A DNA stretch of 64,000 nt, taken from positions 9,760-73,759 of the forward strand of contig CALQZW010000001.1 in NCBI GenBank assembly GCA_943350045.1. The letters run 5' to 3'. This document shows positions 1 through 64,000 of the stretch, in pieces. How positions within the stretch are numbered: position 1 is the stretch's first letter; every line of letters starts with the position of its first letter. The notes beneath the pieces were generated by a model. The model worked only from the letters and a program-made list of their open reading frames with translations, was not told where the DNA came from and made no database searches. The translations under genes were made by a program, and so were the position numbers. This DNA comes from Candidatus Nomurabacteria bacterium. GTDB taxonomy: Bacteria; Patescibacteriota; Minisyncoccia; Phycocordibacterales; UBA9973.

Positions 1-408
1 ACCTTTATCTGAAAGTAATTTCAAAATGATAATCGTACTGCTGAAGGTTAGAGCGATTGATCCATAAATAGAACTTGTCTGGTCATAGCCGAGTCCGCGC
101 ATGATTAAGAATCCAATAACTGAAGTAAATACTACCTGTCCGATTCCTGTAATCAATGATACTTTTCCTGTTTCCTTGATTGCATCTGGGTTTAAGCTCA
201 GACCAACAACGAAAAGAAGAATTGATATTCCGATTTTTGAAAAGAGTTCAATCGACTCAGTCGAGTGAAGAATATCAAGGAAATACGGACCAACGATAAT
301 TCCACTGAGGATGTATCCAACAGCAAGTGGTTGCTTTAAAAGCCTCATGAGGGCTGCGACAAGAGTTGTGATAAGTACTATCACACTGAGTTCTATAAAT
401 ATATGCAT
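1..408 (-). CDS. cation:proton antiporter (CPA2/Kef-type), N-terminal part; 3' end lies beyond the window
   Basis: The reverse translation from the ATG at 406-408 reads MHIFIELSVIVLITTLVAALMRLLKQPLAVGYILSGIIVGPYFLD..., a multi-TM N-terminus typical of Na+/H+ or K+/H+ exchangers. It is absent from the ORF track because it is truncated by the window edge. Confidence 0.6.
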   Translation of the reverse strand, partial: MHIFIELSVIVLITTLVAALMRLLKQPLAVGYILSGIIVGPYFLDILHSTESIELFSKIGISILLFVVGLSLNPDAIKETGKVSLITGIGQVVFTSVIGFLIMRGLGYDQTSSIYGSIALTFSSTIIILKLLSDKG

Positions 409-649
409 GTACCTAGCTTACCAAATGTCCGTCATTAGTGGTATGGGCATATCTGTGTCATAAAACAATTAAACTATCTATTTGTCAATATTAGGTATAT
501 ACTTAGTAAGCAAGATAACTAATCAAGTTGTGCACTCAGACTCACTCCACGTTGTGGTCGGTCAGGTCTGTCTCTGATGTTTGTACTATAGGAATCGCCT
601 TGCGCTCATTCGAGACGCTATTTATTCCGACGTTATTTAAAAAAACTAT

Positions 650-1306
650 ATGAAAAATATGAACTTTACAAAGCGTGCAGCTATTGCTGCAACATGTGCG
701 CTATCTTTGGTAGCAATCATTACTCCATCACTCGCTTCAGCCGCATCACTTACTCGCCAGCTTCAGCTTGGAATGAAGGGTGCTGACGTTTCAACTCTCC
801 AGTCTTTCCTTGCCGTTGATAACACAATCTACCCACAGGGGCTCGTTACTGGATATTTCGGAGGACTAACAAAGTCTGCTGTTTCTAACTTTCAGTCACG
901 CAACAATCTTGCAACTGTAGGACGCGTTGGGCCACAGACACTCGCCGTTATAAACGCCCAGATGGCAGGAGGTGGAGCGGTCTTTGGAGATATTGATGCT
1001 GCAACAATCACAAATCTTTCAGTAAGTCGTTCAAATACATCAGCAAGTATTTTCTGGAACACATCTGAGGAGACACGTGGAGTTGTATATTACAGCACTT
1101 CACCATTAAATGAAACTGAATATGAAAACACTGTAACTGTTGTTGGTGCTATGACAGCAATGACAGATGGCGCATACCGCACATCTCAGAACATTATGCT
1201 CAGTAATCTTCAGTCAAACACAAACTACTACTACCTCGTTCATACAACTGATCAGGCTGGGAACGTAAGTGTTAGTGTTCCACTCATGTTTACTACAGCT
1301 TTCTAA
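650..1306 (+). CDS. secreted protein with a putative peptidoglycan-binding (PG_binding_1-like) domain and an FN3-like C-terminal domain
   Basis: There is a signal peptide (MKNMNFTKRAAIAATCALSLVAIITPSLASA). The block LQLGMKGADVSTLQSFLAVD...GYFGGLTKSAVSNFQ resembles a PG-binding repeat, and the C-terminal half is beta-rich. Confidence 0.55.
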   Translation: MKNMNFTKRAAIAATCALSLVAIITPSLASAASLTRQLQLGMKGADVSTLQSFLAVDNTIYPQGLVTGYFGGLTKSAVSNFQSRNNLATVGRVGPQTLAVINAQMAGGGAVFGDIDAATITNLSVSRSNTSASIFWNTSEETRGVVYYSTSPLNETEYENTVTVVGAMTAMTDGAYRTSQNIMLSNLQSNTNYYYLVHTTDQAGNVSVSVPLMFTTAF

Positions 1307-1315
1307 AGAAAGAAA

Positions 1316-1355
1316 CAAAAACCCCTTAGCGAGAAATCGCTAAGGGGTTTTTCTG
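1316..1355. terminator. bidirectional rho-independent terminator between convergent genes
   Basis: The sequence is aaaaaCCCCTTAGCGagaaatCGCTAAGGGGttttt: a 10-bp GC-rich stem flanked by an A-tract and a T-tract. Confidence 0.8.
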
Positions 1356-1366
1356 TACTCACCGAG

Positions 1367-2065
1367 CTACTTCATCAAGAAACGAAGTGTTGATACCAGA
1401 CGGATCTTCTTGAATTCTGGAGATCCTGGGTCTTTTTCTGTGATATCGAAGACTCCCTGATTTCCACGAGTAACACTTCCAACCGAGGCGTTCGCTGCGT
1501 CTGCAAAGCCCTGAGCCGTTGTCTGAGCGTTTTCAATCGCCTCACTGAGCATTTCTGGCTTAATGCTGTTTAGGTCTGAAATTTCAAATGAAATTGAGTT
1601 CTGGCTCAAAACCACTCCTTTCTTTACGAGAAGCAGTGTGTCGTTTGAACTTGCCTTCACAAGGTCGACTTTGTTTGTGTATACAGAAACCTGGTTTGTT
1701 GCGTTATATCGAAACGCAGCATCTTTGTATGTATCTTGGTAAATGTTTACTGGAGCGACATTAATCTCTGTATCTTCAAATCCTTTTTCTTTTAGGAATG
1801 TTTTGATTGTTCCAATGTTCTTTTCAATGTCTGCATACAAGCCATCGATGTTATTTGATTTAATTTCAAAACTCATTGACCAGATAGCAGTGTCTGCTTT
1901 TACAATTCGCTCTGAGAGACCTTTCACATCTACGTATGAACCTTGTTTAGAAAAGTTTTGAGCACCAAAATATATTGCGACTGAAAGGAGTAATGCGAAC
2001 ACAGAAATTGCGACTGCGATAACGGCGAACCTATTGTCTTTTAAGTTAGTTATATTCATATACAA
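1367..2065 (-). CDS. SIMPL-domain protein (DUF541, YggE-like periplasmic/membrane-anchored protein)
   Basis: It has an N-terminal TM anchor followed by a domain with the typical SIMPL layout (VDVKGLSERIVKADTAIWSMSFE ... AIENAQTTAQGFADAANASVGSV). Confidence 0.6.
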   Translation of the reverse strand: MYMNITNLKDNRFAVIAVAISVFALLLSVAIYFGAQNFSKQGSYVDVKGLSERIVKADTAIWSMSFEIKSNNIDGLYADIEKNIGTIKTFLKEKGFEDTEINVAPVNIYQDTYKDAAFRYNATNQVSVYTNKVDLVKASSNDTLLLVKKGVVLSQNSISFEISDLNSIKPEMLSEAIENAQTTAQGFADAANASVGSVTRGNQGVFDITEKDPGSPEFKKIRLVSTLRFLMK

Positions 2066-2128
2066 AGAGTATACTACAGATACGGCGGATTCGATCGCTT
2101 AGTATAGATAATATAGAGGAGTTACAGT

Positions 2129-2611
2129 ATGGAAAAGAATAAGGGGAATGTATGGGCTATCGCGGGTATCGTCATTGTGCTCGTCGCTGCGGTAATCTTT
2201 GCATTAACCAAACTGCCTGAAGCGCAGCCTGTGGTTGTAGAAGACACTACTTCACTACCAGAAGGAGAGACAGAGGTAGAATCGACATTGGATACTACTG
2301 GGACTCCAACAACAACGGCTCCTGTAACAATTTCATACGCCAATGCGTTGACTCAATACAAAGACCGTAGAATCCAGCTCGACACAGTGTGTCAGGCTCA
2401 CCCAAACACAATCACTTACAAAGACAACACAGGTATCATGATCGACAACCGATCGAGCAAGACTCGCACGGTGAAAATTGGAACTACGTTTACAATCAAG
2501 CCATACGGCTTCAAGATTTTTGTTCTCCCAAACATCACGACTGCACCACGCACTATTCTCGTAGATTGTGATACATCTCAGAACGTTGCGACTATTCTCG
2601 TTCAGGAGTAA
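2129..2611 (+). CDS. membrane-anchored hypothetical protein with a Thr/Pro-rich linker
   Basis: There is a single N-terminal TM helix (WAIAGIVIVLVAAVIFAL), then a low-complexity T/E-rich segment and a beta-rich C-terminal domain. Confidence 0.5.
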   Translation: MEKNKGNVWAIAGIVIVLVAAVIFALTKLPEAQPVVVEDTTSLPEGETEVESTLDTTGTPTTTAPVTISYANALTQYKDRRIQLDTVCQAHPNTITYKDNTGIMIDNRSSKTRTVKIGTTFTIKPYGFKIFVLPNITTAPRTILVDCDTSQNVATILVQE

Positions 2612-2695
2612 GGTATTCTCTATAGTTGACGAACCTATGGTTTGTAGTGTAATATGAATGTAACCTTCATTCAATAAAAACAAAAACACTTACAC

Positions 2696-2917
2696 ATGGA
2701 CAATCGAACTTTGGCACTTTACGAAAAGTGCAAGGAGAAGAATCCCGAGTTGTCAGAAAAAGACTTTCTGAAAGCACGAGGAGAAGCTTTGAACAAAGCC
2801 TCAACTGCTCCGCCTCCGCATATGGTATTTTTGCATGGCACTTTGACTCCTGTACTAAACGGAGAAGAACGCAAAGAGGTCTTCTTGGCCAACAAAGAAG
2901 ATGATGATGAAGATTAA
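2696..2917 (+). CDS. small hypothetical protein with an acidic C-terminus
   Basis: The 73-aa ORF is followed immediately by a strong terminator hairpin at 2940-2969. Confidence 0.45.
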   Translation: MDNRTLALYEKCKEKNPELSEKDFLKARGEALNKASTAPPPHMVFLHGTLTPVLNGEERKEVFLANKEDDDED

Positions 2918-2939
2918 GTAGTAACTTAGTTGATGATGA

Positions 2940-2969
2940 CTCCTAAACAGAAATGTTTAGGAGTTTTTA
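2940..2969. terminator. bidirectional rho-independent terminator
   Basis: The sequence is CTCCTAAACAgaaaTGTTTAGGAGttttt, and it overlaps the stop of the minus-strand gene 2967..3602. Confidence 0.75.
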
Positions 2970-3602
2970 TATTCTCTCAACTTTTTTCTCACCACCTATC
3001 ATGTATTCAATATTCTCATTATCTACCCAGCGCAAGAAAATATGTGTAGGATCGGTTTCAGTATTCGCATATGTTTGCAGTACAGTAAGGCTTTCTGTCT
3101 CTACTACAGTAAAGCCACACACGTTTTCAAAACAGCGTTCTTTATATACGAACGCCTCTCCATTTGGAGAAAAATCCCCGAACTCGTTACCGAGATAGTA
3201 GTTTGTAAGGATTGAAACTACTCCGGTATCTTTCGAGAAAAAACCGACAGCGGTGTCGGGTGAGAGCTCGTCTGTCTCAACTACAAAGCCCACGGATCTT
3301 CCGTCTGGAGAAAGCACGATGTCTGTAAATCGGGTATGTTGGATATATGTAGCAATGTCTGAACAGAACGCTCTTCGTGTAGTAGTGTTTCCGATATTAC
3401 TTTCGTCACACATTCCCGTGCTTGGGTCTCTAAAAAACTGCACGATAGTTGGATGTTCTATTTCAAGCAGTACAGATTCATTTTCAATAATACTCTTTTT
3501 GTCTGTAGATAGAGTTGGGGGAGTGCTTGGGGTTTTGAAATAGAGTGCTACGGCTACAACCGCCAAGCCGGCAAATACGGTCGCGAGGAATATTTTTTTC
3601 AT
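2967..3602 (-). CDS. secreted hypothetical protein
   Basis: The ORF-track frame 2967..3962 was trimmed to the internal start MKKIFLATVFAGLAVVAVALYF (ATG at 3602), which gives a signal peptide or TM anchor. The upstream extension would overlap a well-supported plus-strand gene. Confidence 0.55.
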   Translation of the reverse strand: MKKIFLATVFAGLAVVAVALYFKTPSTPPTLSTDKKSIIENESVLLEIEHPTIVQFFRDPSTGMCDESNIGNTTTRRAFCSDIATYIQHTRFTDIVLSPDGRSVGFVVETDELSPDTAVGFFSKDTGVVSILTNYYLGNEFGDFSPNGEAFVYKERCFENVCGFTVVETESLTVLQTYANTETDPTHIFLRWVDNENIEYMIGGEKKVERI

Positions 3603-3651
3603 AGGTATAGTATATATAATAATTGAGGTATTTGTTACACTATACGCACGT

Positions 3652-3882
3652 ATGGCACATTCACTTCCAGCTGATTTGCAAAAATCCCTTGCATCTAATT
3701 CCAAGGCACTTGCCGCTTGGCACGATATTACTGCACTTGCCCGCAATGAATGGATTTGCTGGGTTACGTCCGCTAAATTGCCCGAGACAAGAGTTCGTAG
3801 GATACAGAGAGTCTGTGAGGACTTACAAAAAGGTAAGCGCCGGCCATGTTGCTGGGCGGGGTGCGTGCATAGAAAAAAGTAA
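3652..3882 (+). CDS. YdeI/OmpD-associated (OmdA) family small protein
   Basis: The C-terminal motif WICWVTSAKLPETRVRRIQRVCEDL is characteristic of this family (memory-based). Confidence 0.55.
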   Translation: MAHSLPADLQKSLASNSKALAAWHDITALARNEWICWVTSAKLPETRVRRIQRVCEDLQKGKRRPCCWAGCVHRKK

Positions 3883-3950
3883 TAGCTATATTTTAATACC
3901 ACATTGATTTTCTTTGTAAAATATGAATAATGAACGTAAACGTATAACAT

Positions 3951-4451
3951 ATGAAAACACAAATCATGGGGATAACTGAAGAGTTATTGCTCGAAATTTT
4001 AAGTATTGGTACTAAGGTTTTTGAAAGCTTCGGAGATGTTGATGATCAAATTCCAGCCAGTATAGAAGCCTATGATAAGCATATGGCTTTGCATTCCAAG
4101 TCATTTATTTGTAAGTTGGATGATTCAGGGGAGCTTGTGGGTTGGGCGGTCGCAGTGCCCACGTCTAAGTTGCTCGCCCAAAAATTCCTCGATGGTGCGA
4201 TTACCGAAAAGGAATTATTTGATGAAACTGAGCCGAGTGACCGCTATGAAGCACTCTATTTGTGCTTCGCGTTTGTTGTAGAAAAAGAACGAAAAAAGCA
4301 CCACGCGCGAGACATGTTCCTAGAGATATTTGAGAGTGTCCCGCTCTCAGATGATGCCACTATTTTTATCTGGCCCGTAAGCGACGACGGGAGAAAGTTT
4401 ACGAAAAAATTCGCCCTCGAAATTGATTTACCTATTCACATTCGTGAATAG
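3951..4451 (+). CDS. hypothetical protein
   Basis: This is a 166-aa ORF with plausible composition and no motif I recognise. Confidence 0.4.
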   Translation: MKTQIMGITEELLLEILSIGTKVFESFGDVDDQIPASIEAYDKHMALHSKSFICKLDDSGELVGWAVAVPTSKLLAQKFLDGAITEKELFDETEPSDRYEALYLCFAFVVEKERKKHHARDMFLEIFESVPLSDDATIFIWPVSDDGRKFTKKFALEIDLPIHIRE

Positions 4452-4492
4452 GTGAAAAAAAGTTCAACCAGTTTAGTAATGAGCTGGTTTTT

Positions 4493-4723
4493 TTATGCTT
4501 TCTTTAGAAACTCTGTACGAAGTACGAGTCCTTTCATTCCGTCGACGTTGCATTCGATGAGTTCTTCGTCATCAGTCAGGCGAATATTTTTTGCCTTTGT
4601 TCCACGCTTGAGGGTGACTGATGTTCCTTTTACTTTCAAATCTTTCACAAGCATGACGGTATCGCCGTTTGCGAGTACTGTGCCGTGTGCGTCTTTTGTG
4701 ATGATTATATCTTCTGATTCCAT
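4493..4723 (-). CDS. PhnA-like C-terminal domain protein (YjdC/PhnA family)
   Basis: The 76-aa sequence ...VLANGDTVMLVKDLKVKGTSVTLKRGTKAKNIRLTDDEELIECNVDGMKGLVLRTEFLKKA matches the conserved PhnA C-terminal beta domain. Confidence 0.6.
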   Translation of the reverse strand: MESEDIIITKDAHGTVLANGDTVMLVKDLKVKGTSVTLKRGTKAKNIRLTDDEELIECNVDGMKGLVLRTEFLKKA

Positions 4724-4744
4724 AGGATTGCATCATAGCATAGT

Positions 4745-5257
4745 TTGCGTGGTACCATGGAATATATGAGTAAAAAACACCTGTATTGGTTTGTTGGAAT
4801 TTTCGCAGTCGTCGCGCTTGCGTGGGTGCTTTTCGGATATTTTGGCGTGCAGTATCTGTTTACCGAAACCGTTGTTTCTGAAGAAGTTACGATGGAAGCA
4901 AAAACCACTGTGGCAGATGGAGTATTTGTTCAAGGGGATAGTACATATTCAATTTCTGGAGCAGTGAGTGTTATCGAAGACTCTGAAACTCGCATGCTTG
5001 CTCTGACAGATTTTACTGTAACGAACGGTCCAGACCTTTTTGTATACATTGTTTCTTCTGAGAGTGATGAAAATCGGAGTGTTAAAAATGCAGTGAGTGA
5101 GGGCAAGTTTGTAAACCTCGGACCACTCAAGGGAAATATTGGAAATCAAACGTATCAAATTCCAGAAGGGGTAGTTACTGATGAAAACACAGTCGTAAGC
5201 ATTTGGTGTAAACGATTTTCAAGAAACTTTGGTGCGTCAAAAATTGTTTTGAAATAG
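4745..5257 (+). CDS. DM13-domain membrane-anchored protein
   Basis: There is an N-terminal TM helix. The block FTVTNGPDLFVYIV ... and the C-terminal IWCKRF resemble DM13 (memory-based). The start could also be the ATG at 4766. Confidence 0.45.
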   Translation: MRGTMEYMSKKHLYWFVGIFAVVALAWVLFGYFGVQYLFTETVVSEEVTMEAKTTVADGVFVQGDSTYSISGAVSVIEDSETRMLALTDFTVTNGPDLFVYIVSSESDENRSVKNAVSEGKFVNLGPLKGNIGNQTYQIPEGVVTDENTVVSIWCKRFSRNFGASKIVLK

Positions 5258-5306
5258 TGTGTCTGTCTCTCGATTAGAGCTATATTGCATGTATAGTAAA
5301 GAAAAC

Positions 5307-5675
5307 CTACCGAAGTAGGTTTATATTCTCAATTACTGACAGCGGAATCGTGAGTGTCATCCCGCTTGGTCGGCTTGGACATGTCCAGATTTGTATGGAT
5401 GTGTCATCGTACGCAGTCGCGTCTCCTCGTATTCGTTCTTTCTTGATTACAGTAACATCATCATTTGTTACTGTTTGCAACTCACACAAAAGATGAATTT
5501 TCTTATCAGCCCCAAGGAGGTGGGTATCATACTCATCTGGGTAATTTTTTCGGAGGTATCCATGTGCCTCATTTTTGAACACCAACCAGAGATTTAGTTT
5601 TTCTTCTTGTATGTAGCGAAGAATTATTACACGCTCTTTATCTGTCGCGTTTCGAAAGGTTACATTTTCTCTCAT
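5307..5675 (-). CDS. hypothetical protein
   Basis: This is a 122-aa ORF with no recognisable motif. Confidence 0.4.
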   Translation of the reverse strand: MRENVTFRNATDKERVIILRYIQEEKLNLWLVFKNEAHGYLRKNYPDEYDTHLLGADKKIHLLCELQTVTNDDVTVIKKERIRGDATAYDDTSIQIWTCPSRPSGMTLTIPLSVIENINLLR

Positions 5676-5797
5676 GTAGTTTAAGTTTATTGAATGAACA
5701 TATTATGAGAGATAGTATCGTACAAAAGAAGAGATGTAAATGAATAAAAAAAAGACTGGCAAATGGCGCCAGTCTTTAGAAGGGTTTAGTCCTCGTG

Positions 5798-6691
5798 TTA
5801 TAGCGAAGAAATATGTCCAATCATCCTTTCTTGAATCCATTCTCGTATTATTTTTTGAGAAGAATCGAGTAGGCTCTGAATCGTTTTTCTTTCTTGGTTC
5901 GAAAACATCGTTTCGTACACTGTCCTCTCTTGTCTGCCAGCTGGGCTGTAAGGAAACATTATTCTGTATAGTTTACCTCTGACAATATCTTCTATGTTTC
6001 GAAGAGAGAAGTCTTCTATCGGAGATAGCATTACAGAAAGCTCCTGGAATCTTTCATCAACCACGAGATTCTCAATATCTGCACATCGTGTAGATGTAAG
6101 CATTTTCTCGAATACATTTTTAATGTATTTCGCGTGAATTGGCGTAATTTCCTTCTGTGCATGAAGTTCAGTTACTTCTCTCAATGTCTTGCGTCCAAAG
6201 TTTCGGAACGCAAGAAGTTCTTCAGTACTATAAAGTAGTACTTCGTAGTTGTATACTATTTTCTCCGCACTAAAGCAATTGTATGCTCTGACTGAATAGT
6301 CGTAAGCGGTATTAATTCTACCGCAGAGAAAACCTCTCACCTCTGGGCTGATTTCTATGGAAAGAATCGTCTTTTCTCCTCTTAAAATGGCGAGTGCTCT
6401 GTTGAAGCATTCAATAATCAGCGCGCTTACATTTTCAGCTCTCACTCCAGGCATCCTGCTCTGTATTTCTTCTTTTGTTATAAGTACTTGCTCGTCAGGG
6501 GAGTTTAATGTATCTCCTAGGCGGAATGTCTTACTTTTTGTGTTGACAATAATCGTGCATTTGTCCATGTTTATTTGTTTTTTGTGAATGAATGTATCTT
6601 GGTGGATACTACAATATTCTGCTATTTTGTCAACAAATGCTTCTTGTAGAATCGCTATTTTCTGTTTCGTCATTTTTGACTCGTCAGACAA
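5798..6691 (-). CDS. hypothetical protein containing an RNA polymerase alpha-subunit CTD-like helix-hairpin-helix motif
   Basis: The internal segment VRAYNCFSAEKIVYNYEVLLYSTEELLAFRNFGRKTLREVTEL parallels the RpoA alpha-CTD consensus VRSANCLK..I.Y..DL....E.ELLK..NLGKKSL.EI. Confidence 0.5.
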   Translation of the reverse strand: MSDESKMTKQKIAILQEAFVDKIAEYCSIHQDTFIHKKQINMDKCTIIVNTKSKTFRLGDTLNSPDEQVLITKEEIQSRMPGVRAENVSALIIECFNRALAILRGEKTILSIEISPEVRGFLCGRINTAYDYSVRAYNCFSAEKIVYNYEVLLYSTEELLAFRNFGRKTLREVTELHAQKEITPIHAKYIKNVFEKMLTSTRCADIENLVVDERFQELSVMLSPIEDFSLRNIEDIVRGKLYRIMFPYSPAGRQERTVYETMFSNQERKTIQSLLDSSQKIIREWIQERMIGHISSL

Positions 6692-6751
6692 GAATACACA
6701 TTCCTTTATGGTCCCGGATTGTTAGCTGTCCATGAGCGGATTGCTGCAGAA

Positions 6752-6784
6752 AGATAAAAACGGAGTCTGTTGAGGACTCCGTTT
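6752..6784 (-). terminator. rho-independent terminator for the 6801..8081 gene
   Basis: The sequence is AACGGAGTCtgttgagGACTCCGTT; the minus-strand reading is followed by a T-tract. Confidence 0.6.
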
Positions 6785-6800
6785 CTTGTTTCATAAATAA

Positions 6801-8081
6801 TTAGTTTATTCGAATATAGTAGTACACTGAGACGTTCTTTGGGCGGGTTTCTTCGCCACCGGTTGAATTAGTGGTATAAGTAAACGGACCCCATGCATAT
6901 TCTGACTTTGAACCCTTTCCGCTAACATTCTTTTTTTCACCAGACTTATAGGTGTGAGAATGACTCTTAATTTCATCACTTTGATATTGACCACGCTTCA
7001 TGTTTTGAGGATTCGCTTGACCAGATGACACTACTGCCTGTTCTTGTATGTCGAACTGGTTTAGTCCTCGAAGAAATACTCCGCGCAGATCTGGTGCGTT
7101 TGCCCCAATAGATCCAGCCCATAGTTCATGGTATTTCGATCCCATAAGCAAGCGACCGTCGCACGGTGCCCACTTACTTTTTTTAGGTGACCAGACCCCG
7201 CTACGAGCATTATTTTTTGTAAGTTTTGAAAAAGCATCAAAGTCAAGCATGGAAGCGATTACAGTCCCTATTGGAAGATTACTCCCGTTTGCATTTTCCT
7301 CGCTTTCTACTCTTTTTACTATAGACAAACCATTACTGGTATTTAGGGCAATAAGGAACTCCTCACCAGGAATTCTTGTTGCTGTAAAAGCAATTCCATC
7401 TGCTAGTGGAGTACCTTTTCGTAGGCGTCCTTTCAGGAGCTCTTGCTTGTCTATTTCACTAATTCCCAAAAGGTCAACTGATGAAATGAGAGGTTTCCTG
7501 TCATTGCTTGAGACTGCCTTGTATCTGATGGTTACTTCAATGGTTTTTTCGCCATTAGCCATGATTGAGAGGCCAAAATTTTCCTTAATTGCAAGACAAT
7601 TATTGAATGCCTCCGCTAGCTCGATATCAAGAGTTGAACGTGATATGGTTGAAAAAGTTTCGAGTCTTACTTCCACGGAAGTAGCTTTCTGTATTTTTTC
7701 TTGAAACTGTTTCAATTTGTCTTCACTTGCACCAGCATCTAAGCCAATAGGAATACCATCTGTTACGATTGATATGCCCCCGTTCCACTTTCCATTTTTG
7801 TAGTCGCTCTTGAATTTTTCTGACAAAAAATAGCTTCGACTATCTGAAAAAAAAGATAGACCGTTTTGGTCTACGTAATTGTTTCTCAATCCATCGGAGA
7901 GTAGTGTGAGGCATGGGTCAAGTTCTCCATAGCTCGACTTCATCCCGACGGACGTAAATTTCTTTATCTGTGTGACTTTGGGTGTCACCAATCTTTGTTG
8001 TGACTGCCCAAAAGTGGCAGTGCTGCCAATAGACATTACTACGAGGCTCAATAGAGCTGACTTTCTTAATAGTCTCTTCAT
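6801..8081 (-). CDS. secreted protein with a C-terminal phage tail-collar (MdpB-like) domain
   Basis: There is a signal peptide (MKRLLRKSALLSLVVMSIGSTATFG). The C-terminus has WAPCDGRLLMGSKYHELWAGSIGANAPDLRGVFLRG, then SHSHTY, then GGEETRPKNVSVYYYIRIN. These match the collar-domain consensus W.CDG..L....Y..L...IG...PDLRG.F.RG ... MPSHTH ... GG..HNNMPPYL.LNYII. Confidence 0.6.
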   Translation of the reverse strand: MKRLLRKSALLSLVVMSIGSTATFGQSQQRLVTPKVTQIKKFTSVGMKSSYGELDPCLTLLSDGLRNNYVDQNGLSFFSDSRSYFLSEKFKSDYKNGKWNGGISIVTDGIPIGLDAGASEDKLKQFQEKIQKATSVEVRLETFSTISRSTLDIELAEAFNNCLAIKENFGLSIMANGEKTIEVTIRYKAVSSNDRKPLISSVDLLGISEIDKQELLKGRLRKGTPLADGIAFTATRIPGEEFLIALNTSNGLSIVKRVESEENANGSNLPIGTVIASMLDFDAFSKLTKNNARSGVWSPKKSKWAPCDGRLLMGSKYHELWAGSIGANAPDLRGVFLRGLNQFDIQEQAVVSSGQANPQNMKRGQYQSDEIKSHSHTYKSGEKKNVSGKGSKSEYAWGPFTYTTNSTGGEETRPKNVSVYYYIRIN

Positions 8082-8177
8082 TTTTTTGATTTTTAAAGTA
8101 TGAATCGGAATTAATTCAGCTACACTAAAGCATTTATTTTAAAAAATGTCAATATATAATCTGCCTTACTGAATGTT

Positions 8178-8678
8178 ATGTACTCACAAAAAAACAGTTT
8201 ATACTATCTACCTATGGAAAAAATACACACATCAATTGTAATTAATGCTCCGCGCGAAAAGGTATGGAACACCATGCTCGAAGACGCGACATACCGACAG
8301 TGGACAAGTGCCTTTCACCCAGGCTCGTATTACAAAGGGACTCTTGCGAAAGGTGAAAAAATACTCTTTCTCGGACCAGATGCCGAAGGGGAGATGGGAA
8401 TGGTTAGTCGTGTAGCAGATATTCGTCCGTTCGAATTCATTTCATTTGAACATCTTGGAATTGTAAAAAACGGAGTTGAAGACACGGAGAGTCCGGAAGC
8501 CACATTATGGGGCTCTGCGTTTGAGAACTATACGTTCAAGGATGTCGATGGAGGAACAGAGGTGGTGATTGATCAGGATATTATCTCGCAGTATAAAGAT
8601 GAGTTCGAGAAAATGTGGGCGAGCGCACTGGGGCTTTTGAAGCAGTTGGCGGAGAATAAAGATGAACTTATTCGGTAG
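8178..8678 (+). CDS. SRPBCC-superfamily protein (AHSA1/polyketide cyclase-like)
   Basis: HTSIVINAPREKVWNTMLEDATYRQWTSAF is the typical N-terminus of the Aha1/SRPBCC fold. The real start may be MEKIHTS at 8214. Confidence 0.55.
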   Translation: MYSQKNSLYYLPMEKIHTSIVINAPREKVWNTMLEDATYRQWTSAFHPGSYYKGTLAKGEKILFLGPDAEGEMGMVSRVADIRPFEFISFEHLGIVKNGVEDTESPEATLWGSAFENYTFKDVDGGTEVVIDQDIISQYKDEFEKMWASALGLLKQLAENKDELIR

Positions 8679-8732
8679 TTCTATGCTCATTTTGAAGTAT
8701 AATTAGCACATTAGCAGTCAATAAAGAAAACT

Positions 8733-9083
8733 ATGACAACACTAGAAATAGCAAACAGATTGGTAGAACTTTGTCGCGCAAATAATTTTGAAGGAGCATG
8801 GGATGAGCTTTTTGCGCCAGGCTGGGAGACTCACGAGCTTGCAGAGTGGGGTGGAGGAGTGCGACACGGCATAGAAGAAGCAACAGCTGCGTCAGACGAG
8901 TGGAAGTCAGATATTGCAGAGATGCATGAAATGACTATCAGTGATCCGATTGTTGCCGATGATAGTTTTGCTTGCGTTATGTCTATGGATATTACGAGCA
9001 AGACTCGTGGTAGAAATAAAGAATCTGAAATCTGTGTGTATAAAATCAAAGACGGAAAGATCGTTAGTGAAAGTTTTTTTTAA
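8733..9083 (+). CDS. SnoaL-like/NTF2-fold protein
   Basis: The size and the hydrophobic pattern of the N-terminal helix (ANRLVELCRANNFEGAWDELFAPGW) fit an NTF2-like fold. A terminator follows at 9101-9130. Confidence 0.4.
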   Translation: MTTLEIANRLVELCRANNFEGAWDELFAPGWETHELAEWGGGVRHGIEEATAASDEWKSDIAEMHEMTISDPIVADDSFACVMSMDITSKTRGRNKESEICVYKIKDGKIVSESFF

Positions 9084-9100
9084 GATAATGAGTAATAAAT

Positions 9101-9130
9101 AAAACCACCTTCCTCGGGTGGTTTTTTAGT
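9101..9130 (+). terminator. rho-independent terminator
   Basis: The sequence is AACCACCttcctcgGGTGGTTtttt. Confidence 0.75.
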
Positions 9131-9222
9131 ATCTATTTTAGGATACATAATCCGTACGCTGGATTACTCTTGTAAAACAAAATAAAAGGCTGACAAAATA
9201 TGCCAGCCTTAATGCACTAATT

Positions 9223-9405
9223 TTAAATACTGCTACTTTGCCATTGAGGCCATGTGCCGTCGGCAAGCATTCCTCCAACACAGCGATACCATCCCGTATA
9301 TCCGGTTGCGTTGTATTCGTATTCGTACGAGCCAATTCTTTGCCAAGAAGTCATATTATTTTTTTTCGAATGAATAAATTTTTGCGAGGTTATTTCTGAA
9401 GCCAT
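9223..9405 (-). CDS. small hypothetical protein (60 aa, Trp/Tyr-rich)
   Basis: A downstream hairpin (AAGGCTGacaaaatatgCCAGCCTT, 9186-9213) suggests a real transcript end. Coding status is uncertain. Confidence 0.3.
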   Translation of the reverse strand: MASEITSQKFIHSKKNNMTSWQRIGSYEYEYNATGYTGWYRCVGGMLADGTWPQWQSSSI

Positions 9406-9683
9406 GTTTGCATCGTCCAGCCATTTTTAGAACTTATGACAAAAGCGCCTTCTGGCTTGGTGGAAATATTTTCTGCATAGAATACGCGCATAGACTTATA
9501 ACTTCTTGAAGAGGTAATAAAGTCTGTTTTTACTGTCTCTGCTTCCACGCCTATTTTTTCAGAAAAAATCTTCGTCTGCTCGGTGAGCATCTTAATGATA
9601 TTTTCCACAAAAAATGATGTATCGGTGTAGCCCGCAACCCAGAATGCGATTTTCTCGCTCTCGGAAAAAAATAAGTCTTTCAT
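9390..9683 (-). CDS. hypothetical protein
   Basis: This is a 97-aa ORF. Confidence 0.4.
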   Translation of the reverse strand: MKDLFFSESEKIAFWVAGYTDTSFFVENIIKMLTEQTKIFSEKIGVEAETVKTDFITSSRSYKSMRVFYAENISTKPEGAFVISSKNGWTMQTWLQK

Positions 9684-9853
9684 AATTATTCAGTTTTTGT
9701 TTAAGAGTGAGCGCAAAGGGCCGATCTGTGACCCGCTTCGCTCACCCCACAAAAACTTATGTTAAATAAGCTATTAATTATTATAATAGCATAATATATA
9801 TATTTAGTCAAGTATCTAAAACTGGCGATATCATACACCGCATACACTTTTTG

Positions 9854-9883
9854 CTCCGAACTTGGGACGATGTTCGAACGGAG
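9854..9883. repeat. intergenic hairpin repeat, copy 1 (CTCCGAACTTGGGAYGATRTTCG core)
   Basis: The sequence is CTCCGAACTTGGGACGATGTTCGAACGGAG. Similar copies lie at 10425-10450 and 11767-11792. Confidence 0.6.
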
Positions 9884-9936
9884 ATAGCAAAAGACCAACT
9901 GTAGAAGTGGGTCTTTAAATTTCATTTAGTCTCTTG

Positions 9937-10392
9937 CTATTCAGCAATTATTATTCTTTTGCTCTGTATCTGACAACCAGCCGAATGAATCGAAAGACTG
10001 AACGCTCGAGAACCACTCACGTCTTTCAGTTCCTGACCAATCGTGGCAGATTCATAGAATTCCTTTGATACTGGAATTTCAAAACTTGCGTTAGCTGTTG
10101 TGAACTCCAGTCCTCTTCGAATTGAAACTTTTAATCCGAGAATGTAAGCAATCTTATTACCGCCTACCTCTGCCTCCTGAAGTTGCACTTTATTCGCAAT
10201 TTCAAGATTCTGAGCATTTAAGTATTCATTTTTTTCGTTAAGTTTTTGCAAGAGGGTTTGCTTGCTAGTAATTTCCGAATCAAGCATTTCTCGTTGACTA
10301 TTGAGTCTTGCCACATCTTCCGAGGTTGTATTGCAAGAAAAAAGCGAGAGAATTCCTAAACACGTAATACTATAGAAAAAACTTTTTTTCAT
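9937..10392 (-). CDS. lipoprotein with a coiled-coil region
   Basis: The N-terminus MKKSFFYSITCLGILSLFSC carries a lipobox LFSC. A Q/E/L-rich heptad segment follows. Confidence 0.55.
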   Translation of the reverse strand: MKKSFFYSITCLGILSLFSCNTTSEDVARLNSQREMLDSEITSKQTLLQKLNEKNEYLNAQNLEIANKVQLQEAEVGGNKIAYILGLKVSIRRGLEFTTANASFEIPVSKEFYESATIGQELKDVSGSRAFSLSIHSAGCQIQSKRIIIAE

Positions 10393-10424
10393 AAGAACAT
10401 TTTTTTTGAAAGTTAGAAAATTTA

Positions 10425-10450
10425 TTTCGAACTTGGGATGATATTCGAAA
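10425..10450. repeat. intergenic hairpin repeat, copy 2
   Basis: The sequence is TTTCGAACTTGGGATGATATTCGAAA. Confidence 0.55.
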
Positions 10451-10513
10451 CACTACAGTGAATAGAAAATAAAAAGATCAGCGTGTATTGCTGATCTTTA
10501 GTTTTAAACCTGC

Positions 10514-11059
10514 TTAATTTGCATACTTATAGAAATAATCAAGAAAATTACCTTCGTTGCAAGTGATGATATTTTTTATATCCTCTACCTTATTCTCCAA
10601 GATTTCTTCACAACTGAGACCCCTGCAAATCTTCCTTACGAGCTCTTCGATTACAAATGAATCAATTTCGCTCGAGATAAATTTCTCGTCGGCTCCAGGG
10701 TTTTCTTGTGTTATCTTTGGAACCACATTTTCTTTTAGAAGGGAATGTTGTATAAAAAATTCTTTTGATATAACAAAATTTGGATTTTTATTCTGCACTC
10801 TGAATCTTACTTCACGAGCGGCGATTCCAAATAGTCTTTCTTGGGACACAGTGGATAGCCTGCTAATATTTCTCGTTACAACTACGTAATAATCCTCTTC
10901 TGTTGAGTAACATGCGTAGGTTGTATCATCTCCCCATTTTTTGTCGTTAAATGCAATAGTATGCACGTGGGTTGTGTCGTTGCTAAATACTATTTGATCA
11001 AGAACGGTTATTCTTATAACCAATTCTTCTGCGATTGCTTGTATTTCTGTTGTGTCCAT
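10514..11059 (-). CDS. hypothetical protein
   Basis: The 181-aa ORF has a terminator hairpin (AAAGATCAGCgtgtattGCTGATCTTT, 10472-10498) just downstream on the minus strand. Confidence 0.5.
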   Translation of the reverse strand: MDTTEIQAIAEELVIRITVLDQIVFSNDTTHVHTIAFNDKKWGDDTTYACYSTEEDYYVVVTRNISRLSTVSQERLFGIAAREVRFRVQNKNPNFVISKEFFIQHSLLKENVVPKITQENPGADEKFISSEIDSFVIEELVRKICRGLSCEEILENKVEDIKNIITCNEGNFLDYFYKYAN

Positions 11060-11067
11060 TTATTTAG

Positions 11068-11116
11068 TTTTTGTGGTTACTAGAGAAACCTCCAGTTGCT
11101 CTAGTAACCACAAAAA
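11068..11116. promoter_or_regulatory. 18-bp perfect inverted repeat (very stable hairpin) immediately upstream of the 10514..11059 start codon
   Basis: The sequence is GTTTTTGTGGTTACTAGAG-aaacctccagttg-CTCTAGTAACCACAAAAA. Neither flank has a U-tract, so this is not a classical terminator. Confidence 0.5.
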
Positions 11117-11155
11117 GGTGTCAAAAAACGCATTTGGATAGATACTACAACAATA

Positions 11156-11710
11156 TTAAGTTTTGTCAAACTTTTGCTCTTGAGATTTTAAGCTATGTAA
11201 AAAATTCCGCTCGTCTTTTATGCTTTTAATAATTATCACCTTCTTTGTTTCTTTGTAGGGTAATATTTTTGCATACTGGTCGGCGGTTGGAGAGTTTAGG
11301 GCAAATTGTATGTCTTTCCATGTGAAAGGATATTTTTGTTTGTTATTACCTCCCATGTCCGGACGGACTTTATTGTAATACTTGAAATATCGTTTTGTCT
11401 GTCTCCAGAGTGTAAGCCATAGGGGTAGGTCATAAAAAACAATAGTATCGGCTTCAGCTATACGCATATCAAAAGTTTTAGACCGATGCATGCTTCCGTC
11501 AATTATCCAACGAGGTTCTTGGAGGATTTTTGAAACAGCTTCTATACCTTCCGCTTGAGAGGCGAATACCTGATTATCTTTCCAAAAAATCTTATCTAAG
11601 TGGTAAACAGGAATATTAAGAATCTTACCTATTTTATTGGAGAGGGTTGTCTTTCCTGATGCTGTGCCCCCGCAAATAGTTATTTTATTCATGTGGAGTA
11701 AGTATACCAA
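11156..11710 (-). CDS. P-loop NTPase, adenylate-kinase-like (topology-modulation-protein family)
   Basis: The Walker A motif ITICGGTASGKTTLS lies near the N-terminus. The real start is probably MNKITIC at 11692. Confidence 0.6.
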   Translation of the reverse strand: MVYLLHMNKITICGGTASGKTTLSNKIGKILNIPVYHLDKIFWKDNQVFASQAEGIEAVSKILQEPRWIIDGSMHRSKTFDMRIAEADTIVFYDLPLWLTLWRQTKRYFKYYNKVRPDMGGNNKQKYPFTWKDIQFALNSPTADQYAKILPYKETKKVIIIKSIKDERNFLHSLKSQEQKFDKT

Positions 11711-11732
11711 AAATCCTGAAACCTACTGATGT

Positions 11733-11762
11733 AAAAAACAGCGCTGTGTAGGCTGTTTTTTG
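11733..11762. terminator. bidirectional hairpin/terminator
   Basis: The sequence is aaaaAACAGCgctgtgtagGCTGTTttttt. Confidence 0.5.
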
Positions 11763-11766
11763 AGTG

Positions 11767-11792
11767 CTCCGAACTTGGGATGATGTTCGGAG
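11767..11792. repeat. intergenic hairpin repeat, copy 3
   Basis: The sequence is CTCCGAACTTGGGATGATGTTCGGAG: a perfect 8-bp stem with a 10-nt loop. Confidence 0.6.
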
Positions 11793-11864
11793 TGCTATTC
11801 TGGGCAAATAAAAAAGGTTAACCAAAGAAGGGTAACCTTTTCATGAAATTTATTCTATTCAAAT

Positions 11865-12053
11865 CTATTCACAGCTTTCGCGCGCGAGGTCTCTTGCTTT
11901 GTTTCTGCATTCCGCACTGTCACAACAAGCAATTGCTGCGTTTTTGTTTTTATTTTCACACGTGGCTTTTGATAAAGCTGTGTTTGGGCAAAATGTACAC
12001 TTTTCCTTTTTTTCGTTGGTGTGTGAGATAAAACTCACTTTGATTTTTCCCAT
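11865..12053 (-). CDS. small Cys-rich hypothetical protein (62 aa)
   Basis: Seven Cys in 62 aa (..CTFCPNTALSKATCENKNKNAAIACCDSAECRNKARDLARESCE). It lies between tRNA-Asn and a terminator. Coding status is unverified. Confidence 0.35.
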   Translation of the reverse strand: MGKIKVSFISHTNEKKEKCTFCPNTALSKATCENKNKNAAIACCDSAECRNKARDLARESCE

Positions 12054-12178
12054 GACGCTGTCTATTTAATTGGTTATCACAAGTCCCAACAGTACCTCTG
12101 AAAACCAATCAAATACCACGTTTAAGAAACACTATTGTAAAAGATAATAGCATATTTTATATAAAAGTCAATACGATG

Positions 12179-12250
12179 CTCCCCCGGCAGGGATCGAACC
12201 TGCGACCAATCGATTAACAGTCGATTGCTCTACCGCTGAGCTACAGGGGA
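12179..12250 (-). tRNA. tRNA-Asn (anticodon GUU)
   Basis: The reverse complement TCCCCTGTAGCTCAGCGGTAGAGCAATCGACTGTTAATCGATTGGTCGCAGGTTCGATCCCTGCCGGGGGAG folds as a cloverleaf with anticodon loop cuGUUaa. Confidence 0.85.
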
Positions 12251-12307
12251 ATATTCATATACAAATGAACTCCCATATAGTATCAAAAATGGTGGTAAAA
12301 TACAAGA

Positions 12308-12526
12308 ATGTATATTCGAGTCCATGCAGTGGCCGGCAGTCGGCGGGAGAGCGTAAAACAGGAGAGTCCTGGAGTGTATGCTGTAACAGTCCGTGAGCCT
12401 GCAGAGCGCAACCTGGCGAACACGCGCATTCGAGAACTGCTTGCCGGGGAGCTGAAAGTTCCTGTTGGTGCCGTGCGGATTATAAACGGTCATCATGGTC
12501 CAACAAAACTATTTTCCATTCTGTAG
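12308..12526 (+). CDS. DUF167 (YggU/UPF0235) family protein
   Basis: IRVHAVAGSRRESV...GELKVPVGAVRIINGHHGPTKLF matches the YggU pattern (V.P.A.....GELKV....P..GKAN..L...LA....V....V.I..G..S..K). Confidence 0.6.
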   Translation: MYIRVHAVAGSRRESVKQESPGVYAVTVREPAERNLANTRIRELLAGELKVPVGAVRIINGHHGPTKLFSIL

Positions 12527-12539
12527 AAGTTCGCCTGAG

Positions 12540-13385
12540 TTAGTTTTTCTGAAAGTCAGCAAATGACATTTCCTTTTTTCCTTCTGGGAGAACTTTTTCA
12601 ATTACAAATTTCTCATCGGCGAAATGTGCCTGCGTGATGATGACGCGAAGTGGCTTGCTGTCCTTTTCGGTGAAGAAGAAGGCGCGAGGCCACTCTTTGT
12701 ATGCGCGGTACTTTCTGTGCGCGAGCGCCTGGTCTCCGTGTATGTCTATTTCCGCATCAGCTTTCTGAATTTTTCCGCAGTGGGTCGCGAGTGTTTCGTC
12801 CTGTTCGCGAGGAAAAATTTCTCCTCGAATTATTTTCGGCAGTGTTGCGACTAAAAGTTGTGCTCCGATTGCCGTGAGGCGAGCGCGGAGAAGAGGAGTG
12901 GTTTCTTCTGTGCCGATATGTACCACCTCTTCGGCAATCACTGGCCCAGTATCGAGCTTTTTTCGCATTATTTGAATTGATACACCTGTCTCTGTATCTC
13001 CGGCTAAAATTGCAGCTTCTGTGGGAGACGCTCCGCGATATTTTGGGAGGAGGGAATAGTGCACATTTATAGTCTGGTGCTTTGGAAGGGAAATGAAGCG
13101 CTCGGGAATGATTGATCCGTATGCCACAACGACGCTCAGGTCGAGATTCATTTTTTCCAGTTCGGCAAACGTCTCGTCGGTGAGTTTTTCTGTTTGAAGC
13201 ACTGGTATCCCATGTTGCTCGGCCCACACTTTTGTTGCTGGGGCAGTGAGTGTCATATGGCGCCCTACTGGACGGTCTGGATTAGTTACAATAACTACAG
13301 GAAGCATCCCAGAGGCCTTAAGGGCTTCTAGGTAGCTGATTGTGAGCTCTGGAGTACCCCAGAATGCTATACGTGGTGTAGACAT
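12540..13385 (-). CDS. fmt: methionyl-tRNA formyltransferase
   Basis: The N-terminus IAFWGTPE...VVTNPDRPVGR, the motif HYSLLPKYRGASP and the C-terminal domain all fit Fmt. It is operonic with def. Confidence 0.9.
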   Translation of the reverse strand: MSTPRIAFWGTPELTISYLEALKASGMLPVVIVTNPDRPVGRHMTLTAPATKVWAEQHGIPVLQTEKLTDETFAELEKMNLDLSVVVAYGSIIPERFISLPKHQTINVHYSLLPKYRGASPTEAAILAGDTETGVSIQIMRKKLDTGPVIAEEVVHIGTEETTPLLRARLTAIGAQLLVATLPKIIRGEIFPREQDETLATHCGKIQKADAEIDIHGDQALAHRKYRAYKEWPRAFFFTEKDSKPLRVIITQAHFADEKFVIEKVLPEGKKEMSFADFQKN

Positions 13386-13388
13386 AGC

Positions 13389-13943
13389 TTATTCAATATC
13401 TTCTGGTACTTGCCCTGGAGCAACATTACGAGCGTTGTCTATGAACAAGATGCCGTTTAGGTGGTCTGTCTCGTGCTGGAAAATGTGAGCAAGTAGTCCT
13501 CCGGCACCACGGGTAAATGACTGGCCGGTTTCGTCGAGCGCAGTAATTGTTGCGTTCGTAGAGCGTTGAACTTCGCCCCACAGCGGGCGAACGGAAAGAC
13601 AGCCTTCGTGCATCCATTTCTTTGTTTTAGAAAGTTTTGTGATGACTGGATTTATGAACACAACGTCATCATGTGTCGGTTCTTCTCCTTCGGGAATACC
13701 AACTCCACGATGGAAGCGAGAATCAAAGATGCGACCAGAGACGACAAAGATGCGCATTGACGCACCGATTTGCGGAGCGGCAATGGCTACTCCGTCGGCC
13801 TGTGCTTTGAGTGCAGTCTTCATGTCACGAATGACTTTCTTTACTTTTGCACTTGCTATTTCGGTAGGAGAAAGCTCCTTCGCGATTGCGCGAAGGACTG
13901 GGTCTCCATTTTGAACTATTGGTATACGTGCTGGGCGTGTCAT
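13389..13943 (-). CDS. def: peptide deformylase
   Basis: The motifs GIAAPQIG, EGCLS and HETDHLNG are present. Confidence 0.9.
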   Translation of the reverse strand: MTRPARIPIVQNGDPVLRAIAKELSPTEIASAKVKKVIRDMKTALKAQADGVAIAAPQIGASMRIFVVSGRIFDSRFHRGVGIPEGEEPTHDDVVFINPVITKLSKTKKWMHEGCLSVRPLWGEVQRSTNATITALDETGQSFTRGAGGLLAHIFQHETDHLNGILFIDNARNVAPGQVPEDIE

Positions 13944-15257
13944 TTACTTCAATGATTTCATGTAGTCTGCAAGGTCCTTGTGTTTGATTATCTCCTGAGA
14001 ACGAGTGTTCATGTTGCGAACGATGACTGTTCCGTCGAGTGCTTCTTTCTGTCCGAAGATGATTGTGTACGGTGCACCAGATTTCTCTGCCATACCAAGC
14101 TGTGCTCCGAGAGAGTCTTTTGAGAGCGCTTGAATCATTGGAATGTGTCCCTTGCGGAGAATTTCAATTACGTTGAGACTCTTTAGTTTTGCTTCAAAGC
14201 CAAGCTGGATGAAGTACACTTTTGGTTTCTTCATGATACGTGGAGTGTGCTTGCTGTACCATGGCATCATAAGGAGACGATCTACTCCGATTGCTGCTCC
14301 CATTGCAGAAACATCTTTCTTTGAACCGAGCTGTTTTGCGAGATAGTCGTAGCGACCTCCTCCGGCGATTGCCATTGGTGCAGAGTCTTCACCCATATCA
14401 ACGACAACTTCAAATACAGTGCGGGAATAATAGGAGAGTCCGCGTACGAGGTTTTTGTTTATAGTATACGAAACCTTCATTTCCTCGAGGTGTTCAAGTA
14501 CTTCTTTGAAGTGCTTCTTACAGCCAGGGCAGAGGAAAGAAACAGACTCTGGTGCTCCTGCGTTTATCTCAATTGTCTTCTCTTCTTTTGAATCAAGAAT
14601 GCGAAGTGGGTTTGTCTTGAGGCGTTCACGATCGAGCGCAGGGAGTGCATTGAGGTGCTTTTTGTAATATGTAGTGAGTTCACGAACATATCCTCCCCGA
14701 CATTCTTTACAGCCGATTGAGTTAATGTCTACAGAAATCGCCGGTGCTCCACTTTCAGTAATGATTGTAGTGAGTGTCTTGATTACGAGAGCATCTACGA
14801 TACTTTTTTCACTACCGAGTGCGTCGAGATCAAACTGGTAAAACTGGCGCCAGCGTCCTTTCTGTGGGTTGTCGTGGCGGAATGTTGGTCCGTATTGATA
14901 GAAGAGCAGTGGCTGTGGCTGAGCGTTCATTCCGTTTTCGATATATGAACGCATGAGTGACGCAGTGTGTTCTGGGCGAAGCGCAAGGTGGTCTCCGCCT
15001 TTTGTGCGAAGGGTATACATTTCCTTGTCGATGATGTCTGTTCCTTCTCCGATTCCTGAAGTGAAGACGTCTTCGTGTTCGAGCATTGGAGTTTCAATTG
15101 GCTTGAAGCCGTAGTACATAGCTACCTCTTGCGCCTTCTCGAAGAATCCCTGAAAGAGATAGTACTCGTCGCCCATGATGTCGCGCATTCCTTTTGGTGC
15201 TCCGAGTTCACGAACTTTTTTTGCTTTCGCGGGTGCTTTTACTTTTGGTGTAGACAT
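13944..15257 (-). CDS. hisS: histidine--tRNA ligase
   Basis: The HisRS motifs GMRD, FRHDNPQKGRWRQFYQ and GGGRYD are present. The stop abuts the def start. Confidence 0.9.
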   Translation of the reverse strand: MSTPKVKAPAKAKKVRELGAPKGMRDIMGDEYYLFQGFFEKAQEVAMYYGFKPIETPMLEHEDVFTSGIGEGTDIIDKEMYTLRTKGGDHLALRPEHTASLMRSYIENGMNAQPQPLLFYQYGPTFRHDNPQKGRWRQFYQFDLDALGSEKSIVDALVIKTLTTIITESGAPAISVDINSIGCKECRGGYVRELTTYYKKHLNALPALDRERLKTNPLRILDSKEEKTIEINAGAPESVSFLCPGCKKHFKEVLEHLEEMKVSYTINKNLVRGLSYYSRTVFEVVVDMGEDSAPMAIAGGGRYDYLAKQLGSKKDVSAMGAAIGVDRLLMMPWYSKHTPRIMKKPKVYFIQLGFEAKLKSLNVIEILRKGHIPMIQALSKDSLGAQLGMAEKSGAPYTIIFGQKEALDGTVIVRNMNTRSQEIIKHKDLADYMKSLK

Positions 15258-15286
15258 ATATGTGAATACTAAGTGGTGGTAATGTT

Positions 15287-15856
15287 TTATGAATTTATCT
15301 CATGCGCTCCTGGAAATACATCGAATGCTGAAACAGGGAAGAGTCTGAGAAAGGCGCGTCCGATAATATTCTTTTCTGGAAGAAGTCCCCAGCGACGAGA
15401 GTCGTAACTTGCGGGTCTGTTGTCTCCCATTACGAAGTAATTTCCTTCAGTAACTACTGTTGTAGATTCGGTAGAGAGTGGGTCGGCAGTGATGTAGTCT
15501 TCTGTAAGAACGATTCCGTCGGGGTGTGTTGTGTTTGAAAGTGTAACAACTCCGTTTTTTACATGGATTGTGTCTCCTGGGATTCCGACGATGCGTTTAA
15601 TAAGGAATACTGTCTTGTCGTATGGAGGGCGAAAGACAATAACATCGCCACGCTGAGGTCCGTTGAATCGGTAAGAGATTTCATCGATGATGAGGTAGTC
15701 TTTGTTGGCAAAAGTAGGAACCATTGAAGTGCCTGAGACGATGAAGGGCTGGGCAATATACGTGCGTACAACGAACACGATAGCTATAACAATAGCGGCG
15801 AAGCGGATGAACTCGCCAGCACTCTTAAAGAACTCAGACTTAGGTTGTGTTTCCAT
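15287..15856 (-). CDS. lepB: signal peptidase I
   Basis: There is a TM anchor, then VSGTSMVPT (Ser box), KRIVGIPGDTI and GDNRPASYDSRRWG. Confidence 0.9.
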   Translation of the reverse strand: METQPKSEFFKSAGEFIRFAAIVIAIVFVVRTYIAQPFIVSGTSMVPTFANKDYLIIDEISYRFNGPQRGDVIVFRPPYDKTVFLIKRIVGIPGDTIHVKNGVVTLSNTTHPDGIVLTEDYITADPLSTESTTVVTEGNYFVMGDNRPASYDSRRWGLLPEKNIIGRAFLRLFPVSAFDVFPGAHEINS

Positions 15857-15953
15857 GGGGCAATTATACTATGCAATAGTACTTGACACCAACACAAACT
15901 ACGTTGCAAAGTAAAATACTGAATTTTTTCTGCGTCTCCTGTATACTACTGTC

Positions 15954-16541
15954 ATGATTACGGTAGTAGGACTTGGAAATCCCGGAGAAGAATATGCACA
16001 GACTCGGCACAATGCTGGGCGAATTGTTTTAGAGTCGCTTGCGCGCGAGTTTTCTTTTTCGGACTGGCGCAGTGATTTGAAAACTCGCGCGCTTATCTGC
16101 AAAGGAACTATGTCTACTGCCACACTACAGTTTGTGTTGCCTGATAATTTCATGAACAATTCTGGTGGAAGTGTGAAGCCGTTTGTGAAAACAGACACAG
16201 ATTTGGAAAAGATTGTCGTCGTCTATGACGATATTGATTTACCGATTGGTACGATGAAGGTTTCGTTTGATAGAGGTACTGGCGGACACAATGGTCTCGG
16301 ATCAATCATGCAGGTACTGGGTACTGGTGCATTTTTACGTGTACGTGTTGGTATTTGTCCAGTAACTCCAGAGGGAGAGATGAATAAGCCAAAAGGCGAG
16401 GGAGCTACCGCGGACTTCGTACTCAAAAACTTTAAGTCGGCGGAGATGGAAGCGCTTGCCTCTGTGACGGAAAAAGTTCGCGATGCCTTGGTTGTGTACG
16501 CAAAGGAAGGGAAGGAGAGGGTGATGAATGTGTTTAATTAA
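15954..16541 (+). CDS. pth: peptidyl-tRNA hydrolase
   Basis: The N-terminus VVGLGNPGEEYAQTRHNAGR is diagnostic. Confidence 0.9.
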   Translation: MITVVGLGNPGEEYAQTRHNAGRIVLESLAREFSFSDWRSDLKTRALICKGTMSTATLQFVLPDNFMNNSGGSVKPFVKTDTDLEKIVVVYDDIDLPIGTMKVSFDRGTGGHNGLGSIMQVLGTGAFLRVRVGICPVTPEGEMNKPKGEGATADFVLKNFKSAEMEALASVTEKVRDALVVYAKEGKERVMNVFN

Positions 16542-16543
16542 TC

Positions 16544-17098
16544 ATGTCTGAAACAGTCCTATTACTATTTTCAGTATTCTTGCTCATTGCTGGTTTTGTT
16601 TTTATCATATTTTTTACTCTCAGGGATGTAATAACACGCAGAGCTCCTTTTATCTCAACACGAAGCAACATTCTCGCAGATATAGTTTCATTGCTTCAGT
16701 TACAAGACGGCTCAGTCGTATATGATTTAGGATGTGGCGACGGTCGCGTTCTTCGTGAGGCCGTGCAAAGAAATCCTGGTAAAAATATTAGAGGGGTAGG
16801 GATAGAGTCTTCGGTGTGGCCGTATATCCTTGCTCGATGGAAGAGTCGAGGACTCTCAATTATCATTCGTCCTGAAAATTTATACACGGCAAATTTTCAG
16901 GACGCTACTCATCTATATCTCTACTTATTCCCTCATGTGTTAAAAGACATCGAACCGCTGATTCTTGCTCAGTGCAAGGCGGGGACGCGGATTGTCTCGT
17001 GTGATTTTCAGTTTCCGAGTCTAAAGCCAGAGAGAGTTGTTGAGATCCCGCACGGGAAATATCAGTTGGGTCGGAAGCTTTTTGTATATGAAATATGA
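16544..17098 (+). CDS. class I SAM-dependent methyltransferase
   Basis: Motif I VYDLGCGDGRVL is present, after an N-terminal TM segment. Confidence 0.7.
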   Translation: MSETVLLLFSVFLLIAGFVFIIFFTLRDVITRRAPFISTRSNILADIVSLLQLQDGSVVYDLGCGDGRVLREAVQRNPGKNIRGVGIESSVWPYILARWKSRGLSIIIRPENLYTANFQDATHLYLYLFPHVLKDIEPLILAQCKAGTRIVSCDFQFPSLKPERVVEIPHGKYQLGRKLFVYEI

Positions 17099-17151
17099 AA
17101 AGAGCTACTCAATTGAGTAGCTCTAAATTTTGCAGATTTCTTGATAAAGAA

Positions 17152-17361
17152 TTATTTCTTCTTCTTATTTTTTTCTTGATTCTTTATTTCATCCGCAAGG
17201 CGCTGTTGGCTTCCGGCAGCATATCCTCTTTGATACTCGTTTCTTGATTCTTTTTGATCAGAGCTTTTTTGTCCAAATATCTCTTTGGTTATACTGTAAG
17301 ATGGAGGTGATGCCTTTCTTCCTTTCTTTCCATCGTTGAAACCATTTTCAAAATATCCCAT
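17152..17361 (-). CDS. small basic hypothetical protein
   Basis: The 69-aa ORF has a Lys-rich C-terminus and is bracketed by terminator hairpins. Confidence 0.35.
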   Translation of the reverse strand: MGYFENGFNDGKKGRKASPPSYSITKEIFGQKSSDQKESRNEYQRGYAAGSQQRLADEIKNQEKNKKKK

Positions 17362-17407
17362 TTGTTAAAATTTAGTTACTTATATTTTACATATAAATAT
17401 ATAAAAG

Positions 17408-17450
17408 TAAACCCCCGCCCGCAGGCGAAGCCTGCGGGCGGGGGTTTGTG
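17408..17450. terminator. bidirectional rho-independent terminator
   Basis: The sequence is AAACCCCCGCCCGCAGGCgaaGCCTGCGGGCGGGGGTTT, downstream of rpsA. Confidence 0.85.
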
Positions 17451-17464
17451 AGATTCAAAAGAAA

Positions 17465-18565
17465 TTACGCTTCTTTTTCTACGTGAGTAAGAGTCATACG
17501 CTGATCCTTTGGATCAAAGAGTGTGATCTGGAATGTATATGTCTTTCCGAGCTCGAGCTTCTCGCGAAGCTTTGCCTCAGAACCGAAGTTTGAGTGGTGG
17601 ACGAGTCCAGCAACACCCTGCTTGATAGAAACGAGAGCACCGTGTTTGTTGAATTTGATTACAACTCCCTTTACGATGTCACCCTTCTTGAGCTTTCCTT
17701 CGAACTCTTTCCATGGGTTCTCTTTGAGAGCCTTGATAGAGAGAGAAACTTTTCCATCCTTGATGTCGATGACCTTAGCTTTTACTTTGTCACCAACCTT
17801 GTAGAGAGCACGTGGATCTTCCACGAGGCCCCAGTCGAGCTCACTGATGTGTACGAGACCTTCAAGACCTTCTTCAACTTTGAGGAATACTCCGAAGTCT
17901 ACGATACCTGCAACAGTAGTTTCGAGTTCGTCACCTGTTGTGTACTTTCCAACAATTTCCTGACGCTCGTCACTTGTTCCTTCCTTTTCAGAAAAGATGA
18001 GTTTTCCATCCTTTGGAAGTGCTGTAACGATAGATACATTGAGGTGCTTTCCGATGAGCTTCTTGAGTTCCTTAAGGATTTTATCCTTGTCAGAATCTTC
18101 TACACGAGGGTAGTGCTCAGGCTTGAGCTGTGAAGCAGGAAGGAATCCTGCGATACCCTGCCATTCGATGATGAGTCCACCTTTGTTTGCATCCTTAACT
18201 GCGAGGTCAAAGACAGTGTGCTCTTTGATAGCTTTTTCAGCTTCACTCCAGATAAGTGCCTGTTTTGCCTCCTTGAGAGAGAGCTCTACATAGCCGTCTT
18301 CGTTTTCTGTCTCGACAATCTTTGCCTTAACAACGTCGCCGATGTTCATCTTTTTGATGATATCGCGTGCGTTACGGAATTCACGTCCGTAGATGATTCC
18401 AGTACCGTACTGACCGAGGTCAATATATACTGAAGCCTTTTCGATACCGATTACAGGTCCTTCGATGAGCTTTTCTGCTGACAGTGGAGCTGTGCCCTTG
18501 TCTAGAAGGGCATGGATCTCACTGAGCTCGCGCTCTTCGACAACCACTGGTGTTTTTGTTGCCAT
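17465..18565 (-). CDS. rpsA: 30S ribosomal protein S1 (four S1 domains)
   Basis: S1-domain blocks repeat through the sequence (G..V.G.V......G.FV), and the N-terminal region is acidic and Lys-rich. Confidence 0.8.
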   Translation of the reverse strand: MATKTPVVVEERELSEIHALLDKGTAPLSAEKLIEGPVIGIEKASVYIDLGQYGTGIIYGREFRNARDIIKKMNIGDVVKAKIVETENEDGYVELSLKEAKQALIWSEAEKAIKEHTVFDLAVKDANKGGLIIEWQGIAGFLPASQLKPEHYPRVEDSDKDKILKELKKLIGKHLNVSIVTALPKDGKLIFSEKEGTSDERQEIVGKYTTGDELETTVAGIVDFGVFLKVEEGLEGLVHISELDWGLVEDPRALYKVGDKVKAKVIDIKDGKVSLSIKALKENPWKEFEGKLKKGDIVKGVVIKFNKHGALVSIKQGVAGLVHHSNFGSEAKLREKLELGKTYTFQITLFDPKDQRMTLTHVEKEA

Positions 18566-18784
18566 AGATATAAAAAAACCGCCTAATGCGGATGTTCTTA
18601 AGGAGGTACTTGAGTATTCTCAAGGGGTTATTCTCCGAAAGGGTTCCCAAAAATGGGGTTCCGACTGGTAATGCCGATATAGTACAGCAAATAGGGGATA
18701 TTCGCAAGGGGTCATTGACTAAACTATATATAAATGATATAATAAGTACAAATTCACTTTTTAAACAAAATAAAACGAAAAAGC

Positions 18785-19045
18785 ATGAAAAAATCTGAAG
18801 GATTCCTCATCGGAGGTCTGATTGTAGCAATAGCATTACACGTCTTCTTTATGGGAGACTGGTGGGTTGAACAATTCAACGCAGTCATCGCCACCATTAC
18901 CGACTTTTTTAGTTGGCTCGGGTGGATATTTCGAAGTATTGTATTTTGGGTAATAATTTTAATAATTACGAGTATATTTTTCCCAATATCAAAACCAATA
19001 ATCGATAAATTATTTAGATTCGTTAAAGAAAAATTTGTAAAGTAA
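18785..19045 (+). CDS. small membrane protein, hypothetical
   Basis: It has two TM helices and is followed by a terminator (AACGCCccctaaaaaGGCGTTgtttttt). Confidence 0.45.
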   Translation: MKKSEGFLIGGLIVAIALHVFFMGDWWVEQFNAVIATITDFFSWLGWIFRSIVFWVIILIITSIFFPISKPIIDKLFRFVKEKFVK

Positions 19046-19093
19046 ACAATTCTCAACAACGCCCCCTAAAAAGGCGTTGTTTTTTATTTCTCC

Positions 19094-19471
19094 GTGGTAT
19101 ACTTTTTTCATATGGGACTCTATAGACGTTCAATCGATACACATGAGAAAATTATGTTTCCGCTTATCATTCTCCTGCAGCTCTATATTGTGGGAAATGT
19201 TGCCCTACATGAAGGACTTGGTTTGCCGTATGTTATGGCGGTGCATCCCGATTACCAGCTTTTTGTATATTATGTTATCCCCGAAGTCGTGCTCACCGTT
19301 CTCGGATTCTCGCTCAGTATTGCCTTCATCGGCGAGCGTCGTACTCACCATCCGCTTCCTATAGCGCTTCTTGTTTCAAGTTTACTTATTTTCCCAACAG
19401 CAGTATTTTTCCCAAAAGAGTTCACTGAGTTTGCTGGTGACTTGGTATCTGCTATTATGGCTAGCGTATGA
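19094..19471 (+). CDS. membrane protein, hypothetical
   Basis: The 125-aa ORF has 3-4 predicted TM helices. Confidence 0.45.
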   Translation: MVYFFHMGLYRRSIDTHEKIMFPLIILLQLYIVGNVALHEGLGLPYVMAVHPDYQLFVYYVIPEVVLTVLGFSLSIAFIGERRTHHPLPIALLVSSLLIFPTAVFFPKEFTEFAGDLVSAIMASV

Positions 19472-20100
19472 TAATCACTTATTATGGAGACCAATTTGTA
19501 AAGATTTCTCAGGGCGATACTGTTATTGCTATTAACCCACCGAGCAAGGAGAGTGGCCGTAGTCCATCGCGTTTTGGAAGCGGGCTTGTCCTCTCTACTA
19601 CTGCACATCCGTTATATAACGGGTACGAAACTGTTACGTATGGTGAAAATGTTCCGTTTGTTATCGATGGCCCAGGAGAATATGAACACTCTGGAGTTGT
19701 TGTTCGTGGAAAAGGCACGACGACTGAGATCGAAGGCACTGAGTACCAGACTACTGTCTACACACTTACACTCGAAGATATTACTATTGGATTTATGGGC
19801 CCAGTGAGCGGCACTATTCCAAGCGCTCTCCTTGAGATTCTCGGTAGTGCCGATATTCTCTTTGTCCCAGTTGGTGGTGAAGGAGTTCTTGAGCCAGCTA
19901 CTGCATACAAGCTCGCAGTTTCTCTTGCTCCAAAAATCATTATTCCAATGGATTACGGAAAGGGCAGAAACAAAGAGGCTCTCAAAGTATTTTTGAAAGA
20001 GGCTGGTGCGAGTGACGCAGAGACGCTTGAGAAACTCACTATTCGCAGAAAGGAAATTGATCAGAAGGATGGTGACGTTATAGTGCTTCAAGAAAACTAA
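19468..20100 (+). CDS. MBL-fold metallo-hydrolase (UPF0173-like)
   Basis: The N-terminus MIITYYGDQFVKI, the size and the motif ILFVPVGG fit the small MBL-fold hydrolases. Confidence 0.6.
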   Translation: MIITYYGDQFVKISQGDTVIAINPPSKESGRSPSRFGSGLVLSTTAHPLYNGYETVTYGENVPFVIDGPGEYEHSGVVVRGKGTTTEIEGTEYQTTVYTLTLEDITIGFMGPVSGTIPSALLEILGSADILFVPVGGEGVLEPATAYKLAVSLAPKIIIPMDYGKGRNKEALKVFLKEAGASDAETLEKLTIRRKEIDQKDGDVIVLQEN

Positions 20101-20109
20101 CTTTATTCA

Positions 20110-20334
20110 ATGAAGAAAATTATTCACTCCATTCGCAATAAGCCAAAGCATGTACGACAGCGCATTTTGGTTATCTGCATGGTCGTGATTACTCCGCTAT
20201 TGCTTGCCGGTGGGATATTCTCCTTTTTCTATGGAAGAAACCATTCAAAGCAAGAGGGTAATTCAGTATGGACTGGACTGTTCGACGCAGTTTCTTCTTC
20301 AGCAGATTTCATGATAGAATCCGATAACATATGA
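20110..20334 (+). CDS. small membrane protein, hypothetical
   Basis: It has one TM helix and its stop overlaps the gyrA start (ATGA). Confidence 0.4.
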
Positions 20335-22808
20335 GCCTAAAGAAACCCCAGAAAGATTCAAGAGATATTCCGAGTGCAGATACTGTACATAATGCAGTAG
20401 TGCCAATCGGTATTGGAAACGAAATGAAGACGTCGTTTATTAGTTATGCGATGTCTGTTATTACTGACCGTGCGCTTCCTGACGTTCGTGACGGTCTCAA
20501 GCCAGTACACCGTCGTATTTTGTACGCAATGCACGAAATGGGGCTTACTTCGAGTGCGAAAACAAAGAAGTCTGCAGCCGTAGTGGGAGACGTGCTTGGA
20601 AAATATCACCCACACGGAGATACGTCTGTGTATGACGCAATGGTGGGAATGGCACAGGACTTTTCTCTTCGTTATCCAACAATCATCGGACAAGGTAACT
20701 TCGGATCAGTAGACGGCGACAATGCAGCCGCGATGCGTTATACCGAAGCAAAGATGAGTAAGGTTGCAGGTGAGATGCTTAAAGACCTCGACAAAGAAAC
20801 TGTTGATTGGCGCGGTAACTATGACGCAACACTCAAAGAACCTATCGTTCTTCCTGCGGGAGTTCCAAACCTTATCCTCAACGGAACACTTGGAATCGCA
20901 GTGGGAATGGCAACAAACATTCCTCCCCACAACCTCACAGAGGTTCTTGATGCTACCTTACACCTTACGCAAAACCCAGACGCTACAACAGAAGACCTTA
21001 TGGGATTTGTAAAAGGCCCAGACTTTCCAACAGGAGGAGTCGTGTATGGAACAAAAGACATGCTTCATGCCTATACATCTGGACGTGGAGGAGTTGTCTG
21101 TCGTGGAGAGGCAGAAATCGTTGAGCAAAAAGCAGGTATCTCTCAGATTGTCATCACAAGTCTTCCATACCGCGTCGTCAAACAAAATCTTGTCATGGCT
21201 ATTGCCGAGCTTGTGCAGGAAAAGAAACTCGAAGGAATCAAGGGTCTTCGCGACGAATCTACAAAAGATATTCGTATTGTTATCGACTTGAAACAGGGAG
21301 TATTTCCGCAGAAAGTTCTCAACTATCTTTACAAGCATACACAGCTTGAGACTGCATTCCATTTGAACATGGTTGCTCTCGTGAATGGAGTTCCTCAGAC
21401 ACTTTCTCTAAAATCTATTCTCGAAGAATTTATTAAACACCGCAAAGACGTCGTAAAGCGCCGTACTATTTTCGAGCTTCGCAAAGCAGAGGAGCGTGAG
21501 CATATTTTACTTGGTCTCAAGAAGGCACTCGACCATATCGATCGTGTCATTTCAATCATCCGTGCTTCAAAAGACGCAGCGCTTGCGAAGCTCAACCTTA
21601 TCAAAGAGTTTAAGTTTTCTGATTTACAGGCAACTGCTATTTTGGAAATGCGCCTTCAGAAACTTGCCGGTCTTGAGCGTAAGCAGGTAGAAGAAGAATT
21701 GAAAGAAAAGCAGGCACTCATTGCCGAGCTCAAAGCTATTCTCGCAAGTGAGAAACGCATGCTTGCCGTTATTGCAGGAGAACTCGCAGATATCAAGGAG
21801 CGCTTTGGAGATGCTCGCCGTACTCGTGTGGTAAAGGGAGGTGTAAAAGAAATCACTGACGAAGACCTTATCCCAGAGCGCGAAAGCATGCTCGTGTTTA
21901 CTGCAGGTGGATATGTAAAGCGCACAGACCCAAGCGAATACCGCTCACAAAAGCGTGGAGGTGTGGGAGTTGTTGACCTTGAAACAAAGGAAGAAGACTT
22001 CGTTACAATGCTTCTCTCTGCGAATACTCACGACGATTTGTTGTTCTTCACAAACCTTGGAAAGGCGTATCAGATTAAAATGTACGACTTGCCAGAAGGG
22101 CGTCGCGCAACAAAAGGAAAGAGTATTATGAACTTCCTCTCGCTCTCTGCTGACGAAAAAGTCATGTCTATTCTTCCTGTTCCAAAGGGACAGAAAGGAA
22201 AAGAGCAGTATCTTTTCCTTATGACTGAAAACGGTACTGGAAAAAAGATGAGCGCAAAACAGTTTGCCGATGTTCGTCGTAACGGAATCATTGCAATCAA
22301 ACTCGACAAGAGTGACTCACTCCGCGGAGCAAACCTTGTGGAAAAGGGAGACGAAATCATGCTCGCAACTGCAAAGGGTCAGTCTGTTCGCTTCAAGGAG
22401 AGTGATGTTCGTGAAATGGGACGCACTGCAGGTGGTGTTCGCGCAATGAAGCTTGGAAAAGGCGACAGTATTGTTGGCTTTGACATCGTAAAGAAAGAAA
22501 CTCGCGACACTGCAGTACTGCTTGTCATGTCTGCAAACGGACTTGGAAAGAAAACTCCACTGAAGGAATACAAGACTCAGAAGCGTGGAGGATCTGGAAT
22601 TAAAACTGCAAAGGTTACTCCAAAAACAGGGGACCTTATTATGGCAAAGGTTGTCACCGACGAAGCTGAACTCATTGCTATGAGTCAGAAAGGGCAGGTG
22701 ATTCGCACAGCCATGGACTCTATCAGTAAACTCGGACGGCAGACTCAGGGAGTGACAATTATGAAGATGCGTGCGGGAGACAAAGTTGCTTCCATTACGT
22801 GTTTGTAA
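20331..22808 (+). CDS. gyrA: DNA gyrase subunit A
   Basis: [28 protein letters not shown] and the active-site region are present, and the C-terminal beta-pinwheel repeats with the GyrA box-like QRGG motif. Confidence 0.95.
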
Positions 22809-22829
22809 AACGTATGATACAATTATTGA

Positions 22830-23357
22830 GTGAATTTTCTCAATCCTGAAGATGCACTCAAACAGTTTGGTATCTACGGCGCACAAGATGTCGCTGATAT
22901 TGGTTCTGGCGCAGGACATTTTTCTTTAGCCGCAGCAAAACGCCTCGAAGGGGGGCGTTTGTTTGCTATTGATATACAAAAAGATATGCTTACGCGACTC
23001 GACTCTCTTGCAAGCGATGCAAGTATTAAAAACATCCACACGATTTGGGGCGATGCAGGAGTATACAAAGGTGTTCCGCTGGCCGATGGTTCGCTCGATA
23101 GGGCAATGGTGGTAAATATTTTACACAGCGCAGAAGACCGTGACGTATTAGCAAAAGAAGTTCGTCGTTTAGTAAAGTCGGATGGAAAAGTTTTGCTGAT
23201 TGACTGGCACGATACTGCCCACATGGGTCCACATCCTCGTCATCGCATCGATGAAGCCACTGCACTCGGATTCTTTACTCGACATGGATTTGAAAAAGAA
23301 AAAGATATCGATGCAGGTGGGTATCACTATGGTATGATATTGAAAGTGGTTCGCTGA
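22830..23357 (+). CDS. class I SAM-dependent methyltransferase
   Basis: Motif I VADIGSGAGHFSL is present. Confidence 0.65.
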   Translation: MNFLNPEDALKQFGIYGAQDVADIGSGAGHFSLAAAKRLEGGRLFAIDIQKDMLTRLDSLASDASIKNIHTIWGDAGVYKGVPLADGSLDRAMVVNILHSAEDRDVLAKEVRRLVKSDGKVLLIDWHDTAHMGPHPRHRIDEATALGFFTRHGFEKEKDIDAGGYHYGMILKVVR

Positions 23358-23372
23358 TTTTTTTCTATATTT

Positions 23373-24692
23373 ATGAATAGCTTTAAAACAATTGTGCTTG
23401 CAGTATTTATCGGAGCAACCGTTATCGGAGTGCTTGTTTTCTCTGGAATCATAAACATCGGAGGACGTGCGGCCGATGTATCGGTAGAAGGAAGCGTAAC
23501 TCTCTGGGGGACATTTAGTTCTCGCGACATGTCTCCTTTAGTGCAAGATTACAATATCCGCAATCAGAAAATACCAATCACGTATGTAGAGAAAAGCCCT
23601 GCAACGTTTACAGACGACCTTGTTGAAGCGCTTGCTCGAGGAACAGCTCCCGACGTCGTTATTCTCCCTGACAATCTCATAAACCGTTTTGAAGACAAGG
23701 TAACACATATTTCTTTTGCCACACTTCCTGCTCGTACATTTGCCGATACCTTTGTGTCAGGAGCTTCAATTTTCTTGGCGAAAGATGGAGCAATAGGGGT
23801 TCCGTGGGCAGCAGATCCGCTCGTGTTGTATTACAACAAAAATCTTCTTGAAGGTGCAGGAGTTGTTAAAGTTCCTGCGAACTGGAAAGAGTTTAGTGAT
23901 ACAGTGCCAGCAATGACTCAAAAGCGTGAAGACATGACGCTTATTTCTTCTGGCGCCGCTCTTGGAACATTTACAAATATTGCGCACGCAAAAGATATTA
24001 TTGCATTGCTTTTTTTGCAGACAGGAAATCTATTCATTTCAAATGGAGTGCCTGTAGTTCCACATTTTGGCACATCTTCAGTTACTGCAAATACGGCAAA
24101 TGTAGGTCCCGAAGCTCTCAATTTTTTCACTGCGTTCTCAAACCCTGTGAATGACGTATACAGCTGGAACGCAGGACAGCCGCTAGACCGAGATGCGTTT
24201 GTGCGTAGTTCTCTCGCGTACTATTTTGGAACTGCAAGCGAGCTTCCTCTTATCTCATCTTCAAACCCAAACCTCCGTTTCGACGTTGCCTTGCCTCCAC
24301 AGTCATCTGCGACAACTCCAAGCACGACAGGTCGCATCTACGGCCTTGTAATTCCAAAGACTGCGCCCAACCAGCTTCTTTCGTATACTGCCGCAACTGC
24401 ATTTGCAAATACTGCGTCATCAACTGCTCTCGTAGAGAAAGCGGGAACTACGCTTGCTCTTATGCCGGTGCGTCGTGACGTGCTTGCAAACATTCCGACC
24501 GCAGACCCGTATCTTGCACTTATGTACAGAGCAACGCTTTTGCAGCGAACATGGTTTGATCCAAATCCGGTAAAGTCCAATGAAGTGTTTGCCTCACTCG
24601 TGCGTGAAATTACGAGTGGTATTGCAACTGTCGAGCAGGCTTTGTCGAAAGCTGCGACTCAGATTACTGCGCTTTCTCGAACAGCTCTCTAA
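23373..24692 (+). CDS. extracellular solute-binding protein (ABC-type, family 1-like), membrane-anchored
   Basis: There is an N-terminal TM or signal segment. TLWG, LYYNKNLL..AG...P.NWKEF and further SBP-family blocks are present. No permease or ATPase genes are adjacent. Confidence 0.55.
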   Translation: MNSFKTIVLAVFIGATVIGVLVFSGIINIGGRAADVSVEGSVTLWGTFSSRDMSPLVQDYNIRNQKIPITYVEKSPATFTDDLVEALARGTAPDVVILPDNLINRFEDKVTHISFATLPARTFADTFVSGASIFLAKDGAIGVPWAADPLVLYYNKNLLEGAGVVKVPANWKEFSDTVPAMTQKREDMTLISSGAALGTFTNIAHAKDIIALLFLQTGNLFISNGVPVVPHFGTSSVTANTANVGPEALNFFTAFSNPVNDVYSWNAGQPLDRDAFVRSSLAYYFGTASELPLISSSNPNLRFDVALPPQSSATTPSTTGRIYGLVIPKTAPNQLLSYTAATAFANTASSTALVEKAGTTLALMPVRRDVLANIPTADPYLALMYRATLLQRTWFDPNPVKSNEVFASLVREITSGIATVEQALSKAATQITALSRTAL

Positions 24693-24697
24693 AGCCT

Positions 24698-26059
24698 ATG
24701 CGTACTTTTTTGAAAAAAATTCTCTTTGCCGGATTCCTATTTTTTGCCGTAGCTAGTCCGACGTTAGTTTCAGCTCAGACGACATTCCAGCCAGGAGCGA
24801 CTGTCTTGCCGCCTACTGTGCTTGATACGAGCGCTGTGATTCGAGGGGTAGTTACAGACCCCCTTGTGCGCTCTATTTTCATTACCTATGCATCTAGCGA
24901 CCTTAGTCCTGGTGGAGAAGTAAATGCATTTATCGAACCCACGGGAACCTTTTCTGTAGAGCTTTTTGATCTTCAGCCTTCTACTTCATATCTGTATCAA
25001 GTCATTGATGCCGAAACAAACCGCCAGCTCACGGCGTCTTTTCCGTTCCGTACCAAAAGTAATCTATTTAATTTTCGCGTAGAACAAGTTTCAGAGAACT
25101 CAGCTACTCTCTATGGAACGGTAACCAGTACAAAACCTGACCTTCGCATTCTGTGGGGTGAGGCAGAGGTAACTGAATATCAGCATAGCTTTACGCCGAC
25201 AATACGAGGAAACCGCACGTTTGTAGAAAAGCTTACGGACCTCCTTCCGAATACAAAGTACAAGGTAGTGCTTGTGAAGGCCAGCGACGAGAAATCACGT
25301 CTCAGTGGAGTATATGGATTTACTACGCTTGGGATAAACGCATCGCCATATATGGGAGTCGTGAAAGACACACAGGCCACTGTGAATGTTCGTCTTCCAA
25401 GCGGACTGAGCGAAGTCTATGTGTATTATGGAGTTAAGACTGACGAACTCTCAAGTCAGGCTCTTATGAAAGAGGAGGAAACGGGTCTCTATACAACGAG
25501 TTTGACCGGTCTTACTCCGGACACTGTGTATCACTATAAAATAGTTGGGCGTGATGATACGGGAGCGCCTGTTGTGTACGGAAATATTTCAGTGATAGGA
25601 ACTGACGAAGACGGTAAACCTATTCTCTTTGGTAGTATGTTTAGTTTCCGCACTGTGGCAAGTCAGACACCAGTTACAGTTCGCACTATTGTCGACACTG
25701 TCGGCTCACTCGTGGGAAACGGACCTGAGGAGTACAAAGGAGGAATCGTTCAGTGTTCTGGAGTAGACGATGCCGGAAATGTTACCTGTGGCTTTAGTGA
25801 TTTTTTGGCAATGATAAATAGAGTGATTGAGTTCATCGTGTTCTATCTCGTGCCTGCTATCGCAACAATCATTATCATGATGGCTGGGTTCGTGCTTCTT
25901 ACGGCAGGAGGAGATCCTGGCAAGATTAAAACTGCGAAATCTATGCTTAAGAATGTGGTGACCGGAATCGTTATCGTTACCGGAGCATGGCTTTTGATCA
26001 AGACTATTCTGATCGGTATTGGATACAACACGGATATTTTCCCCGATGTCTTTTCATAA
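24698..26059 (+). CDS. large secreted repeat protein with a C-terminal VirB2/TrbC-type (T4SS-pilin-like) two-helix module
   Basis: A signal peptide is followed by FN3-like beta repeats. The C-terminus is INRVIEFIVFYLVPAIATIIIMMAGFVLLTAGGDPGKIKTAKSMLKNVVTGIVIVTGAWLLIKTILIGIG, which is paralogous to the four downstream small proteins. Confidence 0.6.
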   Translation: MRTFLKKILFAGFLFFAVASPTLVSAQTTFQPGATVLPPTVLDTSAVIRGVVTDPLVRSIFITYASSDLSPGGEVNAFIEPTGTFSVELFDLQPSTSYLYQVIDAETNRQLTASFPFRTKSNLFNFRVEQVSENSATLYGTVTSTKPDLRILWGEAEVTEYQHSFTPTIRGNRTFVEKLTDLLPNTKYKVVLVKASDEKSRLSGVYGFTTLGINASPYMGVVKDTQATVNVRLPSGLSEVYVYYGVKTDELSSQALMKEEETGLYTTSLTGLTPDTVYHYKIVGRDDTGAPVVYGNISVIGTDEDGKPILFGSMFSFRTVASQTPVTVRTIVDTVGSLVGNGPEEYKGGIVQCSGVDDAGNVTCGFSDFLAMINRVIEFIVFYLVPAIATIIIMMAGFVLLTAGGDPGKIKTAKSMLKNVVTGIVIVTGAWLLIKTILIGIGYNTDIFPDVFS

Positions 26060-26081
26060 TAACTTGGTATACTACTAGCAT

Positions 26082-26471
26082 ATGAACACATCTTGGATAA
26101 AGAACATTCAGTATAAAGTCACCGCAGTTATAGCGGCAGTGACGATGTTTGCGGTACCGTTTGCAGTCCGTGCCCAGCTCGAAGGTGGCACTGCTCAGAA
26201 AAAGCTCGCGTGGAGTATTAAAAACCCGATCGGAGCAGAAACAATACAGCAGCTCATCATTCAGATTACAAGCGCAATGGTGCTTGTGATGAGTCCAGTC
26301 ATTGTTCTCATGCTTATCTACAGTGGGTTTCTTTTTGTGTATCATGCAAATAATCCGGAGAAGCTTAAAACAGCACAGGCAACCTTATTATGGACTATAG
26401 CAGGAGCTGCAATTATTCTTGGTGCGAAGGGAATCGCCCTTGCGATTCAGGCAACAATAGTACAACTATAA
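26082..26471 (+). CDS. T4SS-pilin-like (VirB2/TrbC family) small secreted protein, paralog 1
   Basis: The layout is signal peptide, hydrophobic helix, short charged loop (NNPEKLKTAQ), then a second hydrophobic helix. Confidence 0.55.
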   Translation: MNTSWIKNIQYKVTAVIAAVTMFAVPFAVRAQLEGGTAQKKLAWSIKNPIGAETIQQLIIQITSAMVLVMSPVIVLMLIYSGFLFVYHANNPEKLKTAQATLLWTIAGAAIILGAKGIALAIQATIVQL

Positions 26472-26475
26472 TTTT

Positions 26476-26916
26476 ATGAAAAATCTTATCCTCCACCTAT
26501 CTCGCTATAGTGCATCAATCATTTTTGTCCTCGTTCTTATTGCCAGCCCTGTTGTGTCTATTGCTCAAGTATCTGCAGAAACTCAGCAGTCATATTGTGC
26601 CGGTTTTTCAGGTAGTCTTGACCTTGATCAGAAAAAGACAGTCAGTGACGTGCTCAAGTTTGGAACCTGTTTTATTCAAAAATCAATTATCCCACTGTTG
26701 TTTGCAATAGCAGTGCTTGTCTTTATTTACGGAGTGGTCGACTTCATCCGTGCATCAGCTACTGATGGTGGAGATTTAAAAGAAAAGAAGCAGTTTATGG
26801 TATGGGGAATCGTTGCGCTCGCAGTCATGACGGGCGTTTGGGGGCTTGTGGCCATCATTACCAACACGTTTGGTATTGGAAACGTTATTCCACAGCTTCC
26901 TGTTAACCCACAATAG
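26476..26916 (+). CDS. T4SS-pilin-like small secreted protein, paralog 2
   Basis: PLLFAIAVLVFIYGVVDFIRAS...KKQFMVWGIVALAVMTGVWGLVAIITNTFGIG shares motifs with paralogs 3 and 4. It has two Cys before the helices. Confidence 0.55.
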   Translation: MKNLILHLSRYSASIIFVLVLIASPVVSIAQVSAETQQSYCAGFSGSLDLDQKKTVSDVLKFGTCFIQKSIIPLLFAIAVLVFIYGVVDFIRASATDGGDLKEKKQFMVWGIVALAVMTGVWGLVAIITNTFGIGNVIPQLPVNPQ

Positions 26917-26987
26917 GTGTGGTATACTTAAATAAAGGCGTATTTCGTCAGGCGGTATATATTAGAAATTAATTTTATTGTATTTTC

Positions 26988-27368
26988 ATGAAAAAGAATT
27001 TTGCAGTGCTCGGTGCTACAGTCGCTAGTTTCCTTATGCCAGCAGTTGTGTTCGCTCAGGACCTTGCAGCACAGTGTGCTGTTGTAGGTGGTGGAACTGT
27101 AGACAGTCTTATCTGTCGCGTATATTCTATCGTTCGCATTATTATTCCTCTCCTTATTCTTGGAGCCGTTGCATTCTTTATATATGGAGTAATTAACTTT
27201 ATTCGTGCAGATAGTGATGACGAGAAGAAAAAAGGAAAGGCATTGATGGTAAATGGTATTATCGGCTTCGCTGTAATTCTTGGTCTCTGGGGTCTTGTTT
27301 CAATCCTTCTTAACACAGCAGGTGTCGGAGGCGGATCTGTAAACCAGGGCGCATTCCCAACATTCTAG
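26988..27368 (+). CDS. T4SS-pilin-like small secreted protein, paralog 3
   Basis: The key block is IIIPLLILGAVAFFIYGVINFIRADSDDEKKKGKALMVNGIIGFAVILGLWGLVSILLNTAGVGG. Confidence 0.55.
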   Translation: MKKNFAVLGATVASFLMPAVVFAQDLAAQCAVVGGGTVDSLICRVYSIVRIIIPLLILGAVAFFIYGVINFIRADSDDEKKKGKALMVNGIIGFAVILGLWGLVSILLNTAGVGGGSVNQGAFPTF

Positions 27369-27389
27369 TTTTCACCCGAGACATCTCTC

Positions 27390-27707
27390 ATGCATGATTT
27401 TCTCATAACACATCTTGGAGTATCAGTTGCATACGCCCAGACAAAAGTGTCACCAGTTGCTACTTTTGTTGGGAAGATAAACCGACTCATCATAAATCCA
27501 CTCATCGTTCTCATGTTCGCTGCGGCCCTCGCTTACTTCATTTTTGGAGTTATGCAGTTTATAGCAGACGGAGCAGAGAAGAAAACTGAGGCGAAAAATA
27601 GTATGCTGTGGGGGCTCGTTGGAATGGCAATCATGTTTGGAGTCTTTGGAATCATTAAACTCATCGAGTCTACGCTCGGCGTGTCGAATGTGAATCCGAA
27701 TCTCTAG
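27390..27707 (+). CDS. T4SS-pilin-like small secreted protein, paralog 4
   Basis: The key block is INPLIVLMFAAALAYFIFGVMQFIADGAEKKTEAKNSMLWGLVGMAIMFGVFGIIKLIESTLGV. Confidence 0.55.
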   Translation: MHDFLITHLGVSVAYAQTKVSPVATFVGKINRLIINPLIVLMFAAALAYFIFGVMQFIADGAEKKTEAKNSMLWGLVGMAIMFGVFGIIKLIESTLGVSNVNPNL

Positions 27708-27757
27708 GAGATATAAAGAAAAAGGCATTACACGATTGTGTGTAATGCCTTTTTGAT

Positions 27758-28333
27758 TTACTTTGTAGGACGGTATATTGAATATACTAATGTACCGTAT
27801 TTTCCGTGTTTCTCGCACGGCTTGATTCTTAAATACCGAGAGGAGAGTGAAATTTCAAAGTCATACGAACCCTTTTCCTTGGTAGGTATGCACGTATGGT
27901 GTTGCTCTTCTCCGATATATTTTGTTGAACCCTGCCAGATAACTAAATGAGGTAGGTCAATCGTCGAGAGATGAATTGAGTCATCTTTTGCTATAGTGAA
28001 GTGTAGAACCTCTCCCTTTTTTAGGGGTGTTTCTATCTTCGAGACCAACTTGTATTTAGGCTGCAAGTTCTGACCCCTAAAGAATAGTAAGTAGACGGTA
28101 ACCAAAAATACAATCATTCCGATAAATTTTAGAACCCCCACTGGAATCGATTTTAATGACTCCAGAATGCTTGTGTCTGGTTCGCTTGGACCCTCTGGCT
28201 TGCCCTGGCTTTTCTTGAATGTATCTTCGGGTATTTGCTTTATTATGTACCTAACTATGTACACAATAATAATACAAGATACAATCGCAATTACTGCATA
28301 GAACCCAATTTGGTAATTATTTAGCTGGCTCAT
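27758..28333 (-). CDS. membrane protein, possibly NfeD-like partner of the SPFH protein
   Basis: It has two TM helices plus a C-terminal beta-rich domain. Its start overlaps the stop of the upstream SPFH-like gene. Confidence 0.35.
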   Translation of the reverse strand: MSQLNNYQIGFYAVIAIVSCIIIVYIVRYIIKQIPEDTFKKSQGKPEGPSEPDTSILESLKSIPVGVLKFIGMIVFLVTVYLLFFRGQNLQPKYKLVSKIETPLKKGEVLHFTIAKDDSIHLSTIDLPHLVIWQGSTKYIGEEQHHTCIPTKEKGSYDFEISLSSRYLRIKPCEKHGKYGTLVYSIYRPTK

Positions 28334-29657
28334 CCTTCTTATTTTCGGGGTTAACTGAATACGTAGGTATTACTGGAGGAGTAGGTCCTGTGTTTCCAAA
28401 AATTAATGTATGAACTTTTCCGAGTTCTTCATATATTTTTGCAAGAGTAGGATCTGGAGGAGTTCCATTTACCAAATTGAGGTAGGCTCTTTTTGCTTCA
28501 CCAAGCTTTGCGAGATAACTGGCTTCTTCTGCGCCTCGTGCTTGGCCTTGTTTTGTTCTTACTGCGATCTCAACTTCAGCTCTCGCGATTGCCTGCTTCG
28601 CAGTAAACATCATGGATGTTACTTCGTCGCCAGGTATGATGTCTTTCCATTCCAGCTTTCTAAATGAAATACCGTATTGGATTTCCGAACCTTCGGTTAG
28701 CGTGTTTGCTCTGTCGTCATATAGCCCATATGAGGCAATGCGAAGCTTTTTTCTAAACTCTGAGAAAGCAGCATTATGTTCAGTGCTTTGTATGAAATCG
28801 AGCGAGACACTCGCTACGAATTCACGTACAGCTGCCTGAACCGGTGTCACGGCTCGGAGCTTTAGGTTTGGTCCTATTTGCAGGAGTTGTGCAGTATTGA
28901 CTATGTCAATTTTGCCGTACACGAAGGCGGTAAGATTAAACATCTGACCTTTTCGAGGGGCTCCCTTTTTAGGTAATGCTGGTGCAGTAGTGTCACTTGT
29001 TTCGTCCGATGGACCTGTATCCAAACTCGGACAAGCAATCTCTCCAAAAATTTCAAACGGAAGGTACGGAGACGTCGTTGTCTTTGTAATTATACATTCT
29101 TTTCCATCGTAGCTTGTCCACTTGATTTTGAATCCAGGATGACCGTTGTGGTCTTTCTCGTCTCCTGTTATGAGGGCTCGAACCTCGTCGGCTTGGACGT
29201 GTTTCGTTTCTGATGCGTAGGTCCACTCTATAAGGCCAGTAAATGGGTAGAATCCAGTAGATACGCAACCGAAGTTTTTTTCTAGGAATTTTTCTTCTTT
29301 TACATAAATCCCCCAGTCTCTTTTAGGTATTTCGTTTCTATCAAGAAACTCATATCCGCGGTTTGCCCAGCCGTATATTGGCTGACCAGTACTGTCTACA
29401 CCTAGAAGTGTTTTTCTTATTCGATACCAACGGGGGTATCGAGGGTCATAATTTATACTCTGAGGATCATTGATGAAATACTCCTCACTGAATGGGGCAA
29501 CAACTCGATGGATTGTACCTCCAATTTTACGTATTGTGAGGGTGTGACCATCACGAAGTTTTTTTATACCCATAAGGTAAGACCATATTGATAATGGTAT
29601 ACATAGGAGAATAATTGCAAAGAATGCTCCTGAAATAATTTCAATTGTCGCTGACAT
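28317..29657 (-). CDS. SPFH/band-7 (stomatin/flotillin-like) domain membrane protein
   Basis: There is an N-terminal TM helix. The C-terminal Ala/Glu-rich segment TAKQAIARAEVEIAVRTKQGQARGAEEASYLAKLGEAKRAY is typical of the coiled-coil tail of SPFH proteins. Confidence 0.45.
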   Translation of the reverse strand: MSATIEIISGAFFAIILLCIPLSIWSYLMGIKKLRDGHTLTIRKIGGTIHRVVAPFSEEYFINDPQSINYDPRYPRWYRIRKTLLGVDSTGQPIYGWANRGYEFLDRNEIPKRDWGIYVKEEKFLEKNFGCVSTGFYPFTGLIEWTYASETKHVQADEVRALITGDEKDHNGHPGFKIKWTSYDGKECIITKTTTSPYLPFEIFGEIACPSLDTGPSDETSDTTAPALPKKGAPRKGQMFNLTAFVYGKIDIVNTAQLLQIGPNLKLRAVTPVQAAVREFVASVSLDFIQSTEHNAAFSEFRKKLRIASYGLYDDRANTLTEGSEIQYGISFRKLEWKDIIPGDEVTSMMFTAKQAIARAEVEIAVRTKQGQARGAEEASYLAKLGEAKRAYLNLVNGTPPDPTLAKIYEELGKVHTLIFGNTGPTPPVIPTYSVNPENKKDEPAK

Positions 29658-29741
29658 GCTTTTAAGTTTTTAAAGTGAAAGATTAATTTTCACCATTGTA
29701 ACCTAGTTTTGACAAATAGTCAATTATATTGTGCCGGGAAG

Positions 29742-29823
29742 AGGACTTGAACCTCCATGGGTCACCCCGTCTGCTCCTAAGGCAGGTGCGTCTACCAATT
29801 TCGCCATCCCGGCATATTCTTTT
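29742..29823 (-). tRNA. tRNA-Leu (anticodon UAG)
   Basis: This is a type II tRNA with a long variable arm and anticodon loop cuUAGga. Confidence 0.8.
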
Positions 29824-29845
29824 TGCTTAGTACCTTGCGTACTTG

Positions 29846-29918
29846 TCCGCCCAGTTGGATTCGAACCAACGACCAATCGCTTAAGAGGCGAGTGCTCTAC
29901 CAACTGAGCTATGGGCGG
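29846..29918 (-). tRNA. tRNA-Lys (anticodon CUU)
   Basis: The reverse complement GCCCATAGCTCAGTTGGTAGAGCACTCGCCTCTTAAGCGATTGGTCGTTGGTTCGAATCCAACTGGGCGGA has anticodon loop cuCUUaa. Confidence 0.8.
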
Positions 29919-29942
29919 AAATGTTGGTGAAAAACAGATACA

Positions 29943-29970
29943 GTATACCTTTTTTTAGAAAAAGTTCAAG
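29943..29970 (-). promoter_or_regulatory. sigma70-like promoter for the tRNA-Lys/tRNA-Leu transcript
   Basis: The minus strand reads TTGAAC-16 nt-TATACT, about 25 nt upstream of the mature tRNA-Lys 5' end. Confidence 0.5.
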
Positions 29971-30286
29971 TATATTTGGGTAGGAAGTCTCTTTCGAAAA
30001 TCGAAACCCCGCGTTAAGCGGGGTTTCTCGGAGCCTTACGGCACTTTGTATTTTTAGTATAGCAAAGTAGTTTCTTTTGTAAAAGTGATAGATCTTATTA
30101 AACTTTAAAATAGAACAACTCCTTTTAAGGGAGTTGCCGGCTCTTGCGAGCAAGAGAGGTAACCTCTCAATTCTTAGATAATAATCTCGATTGGAGTTAT
30201 ATGCAAGATTACAGAATGATAATCTAGAATACAAAAGAACACTTCATATTGAAGTGTTCTTGATGTTGTTAGTGTGCCTATAGCAT

Positions 30287-30739
30287 TTATGCTTTAGCAG
30301 AATCGGCGTCAGAGATAGCACTTGCAATAGAAAACTCAGTTATGACGTTCACGATTGCTGTAGTTTCTGCATCGTCTGCTCCGGCATTTTTGAAACGTCC
30401 GACAATGTTGGCGAGAGTTACTGCTGTGTCGTATCTCATTCTGTCGGCGAATATTTTTGTGTAGATTTGCCCGATGCGTTCATCGTCTTGGCTCTCTGTG
30501 ACAGCAGAAGATGCACACTCCGTGTCGTTAGACGTTTGCATGCAGTATTGAACTGCGCTTCCGATGATCTCCTTCATGATTGAAGAAGCCTCTTCTTTTG
30601 TAGCTCCACCCTCAAGTAGGTCCGAGATAGATCTGTTGAGAGTCGTTTCTCTTGGATCCTTTTTTGCGAATTTCAGGATTGCTGAATGGCGCATTAGTTG
30701 ACCAATACGGCTCAGTGAAACTGTTGTCTTGTTCGACAT
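30287..30739 (-). CDS. hypothetical protein (150 aa)
   Basis: The ORF-track frame 30287..31000 was trimmed to the ATG at 30739 (MSNKTTVSLSRIG...), because the upstream extension overlaps tRNA-Leu and tRNA-Cys. A downstream terminator hairpin lies at 30236-30260. Confidence 0.5.
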   Translation of the reverse strand: MSNKTTVSLSRIGQLMRHSAILKFAKKDPRETTLNRSISDLLEGGATKEEASSIMKEIIGSAVQYCMQTSNDTECASSAVTESQDDERIGQIYTKIFADRMRYDTAVTLANIVGRFKNAGADDAETTAIVNVITEFSIASAISDADSAKA

Positions 30740-30819
30740 AGTATTATTTTTTAAGGTTACAAAATATAACTTAAAAATATTATATACCATATACATGATA
30801 TTGTCAAGTATTGAGAATG

Positions 30820-30903
30820 TGCCCGAGGCGGGAATCGAACCCGCACGGCCTTGCGGCCAAGAAATTTTAAGTCTCTCGTGGCTACCGATTACACCACTCG
30901 GGC
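30820..30903 (-). tRNA. tRNA-Leu (anticodon UAA)
   Basis: This is a type II tRNA with anticodon loop cuUAAaa and variable arm GGCCGCAAGGCCG. Confidence 0.8.
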
Positions 30904-30917
30904 AAATGCGCACAGGG

Positions 30918-30989
30918 AGGCCTGGGCGGGAATCGAACCCGCGTATAAGGGATTTGCAGTCCCTTGTCTTACCACTTGACGACCAGGCC
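30918..30989 (-). tRNA. tRNA-Cys (anticodon GCA)
   Basis: The reverse complement GGCCTGGTCGTCAAGTGGTAAGACAAGGGACTGCAAATCCCTTATACGCGGGTTCGATTCCCGCCCAGGCCT folds as a cloverleaf. Confidence 0.85.
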
Positions 30990-31013
30990 TTGTAATTCAA
31001 CTATACCCGCGAC

Positions 31014-31343
31014 TTATTCTTTAAGCAAGCGGTTGATTTCGTCGCGAGTGCGCTCTCCATGGTCTGGGACGACACGGAAAGAGGGGATCGCACGGGAGCG
31101 AATCTTTGTTTTTAGATACCTACGAAGCTCGCCAAGATTGCGAGATACGAAATCAAGAGCGGCAGTTTCTTTGTCTGTAGGGAATACTGACACGAAGAGC
31201 GTTGCTCCGTTTCCACGCTTTGTAAGTACTGTGCGCGTAACGGTGATAAGGGCAGTCTTGTTACTCTCACGCTCTAAAAACGCAGCCGCTTCTTTTGTGA
31301 TAGCTGCTTCGAGTTTTTCATTGTGGTTGCGTAGTTCAGACAT
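31014..31343 (-). CDS. rbfA: ribosome-binding factor A
   Basis: The size, the location immediately downstream of infB, and the block ITVTRTVLTKRGNGATLFVSV fit RbfA. Confidence 0.8.
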   Translation of the reverse strand: MSELRNHNEKLEAAITKEAAAFLERESNKTALITVTRTVLTKRGNGATLFVSVFPTDKETAALDFVSRNLGELRRYLKTKIRSRAIPSFRVVPDHGERTRDEINRLLKE

Positions 31344-31349
31344 GCGTAC

Positions 31350-32870
31350 TTATTCAATAATTTTAGTAATAGCTTCAATGACATCTCCTGGAACAATTTC
31401 GATACGAGCTTCGATGAGTGCTCCACAGTGAAGACCTTCGGCAACGAGCTTTGTCTTACTCTTGTTTTGTTCAAGTCCAACGATTGTTCCTTTTCCGATT
31501 TCAGCTTCGCGACGGAGAATGCGTACGGTGTTTCCGACTGCAATCTCTCCACTTGCTACGAGTCCTCCTGCGACCTGACGGTCCTTTGTACGGTTGAAGA
31601 TTCGCTGTACTTTGAGTGTTCCTCCAACAACTGTTGTTTCAATGCGAGGACGGCGTGCTTCTACGATTTCTTTGAGGTGATCTGAGAGCTTGTAGATGAT
31701 GGTAAAGATTTCAACTGAGACAGGAGTCGCACTCTGGTCGAGGATCTCTTTTGCTCGGGGGTCTACTTTTGTATTAAAGCCGATGATGATTGTTTCTGGG
31801 TCGATTCCTGCGGTACGTACGTCTGCTTCTCCGATGACTCCTACGCCACAACTAAGTACTTTCCATGTTGTGTTTGGAAGTTCGAGTTTGCGGATTTCTG
31901 TGAGCACTGCGTCAGCTGTACCTGCAGTGTCTGTACGAATGATGATTGGAATACGTTTCTGAGCTGTCTGAGTATGATCGAAAACGAAAGGAGCTGGTGC
32001 TGAAAAGGCGAGAGCGTGCTCACTGGCATACTTCTCGGCCTCTTTCTTTGTCTCAAAACTCTGCCATACTCCACCAACTTCTGGCATCTCACTCCATCCG
32101 ACGATTCCAACTGGGTCAGAGAGTGATACAGTCTTTATTGGGCGAAGGAGAAAGTCTTGCATCATGCGTGTTGAAGCAAGGGCGCTAGCGCTTGCGAGGT
32201 GCATACCTGAGGTAAGTGTTCCGTTGCGAACGATGAGTGTTGCCGTCATTCCACGACGAGCGTCGAGGTGAGATTCAATGACAATACCTTCTGCTGGAGC
32301 TGAAGGGTCTCCGGTAAACTCAGAGATGTCGGCGAGGATTGAGATGAGTTCAAGGAGGTGGTCTACTCCTGTTCCGACTTTAGCTGAGATTTCTGCAAAA
32401 GAAATATCTCCACCATATCCTTCAAGGTAAATACCTTTCTCGGCAAGGTCAAGTTTTACTTTCTCTGGGTTTGCGTTTGGCTTGTCTATTTTGTTAATTG
32501 CAACGATGAAGGGAAGATTCCATTCTGTGATTGTTTTCCAAGCTTCAAGAGTTTGTGCTTTTACCGAGTCCTCTGCGGAAACAACAAGGATTGCAATATC
32601 GGCGGCCTGAGCTCCACGGTTACGCATTCCAGAGAATGCTTCGTGTCCTGGAGTATCGAGGAAGGTGATGGTACGATCTGCTCCTGTTTGGTCTTTGTGA
32701 GATACAACGTATGCAGACAGGTGCTGAGTAATTCCTCCAGCTTCGCCTCCAGCTACGTTTGATTTGCGGATATAGTCGAGGAGGGTAGATTTACCGTGGT
32801 CGATATGACCCATAACCACCACAACGGGCGGGCGAGAAGTGAGAGTTGTTGTGGTTGTTTTTTTAGTCAT
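31350..32870 (-). CDS. infB: translation initiation factor IF-2 (short form lacking the N-terminal domains)
   Basis: The G-domain motifs VVVVMGHIDHGKSTLLD and DTPGHEAF are present, and the C-terminal beta-barrel domains extend to ...GDVIEA. Confidence 0.9.
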   Translation of the reverse strand: MTKKTTTTTLTSRPPVVVVMGHIDHGKSTLLDYIRKSNVAGGEAGGITQHLSAYVVSHKDQTGADRTITFLDTPGHEAFSGMRNRGAQAADIAILVVSAEDSVKAQTLEAWKTITEWNLPFIVAINKIDKPNANPEKVKLDLAEKGIYLEGYGGDISFAEISAKVGTGVDHLLELISILADISEFTGDPSAPAEGIVIESHLDARRGMTATLIVRNGTLTSGMHLASASALASTRMMQDFLLRPIKTVSLSDPVGIVGWSEMPEVGGVWQSFETKKEAEKYASEHALAFSAPAPFVFDHTQTAQKRIPIIIRTDTAGTADAVLTEIRKLELPNTTWKVLSCGVGVIGEADVRTAGIDPETIIIGFNTKVDPRAKEILDQSATPVSVEIFTIIYKLSDHLKEIVEARRPRIETTVVGGTLKVQRIFNRTKDRQVAGGLVASGEIAVGNTVRILRREAEIGKGTIVGLEQNKSKTKLVAEGLHCGALIEARIEIVPGDVIEAITKIIE

Positions 32871-32888
32871 AGCGTATATAGCTGGGCA

Positions 32889-33377
32889 TTAGCGCACAGC
32901 TTCTTTTTGAGCTTCTGTGATAACAGTGGCTTCTTCTTTAGTAAGTTCTACGTCCGATGCTCCTCGTGTGACTGGTTTTGCAAATACGCTCATACGTTCA
33001 CGAGAGTAGAGACTTGAGAATACAACTCCGTCTCCTTCTTCGTTTACGATTGCGACAGCAAAACTCTGAGTTCCTCCAACATCAGCAAATGGATTAAATC
33101 GCATGATTTTAACTCCATGACCCTGACGTTTGATTTTCTCTGTAATCACAGCAATTTTTTCAGAATGTTCATTACTGAGATTGTTGAGAGAACCAATATG
33201 GCGAACAATGTCCTGAAGTAACCCTTCGAGTGAAGACGCCTTTGACCCTTTAAAAAGGTGATTGAGGCGAATATGGTTACGGACGGCAAAAATGAGGGCG
33301 ACTAGCGCCAATACAAAAAGAACTGCAAGTAGCAGAGAGTTTGTGCTCATACCTTGTAAAGTATATACTAAAATCAC
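32889..33377 (-). CDS. DUF4446-family membrane protein
   Basis: An N-terminal TM helix is followed by the blocks MRFNPFADVGGTQSFAVAI and GDGVVFSSLYSRERMSVFAKPV. Confidence 0.5.
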   Translation of the reverse strand: MILVYTLQGMSTNSLLLAVLFVLALVALIFAVRNHIRLNHLFKGSKASSLEGLLQDIVRHIGSLNNLSNEHSEKIAVITEKIKRQGHGVKIMRFNPFADVGGTQSFAVAIVNEEGDGVVFSSLYSRERMSVFAKPVTRGASDVELTKEEATVITEAQKEAVR

Positions 33378-33382
33378 GAATT

Positions 33383-34618
33383 ATGCACTATAGAAGCCTT
33401 TTTGGACAAAAACAGCGCCTGTATCTCGACCATGCAGCCGCTTCACCACTGCGAAGCTCCGTTGCTCGTGTTATTCGTCGTGCCGAGTTGGCGTATCCAG
33501 GAAATCCGAGTTCTCTCCATCACGAGGGGGTTATTGCTGGTAAAGAACTTGCCTCCGCTCGTGCTTCTGTTGCGAAAATGTTTGAGGTGCAGGCGAGCGA
33601 GGTGATATTTACGAGCGGAGGCACTGAATCGGACTCGCTCGCCATTTTAGGAACTGTTCGTAGGAATATAGCTACGCTACAAGCTGAAGGAAAGAAACCT
33701 CACTCCATTACAACTACTATCGAGCATCCCGCAGTTTTGGAGGCGTTTGCAGTACTTGAGCGTGAAGGTGTCACTGTTACGTACCTCGGAGTTGATACAC
33801 AGGGACGTATTAACCAGAAAGAACTTCGCGAATCTCTAAAAGAAGAAACTGTCTTAGTTTCCATCGGATATGTAAATAGTGAAATTGGAACCGTGCAAGA
33901 CATTCGAGAGTGCGCAAAAACTATTCGTCATTTCCGTAAACAACTCGGCCGAAGTATTCTTGGAGTTCAGTTTCCTATTTTTCATACTGACGCGGCTCAG
34001 GCTACTCGACTTTTGTCTGTACGTGTTCCCGAACTCGGAGTAGATATGCTCTCATGTAATGGTTCAAAAATTGGTGGACCACGTGGAGTAGGTATGTTGT
34101 ATGTAAAAAAGGGAATACAGATTTCTCCGCTCCTTGTCGGTGGTGGGCAAGAGCACTCACTCCGCTCCGGTACTGAAAATCTTCCTGCGATTATGGGCTT
34201 TGAAACCGCACTCCGTGAAGTGCGAGCTGAAAAAGAATCCGAATACGCTTCAATGCTCTCGCTTCGTGCTCTTGCACTTGCTCTACTACAAGAGCAGATT
34301 CCTGAGGCTCGTATCAATGGTTCGGCTCATCACTTTTTACCAAGCACACTTAGTATTTCACTCCCCAAGTTTGCTAGTGAACTTCTTGTCATTGAGCTCG
34401 ATGCTCGCGGGATTGCAGTTTCTGCGGGGAGTGCGTGTAGTGGAGTCAAAGAAAATGGATCTCATGTTCTCTCCGCTCTTTATGGAAAAGACGACAAGGA
34501 TTCATGGGGTACTATCCGAGTTTCTTTTGGAAAAAATACGACACCTCGCGATGTGCGTTATTTTGTTCGGGCGCTCAAGGATGTGATGGAAAAGTATTCA
34601 GGATTTCTGTATACTTAA
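33383..34618 (+). CDS. cysteine desulfurase (class V aminotransferase, IscS/NifS family)
   Basis: The start was trimmed to MHYRSLF (ATG at 33383). The blocks YLDHAAASP, SEIGTVQDI and the Lys motif SGSKIGGPRGVGMLYVKKG are present. Confidence 0.85.
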   Translation: MHYRSLFGQKQRLYLDHAAASPLRSSVARVIRRAELAYPGNPSSLHHEGVIAGKELASARASVAKMFEVQASEVIFTSGGTESDSLAILGTVRRNIATLQAEGKKPHSITTTIEHPAVLEAFAVLEREGVTVTYLGVDTQGRINQKELRESLKEETVLVSIGYVNSEIGTVQDIRECAKTIRHFRKQLGRSILGVQFPIFHTDAAQATRLLSVRVPELGVDMLSCNGSKIGGPRGVGMLYVKKGIQISPLLVGGGQEHSLRSGTENLPAIMGFETALREVRAEKESEYASMLSLRALALALLQEQIPEARINGSAHHFLPSTLSISLPKFASELLVIELDARGIAVSAGSACSGVKENGSHVLSALYGKDDKDSWGTIRVSFGKNTTPRDVRYFVRALKDVMEKYSGFLYT

Positions 34619-34621
34619 TCT

Positions 34622-35434
34622 ATGGAGAAAGATAATCGACCAGTGCACATAGAAGATCTTAATAAAACCCAGCTCATCCTGCTTGTTATTCTCCTGTCAT
34701 TCGTGACCAGTATTGCAACCGGAGTTATTGCCGCAACACTCGTTGAGCAAGCTTCTCCGCAGACTACTCAGACTATAAACCGCGTCGTGCAGAGAACTAT
34801 TGAAAAAGTCACTACGGAATCTCCTGGCGAGACTATAGTACAGACAGTGATTGTAAAAGAAGGTGACTTAGTGGTCGACGCAGTCGATAAAACTCGTCAG
34901 GCATTTTTCCCACTCCGCACATCAGGAGGTACAGAAATTCTCGGGCAAGCGTACTCGATCGGTAATGGATATTTTTCAGTCGCTTCCTCTCTTGTCTCTG
35001 ATGGAAAACTCTATACAATCACAAGCGGAAAAACGGTGTACTCAATGAAAACCATTTCCGTGACGCCATATGGAATTACAATATTGGGAGTATCGAGTCC
35101 TGATGCATCAGTAAAAAGCTTGCCCGTTGTCCCAAACGCCAAAGATGTTGATGTAAAAGCTGGAAAGACTATTGTTGCAGTTTCAAGTACTCTTGTGTCA
35201 AAAGACATGGTACAGTCACTCCGTACAAACTCTGAAAAGGGTGAAGGTGACGTTGTAACGGCTTCATGGAATGCCATAGTAACATCCTCAACGCTTCCAT
35301 CCGGACTCGTAGGGGCAGTTGTGGTAGACCTTGATGCTAATGTTGTTGGTTTTGTGGGGCGACGTGAATCGGGTGTAGAGATTATAAGCGCAGAAAGCCT
35401 TCTTTCTCTTGTTTCTCGAGCAACCACAAACTAG
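34622..35434 (+). CDS. membrane-anchored extracytoplasmic protein with a weak trypsin-like (S1C) fold signature; possibly non-catalytic
   Basis: There is an N-terminal TM anchor. The C-terminal SGLVGAVVVDLDANVVGFV resembles GNSGGPLVNLNGEVIGI, but no His was seen in the extracytoplasmic part. Confidence 0.35.
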   Translation: MEKDNRPVHIEDLNKTQLILLVILLSFVTSIATGVIAATLVEQASPQTTQTINRVVQRTIEKVTTESPGETIVQTVIVKEGDLVVDAVDKTRQAFFPLRTSGGTEILGQAYSIGNGYFSVASSLVSDGKLYTITSGKTVYSMKTISVTPYGITILGVSSPDASVKSLPVVPNAKDVDVKAGKTIVAVSSTLVSKDMVQSLRTNSEKGEGDVVTASWNAIVTSSTLPSGLVGAVVVDLDANVVGFVGRRESGVEIISAESLLSLVSRATTN

Positions 35435-35495
35435 CAGTGTCCGCCGAAGTTCTTTCTTTTGACATATCTATAAATACGTTGTAATATATACACAT

Positions 35496-38195
35496 ATGCC
35501 ACCATTCAATCATTTCACAACAAAAGCGAAAGAAGCAATCCGAAAAGCTCACGAGCTTGCGATTGAGCGGGGACAGAACCATGTTTCTTCACTGCATCTT
35601 CTCACTGCACTATTGACTCAAGACGAGTCAATGGTTATTTCTATTCTCGACAAGCTTGATATTGACACAATTTTACTCACCGACACAGTCCTTGAGTCTA
35701 TTGAAGCACCAGAGACAAACAAAACACTTTCACCGTCATATCAGATATATCTCAATCCAGACCTCGCTGCCGCTATTGAGCAGTCTTCTAAAATTGCCGC
35801 AACACTTAAAGATGAATTTGTCTCTACAGAACATCTCTTTTTGGCAATTCTCGAAGTTCCTGGAGAAGCAAAAGAAGTGCTTGCTCGTTTCCGTCTATCA
35901 CGCGAAGTGGTTGAAAAAACTCTCGAAGATTTTAAAGCTTCAGGTGGTCCAGACGTCGAGTCTCCAAAGAAGGCACGCGCACTTTCAAAATACACTCGCT
36001 CGCTCACAAAGCTTGCCCGTGAAGACAAGCTCGACCCAGTCATCGGACGCGACACTGAAATCATGCGTATCATGCAGATTCTCTCACGCCGTACAAAAAA
36101 CAACCCAATTCTCATTGGAGAAGCAGGAACAGGAAAAACTGCAGTAGTCGAAGGACTTGCAAACCGTATTGCAAAAGGAGATGTTTCTGAATCTTTGAAA
36201 GAAAAAGATATTGTGTCTCTCGACCTCGGAGCATTGCTTGCGGGAACAAAATACCGTGGAGAATTTGAAGAGCGCCTCAAGACACTCATGAAAGAAGTCG
36301 AAAAAGCAGAAGGAAAAATCGTTCTCTTTATCGACGAGATTCACACTATTGTCGGAGCTGGAGCTTCAGAAGGATCACTTGATGCTTCAAATATGCTTAA
36401 GCCTGCACTTGCTCGCGGAGAAATGCGCGCAATTGGTGCAACGACTCTCAAGGAGTACCAGAAACATATTGAAAAAGACCCAGCACTCGCTCGTCGTTTC
36501 CAGCCTGTGTTCATCGATGAACCATCACAAGAAGATGCGATTGCAATCTTGCGTGGACTGAAAGAAAAGTACGAGGTATATCACGGAGTCCGAATTACTG
36601 ACGACGCAATTGTCGCTGCCGTAAATCTCTCTACTCGCTATATCACAAACCGATTCCTTCCAGACAAGGCAGTGGACTTGGTAGATGAAGCTGCATCTGC
36701 GCTTCGTATTGCGCTTGAAAACAAACCACCAATTCTTGAAGATGCGCATCGTAAAATAATGCGTCTTGAAGTTGAGCGTGAGGCACTCAAAAAAGAAGTT
36801 GAGCTCGGAACATTTGCAACACCAGCAGATAGTAAGGAGACGAAACAGCGTATCAAAGATATCGACAAAGAAATTGCAAACCTTCGTGAAGTCACAAAGG
36901 AAATTGAAATGAAATGGCAGAACGAGAAAGCACTCGTTTCAGAAATTCGTGCAATCAAAAAAGACCTTGAAGCGCTTCGTATCGAGGCCGATAACGCAGA
37001 GCTTCGTGTCGACCTTACTCGCGCAGCGGAAATTCGCTACGGTAGTATTCCAGCACTCAATAAAGAGCTTGACCTGAAACTTACTCGTCTCAAGAAACTT
37101 CAGAAGTCTCGCCGAATGCTCAAAGAAGAAATCACTGCAGAGGATATAGCAGAAGTTGTTGCACGTTGGACTGGTATTCCACTTACTCGCATGATGGAAG
37201 AGGAGCGCAAAAAACTTCAGCGAATGGAAGACGAACTTCGCAAGCGCGTAGTAGGACAAGAAGAGGCCATTACTCGCGTTGCAGACGTCGTACGTCGCTC
37301 ACGTGCGGGAATCAGTGACCCAAATCGCCCAATAGGCTCATTCATTTTCCTTGGTCCGACTGGAGTTGGAAAAACTGAGCTTACAAAGGCCCTTGCCGAC
37401 TTCATGTTCAATGACGACCGTGCCCTCATTCGCGTAGACATGAGTGAATACATGGAGCGTCACAGTATTTCAAAGCTCATTGGCTCGCCACCAGGATATG
37501 TTGGTCATGACGAAAGTGGATATCTTACGGAAGCAGTTCGTCACCGCCCGTACGCAGTCGTTCTCTTTGATGAGATTGAAAAGGCACACCCCGAAGTATT
37601 TAACATGCTTCTACAGGTACTCGACGACGGACGTCTTACTGACGCCAAAGGCCGTGTTGTGAACTTCAAGAATACAATCATAATCATGACAAGTAACATT
37701 GGCTCTCAGTACATTGAGAAGATGGAGTCGATTGGATTTTCAAATACTGCAACTGTTTCAGAGTACGCGAACGTAAAAGACCGTGTTCTTGAAGCACTCA
37801 AGGAAAGTTTCCGTCCTGAGTTTTTGAACCGTATCGATGAAATAGTACTGTTTGATGTACTTTCTAAAGAATCAATTCGTCAGATTGTTACGCTTCGTAC
37901 AAAGGTTGTCTCAACGCGCTTGGCTGGAAAGGGAATTGCACTCGATATTTCAGATGAGGCACTCGACTTTATGGCCGAAAAGGGACACGATCCGCACTAC
38001 GGAGCACGTCCACTGAACCGCTTGATTCAAACAAAAATTCTCAACCCTATTGCCTCATTCATTATTAGCAACGGCGTTGGAAAGGGAGATGCAGTCCGCG
38101 TAACGGTTAAAAATGGCGAGCTTGTTATTGAAGCGAAGAAAAGTATTAAGAAAACAAAAAGCACCGTTGTTACCCGAGTGAAAAAGACTGCATAA
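35496..38195 (+). CDS. clpB: ATP-dependent chaperone ClpB
   Basis: It has the Clp N domain, two AAA+ modules ([15 protein letters not shown] and [15 protein letters not shown]) and a long coiled-coil M-domain between them. Confidence 0.95.
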
Positions 38196-38292
38196 TTGTA
38201 AAAGCATAATAAAAACCCAACTCTTGACAGTTGGGTTTTTATTATGCTTTATTATCGAATAGATTCATTCTTTTAAACTTAAAACAAACTAC

Positions 38293-38739
38293 ATGAAAAA
38301 AACAGCATTTACAGTTTTAGCTTTTCTGGTAATCATACTCACTGCCTGCGACAACCAACCCAGCTCGCCGCATAGAAAACCTCTTAATGGTTCCATTGAG
38401 ATGGATACAATTAGTTTTGACTCGGTCTGGAGTTTTGTCGAAGAACATGGTTACGATCTTTCTTACAGAAACTTCTGGGACGATAGTGTCACCGAAAGAG
38501 AGTTTTCTTTTCAAGATTCTTCTGGTGTTGCTTGGAGAATTTTAACTCTAAGGAACTATCCGGTGCGTAGAAAGCCTGGAGTGCGCTCGAAAATCTTGAT
38601 ATATCGATACACTGGTGATTTCACCCGGAGTTTCGATTTGACCAGTCATTGTTGTGTTTTGGATATACATGATTCCGTACATCGTGCTCCACAAGCCGTG
38701 GTTTTGTTTGCACGGCAGTATAGGTCAAATCGTAGTTAA
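38293..38739 (+). CDS. lipoprotein, hypothetical
   Basis: The signal MKKTAFTVLAFLVIILTAC carries a lipobox. A terminator hairpin follows at 38764-38795. Confidence 0.5.
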   Translation: MKKTAFTVLAFLVIILTACDNQPSSPHRKPLNGSIEMDTISFDSVWSFVEEHGYDLSYRNFWDDSVTEREFSFQDSSGVAWRILTLRNYPVRRKPGVRSKILIYRYTGDFTRSFDLTSHCCVLDIHDSVHRAPQAVVLFARQYRSNRS

Positions 38740-38796
38740 AATTCTACTCAAGAAAGTATATAAAAACCGCATCTAAATTCGATGCGGTTTTTGTTT

Positions 38797-38882
38797 TGGT
38801 GCGCCGGGAAGGATTTGAACCTTCGTAGCCCGAAGGCGACAGATTTACAGTCTGTTGTAATTGACCACTCTACCACCGACGC
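38797..38882 (-). tRNA. tRNA-Tyr (anticodon GUA) with encoded 3' CCA
   Basis: This is a type II tRNA with anticodon loop cuGUAaa. ACCA is encoded at the 3' end. Confidence 0.8.
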
Positions 38883-38967
38883 ATATAGGGGAACTTCTCT
38901 AGTATACACAATTTATACTTTCTTTCAATTGTCTCCAGATATTGGTATAACTACAGGAGTCATATAT

Positions 38968-40110
38968 ATGAAAATCCCTCCCAACTCACCACTAAGCTAT
39001 ATCGAACTCTCGGCAAGTAATCTTGTGCATAATATTAGTACAATTCGAGCCGTTCTTGCCAAAGAGGTGAAGGTCGCTTTTGCAATTAAAGGCAACGCGT
39101 ACGGTCATGGTCAAAATCAGATTGCGAAAATCGCCGAGCCACACGTCGACTACTTCATGGTAAACAGTCTCGAAGAGTTGCGACTCTTGCGTACCATCTC
39201 AAAAAAGCCAACATTTCTTCTCGGATATGTTTCAGAGGTCAATATTTCTGAGGCGCTGTCTCTCGGTTGTATTCTTGGAATATTTTCAGTTGAACAGTTT
39301 TCTCGCGTGCAAAAATATGCAAAGAAAATGAACATAGTGCAGGAGGTTCATATTGCCTGTGATGCTCTACTCGGACGTGAAGGCTTTCTAGAGAAAGAAC
39401 TTCCTGCCGTTTTAATCTTGGCGAAAAAATCAAAAAATGTTCGTATTACTGGTATGTATGCACACTTTGCAAACATTGAAGATACGAATAATTTTACTCA
39501 TGCAGAGCGACAAATTTCCGCGTATGCTCGGATGCGAGAAATCGCCAGCGAATATGGATACGGAGATATTATGACGCATATTTCTGCGACGAGTGGAGTA
39601 CTTGCGTATGAATCAAACAATTCAATCAATCCGCTTGTTCGTGTTGGGATTGGAGCATATGGACTGTGGCCGAGTGATCACTTGGAATATCAAAACCGCA
39701 AGAAGATTACATTTAAGCCCGTTCTTTCGTGGAAGACTCATGTTGCTCAGGTAAAGACATTGCCAGCCGGCAGAACTATTGGCTATGGTCTCACGTATAT
39801 GACTCACAAGGCAACAAAAATTGCTCTGGTGCCACAAGGATACGCCGATGGATATCCTCGCCTTCTTTCAAACACTGGGCATGTCCTCATTGGCGGTAAA
39901 AAGTGCCCAATTCGTGGACGAGTCTCAATGAACATGTTTGTTGTCGATGTTTCAAAACTCGCCAAGGTCGCAGAAGGTGACGAGGTCGTACTTCTCGGTA
40001 CTCAAGGCAAGGCACACATATCGGCAGAAGAGCTCGGAGTACTCTCAGGAACCATTAATTATGAAGCTGTAACCAGGATTAACCCGTTACTTCCGAGGAT
40101 TATTATGTAG
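38968..40110 (+). CDS. alr: alanine racemase
   Basis: The start was trimmed to MKIPPNS (ATG at 38968), because the ORF-track start overlaps tRNA-Tyr. The PLP-Lys motif AIKGNAYGHG is present. Confidence 0.85.
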   Translation: MKIPPNSPLSYIELSASNLVHNISTIRAVLAKEVKVAFAIKGNAYGHGQNQIAKIAEPHVDYFMVNSLEELRLLRTISKKPTFLLGYVSEVNISEALSLGCILGIFSVEQFSRVQKYAKKMNIVQEVHIACDALLGREGFLEKELPAVLILAKKSKNVRITGMYAHFANIEDTNNFTHAERQISAYARMREIASEYGYGDIMTHISATSGVLAYESNNSINPLVRVGIGAYGLWPSDHLEYQNRKKITFKPVLSWKTHVAQVKTLPAGRTIGYGLTYMTHKATKIALVPQGYADGYPRLLSNTGHVLIGGKKCPIRGRVSMNMFVVDVSKLAKVAEGDEVVLLGTQGKAHISAEELGVLSGTINYEAVTRINPLLPRIIM

Positions 40111-40202
40111 TCCACTGACCTCCTTGTTATTTTCCCTCAACTATGCTATTGTTTCTTGGTATCGAAATTACAGCTGTACGCTGACAGCCAAACCTAAAAA
40201 CA

Positions 40203-40361
40203 GCCCCATCCATGTCTCAAGATAAACTCATCAAACTAGCTTGTACTTCATGCAAACGCATCAACTACTGGTCACGCAAGAACAAGAAGCTCGTCACTCG
40301 AAAGATTGAGCTTAATAAGTATTGTAAGTGGTGCAAAGTGCAGAAAAAGCACAAGGAAGTC
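40203..40361 (+). CDS. rpmG: 50S ribosomal protein L33
   Basis: This 52-aa ORF is missing from the ORF track. MSQDKLIKLACTSCKRINYWSRKNKKLVTRKIELNKYCKWCKVQKKHKEVKK has the L33 zinc-ribbon Cys pattern. Confidence 0.85.
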
Positions 40362-40374
40362 AAGAAATAATATA

Positions 40375-40405
40375 TATTTCTGCAAAAGCCCCGCTCGGGG
40401 CTTTT
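40375..40405 (+). terminator. rho-independent terminator after rpmG
   Basis: The sequence is AAAAGCCCCGctcgGGGCTTTTgtttt. Confidence 0.8.
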
Positions 40406-40468
40406 GTTTTGTCTAAATTAGATTTTTCTGGGGGTTTCTGGTATCCTACAGACGTACGATTCTCGTAC

Positions 40469-40539
40469 GGGCCTATAGTTCAGCGGTAGAATTCTCGTCT
40501 CCAAAACGAGCGACCGAGGTTCGAATCCTCGTGGGCCCG
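40469..40539 (+). tRNA. tRNA-Trp (anticodon CCA)
   Basis: GGGCCTATAGTTCAGCGGTAGAATTCTCGTCTCCAAAACGAGCGACCGAGGTTCGAATCCTCGTGGGCCCG has anticodon loop cuCCAaa. Confidence 0.85.
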
Positions 40540-40600
40540 CAAATACGGTATACTATAGGAGTTTAGAAATATTTTAACTCTTAATTGGTACACTATTCTT

Positions 40601-41383
40601 ATGCACACGCGTTACGCAATTGCACGACCACAGGTCATGGTATTAGATTCTCGTTCAGGGGTTGGGTATTCACGCACAAAGCGTCAGTATACGCCGATTC
40701 CGTCGAGACAGTATTTTGTTCACGATGCTCCTCGTACTGATTCAGTCCGAGAGAAGCTCTCCCGTAGCGGAGTTTCGGCGCTCAGTACCCCTGAGCTCCT
40801 CTCTCTTGTTATGGCTGGTGGAGTAGATGACGCCGAAGCTTTGGCTGTTGCTCATCGTGTTAGTCGCGACTATGGTGAAAAAACGCTTGCGAAAGCGTTT
40901 AAAGCCGAGACTGCTGCCGATGAACTTTCTGTCCCACTCCCGAAGGCAGTGCAAATCGTTGCGTGTGCAGAGCTCGGACGTCGTTTCTATGAAAAGAACA
41001 CGTCTTCTGCTCCGGTTATTCGCTGTGCTGATGATGTGTATGCATATGTAAAAGATATGCACGATTTACCAAAAGAGCATTTACGTGGACTCTATTTAAA
41101 TGCGCACTACAAAGTCATTCATACTGAGACGATTTCAATCGGTACGATCGACAGTAGTATTATTCATCCACGTGAAGTATTTCGCCCAGCTCTCGAGTAC
41201 TCTGCTGTTGCAGTAGTGCTCGTACACAATCATCCATCTGGAGAAACAACTCCAAGTGATGCGGATATTCGCATTACCAATCAACTCATTTCTGCAGGAA
41301 GACTTCTTGGAGTAGAACTTGTTGACCATATTATTGTCACGAAAGACACCTTCGCAAGTATTTCCGCAGACTATTCAGAGTAG
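40601..41383 (+). CDS. radC: RadC-family protein (JAB/MPN domain, UPF0758)
   Basis: An N-terminal HhH region is followed by a JAB domain with the motif VVLVHNHPSGETTPSDAD. Confidence 0.85.
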   Translation: MHTRYAIARPQVMVLDSRSGVGYSRTKRQYTPIPSRQYFVHDAPRTDSVREKLSRSGVSALSTPELLSLVMAGGVDDAEALAVAHRVSRDYGEKTLAKAFKAETAADELSVPLPKAVQIVACAELGRRFYEKNTSSAPVIRCADDVYAYVKDMHDLPKEHLRGLYLNAHYKVIHTETISIGTIDSSIIHPREVFRPALEYSAVAVVLVHNHPSGETTPSDADIRITNQLISAGRLLGVELVDHIIVTKDTFASISADYSE

Positions 41384-41388
41384 TATCT

Positions 41389-41676
41389 ATGTATACAAAA
41401 TCAGTGCCGTCTGACGCATTCTTGGCCCAGTGTGGCTTGTTTATTCGCCCTGCCTTGTACGTCCGTGAATCATTTCCAGAAGGGAATGACCTACTCGAAC
41501 AATACCTCAAAGACGCCCGAAATATTTTCCGAACTGAGTGCGATATGTTGCTCCATACAGAACGAGCATTTACAGAGTCTGATGGGAAGAGTCTTTCCTC
41601 CATGTTAAAGCTTCTAATCGACGCTCGTAAGACATGGCAAGAAGAGCACGACCGGACGAGTAAAAAACAGTCCTAG
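41389..41676 (+). CDS. hypothetical protein
   Basis: This is a 95-aa ORF. Confidence 0.35.
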   Translation: MYTKSVPSDAFLAQCGLFIRPALYVRESFPEGNDLLEQYLKDARNIFRTECDMLLHTERAFTESDGKSLSSMLKLLIDARKTWQEEHDRTSKKQS

Positions 41677-42575
41677 GCTCGTAGGTGCTTCTTTGCAAGA
41701 GAAGTCGCTTTGGAAAGAGTGGCTTTTTTTGTTGGGTCCAGCCAGATAATATTCTTATTTCGCTTAAACCATGTACGTTGGCGTTTTACATATTGCCAGG
41801 TAGCAGAATAGAGGTCTGTGATCATTTGCTCCTTGGAGATGTTCTTTTTTAGATAGTCAGCGACAAACCTGTACTCAAGTCCAAAAGAATATAGGCGTTT
41901 CCAGGAAAGCCCTGCTTCGTGTAGGCCAGAAACTTCTTTAATCATTCCTTGGCGAATGCGGGCAAGAAGGCGAGCGTGGATGCGCTCTTTCAGATTATCG
42001 TCTTTTGTGTCGAGTCCAATATACAGCACGTTCCATTGTGGGTCGGTAAAAACTTTTGGAACAGATCCGAGCACTGTCGCTATTTCAATCGCACGAACAA
42101 GTCGCACCGGATTTTGAACATCAACAGTCTCTGCACGCTCGGAGTCTAGGGTGAGCAGGCGAGCAAGGAGTTGTTCTTTCGAAAGCACGGATAGTTCTTT
42201 GCGGAGTTCTGTATTGGGCGGAACTTCAGGAAGCGCATTTCCTTGCACGAGAGTATCTATGTAGAAACCAGTGCCTCCGCAAACTATCGGTACTTTGCCT
42301 CGCTTTGAAATATCTTTTGCAATTCGCTGTGCTTTTTTTACAAACTGTGCAACGGAAAACTGTCGCTTTGGGTCGGCGATGTCGAGCATGTAGTGAGGGA
42401 CTCCGGCCATTTCTTTTTTTGTTACTTTGCCAGTTCCAAGGTCCATTCCTCTGTACACCTGACGAGAATCTGCGGAGATTATTTCACCGCCAATAGCTTT
42501 GGCGATTTCAACTGCGAGTGCACTTTTACCTGATGCGGTTGGTCCGCAGATGACAATCATTTTTGGGAGATTCAT
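41673..42575 (-). CDS. miaA: tRNA dimethylallyltransferase
   Basis: It has the P-loop IVICGPTASGKSALAVEIA, then ISADSRQVYRGMDLGTGK. Confidence 0.9.
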   Translation of the reverse strand: MNLPKMIVICGPTASGKSALAVEIAKAIGGEIISADSRQVYRGMDLGTGKVTKKEMAGVPHYMLDIADPKRQFSVAQFVKKAQRIAKDISKRGKVPIVCGGTGFYIDTLVQGNALPEVPPNTELRKELSVLSKEQLLARLLTLDSERAETVDVQNPVRLVRAIEIATVLGSVPKVFTDPQWNVLYIGLDTKDDNLKERIHARLLARIRQGMIKEVSGLHEAGLSWKRLYSFGLEYRFVADYLKKNISKEQMITDLYSATWQYVKRQRTWFKRNKNIIWLDPTKKATLSKATSLAKKHLRA

Positions 42576-42745
42576 GTGTGATTGATACTAGCAAATTATT
42601 AGCAAACTTTGAAGTTGGTCGTAATAGAAAAACTCAAAGCATTACTGCCTTGAGTTTTTCCTGTTCCTCTGTCTTGCGACAGAGTCGGGCCGAAGCCATT
42701 TGTACTTGTAGTATATCAAACAAAAATACACTGAGTCAAACAATG

Positions 42746-42826
42746 TGCCGGAGAAGGGACTTGAACCCTTAAGCCTTACGGCATGCGATTTTGAGTCGCA
42801 CGTGTATACCATTCCACCACTCCGGC
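42746..42826 (-). tRNA. tRNA-Leu (anticodon CAA)
   Basis: This is a type II tRNA with anticodon loop cuCAAaa. Confidence 0.8.
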
Positions 42827-42912
42827 AGGTACTCGGCCATTCTACACGAAACCAACATGTTTTTCCATACCCCCAGTTTCCGACTTTCTGCTTCATGCTT
42901 TATACTTACTCC

Positions 42913-44172
42913 ATGGCAGATTTTTATTCCAACTCTATTTTCTGGGTCGAGGTCGACAAGATTCGTCCGAACCCATGGCAACCACGTCGAGAATTTGAAG
43001 AAGGTCCACTTCGTGACCTCTCAGAGTCCATCCGTCAGTATGGTGTGATGCAACCGCTTACAGTGAGCCGTGTTGAACGCGAGAAACCTGAAGGTGGTAT
43101 CGCAGTTGAGTACGAACTCATCGCAGGAGAGCGTCGACTTCGTGCCTCAAAACTCGCCGGTCTCTCGCAAGTTCCTGTCCTCATTCGTCAGGGTGATACA
43201 TCTCAGGAAAAACTTGAGCTGGCAATCATTGAGAACCTTCAGCGTGCGGATCTCAATCCAGTAGAACGTGCGCAGGCATTTGCTCGACTCGCTGCAGAGT
43301 TCAAACTTCAGCATGCAGATATTGGAAAGAAAATGGGACGTTCTCGTGAATACGTTTCAAACACACTTCGCATTCTTGCGCTCCCAGAAGAAATGCTCTC
43401 TGCTCTTGCAAGTGGAAAGATAACCGAAGGACATACGCGTCCATTGCTCATGCTTTCAGATAGACCAGAAGAGCAGATGGTGTTGTTTAAAGAAATTACG
43501 AGCAAGAAAGTGACTGTGCGAGAGGCGGAGCGCGCGGCACGAAATATCGCAGTTGAACGCGCCCGACGCGCTCCGCGACAGACAGACCCGATTCTCGCAG
43601 AAATCGAAGCATCGCTTCAGAAAATGCTCGGTCAGCGAGTACAGGTAGAGCAAGATGCAATCGGTGGGCGAGTGACGATTAGTTTCCTTACTCCAGAAGA
43701 ACTTCGTTCAATCATTTCACACCTTCAGCCCTCAAGTACTGTACCCGAGGTTGCATCTCAGCCTGTCGTGGATGTTTCTGTATATGAAAATACGCCATAC
43801 GCGCCAGAGCCTGCTATAGTTTCCGAGCCAGTCTCAATACCCGAACCGGTATTTATGCAAGAACCTGTTTTTGTTACGGAGCAGATTTCTGTACCAGAAC
43901 CTGAACCGATGATTATTTCCGAGGTAGCTATGGTTCCTGAACCAGTTTTTACCCCTGAGCAAGTGTCTGTGCCTGAGCCTGTCCTGGTCATGATGACTGA
44001 GGACGTAAGTGTTCCTGAACCAGTTGTTCCTGACTTTACTCCAGCACCTGCCCCAAGTCCTGTTCCTGAGCCGATGTTTGTCGCAACGATTGCTATACCG
44101 ACAACTCCGACTGTAACACCGTCGCTGATGCAAGAACAAGACGATTCAGACCTATATAGTTTTAGTTTGTAA
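42913..44172 (+). CDS. parB: ParB/Spo0J-family partition protein with a C-terminal Pro/Glu/Val-rich repeat tail
   Basis: The start was trimmed to MADFYSN (ATG at 42913), downstream of tRNA-Leu. The ParB motifs QPRREF and ELIAGERRLRASKLAG are present. The tail has repeated VPEPV/EPVF units. Confidence 0.85.
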   Translation: MADFYSNSIFWVEVDKIRPNPWQPRREFEEGPLRDLSESIRQYGVMQPLTVSRVEREKPEGGIAVEYELIAGERRLRASKLAGLSQVPVLIRQGDTSQEKLELAIIENLQRADLNPVERAQAFARLAAEFKLQHADIGKKMGRSREYVSNTLRILALPEEMLSALASGKITEGHTRPLLMLSDRPEEQMVLFKEITSKKVTVREAERAARNIAVERARRAPRQTDPILAEIEASLQKMLGQRVQVEQDAIGGRVTISFLTPEELRSIISHLQPSSTVPEVASQPVVDVSVYENTPYAPEPAIVSEPVSIPEPVFMQEPVFVTEQISVPEPEPMIISEVAMVPEPVFTPEQVSVPEPVLVMMTEDVSVPEPVVPDFTPAPAPSPVPEPMFVATIAIPTTPTVTPSLMQEQDDSDLYSFSL

Positions 44173-44271
44173 GAAACAAAAGAACCGCTCCGGCGGTTTT
44201 TTTGTTTGACTTTATTTGGTTTTGTGATATAAATGCGACAACATTCATTGTTCATCTAAAACAAAATAAAC

Positions 44272-44901
44272 ATGCAGATTCAAAAACAACAAAAAGTAGT
44301 GACACAAAGACTAAGTGTCCAAGAGTTGCAGAGTAATGCCACTAAAGAAATTGGTCGGATTATTTCGGAGACACTTAAAGAGTTTGACCCGGAGATAGTT
44401 CGCTCGTTAAACCTGAGTACGTATGCGTTAAGTAGTATTGTTGAAAATTCTAATTTTAAGGATGCAGTTAACGCAAGTATCCTCAGGGTGGTTAAAGAAT
44501 ATGCAGTCGAAAATAGATTGCTTCGGCGTATATGGAATCCGGTTCAGTTCCGTGTTTCTGAAAGCGACATTGAGGACTCTTCTTTAGTCGCTCAGAAATT
44601 ACGCGAGGCACTCCCGCCTGGTCTGTATGAAATAACATACCTTGAACCTAAGTATGAATCAGCAACATACGGTGATTCGTTGAAGTATCTTAGAAAAAGT
44701 GGAGCACTGTTTCTGGGCATTGATTTACTCAGAATATTGCAAGACAACCCAGAATGGGTAAAAGATGATACCCGTGCGATAACCGTGATTGATGATGAGA
44801 GTTCTCATTACCTCTTGAAAGGAGAAATATATCCGAGTTCTGTGGAGAAAAACGGATTAAAGGATTACGATATTCTCGTCCATTTTGTAAAACTTTCGTA
44901 G
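44272..44901 (+). CDS. hypothetical protein
   Basis: The 209-aa ORF is followed by a bidirectional terminator (CCTTAGTACAcaatGTACTAAGG, 44925-44950). Confidence 0.45.
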   Translation: MQIQKQQKVVTQRLSVQELQSNATKEIGRIISETLKEFDPEIVRSLNLSTYALSSIVENSNFKDAVNASILRVVKEYAVENRLLRRIWNPVQFRVSESDIEDSSLVAQKLREALPPGLYEITYLEPKYESATYGDSLKYLRKSGALFLGIDLLRILQDNPEWVKDDTRAITVIDDESSHYLLKGEIYPSSVEKNGLKDYDILVHFVKLS

Positions 44902-44970
44902 TAAAATTGTAAGCACAATCTATCTAAAAATCCCCTTAGTACACAATGTACTAAGGGAATTTTTTTTATA

Positions 44971-46449
44971 TTAAGAACGAAATTTTTTCGGAATAAATCG
45001 AGCGAGTATGCCACTTTCTTCATGCTCTTTCAGATAGGTACGAATATGTTTCTTTGCCATGTTCGTTTTTGCGTAATCGATCCAACGACTTTTTGGCTTG
45101 CTGTCTTTGCGTGTAATTATTTCAACGATATTTGATGAGTTGAGTGTGGTATCGAGTGCCACAAACTTTCCATTTATTCTTGCTCCGGAAGCTGTATTTC
45201 CAATATCGGTATGTACTGCGTATGCGAAGTCGATTACCGATGATCCATGAGGGAGGTCGAGGACATCTCCTTTTGGAGTAAAGACATACATGCGGTCGTT
45301 ACAGAAATCGTTTTTTACATGTTCAAAAAACTTTGTTGGCTCAGGAGTTTCTTGGTCAAGATTTTTGAATTCATCTACCCATTTGAACTTCGCATCTTTT
45401 TCAGTACTTGCAGTATTCTCTTTATACGCAAAATGAGAGGCGATACCAAACTCTGCTCGAAGATGCATTGCCTGTGTACGAATCTGTACCTCGGCAATAC
45501 CTCCATCTCCAGAAAAGACTGTCGTATGCAAAGATTGGTAGCCGTTGAGTTTAGGAAGGGCTATGTAGTCCTTTATACGCCCCGGCAGAGGCCTCCAGAG
45601 CGAATGAATGATTCCAAGTACTGCGTAGCACTCTTCGACGGTCTCTACGATGACTCGGAGGGCTACGAGGTCGTATACGGTATCAATAGTTGCTCCCTTC
45701 TTTTGTAATTTCTTCCAAAGACTATATTTATGCTTTACTCGATGGTCGAGGGCGTGAACAGTGATTGGGTGTTTTGCGAGTTCGGCAACTAGTTTTGAGT
45801 GAACGGTGTTTAGTGACGATTCAATTGTTTCTTTTCGCTCGTCGAGAATATTTGAAATCTTTTCGAATTCTTTCGGGTTGGCGTATGGAAACGCCGCGTC
45901 TTCTATCTCACCTTTGAGCATTCCGATTCCAAGACGGTCGGCAAGGGGAGCGTAGACTTGAATAGATTCGATTGCAATGCGTTCTTGTTTGTCTTTTCGA
46001 ACATGCTCAAGCGTGCTGAGGTTGTGGAGGCGGTCGGCGAGTTTAATCATAAGCACTCGTGGGTCTTGAGCGAGTGCCATAAGGAAGCGACGAAGACTCT
46101 CCAGATTTCGTTCGCGTCCGCGATATTTTACATGGCCGAGTTTTGTAACTCCTTGTACCAGTGTGCAAATTTCTGCTCCAAACTCGCGTGTAATGTCTTC
46201 GTCGGTAACAGGCGTGTCTTCTATTGTGTCATGCAAAAAACCTGCAGCGATTGTCGGTACTGACATTTGATATCGAGCGAGATTAAGAGCCGTTGCGAAC
46301 ACATGGGTGAAGTATGGCTCACCACTTTTGCGAGCTTGTCCGTCATGAGCTTTGAGTGCATAGGTATATGCTTTCTCGAGAAGATTTTTCTCTTCTGTTG
46401 AAATGTCTTGCAATTGATTGAAAATCTCGTTGATATCGCAGGTGTGCAT
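44971..46449 (-). CDS. bifunctional (p)ppGpp synthetase/hydrolase (RelA/SpoT homolog, short form)
   Basis: It has the HD hydrolase motif (FLHDTIEDT), the synthetase region (RVKHKYSLWKK, YQSLHTTV) and a C-terminal TGS-like region. No ACT domain was evident. Confidence 0.85.
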   Translation of the reverse strand: MHTCDINEIFNQLQDISTEEKNLLEKAYTYALKAHDGQARKSGEPYFTHVFATALNLARYQMSVPTIAAGFLHDTIEDTPVTDEDITREFGAEICTLVQGVTKLGHVKYRGRERNLESLRRFLMALAQDPRVLMIKLADRLHNLSTLEHVRKDKQERIAIESIQVYAPLADRLGIGMLKGEIEDAAFPYANPKEFEKISNILDERKETIESSLNTVHSKLVAELAKHPITVHALDHRVKHKYSLWKKLQKKGATIDTVYDLVALRVIVETVEECYAVLGIIHSLWRPLPGRIKDYIALPKLNGYQSLHTTVFSGDGGIAEVQIRTQAMHLRAEFGIASHFAYKENTASTEKDAKFKWVDEFKNLDQETPEPTKFFEHVKNDFCNDRMYVFTPKGDVLDLPHGSSVIDFAYAVHTDIGNTASGARINGKFVALDTTLNSSNIVEIITRKDSKPKSRWIDYAKTNMAKKHIRTYLKEHEESGILARFIPKKFRS

Positions 46450-46452
46450 ATA

Positions 46453-48648
46453 TTACTTCTTTTCTATCTTATGTGGATTATGATTCGGACAGGTTTTGTC
46501 TGAACAGCGCTCTGGGATAGTTTTTGTACCTTCCATCATGAGTGCTCCGCACAGTGAACACAAGTTTCCTGTCGGCTTTGCCTTAATTGCATTTTTACAG
46601 TCTGGGTAGTTTGAACACGAGTAGAAGATTCCGAAACGTCCACGGCGTTCCATCATCTCGCCCTTCTTACACATTGGACACTGCACTCCAGTCATTTTTT
46701 TCTTTTTCTCTTCTTCGTCTTCTTTTATGAACTTACATTTTGGATATCGAGAGCAAGAGACAAAGATTCCAAATTTACCTTCTCGTGTAACGAGTTTTCC
46801 GCCGTGCTTCTCAAAACACAACGGGCAGTTTTCGCCAGTTTCCTGAGGTCCCTGCATTTCAGAGCCATCGAGTTTACGAGCTCCGTCACAGTCCGGATAT
46901 TTTGAACATGAGAAAAACTTTCCATTACGAGAGAGTTTGTAAATCATCGATGCCTTACATTTTGGACAAAGTATATCCTCAGGTGCAGGTCCAAGGTCGG
47001 TAGCTTTTGCGAGTTTGTCTTTAATTTTTACTTCTTTAAGAAACGGAGTATAAAACTCAGAGAGTACTTTTGCATACTCTCGGTCGCCGTTTGCAATATC
47101 GTCGAGCTTGTCTTCCATCTCTGCGGTAAAGGTATCAGAAATATATTCTCCAAAGTTCGATTCGAGGAAAGAAGACACAACGTCTCCGGTGTCTGTAGGG
47201 TAGAGCGTACGTCCTTGTTTCGTGACATATCCACGTTCTTCGAGTGTACTCATGATTGAAGCGTACGTAGATGGTCGTCCGATTCCACGTTCTTCAAGTG
47301 CTTTCACAAGTGCCGCTTCACTGTATCTATTTGGTGGTTCAGTTGCCTTCTCAGTGCTTGTAAGATCCAGAAGAGTTATTTTTTCTCCAGCAGTAACTTT
47401 TGGAAGTTCAACATCTTCTCCGCGAGCATCTTCATCTACGCGTAGCCATCCAGGGAAAAGAACACGAGAGCCGTTTGCTGTGAACTCTGGAATATCTTCA
47501 TGTCCTGAAACTGTTGCAACAATTTTTGTTTTTAAAAGTTGTGCATCGGTCATCTGACTTGAAACAGTGCGCTCCCAAATGAGTTTGTAGAGCCCCTTCT
47601 GTTCGTCGTTCATTCCTACGGAAGATTTCTCAACGTGAGTTGGACGTATAGCCTCATGGGCTTCTTGTGCATTCTTTGATTTAGTTTTGTACGTATGTGC
47701 CTCTGCATATTCCTTTCCATACTTTTTTTCAACGAGCGCGAGAATCTGAGACTGCGCAACTGCCGAGAGATTTGTACTGTCAGTACGCATGTAAGTAATA
47801 TGTCCGGCTTCGTACAATTTTTGCGCCACCTGCATTGTGCGCTTTGGTGAAAAACCAAGACGTGTGCTGGCTGTTTGCTGGAGTGATGACGTTGTAAACG
47901 GAGCACGAGCTGAGCGCTTTTGCTGGGATTCTTTTACGTCTGCAACTGTCCACGGATTTGCTTTTCCAACGGAAAGAATCTTCTCGACAACCTTTTCGTC
48001 ACGAGGCTCCTCTGTGCACCCTAAACGAATCTGTACTTTGCCTGCAGTCTCAAAAAGCCCTTCGAGGGTCCAGTATGTCTCTGGAACAAAGGCGCGAATT
48101 TCTCGCTCGCGTTCCATGAGGATGCGAAGCGCGGGGGACTGAACGCGTCCAGCCGAGAGGCCGTAGCGTACTTTTTTCCAGATGATTCCAGAGAGGTCGT
48201 ATCCAACAAGTCGGTCGAGAACACGGCGTGCTTCCTGTGCTTTTACTAGTTTTTCGTCTATTTCACGTGGTTCTTTGAGCGCTTCTTCGACTGCCGCTTT
48301 CGTGATTTCATGAAAGGCTGCACGACGGATAGGTGCTTTGACTTTCTTGTCAGCTTTGAGGAGTTCTTTGAGGTGCCATGAAATAGCCTCTCCTTCGCGG
48401 TCCGGGTCGGTCGCAAGAACAATTTCTTTTGCAGTGTGTGCAAGCTCGGCAAGCTCTCGTACTACCTTTTCTTTTCCTCGAGAGATTTCATAATGAGGAA
48501 CGAATCCGGCAGGGATATCTATGGCTTTCTTGTTTGATTTTGGAAGGTCGCGAATATGTCCGACTGAGGCACGCACGGTGTATGCACCATCGAGATATTT
48601 TTCGATAGTCTTGGCTTTTGATGGAGATTCAACAATGAGTAATTTCAT
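46453..48648 (-). CDS. topA: DNA topoisomerase I
   Basis: The TOPRIM N-terminus MKLLIVESPSKAKTIEKYL, the active-site region, and C-terminal Cys4 zinc ribbons (CPKCKASM, CPLCFEK, CPMCKKG) are present. Confidence 0.95.
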   Translation of the reverse strand: MKLLIVESPSKAKTIEKYLDGAYTVRASVGHIRDLPKSNKKAIDIPAGFVPHYEISRGKEKVVRELAELAHTAKEIVLATDPDREGEAISWHLKELLKADKKVKAPIRRAAFHEITKAAVEEALKEPREIDEKLVKAQEARRVLDRLVGYDLSGIIWKKVRYGLSAGRVQSPALRILMEREREIRAFVPETYWTLEGLFETAGKVQIRLGCTEEPRDEKVVEKILSVGKANPWTVADVKESQQKRSARAPFTTSSLQQTASTRLGFSPKRTMQVAQKLYEAGHITYMRTDSTNLSAVAQSQILALVEKKYGKEYAEAHTYKTKSKNAQEAHEAIRPTHVEKSSVGMNDEQKGLYKLIWERTVSSQMTDAQLLKTKIVATVSGHEDIPEFTANGSRVLFPGWLRVDEDARGEDVELPKVTAGEKITLLDLTSTEKATEPPNRYSEAALVKALEERGIGRPSTYASIMSTLEERGYVTKQGRTLYPTDTGDVVSSFLESNFGEYISDTFTAEMEDKLDDIANGDREYAKVLSEFYTPFLKEVKIKDKLAKATDLGPAPEDILCPKCKASMIYKLSRNGKFFSCSKYPDCDGARKLDGSEMQGPQETGENCPLCFEKHGGKLVTREGKFGIFVSCSRYPKCKFIKEDEEEKKKKMTGVQCPMCKKGEMMERRGRFGIFYSCSNYPDCKNAIKAKPTGNLCSLCGALMMEGTKTIPERCSDKTCPNHNPHKIEKK

Positions 48649-48657
48649 ATCTATCTG

Positions 48658-49509
48658 CTAATTAGTAGCATTGAAAGTTTTTTTTGGCAAATCGAAGCCG
48701 TCGATTTCAAGTGCCGTGAGGGCGACGATGCACTCAGATATCGTACCAGAAAAAAGTGAATATATTTCTTCCAATGATTTATTTTGTGCAACAAGTTCCA
48801 GAATTTCTTTTTGCTGAGGAGAGAGTGTGTCCGTGTTTTTTTCTTGCACTTCACTTTTTTCAATTCCGAATATTTCACGAATATCATCACCACATGTAAT
48901 TGGCGTTGCTCCTTGGCGAATCAGGTTGTTGGTTTCTTTTGCAAACGGTGTTGTGATTTCTCCAGGAACTGCGAGAACATCTCGGTTGTAGTCGAGTGCC
49001 ATACGAGCAGTAATGAGTGTGCCAGATTTTTCTGTTGCCTCGACGACGAGCACTGCATGAGCAATCCCAGCCATGAGACGGTTTCGTCTTGGAAAGCCCC
49101 ATGGAGTTGCCCTGAACTTTTTCGGAAACTCAGAAATCAAAGCACCTCCGTTTTGAAGTATACGCTCGGCGAGGGCAAAGTTGCTGGCAGGGTACAGTAC
49201 GCTCGCATCTAACCCCGACCCAGGAAAGGCGATAGTGGACAACCCGACTGCGAGCGCCGTCTCGTGAGCAACGGTGTCTATTCCAAGCGCTAATCCCGAC
49301 ACTATATATATGTCTGTACCGGCAAGCTCTGAAATTATTTTCCGACAGGCTTCTTGTGCATAGACACTATGATTGCGCGACCCTACGGCGACAAGGTATT
49401 TTCCGTCTTTTCGAGGTACTTTTCCAACACAAAAGAGCTTTTTGGGCGGGTGAGGGATTTCTGCCAGTTGTTTTGGTAAATCGCACAGTGGTATTTCAAT
49501 ACTATCCAT
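48658..49509 (-). CDS. dprA: DNA-processing protein DprA (Smf)
   Basis: It has the Rossmann-like DprA core (SGLALGIDTVAHETAL, GTLITA). The dprA-topA adjacency is conserved in many bacteria. Confidence 0.8.
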   Translation of the reverse strand: MDSIEIPLCDLPKQLAEIPHPPKKLFCVGKVPRKDGKYLVAVGSRNHSVYAQEACRKIISELAGTDIYIVSGLALGIDTVAHETALAVGLSTIAFPGSGLDASVLYPASNFALAERILQNGGALISEFPKKFRATPWGFPRRNRLMAGIAHAVLVVEATEKSGTLITARMALDYNRDVLAVPGEITTPFAKETNNLIRQGATPITCGDDIREIFGIEKSEVQEKNTDTLSPQQKEILELVAQNKSLEEIYSLFSGTISECIVALTALEIDGFDLPKKTFNATN

Positions 49510-49557
49510 ATATGGTAGTATATATTTACCGTGTTATTAAAAATCTAAACTCTCACT

Positions 49558-50820
49558 ATGCTCGACATTAAATTCATTCGTGACAATCAGGACGTTGTTC
49601 GTGAAGCTATACGCCGAAAGGCCGTATCGCTTGATTTGAACGAACTTATTGCGCTCGATGACCGCCGTCGTGAAGTGCAGAGTTCTGCTGAAACTATCCG
49701 CGCCGAACAGAAGCGCATCTCCGACAAGGTACAATCTGCAACTCCCGAAGAGCGCGAGGCTCTTTTGGCTGAGATTCGACCACTCAAAGAACAGTACGGA
49801 ATAAAAGAAGAAGAACTCAAGGAAATAATGGTGAAGTGGCGCGAACTCATGCTCTCTGTACCAAACGTTCCTGACATGACTGTTCCAGACGGAGCCAGTG
49901 ATGAAGACAATCAAGAAATTCGTACATGGGGAGAGAAACCACAATTTTCTTTTACTCCAAAAGATCATGTTGCTCTTTGCGAGCTTCATGACCTTGCCGA
50001 CTTTGAGCGTGGTTCAAAAGTAGCAGGCTTCCGTGGTTACTTTATGAAAAACGAAGGAGCTCAGCTCTTCTTTGCACTCTGGCAGTTTACTCTCAACTAT
50101 TTCATCGAGCAGGGATATACTCCGATGATTGTTCCATCACTCGTAAAGCGCGAGACACTCTTTGGTACAGGATATCTTCCACAAGGTGAGGAGGATTTGT
50201 ACAAAACTCAGGACGACGACTTTCTAGCAGGTACTGCCGAGGTCGCAACAATGAGCTATTACTCAGGAGAAATTTTGACAAAAGCCGATCTCCCGAAAAA
50301 GTTCATTGCCTTTTCTCCATGCTTCCGTCGTGAAGCGGGAGCCCATGGAAAAGATGTAAAAGGAATCATTCGCGTGCATGAGTTCTTTAAGCTCGAACAG
50401 GTTCTTTTGTCTGAGGCCAATCACGAAACATCAGTACGCCTTCATGAAGAAATTACTGCACATGTCGAAAATCTCATGCAGGCACTCAAGCTCCCATACC
50501 ATGTCGTTGTAAACTGTACTGGCGACCTTGGGCTCGGACAGGTAAAGAAATATGACATCGAGGCGTGGATGCCGTCACAGGAAAAATACCGTGAGACACA
50601 TTCTTCTTCTTACTTCCATGATTTCCAGACACGCCGATTGAATATTCGCTATCGTGACGACGACGGAACACTTCGCTACGTTCACTCACTCAATAACACT
50701 GCCTGTGCAACAAGCCGTCTCCCAGCTGCGATTTTGGAAAACTACCAAGAAGCCGATGGACGTATTCGTATTCCAGATGTTTTGAGACCATACATGGGCG
50801 GGAAAGAATATATTGGATAA
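49558..50820 (+). CDS. serS: serine--tRNA ligase
   Basis: There is an N-terminal coiled-coil arm, and the class II motifs FRREAGAHGKD and GLGQ are present. Confidence 0.9.
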   Translation: MLDIKFIRDNQDVVREAIRRKAVSLDLNELIALDDRRREVQSSAETIRAEQKRISDKVQSATPEEREALLAEIRPLKEQYGIKEEELKEIMVKWRELMLSVPNVPDMTVPDGASDEDNQEIRTWGEKPQFSFTPKDHVALCELHDLADFERGSKVAGFRGYFMKNEGAQLFFALWQFTLNYFIEQGYTPMIVPSLVKRETLFGTGYLPQGEEDLYKTQDDDFLAGTAEVATMSYYSGEILTKADLPKKFIAFSPCFRREAGAHGKDVKGIIRVHEFFKLEQVLLSEANHETSVRLHEEITAHVENLMQALKLPYHVVVNCTGDLGLGQVKKYDIEAWMPSQEKYRETHSSSYFHDFQTRRLNIRYRDDDGTLRYVHSLNNTACATSRLPAAILENYQEADGRIRIPDVLRPYMGGKEYIG

Positions 50821-50838
50821 TCTGAGCGTAGCTCATTC

Positions 50839-51747
50839 ATGGCATCAGCACCTTCACTTAAAAAACAAATCCACGAGTCAGCAGAAATGCAAAAGCTACG
50901 CAAGAAGCGTATGCGTGTTCGTCGTCGCATCACAATAATTGTGAGCGTTTGTACTGTAGTTTTTTTAACAGGACTTGTATTTGCTTCTCGCATTGAAAAG
51001 ATTCGTATCCGTGAAGTCACTGTCTCCGGAAATCAAATCATCGACACTGAAGACGTTGTCTCTATAGTCCAAGCAAATATTTCTGGAATGTACGCATATG
51101 TCATCCCGCGCAATAACGCCTTCTTGTATCCAAAAAAATCAATCGAGCGCGAGTTGGTAAACACATTTCCACGATTCAACTACATCTCTGTTTCTCTTGA
51201 AGGAACGAAGGGGATTTCGGTTACCGTTGAAGAAGAACGAGGAACGGCACTGTGGTGTGGAAGCGATGGATCAAATATTGCCGACGGAGACCAGTGTTAT
51301 TTTACTGATACTGCCGGAGTTGTCATAGACAAAGCGCCATACTATTCTGGAAACGTATATTACCGCTTCTATGGAGGCGAAGTAAATATAGAGCAATCAA
51401 TACTCGGTCAGAGTTTTTTGCCAAGTGAGACATATTCAAAAATAATGGAATTTGCCGACGGAGTTGAAGAACTCGGACTTCCAATCTACGCGATTCGTGT
51501 CGACCAAGAAGGTGAGTACGTCTTTCTTTTAGACCTCGGAGGTTCTCGTCACGCTCCATTTCGCTTTCGCTCGAATGCAGATTTTCCTGTATTGCTTGCA
51601 AACCTCTCTACTGCACTCGAACGCTCAGACCTTCGCTCTCGGCTTGCCAAAGAGGGGGCATTTCTGCAATACTTCGACCTACGATTTAGTAATAAAGTGT
51701 ATTATAAGTTCTCGACACCAAGTGCGACTGTAACGCCTAAAGAATAA
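50839..51747 (+). CDS. cell division protein FtsQ/DivIB-like (POTRA domain)
   Basis: A basic N-terminus and a single TM helix are followed by a POTRA-like block IEKIRIREVTVSGNQIIDTEDV ... ISVTVEEERGTALW. Confidence 0.55.
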   Translation: MASAPSLKKQIHESAEMQKLRKKRMRVRRRITIIVSVCTVVFLTGLVFASRIEKIRIREVTVSGNQIIDTEDVVSIVQANISGMYAYVIPRNNAFLYPKKSIERELVNTFPRFNYISVSLEGTKGISVTVEEERGTALWCGSDGSNIADGDQCYFTDTAGVVIDKAPYYSGNVYYRFYGGEVNIEQSILGQSFLPSETYSKIMEFADGVEELGLPIYAIRVDQEGEYVFLLDLGGSRHAPFRFRSNADFPVLLANLSTALERSDLRSRLAKEGAFLQYFDLRFSNKVYYKFSTPSATVTPKE

Positions 51748-52722
51748 ATGAAAAACTTTTGGAAAGAATTAAAGAAACCGTTTTTTGTACTAGCGCCAAT
51801 GGCCGATGTCACTGACGCTTCTTTTCGTCGTATTATTGCAAAATATTCTCGTCATGGAGAGGAGGGAGGAGGCCCCGATGTCTTTTGGACTGAGTTCGTT
51901 GCCGCCGACGGATTGATGAGTCGCGGAGTAGAGGCGCTCAAATATGACCTCATGTACACGGAAGGCGAGCGACCAATAGTGGCGCAACTCTTTGGGTCTA
52001 ATCCTGAGAAAATGGAAGGCGCGGCGCGACTGTGTGCCGAGCTTGGGTTCGATGGGATTGATATAAACATGGGATGCCCAGACAAGTCTATTGAAAAACA
52101 AGGAGCTGGAGCGTGTATGATTAAACACCCAGAGGTTGCTCGGGAAATAATTCGTGCTGCAAAACGTGGAGCGCCAAACTTGCCGATTTCTGTGAAGACT
52201 CGTATTGGCTACAACACAAATGAAATAGATACGTGGATCCCACAACTGCTTGCAGAAGATATTGCAGCGCTCACTATCCATGCCCGCACTCGAAAAGAAA
52301 TGTCGAAAGTTCCAGCGCGATGGGAGCATGTAAAAGAAGTTGTAGAGATTCGCAATAAACTTGGAAAAGATACACTGATACTCGGAAACGGAGATGTTCT
52401 TGATATTGCTGACGCCAAGAAGAAAGTAGCAGAAACAGGATGTGATGGAGTCATGCTCGGGCGTGCTATTTTCGGCAATCCATGGCTCTTTGATCAAAAC
52501 AAAGGGGAAGTCTCGACAGAAGAAAAACTGCGCGTATTGGTGGAGCACACTCAGCTCTACGAAGAACTTCTCGGGCAGATTAAAAGTTTCTCAATCATGA
52601 AGAAACATTACAAGGCATATGTAAACGGATTCCCCGAAGCCAAAGAACTGCGTGAGAAACTCATGCTCTGTGAGAATGCAGCAGAGGTGGAGAGTATTGT
52701 GGAGGCGTTTTTGACAAAGTAG
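51748..52722 (+). CDS. tRNA-dihydrouridine synthase
   Basis: VLAPMADVTDASFRRII and IDINMGCP (TIM-barrel FMN site) are present. Confidence 0.85.
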   Translation: MKNFWKELKKPFFVLAPMADVTDASFRRIIAKYSRHGEEGGGPDVFWTEFVAADGLMSRGVEALKYDLMYTEGERPIVAQLFGSNPEKMEGAARLCAELGFDGIDINMGCPDKSIEKQGAGACMIKHPEVAREIIRAAKRGAPNLPISVKTRIGYNTNEIDTWIPQLLAEDIAALTIHARTRKEMSKVPARWEHVKEVVEIRNKLGKDTLILGNGDVLDIADAKKKVAETGCDGVMLGRAIFGNPWLFDQNKGEVSTEEKLRVLVEHTQLYEELLGQIKSFSIMKKHYKAYVNGFPEAKELREKLMLCENAAEVESIVEAFLTK

Positions 52723-52763
52723 CCAGATATCTATAGGATGCCGATAAACAAAAACGGTGTTCT

Positions 52764-53327
52764 ATGAAAAAGATACAGGCACAAGATGTAATCGACATTA
52801 CTGCTGTTATTGAGAATGGATGGGTGTTTGACTCCTCTCGATATCACAATTTCCCTAAAGATAGTAACTCGCAATTACTATATAGCATTCGGCATATTTT
52901 ACTGCATCAAGTAAAAACATTACCTCACCTTGACGCATTCATTACTTGCGTGGACGAAGGAAAAGACAAGTGTTCCGAATTTCCAAGCGACGCAATGGTC
53001 TTAGCTAAAAGTGTAATGAACAGCTTGAGACTCCTTACGATACTTGGTTATGGGGAGAACACGTTGCAGGCCGATAAATCCGTACGCTTCGCCCCTCTTG
53101 ATTACAAGAAAGAAATGATACGTTTACTCGGATTGCTAGCTAATACTTGTGAAAGATATGATCATAGTAGTAGAAACCCCGATTTACTTTCACTGCACAA
53201 AATTGCACTTGAAATATGGTATCAACAGGTTTCACTGTTCTATTGGGAAAAGCTACCTTGGGATTTTGCCAAGATTTGCACTCTTGTCAGAAGTATTTTT
53301 GCTCAACATACAAATGTTTTTATGTAA
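52764..53327 (+). CDS. hypothetical protein
   Basis: The 187-aa ORF is followed by a terminator (AGAGCGTACAGAAcacaTTCTGTACGCTCTtttttt, 53330-53368). Confidence 0.45.
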   Translation: MKKIQAQDVIDITAVIENGWVFDSSRYHNFPKDSNSQLLYSIRHILLHQVKTLPHLDAFITCVDEGKDKCSEFPSDAMVLAKSVMNSLRLLTILGYGENTLQADKSVRFAPLDYKKEMIRLLGLLANTCERYDHSSRNPDLLSLHKIALEIWYQQVSLFYWEKLPWDFAKICTLVRSIFAQHTNVFM

Positions 53328-53387
53328 GGTAAGAGCGTACAGAACACATTCTGTACGCTCTTTTTTTCTGCTATACTCTCACTATCT

Positions 53388-54422
53388 ATGGAACACACAG
53401 CCCTCTACCGCAAATATCGCCCAGAAGCCCTTACTGACCTCATCGGCCAAGACCATATCGTCGCCTCAATCTCTGGCGCCTTAAAAAACGACAAAGTAGC
53501 ACACGCATATTTGCTCTCTGGAAGCAGAGGGACAGGAAAGACAACCACTGCCCGTATTCTTGCAAAAGCACTCGGAACGAGTGCTACGGATATCTATGAG
53601 ATAGATGCGGCGAGTCATACAGGTGTAGATAACATTCGTGAGATTCGTGAAAATGTTGGATCGCTTCCGTTTGATTCAAAGTACAAAGTGTACATCATTG
53701 ACGAAGTGCATATGCTCTCTAAGGGAGCGTTCAATGCGCTTTTGAAAACACTCGAAGAGCCACCTGCTCATGCCGTCTTTATTCTCGCAACAACGGAACT
53801 AGAGAAAGTTCCAGAGACTATAGTCTCCCGCTGTCAGACGTTTGTATTTCGTCGTCCAAGCGAGGCCGTGCTTCGCGAGCTTATCACTGTCACTGCAAAA
53901 AAAGAAAAGGTAGCACTCGGAGCTGGAGTTGCTGATTTGATGGCCCTCCTTGCAAACGGCTCTTTCCGTGATGCTCTTGGAACGCTTCAGAAAGTCATGA
54001 CGGTAGCAGAAGGGAAGATTGAACTCTCCGATGTCGAGCGTATTACAGGAGCGCCTTCTTTGGTGTTGGTGAGAGATTTGATTGAGGCAGTAGCACGCGG
54101 AGCGCTTTCTGAAGCGCTCCGCGTCTGCGAACGCGCCCGCGAAGACAACCTCTCTACTCGCACTCTCCTCGACCTCGTCCTCCACACATTCCGCCGAATT
54201 CTTTTGGTGAAAGTTTCGCCAAACGTTGCAAAGAGTGAAATGGAAGGACTTTCGGCTGAAGAGCAAGAGTTCATCACTCGCATGGCAAAGACAGAGTCGC
54301 TTCACCTCAATTCTCAGTCGCTTATTACGCTCCTGGACGCCGTATCGCAGAGTAAGTATGCGGTTATAGAATCCCTTCCGCTTGAGCTTGCGCTGATGAA
54401 GATTTTAGGGAAGCAGGAGTAG
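53388..54422 (+). CDS. dnaX: DNA polymerase III subunit gamma/tau (short form)
   Basis: YRKYRPEALTDLIGQDHI, the Walker A motif GSRGTGKTTTARILAKAL, and the Walker B / SRC region are present. Confidence 0.85.
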   Translation: MEHTALYRKYRPEALTDLIGQDHIVASISGALKNDKVAHAYLLSGSRGTGKTTTARILAKALGTSATDIYEIDAASHTGVDNIREIRENVGSLPFDSKYKVYIIDEVHMLSKGAFNALLKTLEEPPAHAVFILATTELEKVPETIVSRCQTFVFRRPSEAVLRELITVTAKKEKVALGAGVADLMALLANGSFRDALGTLQKVMTVAEGKIELSDVERITGAPSLVLVRDLIEAVARGALSEALRVCERAREDNLSTRTLLDLVLHTFRRILLVKVSPNVAKSEMEGLSAEEQEFITRMAKTESLHLNSQSLITLLDAVSQSKYAVIESLPLELALMKILGKQE

Positions 54423-54468
54423 GTGAACGAGCGTTCACAAATTAAAACTATCATGCTACCATATATAC

Positions 54469-55167
54469 ATGGTCAGCAATCATGCGAAAAAAGAATTAGC
54501 TGTTTCTCTCAGGAAAGAAGGGAAGACATATTCTGAAATTCTTAGAGCTGTTCCTGTTGCAAAATCTACACTCTCGCTATGGCTTCGTGCTGTAGGTCTT
54601 TCGAATAGACAAAAACAGAAAATAACTCAAGCACGGATACTTTCTGGTTTGCGTGGAGCACAAAAAAGACACAAACAAAAAATATCCACACAAGATCAGT
54701 TACACACCCAGGCACTATCAGAAATAAAAAGCATCTCTAGTGCAGAACTATTCTACATAGGAGTCACTTTATATTGGGCAGAAGGGAATAAAGAGAGAAT
54801 CGGCCAACCTGGCTCTCAGTTAATGTTTTCGAATATGGATCCAAAGATGATAGCGGTATTTTTGCAGTGGCTTATTGCTTCAGTACAGATTCGGTATGAA
54901 GATGTTTTCTATGAAATATATATTCACAAGAATCATATTCATCGAAAGGATGAAATACTCGCATATTGGAAGAAATGGACAGCTTTTTGCAAAAGCGATG
55001 ATTTTCGGGTGTATACAAAGAATACAAATGTAGCCACAAATAGAAAGAACACAAGGGAAGAGACCTATTTTGGTATTTTGCGTATAAGGGTACGAAAAAG
55101 CTCTCACTATGTCCGAAAACTTGCGGGATGGGCCGATGGGATATATGATGCAGTAGTACCAGTGTAA
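54469..55167 (+). CDS. hypothetical protein with an N-terminal helix-turn-helix
   Basis: The N-terminal ~40 aa (LRKEGKTYSEILRAVPVAKSTLSLWLR) resemble an HTH. The remainder is unrecognised. Confidence 0.4.
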   Translation: MVSNHAKKELAVSLRKEGKTYSEILRAVPVAKSTLSLWLRAVGLSNRQKQKITQARILSGLRGAQKRHKQKISTQDQLHTQALSEIKSISSAELFYIGVTLYWAEGNKERIGQPGSQLMFSNMDPKMIAVFLQWLIASVQIRYEDVFYEIYIHKNHIHRKDEILAYWKKWTAFCKSDDFRVYTKNTNVATNRKNTREETYFGILRIRVRKSSHYVRKLAGWADGIYDAVVPV

Positions 55168-55169
55168 TT

Positions 55170-55240
55170 TAGGGAATCGTCTAATGGTAGGACAGAGACC
55201 TTTGAAGTCTTTAATTGGGGTTCGAATCCCTGTTCCCTAG
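55170..55240 (+). tRNA. tRNA-Gln (anticodon UUG)
   Basis: TAGGGAATCGTCTAATGGTAGGACAGAGACCTTTGAAGTCTTTAATTGGGGTTCGAATCCCTGTTCCCTAG has a U1-A72 pair, as in E. coli tRNA-Gln, and anticodon loop cuUUGaa. Confidence 0.75.
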
Positions 55241-55249
55241 CAAAACAGT

Positions 55250-56143
55250 ATGAAAATAGACCTACAGATACATACAAATCATTCTGATGGGCATGAATCA
55301 CCTAAAGAAATTATAACTCTCGCGAAAGAGGGTAAGCTCGATGTAATCGCAGTGACCGACCATGACATAGTTTCAGGTTTTCTTGAAACAAAGGAAGCTG
55401 GATCTAGTGAAAACATTATAGTTATTCCAGGGGTTGAGATTACTACAGGGTACCGTGGTCAACCGATTCATATATTAGGATATCAGATTGATATAGCGAA
55501 TCCTGAACTCGTTAATTTTTTACAATCAGTAAATGATTATAGGCAGAAGCATTTCCTCTCCATGATTCCGCAGGTAAATACAAACCTCGCAGAAAATGGA
55601 ATGCAAACTGTTAAAATAGAGGATTATAAAAACAAGTCACCAAAATACTATAGTATTCCTGGTATCGCATTGTTTCTCTATGAACAGAATATTGTTCAAG
55701 CACGAAATGATGGATTTGCTTATATTGGCGGAGTCGTAGATGTTGCCCCTACGATTGAACCTAAGGAAGCTTTTGAAATAATTCACAAGGCGGGAGGAAA
55801 AGCATTTTTAAGTCACCCTTTCGCACCTAAAATCTCTCTCAAAAATATTTCGGAAGATACGTTGGAACAAGAGAAAATCATTCTTGCATTTAAAGAATCG
55901 GGAATGGATGGTCTTGAGTGTTTTGGTACCGGACATACGCCAGAAGATGTGGAGTTTGCATTGATGCTTGCTGATAAACATAACCTGCTGATCTCTGCCG
56001 GCAGTGATTGGCATGGCTGTTTAGAGAAGACAGGAGAGACTATTAAGCAATGGTTGCCGTTTTACTTAAAAAAATTAGGGGACCTGGAAGTTCCTCAAGT
56101 AAGAATCAAGCAGATCCTTGGAGATCTTAATGTTGAAATGTAA
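55250..56143 (+). CDS. PHP-domain phosphoesterase
   Basis: The His-rich N-terminus MKIDLQIHTNHSDGHESP...VIAVTDHD is typical of PHP-family metal-dependent phosphoesterases. Confidence 0.75.
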   Translation: MKIDLQIHTNHSDGHESPKEIITLAKEGKLDVIAVTDHDIVSGFLETKEAGSSENIIVIPGVEITTGYRGQPIHILGYQIDIANPELVNFLQSVNDYRQKHFLSMIPQVNTNLAENGMQTVKIEDYKNKSPKYYSIPGIALFLYEQNIVQARNDGFAYIGGVVDVAPTIEPKEAFEIIHKAGGKAFLSHPFAPKISLKNISEDTLEQEKIILAFKESGMDGLECFGTGHTPEDVEFALMLADKHNLLISAGSDWHGCLEKTGETIKQWLPFYLKKLGDLEVPQVRIKQILGDLNVEM

Positions 56144-56195
56144 ATCATTACAACTATCTATGGTCTCTGTTAGTAGAACCAAATGGTTGCTCTCT

Positions 56196-56600
56196 ATGAG
56201 TCATATAATTAAAACAAATCCTTCCTTAGTCCGCCCATCCCAAGATTACCTTAAGGGTGATACTTTGGATTTTATTAAACAGAACTTCGAGGCGGGGAAT
56301 TTAGAGAAACTTCCACCTGCTCCGATTGTCAGGAAAGATGAGAATGGAGGATATATCGCCATCGATGGACATAATTTACTCGCGTTCTATTCTCTCAGAA
56401 ACATGGAGTGTTATGTATGTGTAGCAGAGAGTAAAGACGACAAGATTGAGGGAGATTCTGAAATGATTCAAAAAAGAAATACAGATTTGTTCGAAAAGTA
56501 CGACTCTGCTCTCAACGAGGCTAATAGTTTAAAAGAGAAAGGGATTGTGACGATTAAGGATTTGTGTAATTCCGCAGGTCTGAGTTTAGAATTCCGTTAG
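56196..56600 (+). CDS. ParB-like nuclease (ParB/Srx fold) domain protein
   Basis: IKTNPSLVRPSQ ... GGYIAIDGHNLLAFYSL matches the ParB N-terminal domain pattern (I.P...Q.R ... liDGhHRl.A). Possible starts are 56118, 56160 and 56196. Confidence 0.45.
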   Translation: MSHIIKTNPSLVRPSQDYLKGDTLDFIKQNFEAGNLEKLPPAPIVRKDENGGYIAIDGHNLLAFYSLRNMECYVCVAESKDDKIEGDSEMIQKRNTDLFEKYDSALNEANSLKEKGIVTIKDLCNSAGLSLEFR

Positions 56601-56623
56601 AGTCTATTTGATATGGTGTATCC

Positions 56624-57025
56624 ATGACTCAGCAGGATTTATTACATATCGCCACATCTCGATATCAAGAGGCAAAAATATTGCTCGAAAATGGAAAACC
56701 CGAGGGATCAATGTATCTTTGTGGATACGCCTTGGAGTTGATGCTCAAAAGACGAATACTGAAATTACTTGAGTGGGACGAATATCCAGATAGTGATAAA
56801 AGATACACTTCGTTTAAGATTCATGATCTGAATGTGTTACTTCGACTGGCTGGGCTAGAAAAGAAGATTAAAATAGATCCCGTTGTATACTTACATTGGC
56901 AGGTTGCATCACAAAACTGGAGTGTTAATATGCGTTATGAGAATACTGGAAACAGCTTGAGTGTAAATGCTCGTGACATGATTAGTGGGTCAAAGGTCGT
57001 TCTTAGTTATCTCAAAGACATATGA
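56624..57025 (+). CDS. HEPN-domain protein
   Basis: The helical motif MYLCGYALELMLKRRIL fits the HEPN consensus (y.a.qa.E.alKa.l). Its stop overlaps the next gene start (ATGA). Confidence 0.45.
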   Translation: MTQQDLLHIATSRYQEAKILLENGKPEGSMYLCGYALELMLKRRILKLLEWDEYPDSDKRYTSFKIHDLNVLLRLAGLEKKIKIDPVVYLHWQVASQNWSVNMRYENTGNSLSVNARDMISGSKVVLSYLKDI

Positions 57026-57495
57026 ATGAAATCTTACAAAAAATGAATACGGTTTGTTCAGAACTAGACTCTACAGAAATGTTTGGAGAGATAGTGTTTT
57101 TGGGCATAATCGAACGAGATAATTTAGACGATGCGTGGGATATTGTCGTGGGAGGAAGTGGGGTAGTGAGAGAGAATCGCATGTCTGATATGGCGAAAAT
57201 GATTGATGTATTGAGGAAGGTCCTTGAGAATGATCTTTCATTTGTTGCCCAAATCGTTCTTCTTGAATCTAATCAAGAGTTTGTTCTCGATATGGGTCTC
57301 TATCTAGAGAGAAATAATATCAACACTGGCGAGGTGAGAGATGCTCGTTTGCTCAGTACTCGCAACAAGATTAAACGAATGTATGTAATCAAGAATAACT
57401 TTAACAAAAATGTTCTTGATCAGTTTGAAAAAGATACCCGTGCTCAAATCGAGCTTCGTAAAAATACAGTTGTTGATCAAACTCCGGCGTTTTAA
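57022..57495 (+). CDS. hypothetical protein, possibly a minimal nucleotidyltransferase-like partner of the HEPN protein
   Basis: It is translationally coupled to the HEPN gene. There is a weak GGSG...SDMAKMID resemblance to the MNT hG[GS]...DhD motif. Confidence 0.3.
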   Translation: MNEILQKMNTVCSELDSTEMFGEIVFLGIIERDNLDDAWDIVVGGSGVVRENRMSDMAKMIDVLRKVLENDLSFVAQIVLLESNQEFVLDMGLYLERNNINTGEVRDARLLSTRNKIKRMYVIKNNFNKNVLDQFEKDTRAQIELRKNTVVDQTPAF

Positions 57496-57541
57496 TTGTT
57501 TCTAAGTAAAATTTTACTTTATATAAATAGTCTGTTTCTTC

Positions 57542-58015
57542 ATGAGTACAAAAATGACCGACGCAGAATATCACGCATCACTCCCCAAAAAGCAGGTCGG
57601 TACTGCCGTCTTGTTTTTTAATACACAAAACGAGCTACTGATTCTGAAACCAAACTACAAAGAGGGTTGGCTTGTTCCTGGAGGCTCAAATGATGAAGGA
57701 GAATCACCGCTTGCCTGTGCGATTCGCGAAACTCACGAAGAGATTGGACTCCGTTTTCAGTCTTTTGATCTTGTAGGGGTGCTACACTCTTCTGGGTCAG
57801 GACATAAAGCAGACTCACTTAAGTTTATATTCAACGGCGGAATATTGTCTGAGAATCAGATTCAGGATATTCGTTTGCAGACTTCAGAATTTGATGAAAT
57901 GATTTTTCTAGATATAAATGAAGCGATCCCGCTTCTCTCAAACAGTCTCCAGAAATCTATTCCTCAGTGTATTAAGGCGATACAGGAAAAGTCTTTTGCT
58001 TACATTGACGGATAG
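57542..58015 (+). CDS. NUDIX hydrolase
   Basis: The Nudix box GGSNDEGESPLACAIRETHEEIGL is present. Confidence 0.85.
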   Translation: MSTKMTDAEYHASLPKKQVGTAVLFFNTQNELLILKPNYKEGWLVPGGSNDEGESPLACAIRETHEEIGLRFQSFDLVGVLHSSGSGHKADSLKFIFNGGILSENQIQDIRLQTSEFDEMIFLDINEAIPLLSNSLQKSIPQCIKAIQEKSFAYIDG

Positions 58016-58209
58016 TTTTACATATTCTTATATAATATTTAGGATTCTGTTATCCCTCCCTCTGTACACTGAGTGTAAGTTGTTCATTGAAACACGCATA
58101 GCGTAGCCAAGAAAACAGAGAGCGCAATTTGTCTGTCCGCACTCTGTTTTTTGGTGTCTAAGATACGGAAATACAAAACCCCTGCAGATAGTTGCAGGGG
58201 TATACTCGA

Positions 58210-59199
58210 TTATTTTTTAGCGTTTCGTTTCAGTTCAATTTCGACAATAACTTGTTCTGAAATTTTTTGATAACCGGGGAGATCTATTTCAGGATAGATA
58301 CTACCTTGAATCATTTCATTTATTCTTTCCCAGAATATGTAGCTTGATCCTTGGGACTTATCAATCGCTTCAAAAAGTGCAGGATAGCTTACCCATAGAT
58401 ATGGATTGTGAATGTCTACTGTGCGATGGCACAATCGTACACCCATAGCAGTAAGTGACATCTGCAATCTATCGGGTGTAAATGCACCGTTGCGTGGATT
58501 AATATCTGCCTCTGTAAACTTTCTATAGTCCTCAAGGGTAAAACTTGCTGGAAATTCGTGCCCAATTATACGATGAGAAAGTTGAAACGTTTTGTCATGC
58601 TGAGTCGCAACACAGTTGGATCGGTAGCAATTTGAAAACGGCTCTTCAGATAGATTGTACAAGTTTTTAATATGAATGCTTGGGTCTGAGATGTTTTTGC
58701 TAACTCGTGCATAGAGATCTCTGTCAGTGGACATCATGAGGGATAAGTCTCGCACTATCCTTTCATTGGCGAATGTATTATTTGAGCCGACTAAGCCCAG
58801 GTAATCAAGTTGACTGCCTTTCCAATACTTTAGAATTTCTTCAAGGTTTTGTATGCTCGGTGAGATATCAATAGATTTAGATGGAAAACCTACTAAAATT
58901 TCTCGGTGTCCTCTTTCTTCAATTTGAAGTAATTTTGAGATAAGCTGAGAACTATCTCCTAAACTAATTCCAATATGACTATATGGAATTAGTTGGAACG
59001 TGTCGATAAGTTGCATTATGTCCATGTTCATGGACATAAATAGTACTTCCATTTGTGTGCCTTCATAGAGTTTTTGTAGTTGAAGAAAAGCCGGAAGTAT
59101 TTGATCACCGTATGATCCAGTATTTTTATTCCTAATTGGGCAATGAGGACAGCCCATTTCGCAGCCACTTTCTTGTAGCATGATTTCAATGTGTATCAT
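58210..59199 (-). CDS. radical SAM domain protein, function unknown
   Basis: The CX3CX2C motif lies at the N-terminus (SGCEMGCPHCPI). The rest is not assignable to a known family by eye. Confidence 0.5.
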   Translation of the reverse strand: MIHIEIMLQESGCEMGCPHCPIRNKNTGSYGDQILPAFLQLQKLYEGTQMEVLFMSMNMDIMQLIDTFQLIPYSHIGISLGDSSQLISKLLQIEERGHREILVGFPSKSIDISPSIQNLEEILKYWKGSQLDYLGLVGSNNTFANERIVRDLSLMMSTDRDLYARVSKNISDPSIHIKNLYNLSEEPFSNCYRSNCVATQHDKTFQLSHRIIGHEFPASFTLEDYRKFTEADINPRNGAFTPDRLQMSLTAMGVRLCHRTVDIHNPYLWVSYPALFEAIDKSQGSSYIFWERINEMIQGSIYPEIDLPGYQKISEQVIVEIELKRNAKK

Positions 59200-59292
59200 T
59201 TTTACTGATTTTTAAGGGTGAAAATTTGTGCAAATAGTATAATTAAAATGTAATTATGTCAATAACTTGAGAAATTCTGTAAATATGGTATA

Positions 59293-60060
59293 GTGCTTTT
59301 ACCAATGAAACAAGACAAAATCTACATCTACGGAAAGCACGCAGTTACTGAGGCGCTTCGCAATAATCCAAAATGTTTGGATCGTATTTTCAGCGTTTCG
59401 AACCTCGAAGGCGAGCTCTCAGCGCTTGCAAAAGCAGCGAACATTCGCACCGATCGCATGAGTGGCCAAGGGCTTCCAAGTGGTATTGAAAAGAATGCAA
59501 CGCATCAGGGTATTATCGGCCGTGTTGTTTTGAACTCACTTGTTCAGCCATACAAGGACTTTATCGAAACACTTTCAATTACTCCTGCAACATCAGTTGT
59601 TATTCTTGGAGAACTTCAGGATCCTCACAACGTTGGAGCTGTTATTCGCTCTGCGGCTGCCTTTGGTGTATCTGCCGTCCTTATCCCTGAACACAAGCAG
59701 GCTCCAGTTACTGGTGCAGTGGTAAAAGTCTCTGCTGGAATGGCCTTTCACGTACCGCTCGTGCAGATTGGAAATGTGAACACAACTATTGAAGATTTGA
59801 AAAAGCGTGGATTTTGGATTTACGGTCTCGATGGAAACGCAAAGCAATCTGTTGTTGATGAAAAGTTTGAAGGTCCAACAGCTATCGTTCTTGGTAACGA
59901 AGCAGAAGGAATTCGCTTGAAGACTCTCGAAGCCTGTGATATCCCACTTTCAATTCCGATGGCTCCTGGATGTGAATCTCTCAACGTAGCAGCTTCTGCT
60001 GCAGTTGCGCTCTATGCATGGAGTGCTCGCCATCCTGAGGCTCTCAAGGGGAAAGAATAG
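59293..60060 (+). CDS. rlmB: 23S rRNA 2'-O-ribose methyltransferase, SpoU/TrmH family (RlmB-like)
   Basis: It has the N-terminal L30e-like domain, then the SPOUT motifs LGNEAEGI and SLNVAASAAVALY. Confidence 0.8.
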   Translation: MLLPMKQDKIYIYGKHAVTEALRNNPKCLDRIFSVSNLEGELSALAKAANIRTDRMSGQGLPSGIEKNATHQGIIGRVVLNSLVQPYKDFIETLSITPATSVVILGELQDPHNVGAVIRSAAAFGVSAVLIPEHKQAPVTGAVVKVSAGMAFHVPLVQIGNVNTTIEDLKKRGFWIYGLDGNAKQSVVDEKFEGPTAIVLGNEAEGIRLKTLEACDIPLSIPMAPGCESLNVAASAAVALYAWSARHPEALKGKE

Positions 60061-60081
60061 GTGATATACTGGTAGGCGTAT

Positions 60082-60861
60082 ATGCTCACCATTTTTCAAG
60101 TAATACTATTGGGGCTCGTTGAAGGACTCACCGAGTTTCTTCCTGTATCTTCGACGGGGCATCTGATTGTCGCCTCGGCTCTTCTGCAAATTCCTGAAAG
60201 TGAGTTTCTTAAGACGTTTACTATTTTTATACAAATCGGAGCTATTGTTGCAGTGCTCTCTGTCTACTGGAAAAAGCTTCTCACGAGCCGTGCAATTTTT
60301 TTGCGCGTCTGTGCGGCATTTATTCCAACGGCAGTAATCGGCTACGTCGTGTACTCATTTGCAAAGGAATATTTGCTCGACAATGTCGTTGTTGTTATCT
60401 GGGCGCTACTGCTTGGAGGAATTGCACTCATTGTGTTTGAGAAATACCATGCAAAGCGGGAAGTGGTAGACACACCAGCTACAGAGGCGATTTCTCTCAA
60501 ACAAGCAGTTGCTATTGGATTTTTTCAAACGCTCGCAATAGTTCCCGGAGTCTCACGCTCCGCGGCGACAATCATCGGAGGTCTCTCTCTAGGAATTTCT
60601 CGCGTAACTATTGTGGAGTTTTCATTTTTGCTTGCCGTTCCAACACTTGTTGCGGCAGCTGGACTGGATTTAATAAAAGGGGGACTCTCGTTTAGTGGAG
60701 AGCAGGTTGGATTGCTCGCAATCGGCTCGGCGGTGGCCTTCGTTTCGGCTCTGCTCGCAGTGCGATTTCTTTTACAGTATATTCGCACGCATTCATTCGT
60801 GGCGTTTGGAATCTATCGCATAGTTTTTGCACTTGTTGTTGCAGGAATTTTGGTATACTAA
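60082..60861 (+). CDS. uppP: undecaprenyl-diphosphatase
   Basis: VILLGLVEGLTEFLPVSSTGHL and the internal SRSAATIIGG motif are present. Confidence 0.9.
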   Translation: MLTIFQVILLGLVEGLTEFLPVSSTGHLIVASALLQIPESEFLKTFTIFIQIGAIVAVLSVYWKKLLTSRAIFLRVCAAFIPTAVIGYVVYSFAKEYLLDNVVVVIWALLLGGIALIVFEKYHAKREVVDTPATEAISLKQAVAIGFFQTLAIVPGVSRSAATIIGGLSLGISRVTIVEFSFLLAVPTLVAAAGLDLIKGGLSFSGEQVGLLAIGSAVAFVSALLAVRFLLQYIRTHSFVAFGIYRIVFALVVAGILVY

Positions 60862-60894
60862 ATGGGTAGCGTTTATAAATAACAAATCTTATAT

Positions 60895-60963
60895 ATGGCA
60901 AAAGGCGTATCACACAAGAAAGAGGCAAAGAAACCAAAGAAGGCGAAAGCTGACAAGAAGTAA
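60895..60963 (+). CDS. candidate small basic ORF (22 aa, MAKGVSHKKEAKKPKKAKADKK)
   Basis: It sits 14 nt upstream of a strong terminator. It is too short for the ORF track and unverified. Confidence 0.25.
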   Translation: MAKGVSHKKEAKKPKKAKADKK

Positions 60964-60972
60964 ATTGCCCAA

Positions 60973-61008
60973 CAAAAAATCCCGCATCGTAAGATGCGGG
61001 ATTTTTTG
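60973..61008. terminator. bidirectional rho-independent terminator (also serves cspA on the minus strand)
   Basis: The sequence is aaaaaATCCCGCATCgtaaGATGCGGGATtttttt. Confidence 0.85.
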
Positions 61009-61022
61009 TTGTATAGCGGGTA

Positions 61023-61217
61023 TTACGCGCGCTGTACGTTTACTGCGTTTGGTCCTTTTTCAGACTGCTCACTCTCGAAAGAGACAGCGTCACCTTCGCG
61101 GAGTTCGTCAAACATGACTCCTACGAGGTTCTTACTGTGGAAGAAAAGATCTTTCTGTCCGTCTACAGCGATGAAACCGAATCCCTTGTCAGTAAGCTTT
61201 TTGATTGTTCCTGTCAT
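61023..61217 (-). CDS. cspA: cold-shock protein (CspA family)
   Basis: The start was trimmed to MTGTIKKLTDKGFGFIAVDGQKDLFFH (ATG at 61217). The RNP1 motif KGFGFI and the RNP2-like VFFH are present. Confidence 0.85.
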   Translation of the reverse strand: MTGTIKKLTDKGFGFIAVDGQKDLFFHSKNLVGVMFDELREGDAVSFESEQSEKGPNAVNVQRA

Positions 61218-61383
61218 AGATTTTTGGGTTGTTGTGGTAAATACAAATGCAAGTCTGCTCTTCAAATCGACTCCTTTCGAACCTGTAACTTCTTTGCCCC
61301 ATAAGTATACCATGGCGACATTTTAATGTCAAGCAATATATTTAAGAACTTGTCAAAAGGGGATATATAGATACAATAGAGGT

Positions 61384-61926
61384 ATGAATGAAGATGATGT
61401 TGTATTTGAAGCCACAGAAGAAGGCGAGGGCGAAGCATTGTCAAAGGACAAGATAAAGAAGCTTCGTGAAGACTTAAAAACAGCACAGGCTGAAAAGGCC
61501 GACTACTTGGCTTCTTGGCAAAAGGAGCGCGCTGACTTTATTAACTACAAAAAAGGCGAAGACGAGCGCCGAAAGCAGATCGGAGAATATGCGCGCGAAT
61601 CTTTTCTTGAAGACCTCCTTCCAGTACTCGATGGCTTTGATATGGCCTTTGGAAATACTGAAGCATGGGAGAAAGTAGATAAAGGATGGCGTAGTGGTAT
61701 TGAATATATTCACCAGCAGTTTGTGAAAGTCCTCGAGGAGAATGGTATTTCTCAGATAGCTCCAAATCTTGGAGATACAGTTGATGTTTCTATGCATGAA
61801 GTTATGGATACGATGCCAACTGATGACGAAGTAAAAGAAGATACAGTTTCTGCCGTCATGCAAAAAGGGTATAAGGTAAAAGATCGAGTAGTGCGACCAG
61901 CACGCGTGAAGGCGTGGAAGAAATAA
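61384..61926 (+). CDS. grpE: nucleotide exchange factor GrpE
   Basis: An acidic N-terminus and a coiled coil are followed by the conserved C-terminal MHEVMDTMPTDDEV...VMQKGYKVKDRVVRPARVKAWKK. Confidence 0.85.
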   Translation: MNEDDVVFEATEEGEGEALSKDKIKKLREDLKTAQAEKADYLASWQKERADFINYKKGEDERRKQIGEYARESFLEDLLPVLDGFDMAFGNTEAWEKVDKGWRSGIEYIHQQFVKVLEENGISQIAPNLGDTVDVSMHEVMDTMPTDDEVKEDTVSAVMQKGYKVKDRVVRPARVKAWKK

Positions 61927-62951
61927 TGTCTTTTTCTATTCGCGAATTACACAATGACGAGGACTACAATCCAAGTATTCTTTCAATGGAAACTCCGTTT
62001 ACTCAGGCTCGTTTTTACGGAGCCTGGCAAAAGAGTTTAGGACGAAAAGTGAGACGATTTGTGATAACAGAAGATACTTCTGTTATTTCATATTTTCAAG
62101 TAGTAAAATATCCACTCGCCTTTGGTCTGTACTATCTTTACGCTCCCTATGGTCCAGTCGTCTCAAAATATTCTGAGGCATTTTTTCAATACCTTCGCAC
62201 TGAGTTTCAGAAAATAGCAAAAGAGGAGAATGCTGTGTTTGTGCGTCTCGACTTTACACCTGTTATTTTAAATGAGTCGCTCAGTAGTTTTTTTACAAAG
62301 GCTCCGTCGTATACATATCACTCAGCATATTTTCAGCCACGTAATGAGTGGCACCTACCGCTTGAGAAATCAGAGAAAGATTTACTCATGGGCATGCACG
62401 AAAAGACACGATACTCAGTTCGGCTAGCAGAGAAAAAAGGAATCTCTGTTGAGATTGTAACTGAGAACTTTTCTGAACACTTCGAAAGTTTCCATACACT
62501 TTTAGTTGGCACTGCTCATCGAAACGGATTTCGTTTGCATGCGAAAGAGTATTACAAGACAATCTTTGATACATTGTCTTCTGATGCTTCGTACGTAGTG
62601 GTCGCACGATATGGTAAAAAAATTCTCGCCATGGACCTTATCGTCGTATTTGGTTCAATCGCCACCTACGTGTTCGGAGGATCAAGTAACGAGGAGCGAA
62701 ATCGCATGCCCACATACTCTGCGCATTGGAGAGGTATTTGTCATGCAAAAATGCTGGGTTGTAAGTACTATAACTTCGGAGGAATTTCGACTGAGGGTGA
62801 TGTGTATAAAGGATGGGACGGCCTTACAACGTTTAAAATGAAGTTTGGAGGAAATGAAGTTGCGCATTCTGAATTTTTTGACGTTGTCGAAAAACCTCTC
62901 TTGTATACGTTGTACAATCTCCGAAAACGCTTCAAAAAAATCTTTAGCTAG
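61914..62951 (+). CDS. FemAB-family aminoacyltransferase (peptidoglycan interpeptide branch formation)
   Basis: The ~340-aa size and GNAT-fold pattern fit the family, and the C-terminal block FKMKFGG is FemAB-like. The start may be MSFSIREL at 61926. Confidence 0.55.
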   Translation: MEEIMSFSIRELHNDEDYNPSILSMETPFTQARFYGAWQKSLGRKVRRFVITEDTSVISYFQVVKYPLAFGLYYLYAPYGPVVSKYSEAFFQYLRTEFQKIAKEENAVFVRLDFTPVILNESLSSFFTKAPSYTYHSAYFQPRNEWHLPLEKSEKDLLMGMHEKTRYSVRLAEKKGISVEIVTENFSEHFESFHTLLVGTAHRNGFRLHAKEYYKTIFDTLSSDASYVVVARYGKKILAMDLIVVFGSIATYVFGGSSNEERNRMPTYSAHWRGICHAKMLGCKYYNFGGISTEGDVYKGWDGLTTFKMKFGGNEVAHSEFFDVVEKPLLYTLYNLRKRFKKIFS

Positions 62952-63514
62952 GAATTGGTAGAGTAACAGCGCTTGAACTCCTGTTCTGTTTCTACGTCGA
63001 GCTGGTCTGTGACGATTATCATAAGCTCGCAGGTGAGTCCGAAGTCTGTTTTAATATTTTGAAAAAGAAACTCAAACGGAAAAGGGGAGATCCATGCCGA
63101 GTTTTTTAGAAGTACGAAGCCGGCTTTCTTGAGCAAGTAGCGGAGCGCTTCGCGTTCCGCTTTTCGTGTCTCCGGCAGGTCAAGCAACACTATACGCCAC
63201 TTTCCATCCCACGCAGTGCTTGCGAGAGAGTTTTTGCTATCGAGCTTCAGACTTGCGAGTTTTTGTTTTCCGCGGCGGGTGAGGCGAGCATACTGACTCT
63301 GCTCTGTATCTATTGTTTCAATAAAGCCGGTCTCGGCGAGATTTTTAATACTGCGAGTGACTGCATATGCGCCAGTTTTCTGCTCAGTACTGGGGATATC
63401 TGAGACAACTTCGTCTTTGAGGTCGACAAGCTTTACTGCCTGCTTCCCAGAGAGGGTATTGAGGATTTTCCTTGAAAAATCTGCCTTTTTTGCCATGCCG
63501 GCATTATAACACAA
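62948..63514 (-). CDS. winged-helix transcriptional regulator (PaaX-like architecture, tentative)
   Basis: The N-terminal wHTH is ...AVTRSIKNLAETGFIETI. The C-terminal block is WDGKWRIVLLDLPETRKAEREALRYLLKKAGFVLLKNSAWISP. It is divergent from dnaK. Confidence 0.4.
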   Translation of the reverse strand: MCYNAGMAKKADFSRKILNTLSGKQAVKLVDLKDEVVSDIPSTEQKTGAYAVTRSIKNLAETGFIETIDTEQSQYARLTRRGKQKLASLKLDSKNSLASTAWDGKWRIVLLDLPETRKAEREALRYLLKKAGFVLLKNSAWISPFPFEFLFQNIKTDFGLTCELMIIVTDQLDVETEQEFKRCYSTNS

Positions 63515-63556
63515 GCTAGTTTCCTTTTCAACATACTTTCAGCGACCGCAAAATAC

Positions 63557-64000
<444 letters not shown>

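Follow-up and report, generated by a model that had tools for sequence, protein, structure and literature searches.

The minus-strand gene at positions 6801–8081 of the 64-kb stretch of DNA analysed here (the window) encodes a protein of two modules. Its C-terminal module is homologous to the collar and short-tail-fibre heads of phages beyond chance or composition, and its N-terminal module is an independent module that recombines with many tails. At a probability of roughly 0.5, we read the product as an exported two-module protein in which a tail-fibre-like, hypervariable tip sets the specificity and which binds the surface of another cell.

Gene, transcription signals and surroundings

The open reading frame singled out in an earlier sequence-only reading was confirmed on the minus strand, with an ATG start and a product of 426 aa (Table 1), and 339 full-length homologs were found at E ≤ 1e-3, sharing 31% to 51% identity. 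The gene was considered monocistronic because the intrinsic terminator directly follows the stop codon. Upstream, a -10-like box, CATACT, was located at 8102–8097 and a weak -35/-10 pair was detected by the promoter scan at 8179–8151, on which promoter assignment is tentative. No Shine-Dalgarno motif was found upstream of the gene, the absence of such motifs being common to the whole window. The GC content of the gene (0.414) and its GC3 (0.359) were inside the range of the window and its leader was of a style common to other genes, and a recent horizontal insertion was dropped on these grounds. An antisense ORF (7048–7704, plus strand) was rejected as a mere shadow of the conserved gene, since its "conservation" in L001 and other homolog loci was that of the strand opposite the homologous genes.

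Table 1 Features of the gene and its product in the window
Feature	Residues	Position	Strand	Description and basis
Complete gene, 426 codons plus stop		6801..8081	-	ORF list; ATG start; stop codon 6801-6803
Intrinsic terminator, immediately 3' of the stop codon		6756..6786	-	12-bp stem with 5 G-C pairs, then TTTTT; terminator scan and sequence
Intergenic region upstream of the gene		8082..8177	-	A-rich leader with -10-like boxes; sequence and promoter scan
Signal peptide (predicted)	1-25	8007..8081	-	MKRLLRK / SALLSLVVMSIG / STATFG; read from the sequence
Linker	26-54	7920..8006	-	Poorly conserved, predicted disordered
N-module, sub-domain A	55-166	7584..7919	-	Mostly helical alpha+beta; AF2 secondary structure
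N-module, sub-domain B	167-262	7296..7583	-	Ig-like beta-sandwich; AF2
Phage tail-fibre collar and gp12-like head module (~160 aa)	266-426	6804..7286	-	PHROG, 1OCY profile, BFVD, alignments with stand-alone collar proteins
H374-S-H376, putative metal-binding HxH of the trimer axis	374-376	6954..6962	-	Aligned to gp12 HKH
Hypervariable head insert, candidate ligand-contacting tip	377-408	6858..6953	-	Column entropy
Conserved C-terminal block, GEETRPKNVSVYYYIRIN	409-426	6804..6857	-	Lowest entropy in the protein, 0.75 bits

The neighbours of the gene in the window encoded SRPBCC, SnoaL and DM13 proteins and an RNAP-alpha-CTD-like protein. No phage, tailocin or injection-system genes were detected among those ORFs of the window scanned with Pfam, as the sequence-only reading had held for phage genes. 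That reading had also proposed looking for homologs beside secretion or contractile-injection loci; at 19 independent homolog loci, in which immunity, lysis, secretion, CIS and phage genes were sought, none of these was found and no neighbour recurred. A GerE/NarL-type regulator lay near four or five of the loci (L003, L008, L014 and L092), a family too common to count. The protein and its two downstream neighbours had no match among the defence models of PADLOC-DB 2.0, and a literature search on tail-collar proteins in connection with Bacteroidetes, secretion, bacteriocins and MdpB returned nothing relevant. The homologs with a named organism were mostly from Bacteroidota, and a truncated relative was present in another Paceibacterota bin (L012). 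The GyrA encoded in the window shared 74% to 89% identity with proteins from metagenome bins, and all 12 of the 12 carrying an organism name were from Patescibacteria, which have been described as monoderm (PMC11665869). Judged from this one marker and the gene content, the window probably derives from monoderm Patescibacteria.

The C-terminal collar and head module

All collar blocks quoted earlier were present, namely WAPCDGR (residues 304–310), PDLRGVFLRG (330–339), SHSHT (373–377) and GGEETRPKNVSVYYYIRIN (408–426), while two of the quoted spacings had to be corrected (W..CDGR instead of W.CDGR and L....IG instead of L...IG) and the module was found to comprise about 160 aa (266–426) rather than about 130 aa. 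Its assignment to the collar type was borne out by three kinds of comparison. PHROG families 327, 523, 910, 1858 and 2097, all of tail or tail-collar-fibre proteins, matched residues ~251–425 with E values of 4.3e-11 to 3e-8, the best of them (4.3e-11 to 1e-9) covering residues ~257–425, and no PHROG match extended N-terminal of residue ~251, the N-module being absent from the PHROGs. A family profile built from 30 sequences and compared with the sequences in PDB matched the T4 gp12 structures 1OCY (E = 3e-6), 9CUY, 1PDI and 5IV5 (to 7e-5); the alignment of ~115 positions covered the collar, the HxH and the C-terminal strand, in which ETRPKNVSVYYYIRIN was aligned to ETRPWNISLNYIIKV of gp12 (pattern ETRPxN..Y.I). 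Foldseek matches in BFVD (E ≤ 1e-3) included entries named "Phage tail collar domain containing protein", the tail-collar matches having E values of 6e-6 and 2e-5.

The HMM search against the Collar model PF07484, suggested earlier as a check, did yield a match (E = 1.4e-3), confined to residues 302–336 and at 19.0 bits below the gathering score of 24 bits; 17 of 30 family members matched the model weakly, with a best E value of 5e-4. An insertion of ~24 aa separates the GTVIAS block from WAPCDGR and probably accounts for the weak score. PF14928 was matched faintly and below threshold at residues 406–424 (12.6 bits versus a gathering score of 23.8; E = 0.17). In the AF2 monomer, the head region was modelled with moderate confidence (pLDDT 63–94), and Foldseek against PDB with this monomer did not recover gp12. 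At 80 genome loci, a matching module was located at the C-terminus or a few dozen residues from it, either alone or after varied N-termini.

The two histidines of the HxH were kept in 118 (H374) and 117 (H376) of 120 homologs. The HKH of gp12 reportedly coordinates Zn on the three-fold axis, as ascribed to Thomassen et al. 2003; by analogy with gp12, the HxH may bind a metal and the protein is probably a trimer. Between the two most conserved blocks of the protein lies the head insert, whose mean column entropy over the 120 homologs was 3.36 bits compared with 0.75–1.3 bits in the flanking blocks, and whose length ranged from 29 to 62 aa with a median of 41 aa. The protein ends with the conserved block following this insert, and no domain lies beyond it.

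The resemblance to T4 gp12 (PDB 1OCY / 1H6W; PF07484 + PF14928) thus involved the PDLRG.F.RG block, the HxH opposite HKH and the terminal ETRPxN..Y.I strand, as well as the position of the module at the extreme C-terminus of both proteins. However, the window protein lacks the N-terminal baseplate-binding region and the beta-helical shaft, in place of which it has a signal peptide and a globular module of unrelated type; its family has a much shorter head insert; both Pfam models stay below threshold; and the gene does not belong to a phage. It also differs from phage and tailocin tail fibres in that no phage structural genes were found among the scanned ORFs of the window and no particle-attachment region was matched by PHROG. 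The earlier comparison with MdpB held, since residues 267–426 aligned end to end, at 30% to 41% identity, with stand-alone cellular collar proteins of many phyla (~170–200 aa, with the annotation "phage tail collar domain" or else "microcystin-dependent protein MdpB", COG4675), which are likewise chromosomal, free of phage context and uncharacterised. Those proteins consist of collar and head alone and are frequently encoded in tandem (six in L044 and four in L061), whereas the window protein is a single-copy fusion of 426 aa with a signal peptide and an N-module of 210 aa.

Fusion of a C-terminal collar to an unrelated N-terminal module of a cellular protein is also known from the shufflon PilV - tail collar protein UCP91044.1, for which reuse of a phage domain in cell-surface recognition has been proposed (PMC9881135). 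In that case, the N-module is a pilin on a conjugative pilus, encoded among pilus genes and subject to programmed inversion, none of which applies to the window gene.

Export and the N-terminal two-cysteine module

The protein, called secreted in the sequence-only reading, showed at its N-terminus the classical n-h-c pattern of a basic n-region, a hydrophobic h-region and a small-residue cleavage site, as did most homologs. Signal peptidase I is predicted to cleave before Q26 (STATFG|Q); a Gln occurred no more than 8 residues ahead of the N-domain in 154 of 171 exported-type family members. The signal peptide contained no lipobox cysteine, and a lipoprotein identity was dropped for this reason; T9SS cargo was likewise dropped, the C-terminus being a collar and the host not belonging to Bacteroidota. 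Neither the protein sequence nor its Pfam matches contained the wall-anchoring motifs LPXTG, SLH or LysM. The linker had AF2 pLDDT values below 50 over residues 17–52, and the gap fraction over residues 1–54 was 0.62 among 120 homologs. On the signal pattern, the 426-aa protein would be extracellular. Genuine signal-less proteins with the N-module and collar exist in Bacteroidota and on a metagenome contig (L091), and signal-less N-module proteins also occur in Firmicutes; export is thus not shared by all family members, and extracellular action is, to judge by these sequences, not guaranteed for the family.

The N-terminal part (~280 aa) had been described earlier as unrelated and beta-rich. 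It was indeed unrelated to anything annotated in Pfam, NCBIfam and PDB, but it is not simply beta-rich, as it comprises signal peptide, linker, a helical alpha+beta sub-domain and an Ig-like sandwich. Sub-domain A contains a conserved Gly-rich hairpin (residues 103–114) together with C57 and C162, and sub-domain B was modelled with pLDDT 84–97 over residues 171–260 (mean pLDDT of the whole AF2 model, 78). The family, defined here by alignment A3, with A4 as a more diverse alignment, is characterised by a module of ~200 aa at the mature N-terminus with a Cys near its start, a second Cys ~104 residues later, and conserved G170, P197, R236 and T248, to all of which the window protein conforms; its match to the A3 profile, of which it is one of the building sequences, had an E value of 1.6e-65 over residues 55–260. 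In 229 N-domains, C57 and C162 were conserved in 96% to 100%, in signal-bearing and signal-less branches alike, and they probably form a disulfide. The median Cys-Cys spacing was 104 residues. A disulfide is not expected in the cytoplasm, yet both cysteines are invariant in the signal-less forms. Conservation across the 229 N-domains involved C, G, P, T, L, F and R; none of D, E, H and K was invariant, and the module, having no invariant residue of the catalytic type, looks non-enzymatic.

No family corresponding to the N-module was found in Pfam or NCBIfam, either with the window protein or in scans of 100 non-collar members. The A3 and A4 profiles matched sequences in PDB only at chance level (YojF, 0.036; B3 domain, 0.15), and Foldseek searches of PDB with both AF2 models gave nothing at E ≤ 1e-3, the matches being generic sandwiches of Ig, FnIII, MG and T9SS-CTD type. 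Gasdermin, MACPF, Ntn-hydrolase and thioester-domain identities were dropped, as their signature motifs were absent and the predicted secondary structure did not fit. The sequence-only reading had named, as the outcome that would overturn it, a missing collar match combined with an N-domain from a conventional enzyme family; the collar match was present and no enzyme family was recovered.

An exhaustive search of representatives at 50% identity yielded 804 clusters of N-module proteins. The collar was absent from 113 of 134 new N-module representatives, and the module preceded at least 53 BLAST-distinct C-terminal tails, of which the few annotated ones were binding modules, namely BACON, PKD, Laminin_G_3 (LamG) and hemopexin. 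The collar domain is therefore one interchangeable tip on a large family of un-annotated N-modules.

Possible function and implications

In the reading preferred here, the C-terminal module would be a phage short-tail-fibre tip in cellular form, consisting of collar and gp12-type head, in which, by analogy with T4 gp12, three chains may intertwine about a metal ion that is bound through the conserved HxH. The insert between the HxH and the terminal ETRPKN...YYIRIN strand would then form an exposed surface by which another cell is recognised, the ligand most probably being a glycan on its surface. As the N-module is elsewhere joined to many binding-type tails, it would be the invariant end, a constant "business or anchoring end" probably stapled by the C57-C162 disulfide, and the collar head one of many interchangeable targeting ends. 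Transcribed alone, the gene would need no phage, secretion-system or immunity partner, and in a monoderm Patescibacterium export by Sec would place the protein outside, where it could bind a host or a neighbouring cell. We infer both the ligand class and the biological role.

Attachment of an episymbiont to its host, with the N-module on the bacterium's own envelope and the tail-fibre head directed outward to the host cell, is an unlikely function. The topology would be that of a phage fibre, which is anchored by its N-terminus and binds the receptor with its C-terminus; the tip is hypervariable, the pairing of one constant N-module with many different binding tails fits an anchor with a swappable tip, the window probably belongs to monoderm Patescibacteria, and the truncated relative comes from another Paceibacterota bin. 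The functions needed for viability in a Saccharibacterial species include several surface-associated proteins for which an adhesin role is predicted (PMC11665869). On the other hand, the named homologs come mostly from free-living Bacteroidota rather than episymbionts, the signal-less versions could not be anchored in the envelope by such a route, the sequence and Pfam matches provide no LPXTG, SLH or LysM, and no link was found to genes of the type IV pilus or T4SS, which have been implicated in the attachment of epibionts.

LlpA lectin-like bacteriocins, which are tandem MMBL lectins, are encoded by solitary genes without immunity partners, are patchily distributed, occur with or without a signal peptide and recognise surface glycans. 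The family studied here is likewise solitary, patchy and without an immunity partner, and has members of both kinds, signal-bearing and signal-less; the likeness is a functional analogy only, there being no relationship in sequence or fold. By this analogy, the head could direct the protein to a receptor of competing cells, with the N-module as a non-enzymatic payload for killing or blocking, released by export or, if signal-less, by lysis. Such an antagonist would be consistent with the location of the genes in variable regions, with transfer across phyla (a copy in Alteromonas is 59% identical to one in Flavobacterium), with a constant module bearing variable targeting tails, and with the invariance of the two cysteines even in signal-less forms, which suggests action in an oxidising, extracellular setting. 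It is nevertheless doubtful, because no immunity or lysis gene adjoined the homologs at the 19 loci, the N-module resembled no known toxin or pore-former (Pfam, NCBIfam, and PDB by sequence and Foldseek), and the toxic part of most bacteriocins and polymorphic toxins lies at the C-terminus.

A role against phages, in which the head would occupy or mask the cell's own phage receptor, or co-assemble with fibre subunits of an incoming phage and so poison virion assembly, appears very improbable. It would suit the phage origin of the domain and the existence of cytoplasmic versions, and one homolog (L006) is flanked by restriction-modification, Vsr, PLD-nuclease, KwaA and Mrr genes, while two others (L001 and L008) adjoin PLD or methyltransferase genes; but PADLOC gave no match, most homolog loci are not defence islands, and the genes next to the window gene are the SRPBCC, SnoaL, DM13 and RNAP-alpha-CTD-like genes. 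The phage type of the C-terminal module and the occurrence of truncated copies such as L012 could also be taken to mean a decaying tail-fibre remnant of a prophage or tailocin that is now functionless. This explanation, already disfavoured in the sequence-only reading, is close to refuted by the intact frame, the full length kept in 339 homologs at 31% to 51% identity, the terminator of the gene's own, the lack of phage genes among the scanned ORFs of the window and at the 19 loci, and the absence of the N-module from PHROGs.

Returning to the exported two-module protein, a wider extension, which we regard as improbable at present, is that ultra-small, episymbiotic Patescibacteria, along with other bacteria, employ a domesticated receptor-binding tip of phage origin, mounted on a widespread and hitherto unrecognised two-cysteine "carrier", to recognise the surfaces of hosts or competitors, and that the carrier defines a large modular cell-targeting family with at least 50 swapped C-terminal kinds, similar to the swapping of fibre tips in phages. 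To our knowledge, cellular tail-collar proteins are common in genomes with essentially none characterised, and the molecules by which Patescibacteria recognise their hosts are largely unknown. If the reading as a carrier with a tip were wrong, the annotation would still be gained, in that the gene is no remnant of a prophage and a gp12-like collar and head can be assigned to the C-terminus of its product. If that reading were right, there would be a new domain to define, residues 377–408 would be the loop that determines specificity, and the protein would be a concrete candidate for the contact of a Patescibacterium with other cells.

Gene, export signal and genomic surroundings

The collar-ended ORF is real. 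The N-terminus of its product, as read from the sequence, was a textbook export signal (MKRLLRK / SALLSLVVMSIG / STATFG, then Q26), in which no lipobox cysteine was found. A 96-nt intergenic region lay upstream, with a divergent SRPBCC gene beyond; together with the gene's own terminator, this indicates a separate transcription unit. An antisense ORF inside the gene showed BLAST similarity to antisense ORFs in four homolog-bearing loci (L001, L010, L011, and L015); as a second gene it was rejected, since this similarity only mirrors conservation of the sense frame.

Neighbouring genes encoded a DM13 protein, small hypothetical proteins, a 297-aa RNA-polymerase alpha-CTD-like protein, an SRPBCC/AHSA1 protein, and a SnoaL_5 protein. 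The 297-aa protein matched only PF03118 (RNA polymerase alpha-subunit C-terminal-domain-like; residues 132-175, E = 3e-11). Farther genes were fmt, def, hisS, lepB, pth, a gene for an S1-domain protein, gyrA, infB, clpB, alr, parB, relA/spoT, topA, dprA, serS, dus, dnaX, and femAB. Neither phage, tailocin, contractile-injection or T6SS genes nor a second copy of the N-terminal or C-terminal module was found among the scanned ORFs of the 64-kb window, in agreement with the sequence-only reading that phage genes were missing nearby.

Context was compared over 19 independent loci with full-length homologs, taken from metagenome bins and complete genomes. The only neighbours in common were a GerE-type regulator, present at three loci, and genes syntenic in three Pedobacter genomes; transposases adjoined two of the 19. 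In Chryseobacterium sp. PET-29 (L006, 1-21182), the homolog was inside a restriction/defence-type island encoding a DNA methylase, an NgoFVII-like restriction enzyme, Vsr, an AAA_21 ATPase, a PLD nuclease, KwaA, and two Mrr_cat proteins, which was not counted as an association because other loci had no such setting. The copy in Alteromonas portus (Gammaproteobacteria; L003) was 59% identical to that in Flavobacterium sediminilitoris (L004/L005), a higher identity than between most Bacteroidota copies, which indicates transfer between phyla.

Features of the window and of the encoded protein
Feature	Position	Strand	Remarks
Collar-ended ORF	6801-8081	-	ATG start, 426 aa
Terminator of this ORF	6786-6756	-	12-bp stem and T-run, directly 3' of stop codon
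Antisense ORF (rejected as gene)	7048-7704	+	218 aa
297-aa neighbour	5798-6691	-	just downstream
Terminator of 297-aa neighbour	5777-5751		own terminator
Predicted surface protein	650-1306	+	PG_binding_1 and purple-acid-phosphatase-N-like domains
Predicted surface protein	24698-26059	+	fn3 and purple-acid-phosphatase-N-like domains, C-terminal T4SS-pilin-like segment (PF18895)
GyrA	20331-22808	+	74-89% identical to metagenome-bin proteins
Linker	residues 26-54		disordered (AF2 model)
Sub-domain	residues 55-166		alpha+beta, conserved Gly-rich hairpin (AF2 model)
Ig-like sandwich	residues 167-262		pLDDT mostly >90 (AF2 model)

C-terminal module and its relation to phage tail fibres

Pfam Collar matched residues 302-336 only, with 19.0 bits against a threshold of 24 (E = 1.4e-3), and the gp12 receptor-binding model PF14928 matched faintly at residues 406-424; taken alone, these matches would make a weak collar claim. 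Although the protein was below Pfam's own thresholds, profile homology was clear. PHROG tail and tail-collar-fibre families covered residues ~257-425 (E = 4.3e-11 to 1e-9); a 30-member family profile matched the T4 gp12 short-tail-fibre structures 1OCY (3e-6), 9CUY (5e-6), 1PDI (1e-5), and 5IV5 (7e-5), in an alignment that spanned the PDLRG block, placed the family HxH opposite gp12 HKH, and paired ETRPKNVSVYYYIRI with ETRPWNISLNYIIKV; and significant Foldseek matches among predicted viral structures included entries named 'Phage tail collar domain containing protein'. With these three independent lines the collar/tail-fibre homology is solid, confirming the tail-collar-like C-terminus noticed in the sequence-only reading, whose motif blocks were all present (WAPCDGR 304-310, PDLRGVFLRG 330-339, SHSHT 373-377, and GGEETRPKNVSVYYYIRIN 408-426), but with two spacings slightly off.

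In gp12, the HKH histidines of three chains reportedly coordinate an axial zinc ion in the interdigitated trimer, a description attributed to Thomassen et al. 2003. Among 120 homologs, His374 was kept in 118 and His376 in 117. Residues 377-408 were by far the most variable stretch (mean entropy 3.36 bits, length 29-62 aa), whereas the flanking blocks were the two most conserved of the protein (1.28 and 0.75 bits), a pattern that would be expected of a conserved trimerisation scaffold with a specificity loop.

The collar and head of T4 gp12 are the closest known structures to this module, and stand-alone collar proteins, which are uncharacterised, the closest known cellular proteins. Structurally, the protein does not belong to the phage-fibre class, as a particle-attachment region and a phage context are both lacking. 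In 80 genome loci retrieved by patterns derived from the module, the matching ORF almost always ended with it, either alone (~170-190 aa, MdpB-like proteins) or behind unrelated N-termini. Tandem arrays of collar-only or collar-ended genes, unlike the single-copy fusion described here, occurred in L044 (a Mucilaginibacter bin, 3-3751; six collar genes in a row), L061 (a Limisphaerales bin, 1399-8543; four), L045, L049, L052, L084, and L087.

N-terminal module

The AF2 model of the protein, built with 120 homologs, was usable (mean pLDDT 78). The N-terminal module had no match in Pfam, NCBIfam or, by profile, PDB sequences; PHROGs gave nothing before residue ~251 of the protein, and Foldseek against PDB returned only generic sandwiches, none at E <= 1e-3. 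Nothing annotated thus resembled the N-terminal part, which the sequence-only reading had called unrelated. With the domain on its own as query, an exhaustive HMM search retrieved 804 cluster representatives at E <= 1e-3, 232 of them at <= 1e-10. The collar was missing in 113 of 134 newly met representatives; regions C-terminal to the module formed at least 53 groups distinct by BLAST, of which 38 had a single member, and the few tails recognised by Pfam were binding-type modules (BACON, viral BACON_2, PKD, Laminin_G_3, and hemopexin).

Conserved across 229 aligned domains were two cysteines (96-100%) together with G170, P197, T248, R236, L61, P111, F90, and S87; none of Asp, Glu, His, and Lys was invariant in this alignment, which speaks against an enzyme and in favour of a unit with a structural, binding or membrane-active role. 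The first cysteine was never more than a few residues from the mature N-terminus, and the second followed ~104 residues on, the simplest reading being a putative stapling disulfide.

Many relatives start with MxxC and have no signal peptide. Such proteins with module and collar were found in Segetibacter (L010), Chryseobacterium (L019, L020), and a 348-kb metagenome contig (L091), and signal-less proteins with the module also in the Bacillus cereus group and Brevibacillus. In-frame stop codons 1-13 codons 5' of the start and, in L090 and L091, a suitably spaced AGGAG ribosome-binding site indicate that these starts are genuine. Both cysteines were invariant in this branch too; the simplest reconciliation is that signal-less forms, once released, would likewise act extracellularly.

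Host and proposed role

Named homologs of the protein were nearly all from Bacteroidota. Despite this, the window is probably a CPR/Patescibacteria chromosome, given that all 12 GyrA matches listed with an organism name were from Candidatus Pacebacteria, Paceibacterota, Nomurabacteria, Minisyncoccia or 'Patescibacteria group'; in line with this were the compactness of the housekeeping genes, the lack of SD motifs, and the presence of femAB and of a T4SS-pilin-like membrane protein. The gene's GC (0.414) and GC3 (0.359) were inside the window's range and its leader was SD-less as in other genes, so it is not an obvious recent insertion. Positions 1-12000, holding many hypotheticals and this gene, had a GC of 0.35-0.44 versus 0.45-0.49 in the adjoining fmt-def-hisS-lepB-pth housekeeping block (12500-17000), and may be a variable chromosomal region. 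Upstream of 60 predicted window genes, Shine-Dalgarno motifs were almost absent, and a -10-like box (TA[TCG]A[CA]T, often TATACT) started 8-23 nt before the start codon in 15, versus 2.9% of random 30-mers, suggesting many leaderless or very short-leader mRNAs. The closest species-level relative, in a Paceibacterota bin (L012, 8001-8774; 43% identity), was a 214-aa ORF that starts with TTG and corresponds to residues 220-426 only; upstream, residual similarity reached back to residue ~176 with no N-terminal module, and the copy has probably been truncated at the N-terminus or is decaying.

Patescibacteria are described as monoderm (PMC11665869), and in such a cell a Sec substrate would end outside. 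In a saccharibacterial species, viability needs, among other functions, type IV pili, a predicted T4SS, and several predicted adhesins associated with the surface (PMC11665869). The proposed mechanism, given a joint probability of about 0.5, is that the protein would be exported, its C-terminal module would assemble around a metal into a trimer like that of gp12 and would bind, through the hypervariable insert, a ligand on the surface of another cell, and the N-terminal module would be the constant partner served by this tail-fibre tip.

Of the possible roles of this constant partner, an anchor on the producer ranks first; the protein would then be an adhesin, which is attractive for an episymbiont but still unlikely. 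Slightly less probable is a non-enzymatic payload against competitors, like lectin-like bacteriocins, with which the solitary gene, patchy distribution, mix of signal and no-signal forms, and extracellular cysteines would fit. An anti-phage role by receptor masking or fibre poisoning is very improbable, and a dead prophage remnant is nearly excluded by conservation over the full length, the gene's own terminator, and the lack of phage genes among the ORFs scanned. Preference for a surface-exposed binding or effector protein of the cell, as in the sequence-only reading, was supported; added to it are a modular N-domain family, a hypervariable tip, and a probable Patescibacteria setting. At rather low probability, the family might represent a domesticated phage tip placed on a new carrier module for cell-cell recognition, CPR episymbionts included.

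Follow-up and report, generated by a model that had tools for sequence, protein, structure and literature searches.

Tandem arrays of VirB2-like pilin genes are a published hallmark of the Patescibacteria (PMC10633639, PMC12102498, PMC12857230). Wang (2023) places a pilin array within the essential type IV secretion system (T4SS) cluster of S. epibionticum (PMC10633639), and Quinonero-Coronel (2025), for whom an array is 2-11 pilin genes of low mutual identity, in tandem or one gene apart, reports 441 arrays of 2-11 genes with a mean identity of 25% and a maximum of 54% (PMC12102498). VirB4 is found in 2417 of 3035 Patescibacteria genomes. In 1135 of 1948 assemblies, or about 58%, pilin genes are found in the vicinity of virB4 (PMC12102498).

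The window, by which we mean the whole 64-kb stretch of DNA analysed here, is a housekeeping chromosome stretch of the small-genome type. Its relatives are Ca. Nomurabacteria and Paceibacterota MAGs, and its source is a Patescibacterium of the Paceibacteria/Nomurabacteria type. It contains an array of five consecutive plus-strand genes (24698-27707), whose positions are referred to as slots 1 to 5:

24698-26059, plus strand: slot 1, 453-aa fusion protein of FN3 domains and a pilin module
26082-26471, plus strand: slot 2, 129-aa pilin-like protein: signal peptide, two-helix module
26476-26916, plus strand: slot 3, 146-aa pilin-like protein: signal peptide, Cys41/Cys65 pair, two-helix module
26988-27368, plus strand: slot 4, 126-aa pilin-like protein
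27390-27707, plus strand: slot 5, 105-aa pilin-like protein: short N-terminus

The locus is a further example of the known array type, with a few details that have not yet been described. Like the arrays of Southlakia epibionticum ML1 (T4SS cluster SEML1_0006-0019), Nanosynbacter lyticus TM7x and the 441 surveyed, it is a chromosomal set of tandem, divergent, small PF18895 paralogs with a signal peptide and two hydrophobic helices in a monoderm CPR host, and its five adjacent genes, with 22-52% identity between paralogs and Nomurabacteria/Paceibacterota relatives, fall within the published range of size and identity. It differs from these arrays in that it lies not in or next to a virB4 cluster but in a conserved gyrA-methyltransferase-SBP context, and in that slot 1 carries three fused FN3 domains. 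The strict positional orthology of the five slots, the coupling to a solute-binding-protein (SBP)-like gene and a conserved internal promoter-like element are not discussed in the available parts of the published array surveys.

All five proteins end in the same C-terminal module, composed of two hydrophobic segments of about 25-37 residues each by hydropathy, with a short, slightly basic loop rich in Lys, Glu and Asp between the helices. ORF coordinates, hydropathy and pairwise E-values agree with the initial annotation on this point, and the homology among the five modules is far beyond chance. The array proteins are the sole phmmer matches to one another among all 580 window ORFs, and the alignments, which speak against non-homologous modules, range from E 1.6e-20 (146 and 126 aa, 52% identity) through 4.8e-19 (146 and 105 aa, 44%), 1.4e-15 (126 and 105 aa, 35%) and 1.5e-9 (129 and 105 aa) to 1.6e-6 (453 and 129 aa). 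The recurring motifs described earlier, FIYGV..FIRA and M.WG..G.A....WGLV, are literal in the 146-, 126- and 105-aa proteins and only loose in the 129- and 453-aa proteins. A Sec-type signal peptide ending in A-x-A followed by Q is clear in four of the five (453, 129, 146 and 126 aa). Signal peptides had been assigned to the last four proteins, which holds for the 129-, 146- and 126-aa proteins but is doubtful for the 105-aa protein, because its N-terminus is just 16 residues long (MHDFLITHLGVSVAYA followed by Q) and lacks a charged n-region and a real hydrophobic core, and the N-termini of its slot-5 orthologs are equally short.

Profile comparisons support the membership of the array proteins in the T4SS pilin-like superfamily. 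The 453-, 129- and 126-aa proteins score 33.0, 30.4 and 28.0 bits against PF18895 (T4SS_pilin), all above the gathering cut-off of 26.6 bits, and the 105-aa protein scores 20.5 bits, below it; the 146-aa protein has no Pfam match and is the 52%-identical paralog of the 126-aa member. Relatives match PF18895 at E<=0.01 in 53 of 55 cases and TrbC/VirB2 in 8 of 55. The feature that describes PF18895, a helix hairpin with a short polar loop and usually a preceding signal peptide, is seen by hydropathy and AlphaFold, with the 105-aa signal peptide again doubtful. Matches to the TrbC/VirB2 profile (PF04956, gathering cut-off 27.9 bits) are in register but weak (E 0.006-0.04), with scores below the cut-off for the 453-, 129- and 105-aa proteins (16.3, 17.1 and 14.7 bits) and no match for the 146- and 126-aa proteins. 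The best PDB profile match, the F-type pilin 9moq_A, is not significant (E 0.13), a broader profile found no match in the PDB, and Foldseek with the hairpin model was uninformative, giving nothing below E 1. The earlier designation of these proteins as VirB2/TrbC-type and pilin-like is upheld by PF18895 in three of the five; the link to canonical VirB2 is weak at the sequence level.

The likeness to canonical VirB2/TrbC/TraA pilins (PF04956, F-type) consists of the Sec signal peptide, the two long hydrophobic helices and the short basic loop, whereas the scores under the Pfam cut-off, the lack of a significant PDB match, a host without an outer membrane and five paralogs instead of one major pilin set this locus apart. 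No genes for a VirB5-type tip protein, a cyclase or an acetylase are seen here. In NCBIfam the best or only match for all five proteins is the Mbov_0395 pilin-like conjugal transfer protein (NF045849, curated cut-off 40 bits), at a sub-threshold 16-34 bits (33.9 bits for the 105-aa protein). That family, from Mycoplasma ICEs, likewise consists of small membrane proteins with two helices that belong to a monoderm T4SS, but there is no ICE context here.

We consider it probable that the locus is a chromosomal VirB2-like pilin array of a Patescibacterium, encoding a hetero-set assembled by a T4SS. After signal-peptide cleavage each pilin would form a hairpin in the cytoplasmic membrane, with both of its termini on the outer side of the membrane and the loop on the inner side. 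A monoderm-type T4SS (VirB4, VirB3/PrgI and VirB6/PrgH), encoded elsewhere in the genome, would extract the pilins, which would be assembled into a pilus-like or stalk-like envelope structure for epibiotic host-cell interaction, with the five slots probably used together as a hetero-assembly. VirB4, VirB6 and VirD4 are absent from the 64-kb window, in agreement with the initial annotation, since all window ORFs of more than 250 aa belong to housekeeping families or are without multi-TM or ATPase features, and about 15 related loci likewise have none of the three within 10 kb of their arrays, a point against the proposed reading.

The alternative that survives best, which we nonetheless think unlikely, is that these are PF18895 members without an extended pilus, either as a membrane platform or channel part of a monoderm T4SS or as plain two-helix anchors, with slot 1 an anchored FN3 adhesin. 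Monoderm MPF-FATA T4SSs are normally without pili (PMC12102498; PMC12857230), the available parts of the literature on patescibacterial T4SSs contain no report of a T4SS-dependent pilus seen in Patescibacteria (CPR bacteria), the sub-threshold Mbov_0395 matches are to a family of wall-less monoderms, and some proteins carry 5-8 pilin modules in tandem on one polypeptide (P0179, P0183, P0194, P0219 and P0236), which suggests modules that work side by side in a fixed stoichiometry. However, at 32-37 residues the helices here exceed a plain TM span and resemble those that form the wall in pilins of the VirB2 type. In VirB2-type pili both pilin termini face outward, and tandem fusions and N-terminal ectodomains are therefore compatible with a filament too. 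Specialists, moreover, interpret the proteins of the essential array in Southlakia as possible subunits of a pilus.

Two regions are distinguished in the slot-1 protein:

24797-25651, plus strand: slot-1 ectodomain, three tandem FN3-like beta-sandwich domains (Pfam, AlphaFold and Foldseek)
25754-26059, plus strand: slot-1 pilin module, with a Cys hairpin, two helices and an FPxxF tail (Pfam, AlphaFold and homologs)

The protein begins with a signal peptide (residues 1-26), followed by the three FN3-like domains (about 34-318), a low-confidence linker (325-351), a Cys353-Cys364 hairpin and the T4SS_pilin two-helix module (about 366-440). Pfam reports T4SS_pilin at residues 380-436, Pur_ac_phosph_N in three stretches (49.8 bits) and fn3 (27 bits), and the AlphaFold model (pLDDT 73.4) has beta-sandwiches at about 34-118, 127-209 and 218-318 and helices at 366-402 and 407-440. 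Foldseek with this model finds triple-FN3 fragments of tenascin, fibronectin and Tie2 at E 1e-13, and the FN3-like extracellular region proposed earlier for the 453-aa protein is thereby confirmed. C353 and C364 are invariant in 8 close slot-1 homologs. The best cross-genome matches of the pilin module are the slot-1 genes of 9 other genomes, some of which are short and have no ectodomain (109 aa in L009 and 148 aa in L019), and the same FN3 repeat type occurs in giant surface proteins of 741-4999 aa. Slot 1 is likely to be an adhesin-bearing minor, tip or base subunit, which would show its three FN3 domains outside via its N-terminus.

Fusion of a pilin module to a large ectodomain had been regarded as unusual. 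This is so relative to classical diderm VirB2 pilins but not within the lineage, where an ectodomain precedes the module in 64 of the top 156 cluster representatives, with the module at the extreme C-terminus in all 64. N-terminal ectodomain fusions are not known as a feature of classical conjugative pilins. In the lineage, one or two fusions of this kind occupy slots 1 and 2 in most related genomes. Slot 2 is present here in a short form, its positional orthologs in L007, L014, L016 and L017 being fn3 fusions of 365-863 aa, and the ectodomains of both slots are gained, lost or lengthened between relatives, changes that would tune host or surface recognition. The VirB5 tip protein, PrgB of pCF10 and PamR offer an analogy of function only, in that they carry surface domains mediating contact at a filament or secretion machine, but here the pilin module itself bears the adhesin-like FN3 stalk by covalent fusion. 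A possible but speculative extension is that the five slots and the SBP-like protein form one heteromeric T4SS-dependent filament or stalk, in which the pilin module is a socket for swappable FN3/PKD adhesin stalks, the ectodomain sets the host specificity of the epibiont and the orphan SBP captures a host-derived solute at that site. If true, this would be a covalent pilin-adhesin, which is not known from classical T4SS pili.

A second alternative takes up the pilin or adhesin reservoir raised in the initial annotation: the genes would encode alternative versions, only one of them in use at any time, and so allow variation in antigens or host range. For Patescibacteria such a role has been suggested (PMC12102498), as it has been proposed for the VirB2 paralogs arrayed in Bartonella and Anaplasma, and the arrays of Bartonella, Anaplasma and Rickettsia resemble this one in their several tandem divergent virB2 copies and host-interaction T4SS (PMC12102498). 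The wide divergence of the paralogs, a non-synonymous rate in the pilins 8-22 times faster than that of gyrA and the coming and going of the slot 1 and slot 2 ectodomains would all fit. We nevertheless judge it very improbable, since the copies here, unlike those of the arrays of these intracellular pathogens, are positionally orthologous clade-wide and under purifying selection. In ten related genomes compared, positional orthologs are present in 10 for four of the slots and in 9 for slot 1, and the best match of each paralog in every genome carrying its slot is the gene at the equivalent position. Ortholog identity (34-84%) is usually above paralog identity within the array (26-52% in this comparison), and it follows that the duplications predate the clade and that all copies have been kept. 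Every array gene is a complete ORF with its own start codon, no DNA repeats, cassette features or conversion tracts were found in the array, and dN/dS is about 0.1-0.17, well below 1. The lack of repeats and the low dN/dS therefore argue against a variation reservoir, and together with the positional orthology and complete ORFs they led us to reject antigenic-variation cassettes. In addition, the Southlakia array pilins are reported to be essential (PMC10633639). The array is a fixed set of five ancient, non-redundant paralogs in a fixed order, and its clade-wide orthology and purifying selection favour joint use over variation.

The suggestion of a different surface-filament system, whether type IV pili, sortase pili or the CPR Pam donor-strand-exchange pilus with slot 1 as a PamR-like FnIII tether, is barely credible: the FN3/Ig-like domains and C-terminal membrane anchor of slot 1 superficially recall PamR (two FnIII domains and a C-terminal TM helix) and T4SS genes are lacking nearby, but Pfam puts the module in T4SS_pilin, the prepilin-peptidase motif of type IV pilins (T4P/Com/Tad; G followed by F/M-T/S-L-I-E) is absent and the hydrophobic helices are C-terminal, LPXTG is found in 0 of 5 proteins, and slots 2 to 5 encode all-alpha hairpins that lack any Ig-like domain, in a locus with no chaperone-like or usher-like gene, whereas the Pam pilins (PamA/PamB), set apart here by their description, are Ig-folds with PapD-like chaperones and occur mainly in Saccharimonadia and Microgenomatia.

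Within the proposed hetero-set, slot 4 is the most conserved paralog, with 18 orthologs at 50-88% identity and the lowest dN of the five (0.118). C30 and C43 are invariant in these orthologs and GIIGFAVILGLWGLV is nearly so, and AlphaFold predicts a helical hairpin (residues 38-73 and 77-110) with moderate confidence (pLDDT 68). Slot 5 has orthologs in 10 genomes at 46-69% identity. Two promoter-like elements are present in the array:

26065-26073, plus strand: extended -10-like element TGGTATACT, 8 nt 5' of the slot-2 start codon
26920-26928, plus strand: conserved extended -10 element TGGTATACT, in the spacer of 71 nt between slots 3 and 4

The first, found at the same place in L004, L009 and L028, is a candidate promoter whose transcript would be leaderless or nearly so. 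The motif TGNTAYAMT has 18 matches in the window against 7.6 expected, a number reached in 0 of 100 shuffles, and many of them sit 6-11 nt 5' of start codons. The second is a candidate internal promoter with a leader of about 59 nt; 10 of 11 genomes have it in the equivalent spacer, in the form TGGTATAAT, TGGTACAAT or TGATATAAT, and the spacer in which it lies is the longest gap of the array in the four loci measured (71-127 nt). Because it combines the highest conservation with its own conserved promoter-like element, slot 4 is likely the major structural subunit.

The array is bounded by two further features:

23373-24692, plus strand: solute-binding-protein-like gene, 439 aa, membrane-anchored (SBP_bac_8 65.4 bits, SBP_bac_1 49.9 bits)
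27719-27754, both strands: bidirectional intrinsic terminator-like hairpin, 15-16-bp stem with T runs on both strands

The order gyrA-methyltransferase-SBP-array is the same in about 15 loci, and wherever a related locus extends far enough, the SBP-like gene lies directly 5' of the array. This gene product has an N-terminal TM segment and is distantly related to sugar-binding SBPs in the PDB (best E 8e-9); neither an ABC permease gene nor an ATPase gene was seen near the gene. The gap to slot 1 is 5 nt here, and in L014, L016, L018, L028 and L029 the gene overlaps the first pilin gene by 10-26 nt. The SBP-like gene is a probable operon partner of slot 1 and would be co-transcribed with the array. 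At the other end, the terminator-like hairpin is a perfect 15-nt inverted repeat that ends both the array and the convergent downstream gene.

Five ORFs follow one another directly downstream of a solute-binding-protein-like (SBP-like) gene, and the principal features of the region are as follows.

20331-22808, gyrA
23373-24692, plus strand, SBP-like gene (SBP_bac_1/8, membrane-anchored)
24698-27707, plus strand, five ORFs in succession (slots 1 to 5) encoding proteins of 453, 129, 146, 126 and 105 aa

At the C-terminus of all five products lie two hydrophobic stretches, each about 25-37 residues long, with a short loop rich in Lys, Glu and Asp between them. Those of slots 3-5 are clearly paralogs as judged by their alignments (146 versus 126 aa, 52% identity, E 1.6e-20; 146 versus 105 aa, 44%, E 4.8e-19; 126 versus 105 aa, 35%, E 1.4e-15), and the other two are linked more distantly (129 versus 105 aa, E 1.5e-9; 453 versus 129 aa, E 1.6e-6), with identities inside the array spanning 22-52%. 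When each protein is compared by phmmer with the complete set of 580 window ORFs, these five are the only ones matched, and with E-values down to 1e-20 and matches to 5 of 580 ORFs, a chance likeness of hydrophobic segments is ruled out; the common C-terminal two-helix module described in the initial annotation is thus confirmed. A Sec-type signal peptide ending in A-x-A and followed by Q is present in four of the five proteins. The signal peptides proposed for the small proteins are borne out for those of 129, 146 and 126 aa but are doubtful for the 105-aa protein, in which, as in its orthologs, the N-terminus (only 16 residues) has no real hydrophobic core. A conserved pair of Cys residues lies directly ahead of the first helix in slots 1, 3 and 4.

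The assignment of these proteins to a T4SS pilin-type family was right. Pfam PF18895 (T4SS_pilin; cut-off 26.6 bits) matches the 453-, 129- and 126-aa proteins at 33.0, 30.4 and 28.0 bits; the 105-aa protein falls below the cut-off at 20.5 bits and the 146-aa protein is missed by this search. PF04956 (TrbC/VirB2) gives only sub-threshold, in-register matches (14.7-17.1 bits), and all five proteins match the NCBIfam model for the Mycoplasma ICE 'Mbov_0395 pilin-like conjugal transfer protein', also below threshold. Among 55 diverse relatives PF18895 is found in 53 and TrbC in eight. For the 126-aa protein, the AlphaFold model (18 orthologs, pLDDT 68) places a helix at the signal peptide, after which two long helices (residues 38-73 and 77-110) form a hairpin. 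Foldseek comparison of this model with the PDB returned generic helical matches only (best E 1.2), which is uninformative because the hairpin fold is simple, and sequence-profile searches of the PDB with the 18 orthologs or the 55 diverse members yielded no significant pilin match (best, an F-type pilin, E 0.13). These searches place the array in PF18895 and outside canonical VirB2/TrbC, which it resembles only in architecture and by remote similarity.

The 453-aa product of slot 1 joins this module to an FN3-like ectodomain, as had been proposed. Pfam reports Pur_ac_phosph_N over three stretches (49.8 bits) together with fn3 signals, and the AlphaFold model (8 homologs, pLDDT 73) contains three beta-sandwich domains (residues ~34-118, 127-209 and 218-318), then a disordered linker, a small hairpin (Cys353-Cys364) and two helices (366-402 and 407-440); Foldseek matches it to triple-FN3 fragments of tenascin, fibronectin and Tie2 (E about 1e-13). 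A profile of the 453-aa family, searched against 1.84 billion cluster representatives, matched 23,551 proteins with E<=1e-3, 73 of them with E<=1e-30, and the best 150 of the 23,551, with close homologs from a separate search, gave the 156 proteins classified below.

Classes among the 156 surveyed proteins (count; length)
Ectodomain, with the pilin module as the very C-terminal part: 64; 225-784 aa
Short pilins: 11; 81-183 aa
Giant repeat proteins with only FN3-like repeats in common: 76; 741-4999 aa
Polypeptides with 5-8 tandem pilin modules: 5; 501-820 aa

Ectodomain-pilin fusions are therefore common among the 156 proteins examined, and the description of the slot 1 fusion as unusual is not supported. 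In related loci slot 1 encodes either 384-702 aa with Pur_ac_phosph_N-type repeats or a short protein (109 aa in L009, 148 aa in L019), and slot 2, short in the window, is a 365-863-aa fn3 fusion in L007, L014, L016 and L017. The two slots are therefore fixed, and the ectodomains added to them vary by lineage and are candidate host-recognition determinants. The repeat type of the slot 1 ectodomain is common to large cell-surface proteins; the window also encodes a secreted 215-aa protein with PG_binding_1 and Pur_ac_phosph_N (650-1306, plus strand), and giant Ig/fn3 proteins of 1324-1637 aa lie near arrays in relatives (L016 13442-18352, L015 12189-16160). The poly-pilin proteins (P0179, P0183, P0194, P0219 and P0236), with 5-8 tandem T4SS_pilin modules and 10-16 predicted TM helices, are located within pilin arrays of other Patescibacteria (loci L021 76-1743 and L022 9925-12387), and L022 also carries a 383-aa pilin with a weak PKD-domain match followed by a 718-aa PKD-repeat protein.

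The array sits in ordinary chromosome, in the order gyrA, methyltransferase, SBP-like gene and array, with IF-2, ClpB, TopA, RelA/SpoT, DprA, SerRS, HisRS, ParB and nine tRNAs, among others, elsewhere in the window. Proteins identical to those of the window occur in MAG GCA_964201745.1 and in ENA metagenome assemblies, and the relatives gathered with slot 4 orthologs as query are MAGs that bear the label Ca. Nomurabacteria / Paceibacterota or a similar one, which identifies the organism as a Patescibacterium. About 15 loci share the order S1 protein, metallo-beta-lactamase-fold protein, gyrA, methyltransferase, SBP-like gene and pilin array, with GyrA 83-98% identical to that of the window and IF-2, an aminotransferase and ClpB further downstream; one of these lies on a 720-kb scaffold. 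As the initial annotation stated, the 64-kb window contains no VirB4-, VirD4- or polytopic VirB6-like ORF. The ~5 kb beyond the window genes represented in GCA_964201745.1 (~10-kb contigs) hold housekeeping genes and no VirB4, and no VirB4-sized unassigned ORF lies within 10 kb of the array in the ~15 related loci. The SBP-like gene is directly upstream of the array in every related locus reaching that far, with a 5-nt gap to slot 1 in the window and an overlap of 10-26 nt in five relatives; the more distant array of L022 lacks it. Its nearest solved relatives are sugar-binding proteins (E 8e-9) and no ABC permease or ATPase is nearby. This tightly coupled gene may be tied to the pilins in function, and the coupling also fits the general synteny of the clade.

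Putative transcription signals of the array can be recognized from motifs. The extended -10 motif TGNTAYAMT occurs 18 times in the window against 7.6 expected (none of 100 shuffles reached 18), often 6-11 nt upstream of start codons, which suggests that leaderless or near-leaderless transcription is widespread in this organism.

22815-22823, TGNTAYAMT copy ahead of the methyltransferase gene
26065-26073, TGNTAYAMT copy 8 nt ahead of slot 2
26920-26928, TGNTAYAMT copy within the 71-nt spacer ahead of slot 4
27719-27754, bidirectional terminator-like hairpin 3' of slot 5
40586-40594, 53369-53377, 60062-60070 and 63503-63511, further TGNTAYAMT copies

The spacer ahead of slot 4 is always the longest gap of the array, and its extended -10 element is kept in 10 of 11 genomes. 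In the leader between this element and the slot 4 start (26929-26987), AAAGG(T)CA and TTATTAG-like blocks recur in several genomes (L004-L019 spacers) and may be a conserved 5' UTR element; the leader has no Rfam match, and Rfam finds no RNA element in the array and only two tRNAs in 22500-30000.

A reasonably probable scenario is that the array as a whole provides a T4SS-dependent pilus or stalk. From knowledge of VirB2-type pilins and the Patescibacteria literature, we infer that signal peptide cleavage would leave the proteins in the membrane, with the two termini on the outer side and the basic loop on the inner side, from where a VirB4-driven monoderm-type T4SS encoded elsewhere would extract and assemble them into a pilus- or stalk-like structure required for an epibiotic lifestyle. 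The five slots would work jointly: slot 4 is the most conserved and has a promoter-like element to itself, which makes it the best candidate major subunit, and slot 1, its FN3 stalk exposed via the outward N-terminus, may be an adhesin-bearing minor subunit. In Southlakia, the only species tested, the T4SS and its pilin array are reported to be essential for growth as an epibiont (Wang 2023, PMC10633639).

It is also conceivable, if rather unlikely, that the proteins remain in the membrane as a hetero-oligomeric platform or anchor. The poly-pilin polypeptides favor fixed side-by-side packing but are also compatible with a filament, since VirB2-type subunits have both termini facing outward. 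Monoderm T4SSs normally lack pili, which favors a platform; a 2025 FEMS review describes the Patescibacteria systems as standing alone among monoderms in their potential to form conjugative-type pili (PMC12857230).

That the array is a reservoir of variation, as the initial annotation suggested, is poorly supported and very improbable. Ten genomes could be compared for slots 2-5 and nine for slot 1 (the L013 array ends at a contig end), and in every one carrying the slot the best match of each window paralog is the gene at the equivalent position, with 34-84% identity between orthologs versus 26-52% between paralogs of the window's array. There are no DNA-level repeats among the five copies. 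L004 is the closest relative (GyrA identity 97.9%); against it the pilins show 60-83% identity and a dN/dS of ~0.10-0.17 where dS is unsaturated, so these genes are fast-evolving yet clearly constrained by purifying selection. The array is an old, fixed five-member set and not a recently amplified or recombining reservoir, which argues against antigenic variation, at least in this clade; host-range or antigenic versatility has been suggested for pilin arrays (PMC12102498). The different filament system also proposed is scarcely credible, since the five proteins have neither LPXTG (sortase pilus) nor a prepilin-peptidase motif (type IV pilus), and comparison with the published description of the Pam donor-strand pilus, newly described in CPR bacteria, rejects that system too.

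Patescibacteria constitute a large share of bacterial diversity and are mostly uncultured. Arrays of this type are already known and this locus is a further example: Quinonero-Coronel et al. 2025 (PMC12102498) used PF04956 and PF18895 to search 3,035 genomes and report VirB4 in 2,417, VirB2-like pilins in 1,948 VirB4-positive assemblies (near virB4 in 1,135) and 441 arrays, each of 2-11 pilin genes, whose identities average 25% and reach at most 54%, a description that the window's array fits exactly. The assemblies related to ours are absent from the supplements of that paper. Positional orthology, FN3 fusions in slots 1 and 2, coupling to an SBP-like gene and a conserved internal promoter-like element are undescribed as far as the cited papers show. 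The locus leaves the general picture of Patescibacteria T4SSs and pilins unchanged and provides a clean comparative handle, with five positionally conserved slots and one highly conserved candidate major subunit, that could guide the choice of subunits to tag, delete or model in a tractable Paceibacteria co-culture.

Among other features of the window, we note a minus-strand gene pair convergent to the array (27758-28333 and 28317-29657) encoding a 191-aa two-TM protein and one of 446 aa that matches SPFH/Band_7 weakly. These are only 33-34% identical to their L004 counterparts, whereas GyrA is 97.9% and the SBP-like protein 82% identical in the same comparison, which marks the locus as hypervariable or replaced. 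The segment 10000-12250 is of low GC content (36% versus ~44%), contains three small unassigned minus-strand ORFs beside tRNA-Asn (12178-12250), and may be an integrated element. ARAGORN places minus-strand tRNA-Tyr (38782-38882) and tRNA-Leu(caa) (42745-42826) over the 5' ends of two mechanically called ORFs, those of alanine racemase and ParB, the true starts of which are probably further downstream.

What the first reader, a model, noticed from the sequence alone, without database searches (positions are those of the whole stretch)
55170..59199. Accessory islet downstream of tRNA-Gln: PHP phosphoesterase, ParB-like nuclease, HEPN module, NUDIX hydrolase, radical SAM protein
Immediately 3' of tRNA-Gln(UUG) is a run of non-core genes: a PHP phosphoesterase, a small ParB/Srx-fold nuclease-domain protein, a HEPN protein whose stop overlaps a 157-aa partner (toxin-antitoxin-like coupling), a NUDIX hydrolase, and on the opposite strand a radical SAM protein (CX3CX2C at its N-terminus) of unknown family. 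A tRNA is a common integration site, and HEPN, ParB-nuclease and NUDIX genes are recurrent in defence or abortive-infection islands. I did not find an obvious direct repeat of the tRNA 3' end.
Basis: inference. Interest (0 to 1): 0.55.

Follow-up and report, generated by a model that had tools for sequence, protein, structure and literature searches.

The report
Variable gene slot with HEPN pair
The stretch after tRNA-Gln in this Parcubacteria (CPR) genome is not an inserted mobile island but an ordinary, fast-changing chromosomal slot that holds a housekeeping-type PHP enzyme, a phage-related HEPN two-gene (toxin-antitoxin-like) pair, a NUDIX hydrolase and two lineage-specific proteins, one of them probably a very divergent radical SAM enzyme.

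Summary
tRNA-Gln(UUG), a PHP gene, a HEPN gene whose stop overlaps a 157-aa ORF (ATGA), a NUDIX gene and an opposite-strand 329-aa ORF with CX3CX2C are all at the stated coordinates. All are real genes (dN/dS 0.09-0.17 against a relative with ~87% nucleotide identity).

Two domain calls are weaker than stated. The "ParB-like nuclease" is not confirmed by any model. The radical SAM call is only partly supported: the Cys motif is invariant in a small family and two relatives hit Pfam Radical_SAM below threshold.

The integration-island reading is not supported:
- There is no integrase and no copy of the tRNA 3' end.
- Synonymous divergence matches the flanks.
- In the relative the block stays with its right flank and has no tRNA.
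- PHP is core-like, with 42-65% identical copies in other Parcubacteria that lack the other genes.

The accessory reading is supported. Three close lineages carry three different gene sets here, produced by deletions and insertions.

The HEPN gene belongs to a phage and plasmid two-gene module (phrog_5737 plus an overlapping partner; PADLOC candidate PDC-M28A). Its partner here is an orphan. I rate this a modest finding: a new member of known kinds.

The parts
55170..55241 (+). tRNA-Gln(UUG). It is the last member of a conserved Dus-DnaX-(HTH232)-tRNA-Gln block and forms the left border of the variable stretch.
   Evidence: ARAGORN and Rfam. The DnaX-tRNA-Gln linkage is present in 7 distant Parcubacteria loci.
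55250..56143 (+). PHP-family phosphoesterase of the TrpH/YciV type (297 aa). It starts 8 nt after the tRNA. It is core-like and not part of the accessory set.
   Evidence: Pfam PHP 1.7e-9. NCBIfam nearest models are 3',5'-nucleoside bisphosphate phosphatase (2e-34) and RNase RNM (8e-33), both below cut-off. It is 91% identical in L085 with dN/dS 0.12. Copies 42-65% identical occur in other Parcubacteria contigs without the other islet genes.
56196..56600 (+). p134, a genus-restricted small protein (alternative starts at 56130 and 56118). The ParB/Srx resemblance rests on a motif only and is unconfirmed.
   Evidence: No family or PDB match. BLASTP against a from-memory sulfiredoxin sequence gives E 0.15 in register. 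dN/dS 0.09. It is largely deleted in L091, where window 56179-56478 is missing.
56624..57025 (+). HEPN-domain protein (133 aa) of the phrog_5737 / PDC-M28A subfamily. It is the presumed toxin or effector of a two-gene module.
   Evidence: Pfam HEPN above the gathering score; PADLOC PDC-M28A 6e-7; phrog_5737 4e-15. It is 33-38% identical to phage and plasmid homologues. Invariant residues are R13, E16, YLCGY, E38, K42, H67-D68 and R104-Y105, but there is no family-wide Rx4-6H. In L085 it is truncated by a 50-nt frameshifting deletion.
57022..57495 (+). p157, a translationally coupled partner of HEPN (ATGA overlap). It is a genus-restricted orphan and the presumed antitoxin or immunity protein.
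   Evidence: Overlap read. Only 4 clusters, all at least 90% identical, exist among 5.8 billion proteins. dN/dS 0.12. It has no homology to the phage partner family phrog_5760. The AF2 model is poor (pLDDT 45); its top Foldseek hit is a minimal nucleotidyltransferase, which is not significant.
57542..58015 (+). NUDIX hydrolase (157 aa) with a complete Nudix box. It occupies a slot where NUDIX genes are exchanged between relatives.
   Evidence: Pfam NUDIX 3.4e-15. It is only 72% identical to the L085 copy, with dS 2.1 against ~0.4 for its neighbours. L091 has a non-orthologous NUDIX in this slot.
58178..58201 (-). Terminator-like hairpin just downstream of the p329 stop. It lies in the 194-nt spacer between the convergent NUDIX and p329 genes.
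   Evidence: One search reports a 9-bp stem with 6 GC pairs and a T-rich tail. The spacer segment 58008-58091 matches the 3' tail of a truncated cytidylyltransferase ORF in L085.
58210..59199 (-). p329, a monocistronic gene for a divergent radical-SAM-like protein. It founds a small, apparently CPR-restricted family.
   Evidence: Only 17 representatives exist among 1.84 billion proteins. Invariant residues are C13, C17, C20, P21, N141, R210, G253, H258 and W269. Family member P0007 hits Pfam Radical_SAM at 1.4e-5, 25.8 bits against a cut-off of 29.5, in register. The family profile weakly aligns the motif to BtrN. The AF2 model (pLDDT 66) has an alternating beta/alpha N-terminal half. Foldseek hits to TIM barrels and to the radical SAM enzymes BlsE and HemN are weak. 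dN/dS 0.17. Homologues sit in unrelated gene contexts.
59234..59262 (-). Promoter-like site upstream of p329, divergent from a SpoU promoter-like site.
   Evidence: TTGACA-17-TACTAT. This is a consensus match only.

Best explanation
The region is a chromosomal flexible slot of a Parcubacteria/Paceibacterota (CPR) genome. It lies between two conserved blocks, Dus-DnaX-tRNA-Gln on the left and SpoU-UppP-Csp-GrpE on the right. It is not an element integrated at the tRNA, and its genes are independent units rather than one system.

1. PHP is a vertically inherited TrpH/YciV-type phosphoesterase. By family, it is likely a pAp/nanoRNA phosphatase or a 5'-3' exoribonuclease (inferred).
2. HEPN and p157 form a translationally coupled two-gene module. 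It is related to a phage and plasmid module (phrog_5737 plus an overlapping partner). It most likely works as a toxin-antitoxin or abortive-infection-type pair: the HEPN protein binds or cleaves RNA, and the co-translated partner neutralises it by binding. The architecture and homology are shown. The activities are inferred.
3. NUDIX is a stand-alone nucleotide-diphosphate hydrolase in a slot where such genes are swapped between relatives.
4. p134 is a dispensable orphan of unknown fold.
5. p329 is a separately transcribed, very divergent radical SAM enzyme with one [4Fe-4S]-binding CX3CX2C motif. It belongs to a tiny, undescribed family. The motif and family are shown. The chemistry is inferred and the substrate is unknown.

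The differences between close relatives arise by small deletions and insertions.
For: Taxonomy and conserved left block.

Three different gene sets occur in close relatives:
- window: PHP-p134-HEPN-p157-NUDIX-p329
- L091: PHP-(p134 deleted)-HEPN-p157-Zn-ribbon-other NUDIX
- L085: PHP-DnaJ-p134-HEPN(truncated)-p157-NTase-ASCH-Zn-ribbon-Band7-NUDIX-(PRTase fragments)-CTP transferase(truncated)-p327

Other evidence:
- Purifying selection acts on every gene, and dS is like the flanks.
- There is no integrase, no att repeat, and no tRNA remnant at the L085 junction.
- PHP occurs alone in other Parcubacteria. In L094 the PHP...GrpE-p188 spacing is kept, but ribosomal protein genes fill the gap.
- The HEPN subfamily always carries an overlapping downstream partner of 133-134 aa: 33 of 33 viral contigs, plus a Klebsiella phage and an Acinetobacter plasmid, the last beside a BrnT/BrnA toxin-antitoxin pair.
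- In L085 the HEPN gene is frameshifted while p157 is intact, as expected if the toxin is the dispensable partner.
- p329 has its own promoter-like and terminator-like signals. Its family-wide invariant CX3CX2C and sub-threshold Radical_SAM hits appear.
Against: - No activity has been shown for any gene.
- The HEPN subfamily lacks a conserved Rx4-6H RNase motif. R60x6H67 exists only in the CPR copies, so the protein may not be an RNase.
- p157 is not detectably related to the phage partner family or to MNT antitoxins.
- The radical SAM assignment of p329 rests on a motif, sub-threshold hits in relatives and a medium-confidence model. No GGE-type SAM motif was recognised, and the Foldseek matches are weak (TM at most 0.32).
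- The DnaX-tRNA-Gln site of the closest different relative (the L085 organism) could not be found, so a clean empty-site comparison is missing.
- The genes from PHP through NUDIX are tightly packed on one strand and could be co-transcribed.
Confidence: 0.6

Rival explanations
1. This is the first reader's view: a genomic or defence island that integrated site-specifically at the 3' end of tRNA-Gln and carries a defence cargo of HEPN, ParB-nuclease and NUDIX genes.
For: - The block begins 8 nt after the tRNA.
- GC is 0.38 against ~0.44-0.46 for the flanks.
- Gene content varies between relatives.
- HEPN homologues are carried by phages and plasmids and match a PADLOC candidate.
- Homology with L085 ends exactly at the tRNA 3' end.
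- One distant relative has a DNA methylase downstream of its tRNA-Gln.
Against: - No integrase or recombinase is present, and no att repeat exists in 64 kb.
- dS equals that of the flanks.
- In L085 the block is collinear with the right flank, lacks the tRNA and has no tRNA remnant.
- PHP, the gene abutting the tRNA, is core-like.
- The same low GC is seen in other non-core genes of the window.
- Only one PADLOC component matches, and weakly.
- ParB is not confirmed.
Confidence: 0.1
2. The genes form a single co-transcribed RNA-turnover operon. NUDIX (RppH-like) removes 5' pyrophosphate, HEPN cuts RNA, and PHP (RNase AM-like) degrades or processes 5' ends. p134 and p157 would act as accessory factors, and the operon would be made together with tRNA-Gln.
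For: - All five genes lie on one strand with gaps of -4 to 52 nt and no convincing internal promoter or terminator.
- All recognisable domains act on RNA or nucleotides.
- NUDIX genes recur near tRNA-Gln in L003, L005 and L091.
Against: - In L085 unrelated genes (DnaJ, NTase, ASCH, Band_7) are inserted between these genes.
- PHP occurs without the others in seven other loci.
- The NUDIX genes are not orthologous between relatives.
- p134 is deleted in L091 and HEPN is frameshifted in L085, without loss of the rest.
Confidence: 0.12
3. The HEPN-p157 pair is a classical HEPN-MNT (HepT/MntA-like) system in reversed gene order, with p157 a degenerate minimal nucleotidyltransferase.
For: - The top Foldseek hit of the p157 model is the Sulfolobus minimal NTase 2rff (probability 0.92), and chains of the HEPN-MNT complexes 7ae2 and 7ae9 rank 4, 5 and 8.
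- The predicted alpha-beta-beta-alpha-beta order is compatible.
- In L085 a canonical-looking NTase (GG...DIDI) lies just downstream of p157.
Against: - The model has pLDDT 45 and the Foldseek E-values are 0.07-0.1, which is not significant.
- No NTase family hits p157 at E up to 1.
- Read by eye, the sequence shows no GS...DxD catalytic motif.
- The phage relatives of this HEPN use a different partner, phrog_5760.
Confidence: 0.1

Closest known systems
phrog_5737 + phrog_5760 two-gene module of phages, prophages and plasmids (the HEPN part also matches PADLOC candidate PDC-M28A). Its function is unknown.
   Same: The HEPN protein is homologous over its full length (33-38% identity; phrog_5737 at 4e-15). 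As in that module, it is followed on the same strand by an overlapping small ORF of 130-160 aa.
   Different: The partner p157 shows no detectable similarity to phrog_5760. The overlap is 4 nt instead of a fixed 22 nt. The host is a CPR chromosome rather than a proteobacterial mobile element.
HEPN-MNT toxin-antitoxin systems (HepT/MntA, type VII)
   Same: A small HEPN protein is paired with a translationally coupled small partner. In one relative the HEPN gene is lost or decayed while the partner is kept.
   Different: No nucleotidyltransferase domain was detected in the partner. The gene order is reversed, with HEPN first. No conserved Rx4-6H motif is present.
TrpH/YciV PHP phosphoesterases (RNase AM/RNM; 3',5'-nucleoside bisphosphate phosphatase)
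   Same: The match runs nearly the full length of both NCBIfam models (residues 2-263) and includes the N-terminal HxH PHP motif.
   Different: Scores are far below the equivalog cut-offs (119 against 400 bits, and 114 against 375). The specific activity therefore cannot be assigned.
Radical SAM superfamily (for example BtrN, BlsE, HemN)
   Same: An N-terminal beta-strand is followed by an invariant CX3CX2C. The predicted N-terminal half alternates beta and alpha elements. There are sub-threshold Pfam hits in two family members, and the motif aligns with BtrN.
   Different: No Pfam or NCBIfam model reaches threshold. No recognisable GGE SAM-binding motif is present. The family has its own conserved C-terminal block (GVRxxH...NPYLW). 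It has only 17 representatives at 50% clustering.
ParB/Srx (ParBc) domain proteins
   Same: Read by eye, the order of motifs is similar (RPSQ..., PPxPIV, GGYxAIDGHN), and the local register matches sulfiredoxin.
   Different: No significant sequence match exists to any model or structure. The DGHHR/GxxR arginine is absent. The fold was not tested.
tRNA-associated genomic islands
   Same: The block abuts a tRNA 3' end, has lower GC and carries variable cargo.
   Different: It has no integrase and no att repeats. It is the same age as its flanks. It is not tRNA-linked in the closest different relative.

Membership tests
tRNA-integrated genomic island | Integrase or recombinase gene next to the tRNA | tested here: not met
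   The ORF list and the Pfam, NCBIfam and PHROG scans show none between 54.4 and 60 kb.
tRNA-integrated genomic island | Direct repeat of the tRNA 3' end (attR) at the far border | tested here: not met
   No second copy of the last 16 or 24 nt occurs, allowing up to 3 mismatches, anywhere in the 64 kb. No meaningful repeats were found.
tRNA-integrated genomic island | Presence/absence polymorphism of the whole block at an otherwise conserved tRNA site | tested here: inconclusive
   In L085 the block is present, collinear with the right flank and not next to a tRNA. The DnaX-tRNA-Gln site of that organism was not found. Distant relatives share nothing downstream of the tRNA.
HEPN superfamily | Match to a HEPN profile above the curated threshold | tested here: met
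   Pfam PF05168 scores 24.8 bits against a cut-off of 22. The phage homologue matches 98 of 117 profile positions.
HEPN superfamily | Conserved Rx4-6H RNase motif | tested here: not met
   R60x6H67 is present only in the CPR copies. Across the subfamily H67-D68 and R104-Y105 are invariant, but no Rx4-6H is.
HEPN-MNT toxin-antitoxin (HepT/MntA) | Partner is a minimal nucleotidyltransferase with GS...DxD | tested here: not met
   p157 gets no NTase hit at E up to 1. The Foldseek hint to 2rff is not significant and comes from a pLDDT-45 model.
PADLOC candidate system PDC-M28 | All components of the candidate system are present | tested here: not met
   Only PDC-M28A matches (6e-7). No other PADLOC model hits p134 or p157. 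I did not see the system definition itself.
phrog_5737/phrog_5760 phage module | HEPN of phrog_5737 followed by an overlapping phrog_5760 partner | tested here: not met
   The HEPN half is met and the architecture is met. p157 does not match phrog_5760 or a profile built from 20 partners.
ParB/Srx (ParBc, PF02195) | Significant match to a ParB/Srx profile or structure | tested here: not met
   Pfam, NCBIfam, PHROGs and PADLOC gave none. PDB sequences gave none at E up to 10.
ParB/Srx (ParBc, PF02195) | ParB/Srx fold | not tested
Radical SAM superfamily | CX3CX2C cluster-binding motif after the first beta-strand, conserved in the family | tested here: met
   C13, C17 and C20 are invariant in 17 sequences that are 17-29% identical to p329, apart from the 86% orthologue. 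The motif follows predicted strand 2-9.
Radical SAM superfamily | Match to PF04055 or a related model at threshold | tested here: not met
   p329 itself gets no hit. Two of 17 relatives hit below threshold; the best is P0007 at 25.8 bits against 29.5, E 1.4e-5. NCBIfam gave none.
Radical SAM superfamily | Partial (beta/alpha)6 TIM-barrel fold | tested here: inconclusive
Radical SAM superfamily | Fe-S cluster and reductive SAM cleavage | not testable with these tools
   This needs biochemistry.
NUDIX hydrolases | NUDIX profile match and an intact Nudix box GX5EX7REUXEEXGU | tested here: met
   Pfam scores 56.7 bits against a cut-off of 21.1. The box G-SNDEG-E-SPLACAI-RETHEEIGL was read from the translation.
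TrpH/YciV PHP phosphoesterases (RNase AM/RNM; pAp phosphatase) | NCBIfam equivalog score cut-off | tested here: not met
   Scores are 118.9 bits against 400 and 113.9 against 375. The Pfam PHP domain itself is met.

The most novel reading that the evidence does not exclude
Two undescribed families sit here. First, p329 would found a CPR-restricted radical SAM family with its own conserved C-terminal GVRxxH...NPYLW block and unknown chemistry. Second, HEPN-p157 would be a new HEPN toxin-antitoxin or abortive-infection variant. In it, a phage-type non-canonical HEPN (no Rx4-6H) is controlled by a lineage-specific partner unrelated to MNT or to phrog_5760. That would imply that partners of this HEPN module are replaced wholesale between lineages.
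Probability: 0.3. Interest if true: 0.4.

Novelty: new member of a known kind. Interest (0 to 1): 0.3.

Why it matters
The practical value is mainly corrective. Adjacency to a tRNA plus defence-sounding domains is not enough to call an integrated defence island in CPR genomes, where synteny decays quickly and non-core genes are generally AT-richer.

Two by-products may interest specialists:
- A phage and plasmid HEPN two-gene module of unknown function (phrog_5737/phrog_5760, PADLOC candidate PDC-M28A) has a chromosomal relative in Parcubacteria with a different partner.
- A tiny, unannotated family with an invariant CX3CX2C motif is probably a new branch of radical SAM enzymes.

Tried and rejected
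- Empty-site test. A metagenome scan with the DnaX C-terminal half, aimed at the L085 organism's DnaX-tRNA-Gln site, found no relative. The GTDB scan gave only relatives about 50% identical.
- A viral scan with the single HEPN protein found nothing. The alignment-based scan worked.
- p157: 5.8 billion proteins yielded only near-identical copies. The AF2 model was poor. hhalign and HMM comparisons with the L085 NTase and with the phage partner family were negative.
- p134: the tblastn hit in a faecal phage (E 0.1) fell in what looks like a structural protein and was dismissed as chance. Comparison with the C-terminus of the L085 DnaJ protein, which looked ParB-like by eye, was negative.
- No ncRNA other than the tRNA is present in the region. 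No tRNA remnant lies at the L085 junction.
- Literature searches for PDC-M28 and for HEPN in CPR gave nothing relevant.
- I rejected the idea that low GC marks foreign DNA, because the same GC is seen in other lineage-specific genes of the window.

Full report
**What is there.** The window comes from a Parcubacteria/Paceibacterota (CPR) genome. Its DnaX is about 50% identical to the best species representatives, all of them Parcubacteria MAGs. The layout at the stated coordinates is as follows.
- tRNA-Gln(UUG), 55170-55241
- PHP, 55250-56143
- a small ORF, 56196-56600 (134 aa from the start conserved in the relative; 156-160 aa from upstream starts)
- HEPN, 56624-57025
- a 157-aa ORF, 57022-57495, which overlaps the HEPN stop as ATGA
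- NUDIX, 57542-58015
- a 329-aa ORF on the minus strand, 58210-59199

To the left lie Dus, a 187-aa ORF, DnaX and a 232-aa HTH protein that ends 2 nt before the tRNA. To the right lie SpoU, UppP, Csp, GrpE and a FemAB-like gene.

**Domain checks.**
- PHP, HEPN and NUDIX pass Pfam thresholds.
- PHP aligns nearly end to end with the NCBIfam models for 3',5'-nucleoside bisphosphate phosphatase and RNase RNM, but far below their cut-offs. It is a TrpH/YciV-type PHP enzyme of unassigned specificity.
- HEPN also matches PADLOC candidate PDC-M28A (6e-7, full length) and phrog_5737 (4e-15).
- The 134-aa protein matches nothing: Pfam, NCBIfam, PHROGs, PADLOC, PDB sequences, phages and plasmids. Its motif order looks ParB/Srx-like by eye. 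The ParB call remains a lead, not a finding.
- The 157-aa partner and the 329-aa protein also have no direct family hits.

**Are the ORFs genes?** A related organism was found through the 329-aa protein: JGI contig L085, about 87% identical in DNA. Codon-level comparison gives dN/dS of 0.09-0.17 for all six ORFs. Their dS is 0.24-0.49, comparable to the flanking SpoU (0.52) and UppP (0.88). NUDIX is the exception, with dS 2.1 and only 72% amino-acid identity. The ORFs are therefore real genes, and apart from NUDIX they are as old in this lineage as their right flank.

**Is it an island integrated at the tRNA?** The evidence is against it.
- There is no integrase.
- No copy of the tRNA 3' end exists anywhere in the 64 kb, even allowing three mismatches.
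- In L085 the block from PHP to p329 is collinear with SpoU-UppP-Csp-GrpE. To the left of PHP, however, L085 has a CYTH gene, a radical SAM gene and a kinase gene, with no tRNA and no tRNA remnant.
- The Dus-DnaX-tRNA-Gln block is conserved in seven distant Parcubacteria, but what follows the tRNA differs in each. At that evolutionary distance this says little.
- PHP, the gene that touches the tRNA, is core-like. Copies 42-65% identical occur in other Parcubacteria contigs without any of the other genes. In L094 the PHP...GrpE-p188 arrangement is kept while ribosomal protein genes fill the gap.
- The low GC (0.38) is shared by other lineage-specific genes of the window, such as 52764-53327, 54469-55167 and 9.9-11.7 kb. 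It does not mark foreign DNA.

I could not find the DnaX-tRNA-Gln site of the L085 organism, so a strict empty-site test is missing.

**Is it accessory or variable?** Yes. Three lineages that are 86-95% identical in DNA carry three gene sets.
- Window: PHP-p134-HEPN-p157-NUDIX-p329.
- L091 (93-95% identical): a 300-nt in-frame deletion removes most of p134. HEPN-p157 is intact. A Zn-ribbon gene and a non-orthologous NUDIX follow.
- L085 has several additions. A DnaJ-domain gene lies between PHP and p134. An NTase, an ASCH protein, a Zn-ribbon protein, a small membrane ORF and Band_7 lie between p157 and NUDIX. Phosphoribosyltransferase fragments and a truncated cytidylyltransferase lie before p327. 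Its HEPN gene is cut short by a 50-nt frameshifting deletion.

The slot is thus a site of repeated small insertions, deletions and gene decay.

**The HEPN pair.** HEPN homologues 33-38% identical occur in Klebsiella phage Kp4864-1, in Acinetobacter plasmid pAJ4131 (beside a BrnT/BrnA pair) and in 33 IMG/VR contigs. In every case a 133-134-aa ORF overlaps the HEPN stop by exactly 22 nt. These partners form one family, phrog_5760, of unknown function.

The CPR copy has the same architecture, but its partner p157 shows no detectable relation to that family. p157 exists only as near-identical copies in 5.8 billion proteins. Its AF2 model is poor (pLDDT 45). The best Foldseek hits are a minimal nucleotidyltransferase and chains of HEPN-MNT complexes, at non-significant E-values. 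That is a hint, no more.

The HEPN subfamily conserves R13, E16, YLCGY, E38, K42, H67-D68 and R104-Y105, but it has no Rx4-6H motif. RNase activity is therefore not assured.

On architecture, on carriage by mobile elements, and on decay of HEPN with retention of p157 in L085, a toxin-antitoxin or abortive-infection-type pair is the best reading. I put it at about 45-50%.

**The 329-aa protein.**
- The word-indexed search found only its orthologue.
- The exhaustive HMMER search found 17 representatives among 1.84 billion proteins, each about 330 aa long. All but the 86% orthologue P0002 are 22-36% identical to p329.
- C13, C17, C20, P21, N141, R210, G253, H258 and W269 are invariant.
- Two members hit Pfam Radical_SAM below threshold. 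The best is P0007, at E 1.4e-5 over residues 8-121, matching profile positions 3-121.
- The family profile weakly aligns the motif region to BtrN.
- The AF2 model (pLDDT 66, pTM 0.69) has an alternating beta/alpha N-terminal half, with the Cys loop after strand 1.
- Foldseek gives weak hits to TIM barrels and to the radical SAM enzymes BlsE and HemN.
- Homologues sit in unrelated gene contexts.
- The gene has its own promoter-like and terminator-like signals.

I read it as a stand-alone, very divergent radical SAM enzyme of an undescribed family, at about 55-60%. It is not part of a system with the plus-strand genes.

**Verdict.** The integration and defence-island interpretation is mostly not supported. 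The weaker claim holds: a variable accessory stretch containing a toxin-antitoxin-like HEPN module. Nothing here is categorically new. The orphan partner of a phage-type HEPN and the small CX3CX2C family are modest novelties.

Noticed in passing
window 54469-55167; L005 11884-12606: A 232-aa protein with an N-terminal HTH and, by eye, a LAGLIDADG-like 'LYWAEGNK' motif is wedged between DnaX and tRNA-Gln. It ends 2 nt before the tRNA. A 39% identical homologue in a distant Parcubacterium ends 3 nt before its own tRNA-Gln, whereas other relatives have DnaX followed directly by the tRNA. It may be a homing-type selfish gene.
   Followed up: partly
L127-L159, L125 3001-3800, L126 2495-3300: In 33 of 33 viral contigs, plus a Klebsiella phage and an Acinetobacter plasmid, the HEPN relative (phrog_5737) is followed by a 133-134-aa partner (phrog_5760) that overlaps its stop by exactly 22 nt. 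This is a strictly conserved two-gene module of unknown function.
   Followed up: partly
L085 13313-14311 (minus strand): A protein matching Pfam Radical_SAM has its Cys-rich 'CNFNC...C' stretch at the C-terminus and a GxxEPLL-like motif near the N-terminus. It may be a circular permutation or a mis-assembled or split gene.
   Followed up: no
window 61914-62951 versus L085 609-1352: The FemAB-like gene between GrpE and the 188-aa gene is replaced in the relative by an unrelated 247-aa membrane-like ORF. This is a second small variable spot.
   Followed up: no
window 58008-58091; L085 5190-5286: The spacer between NUDIX and p329 is identical at the protein level to the last 28 codons of a truncated cytidylyltransferase ORF in L085. 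This suggests gene loss or decay at this point in both lineages.
   Followed up: partly
L003 12521-12931 and 13956-14327; L005 15753-16145; L091 2003-2413: Non-orthologous NUDIX genes recur within a few kb downstream of tRNA-Gln, or in the same slot, in several Parcubacteria.
   Followed up: partly
L085 10353-11456 and 8565-9047: The relative carries a DnaJ-domain protein directly upstream of p134. It also carries a 160-aa protein with a canonical-looking nucleotidyltransferase motif (GG...DIDI) directly downstream of p157. Neither has a counterpart anywhere in the window.
   Followed up: partly
window 9900-11700 and 52764-53327: Other runs of low-GC (0.35-0.385) genes without recognised domains occur elsewhere in the window. 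Low GC therefore tracks non-core genes in general in this genome.
   Followed up: no
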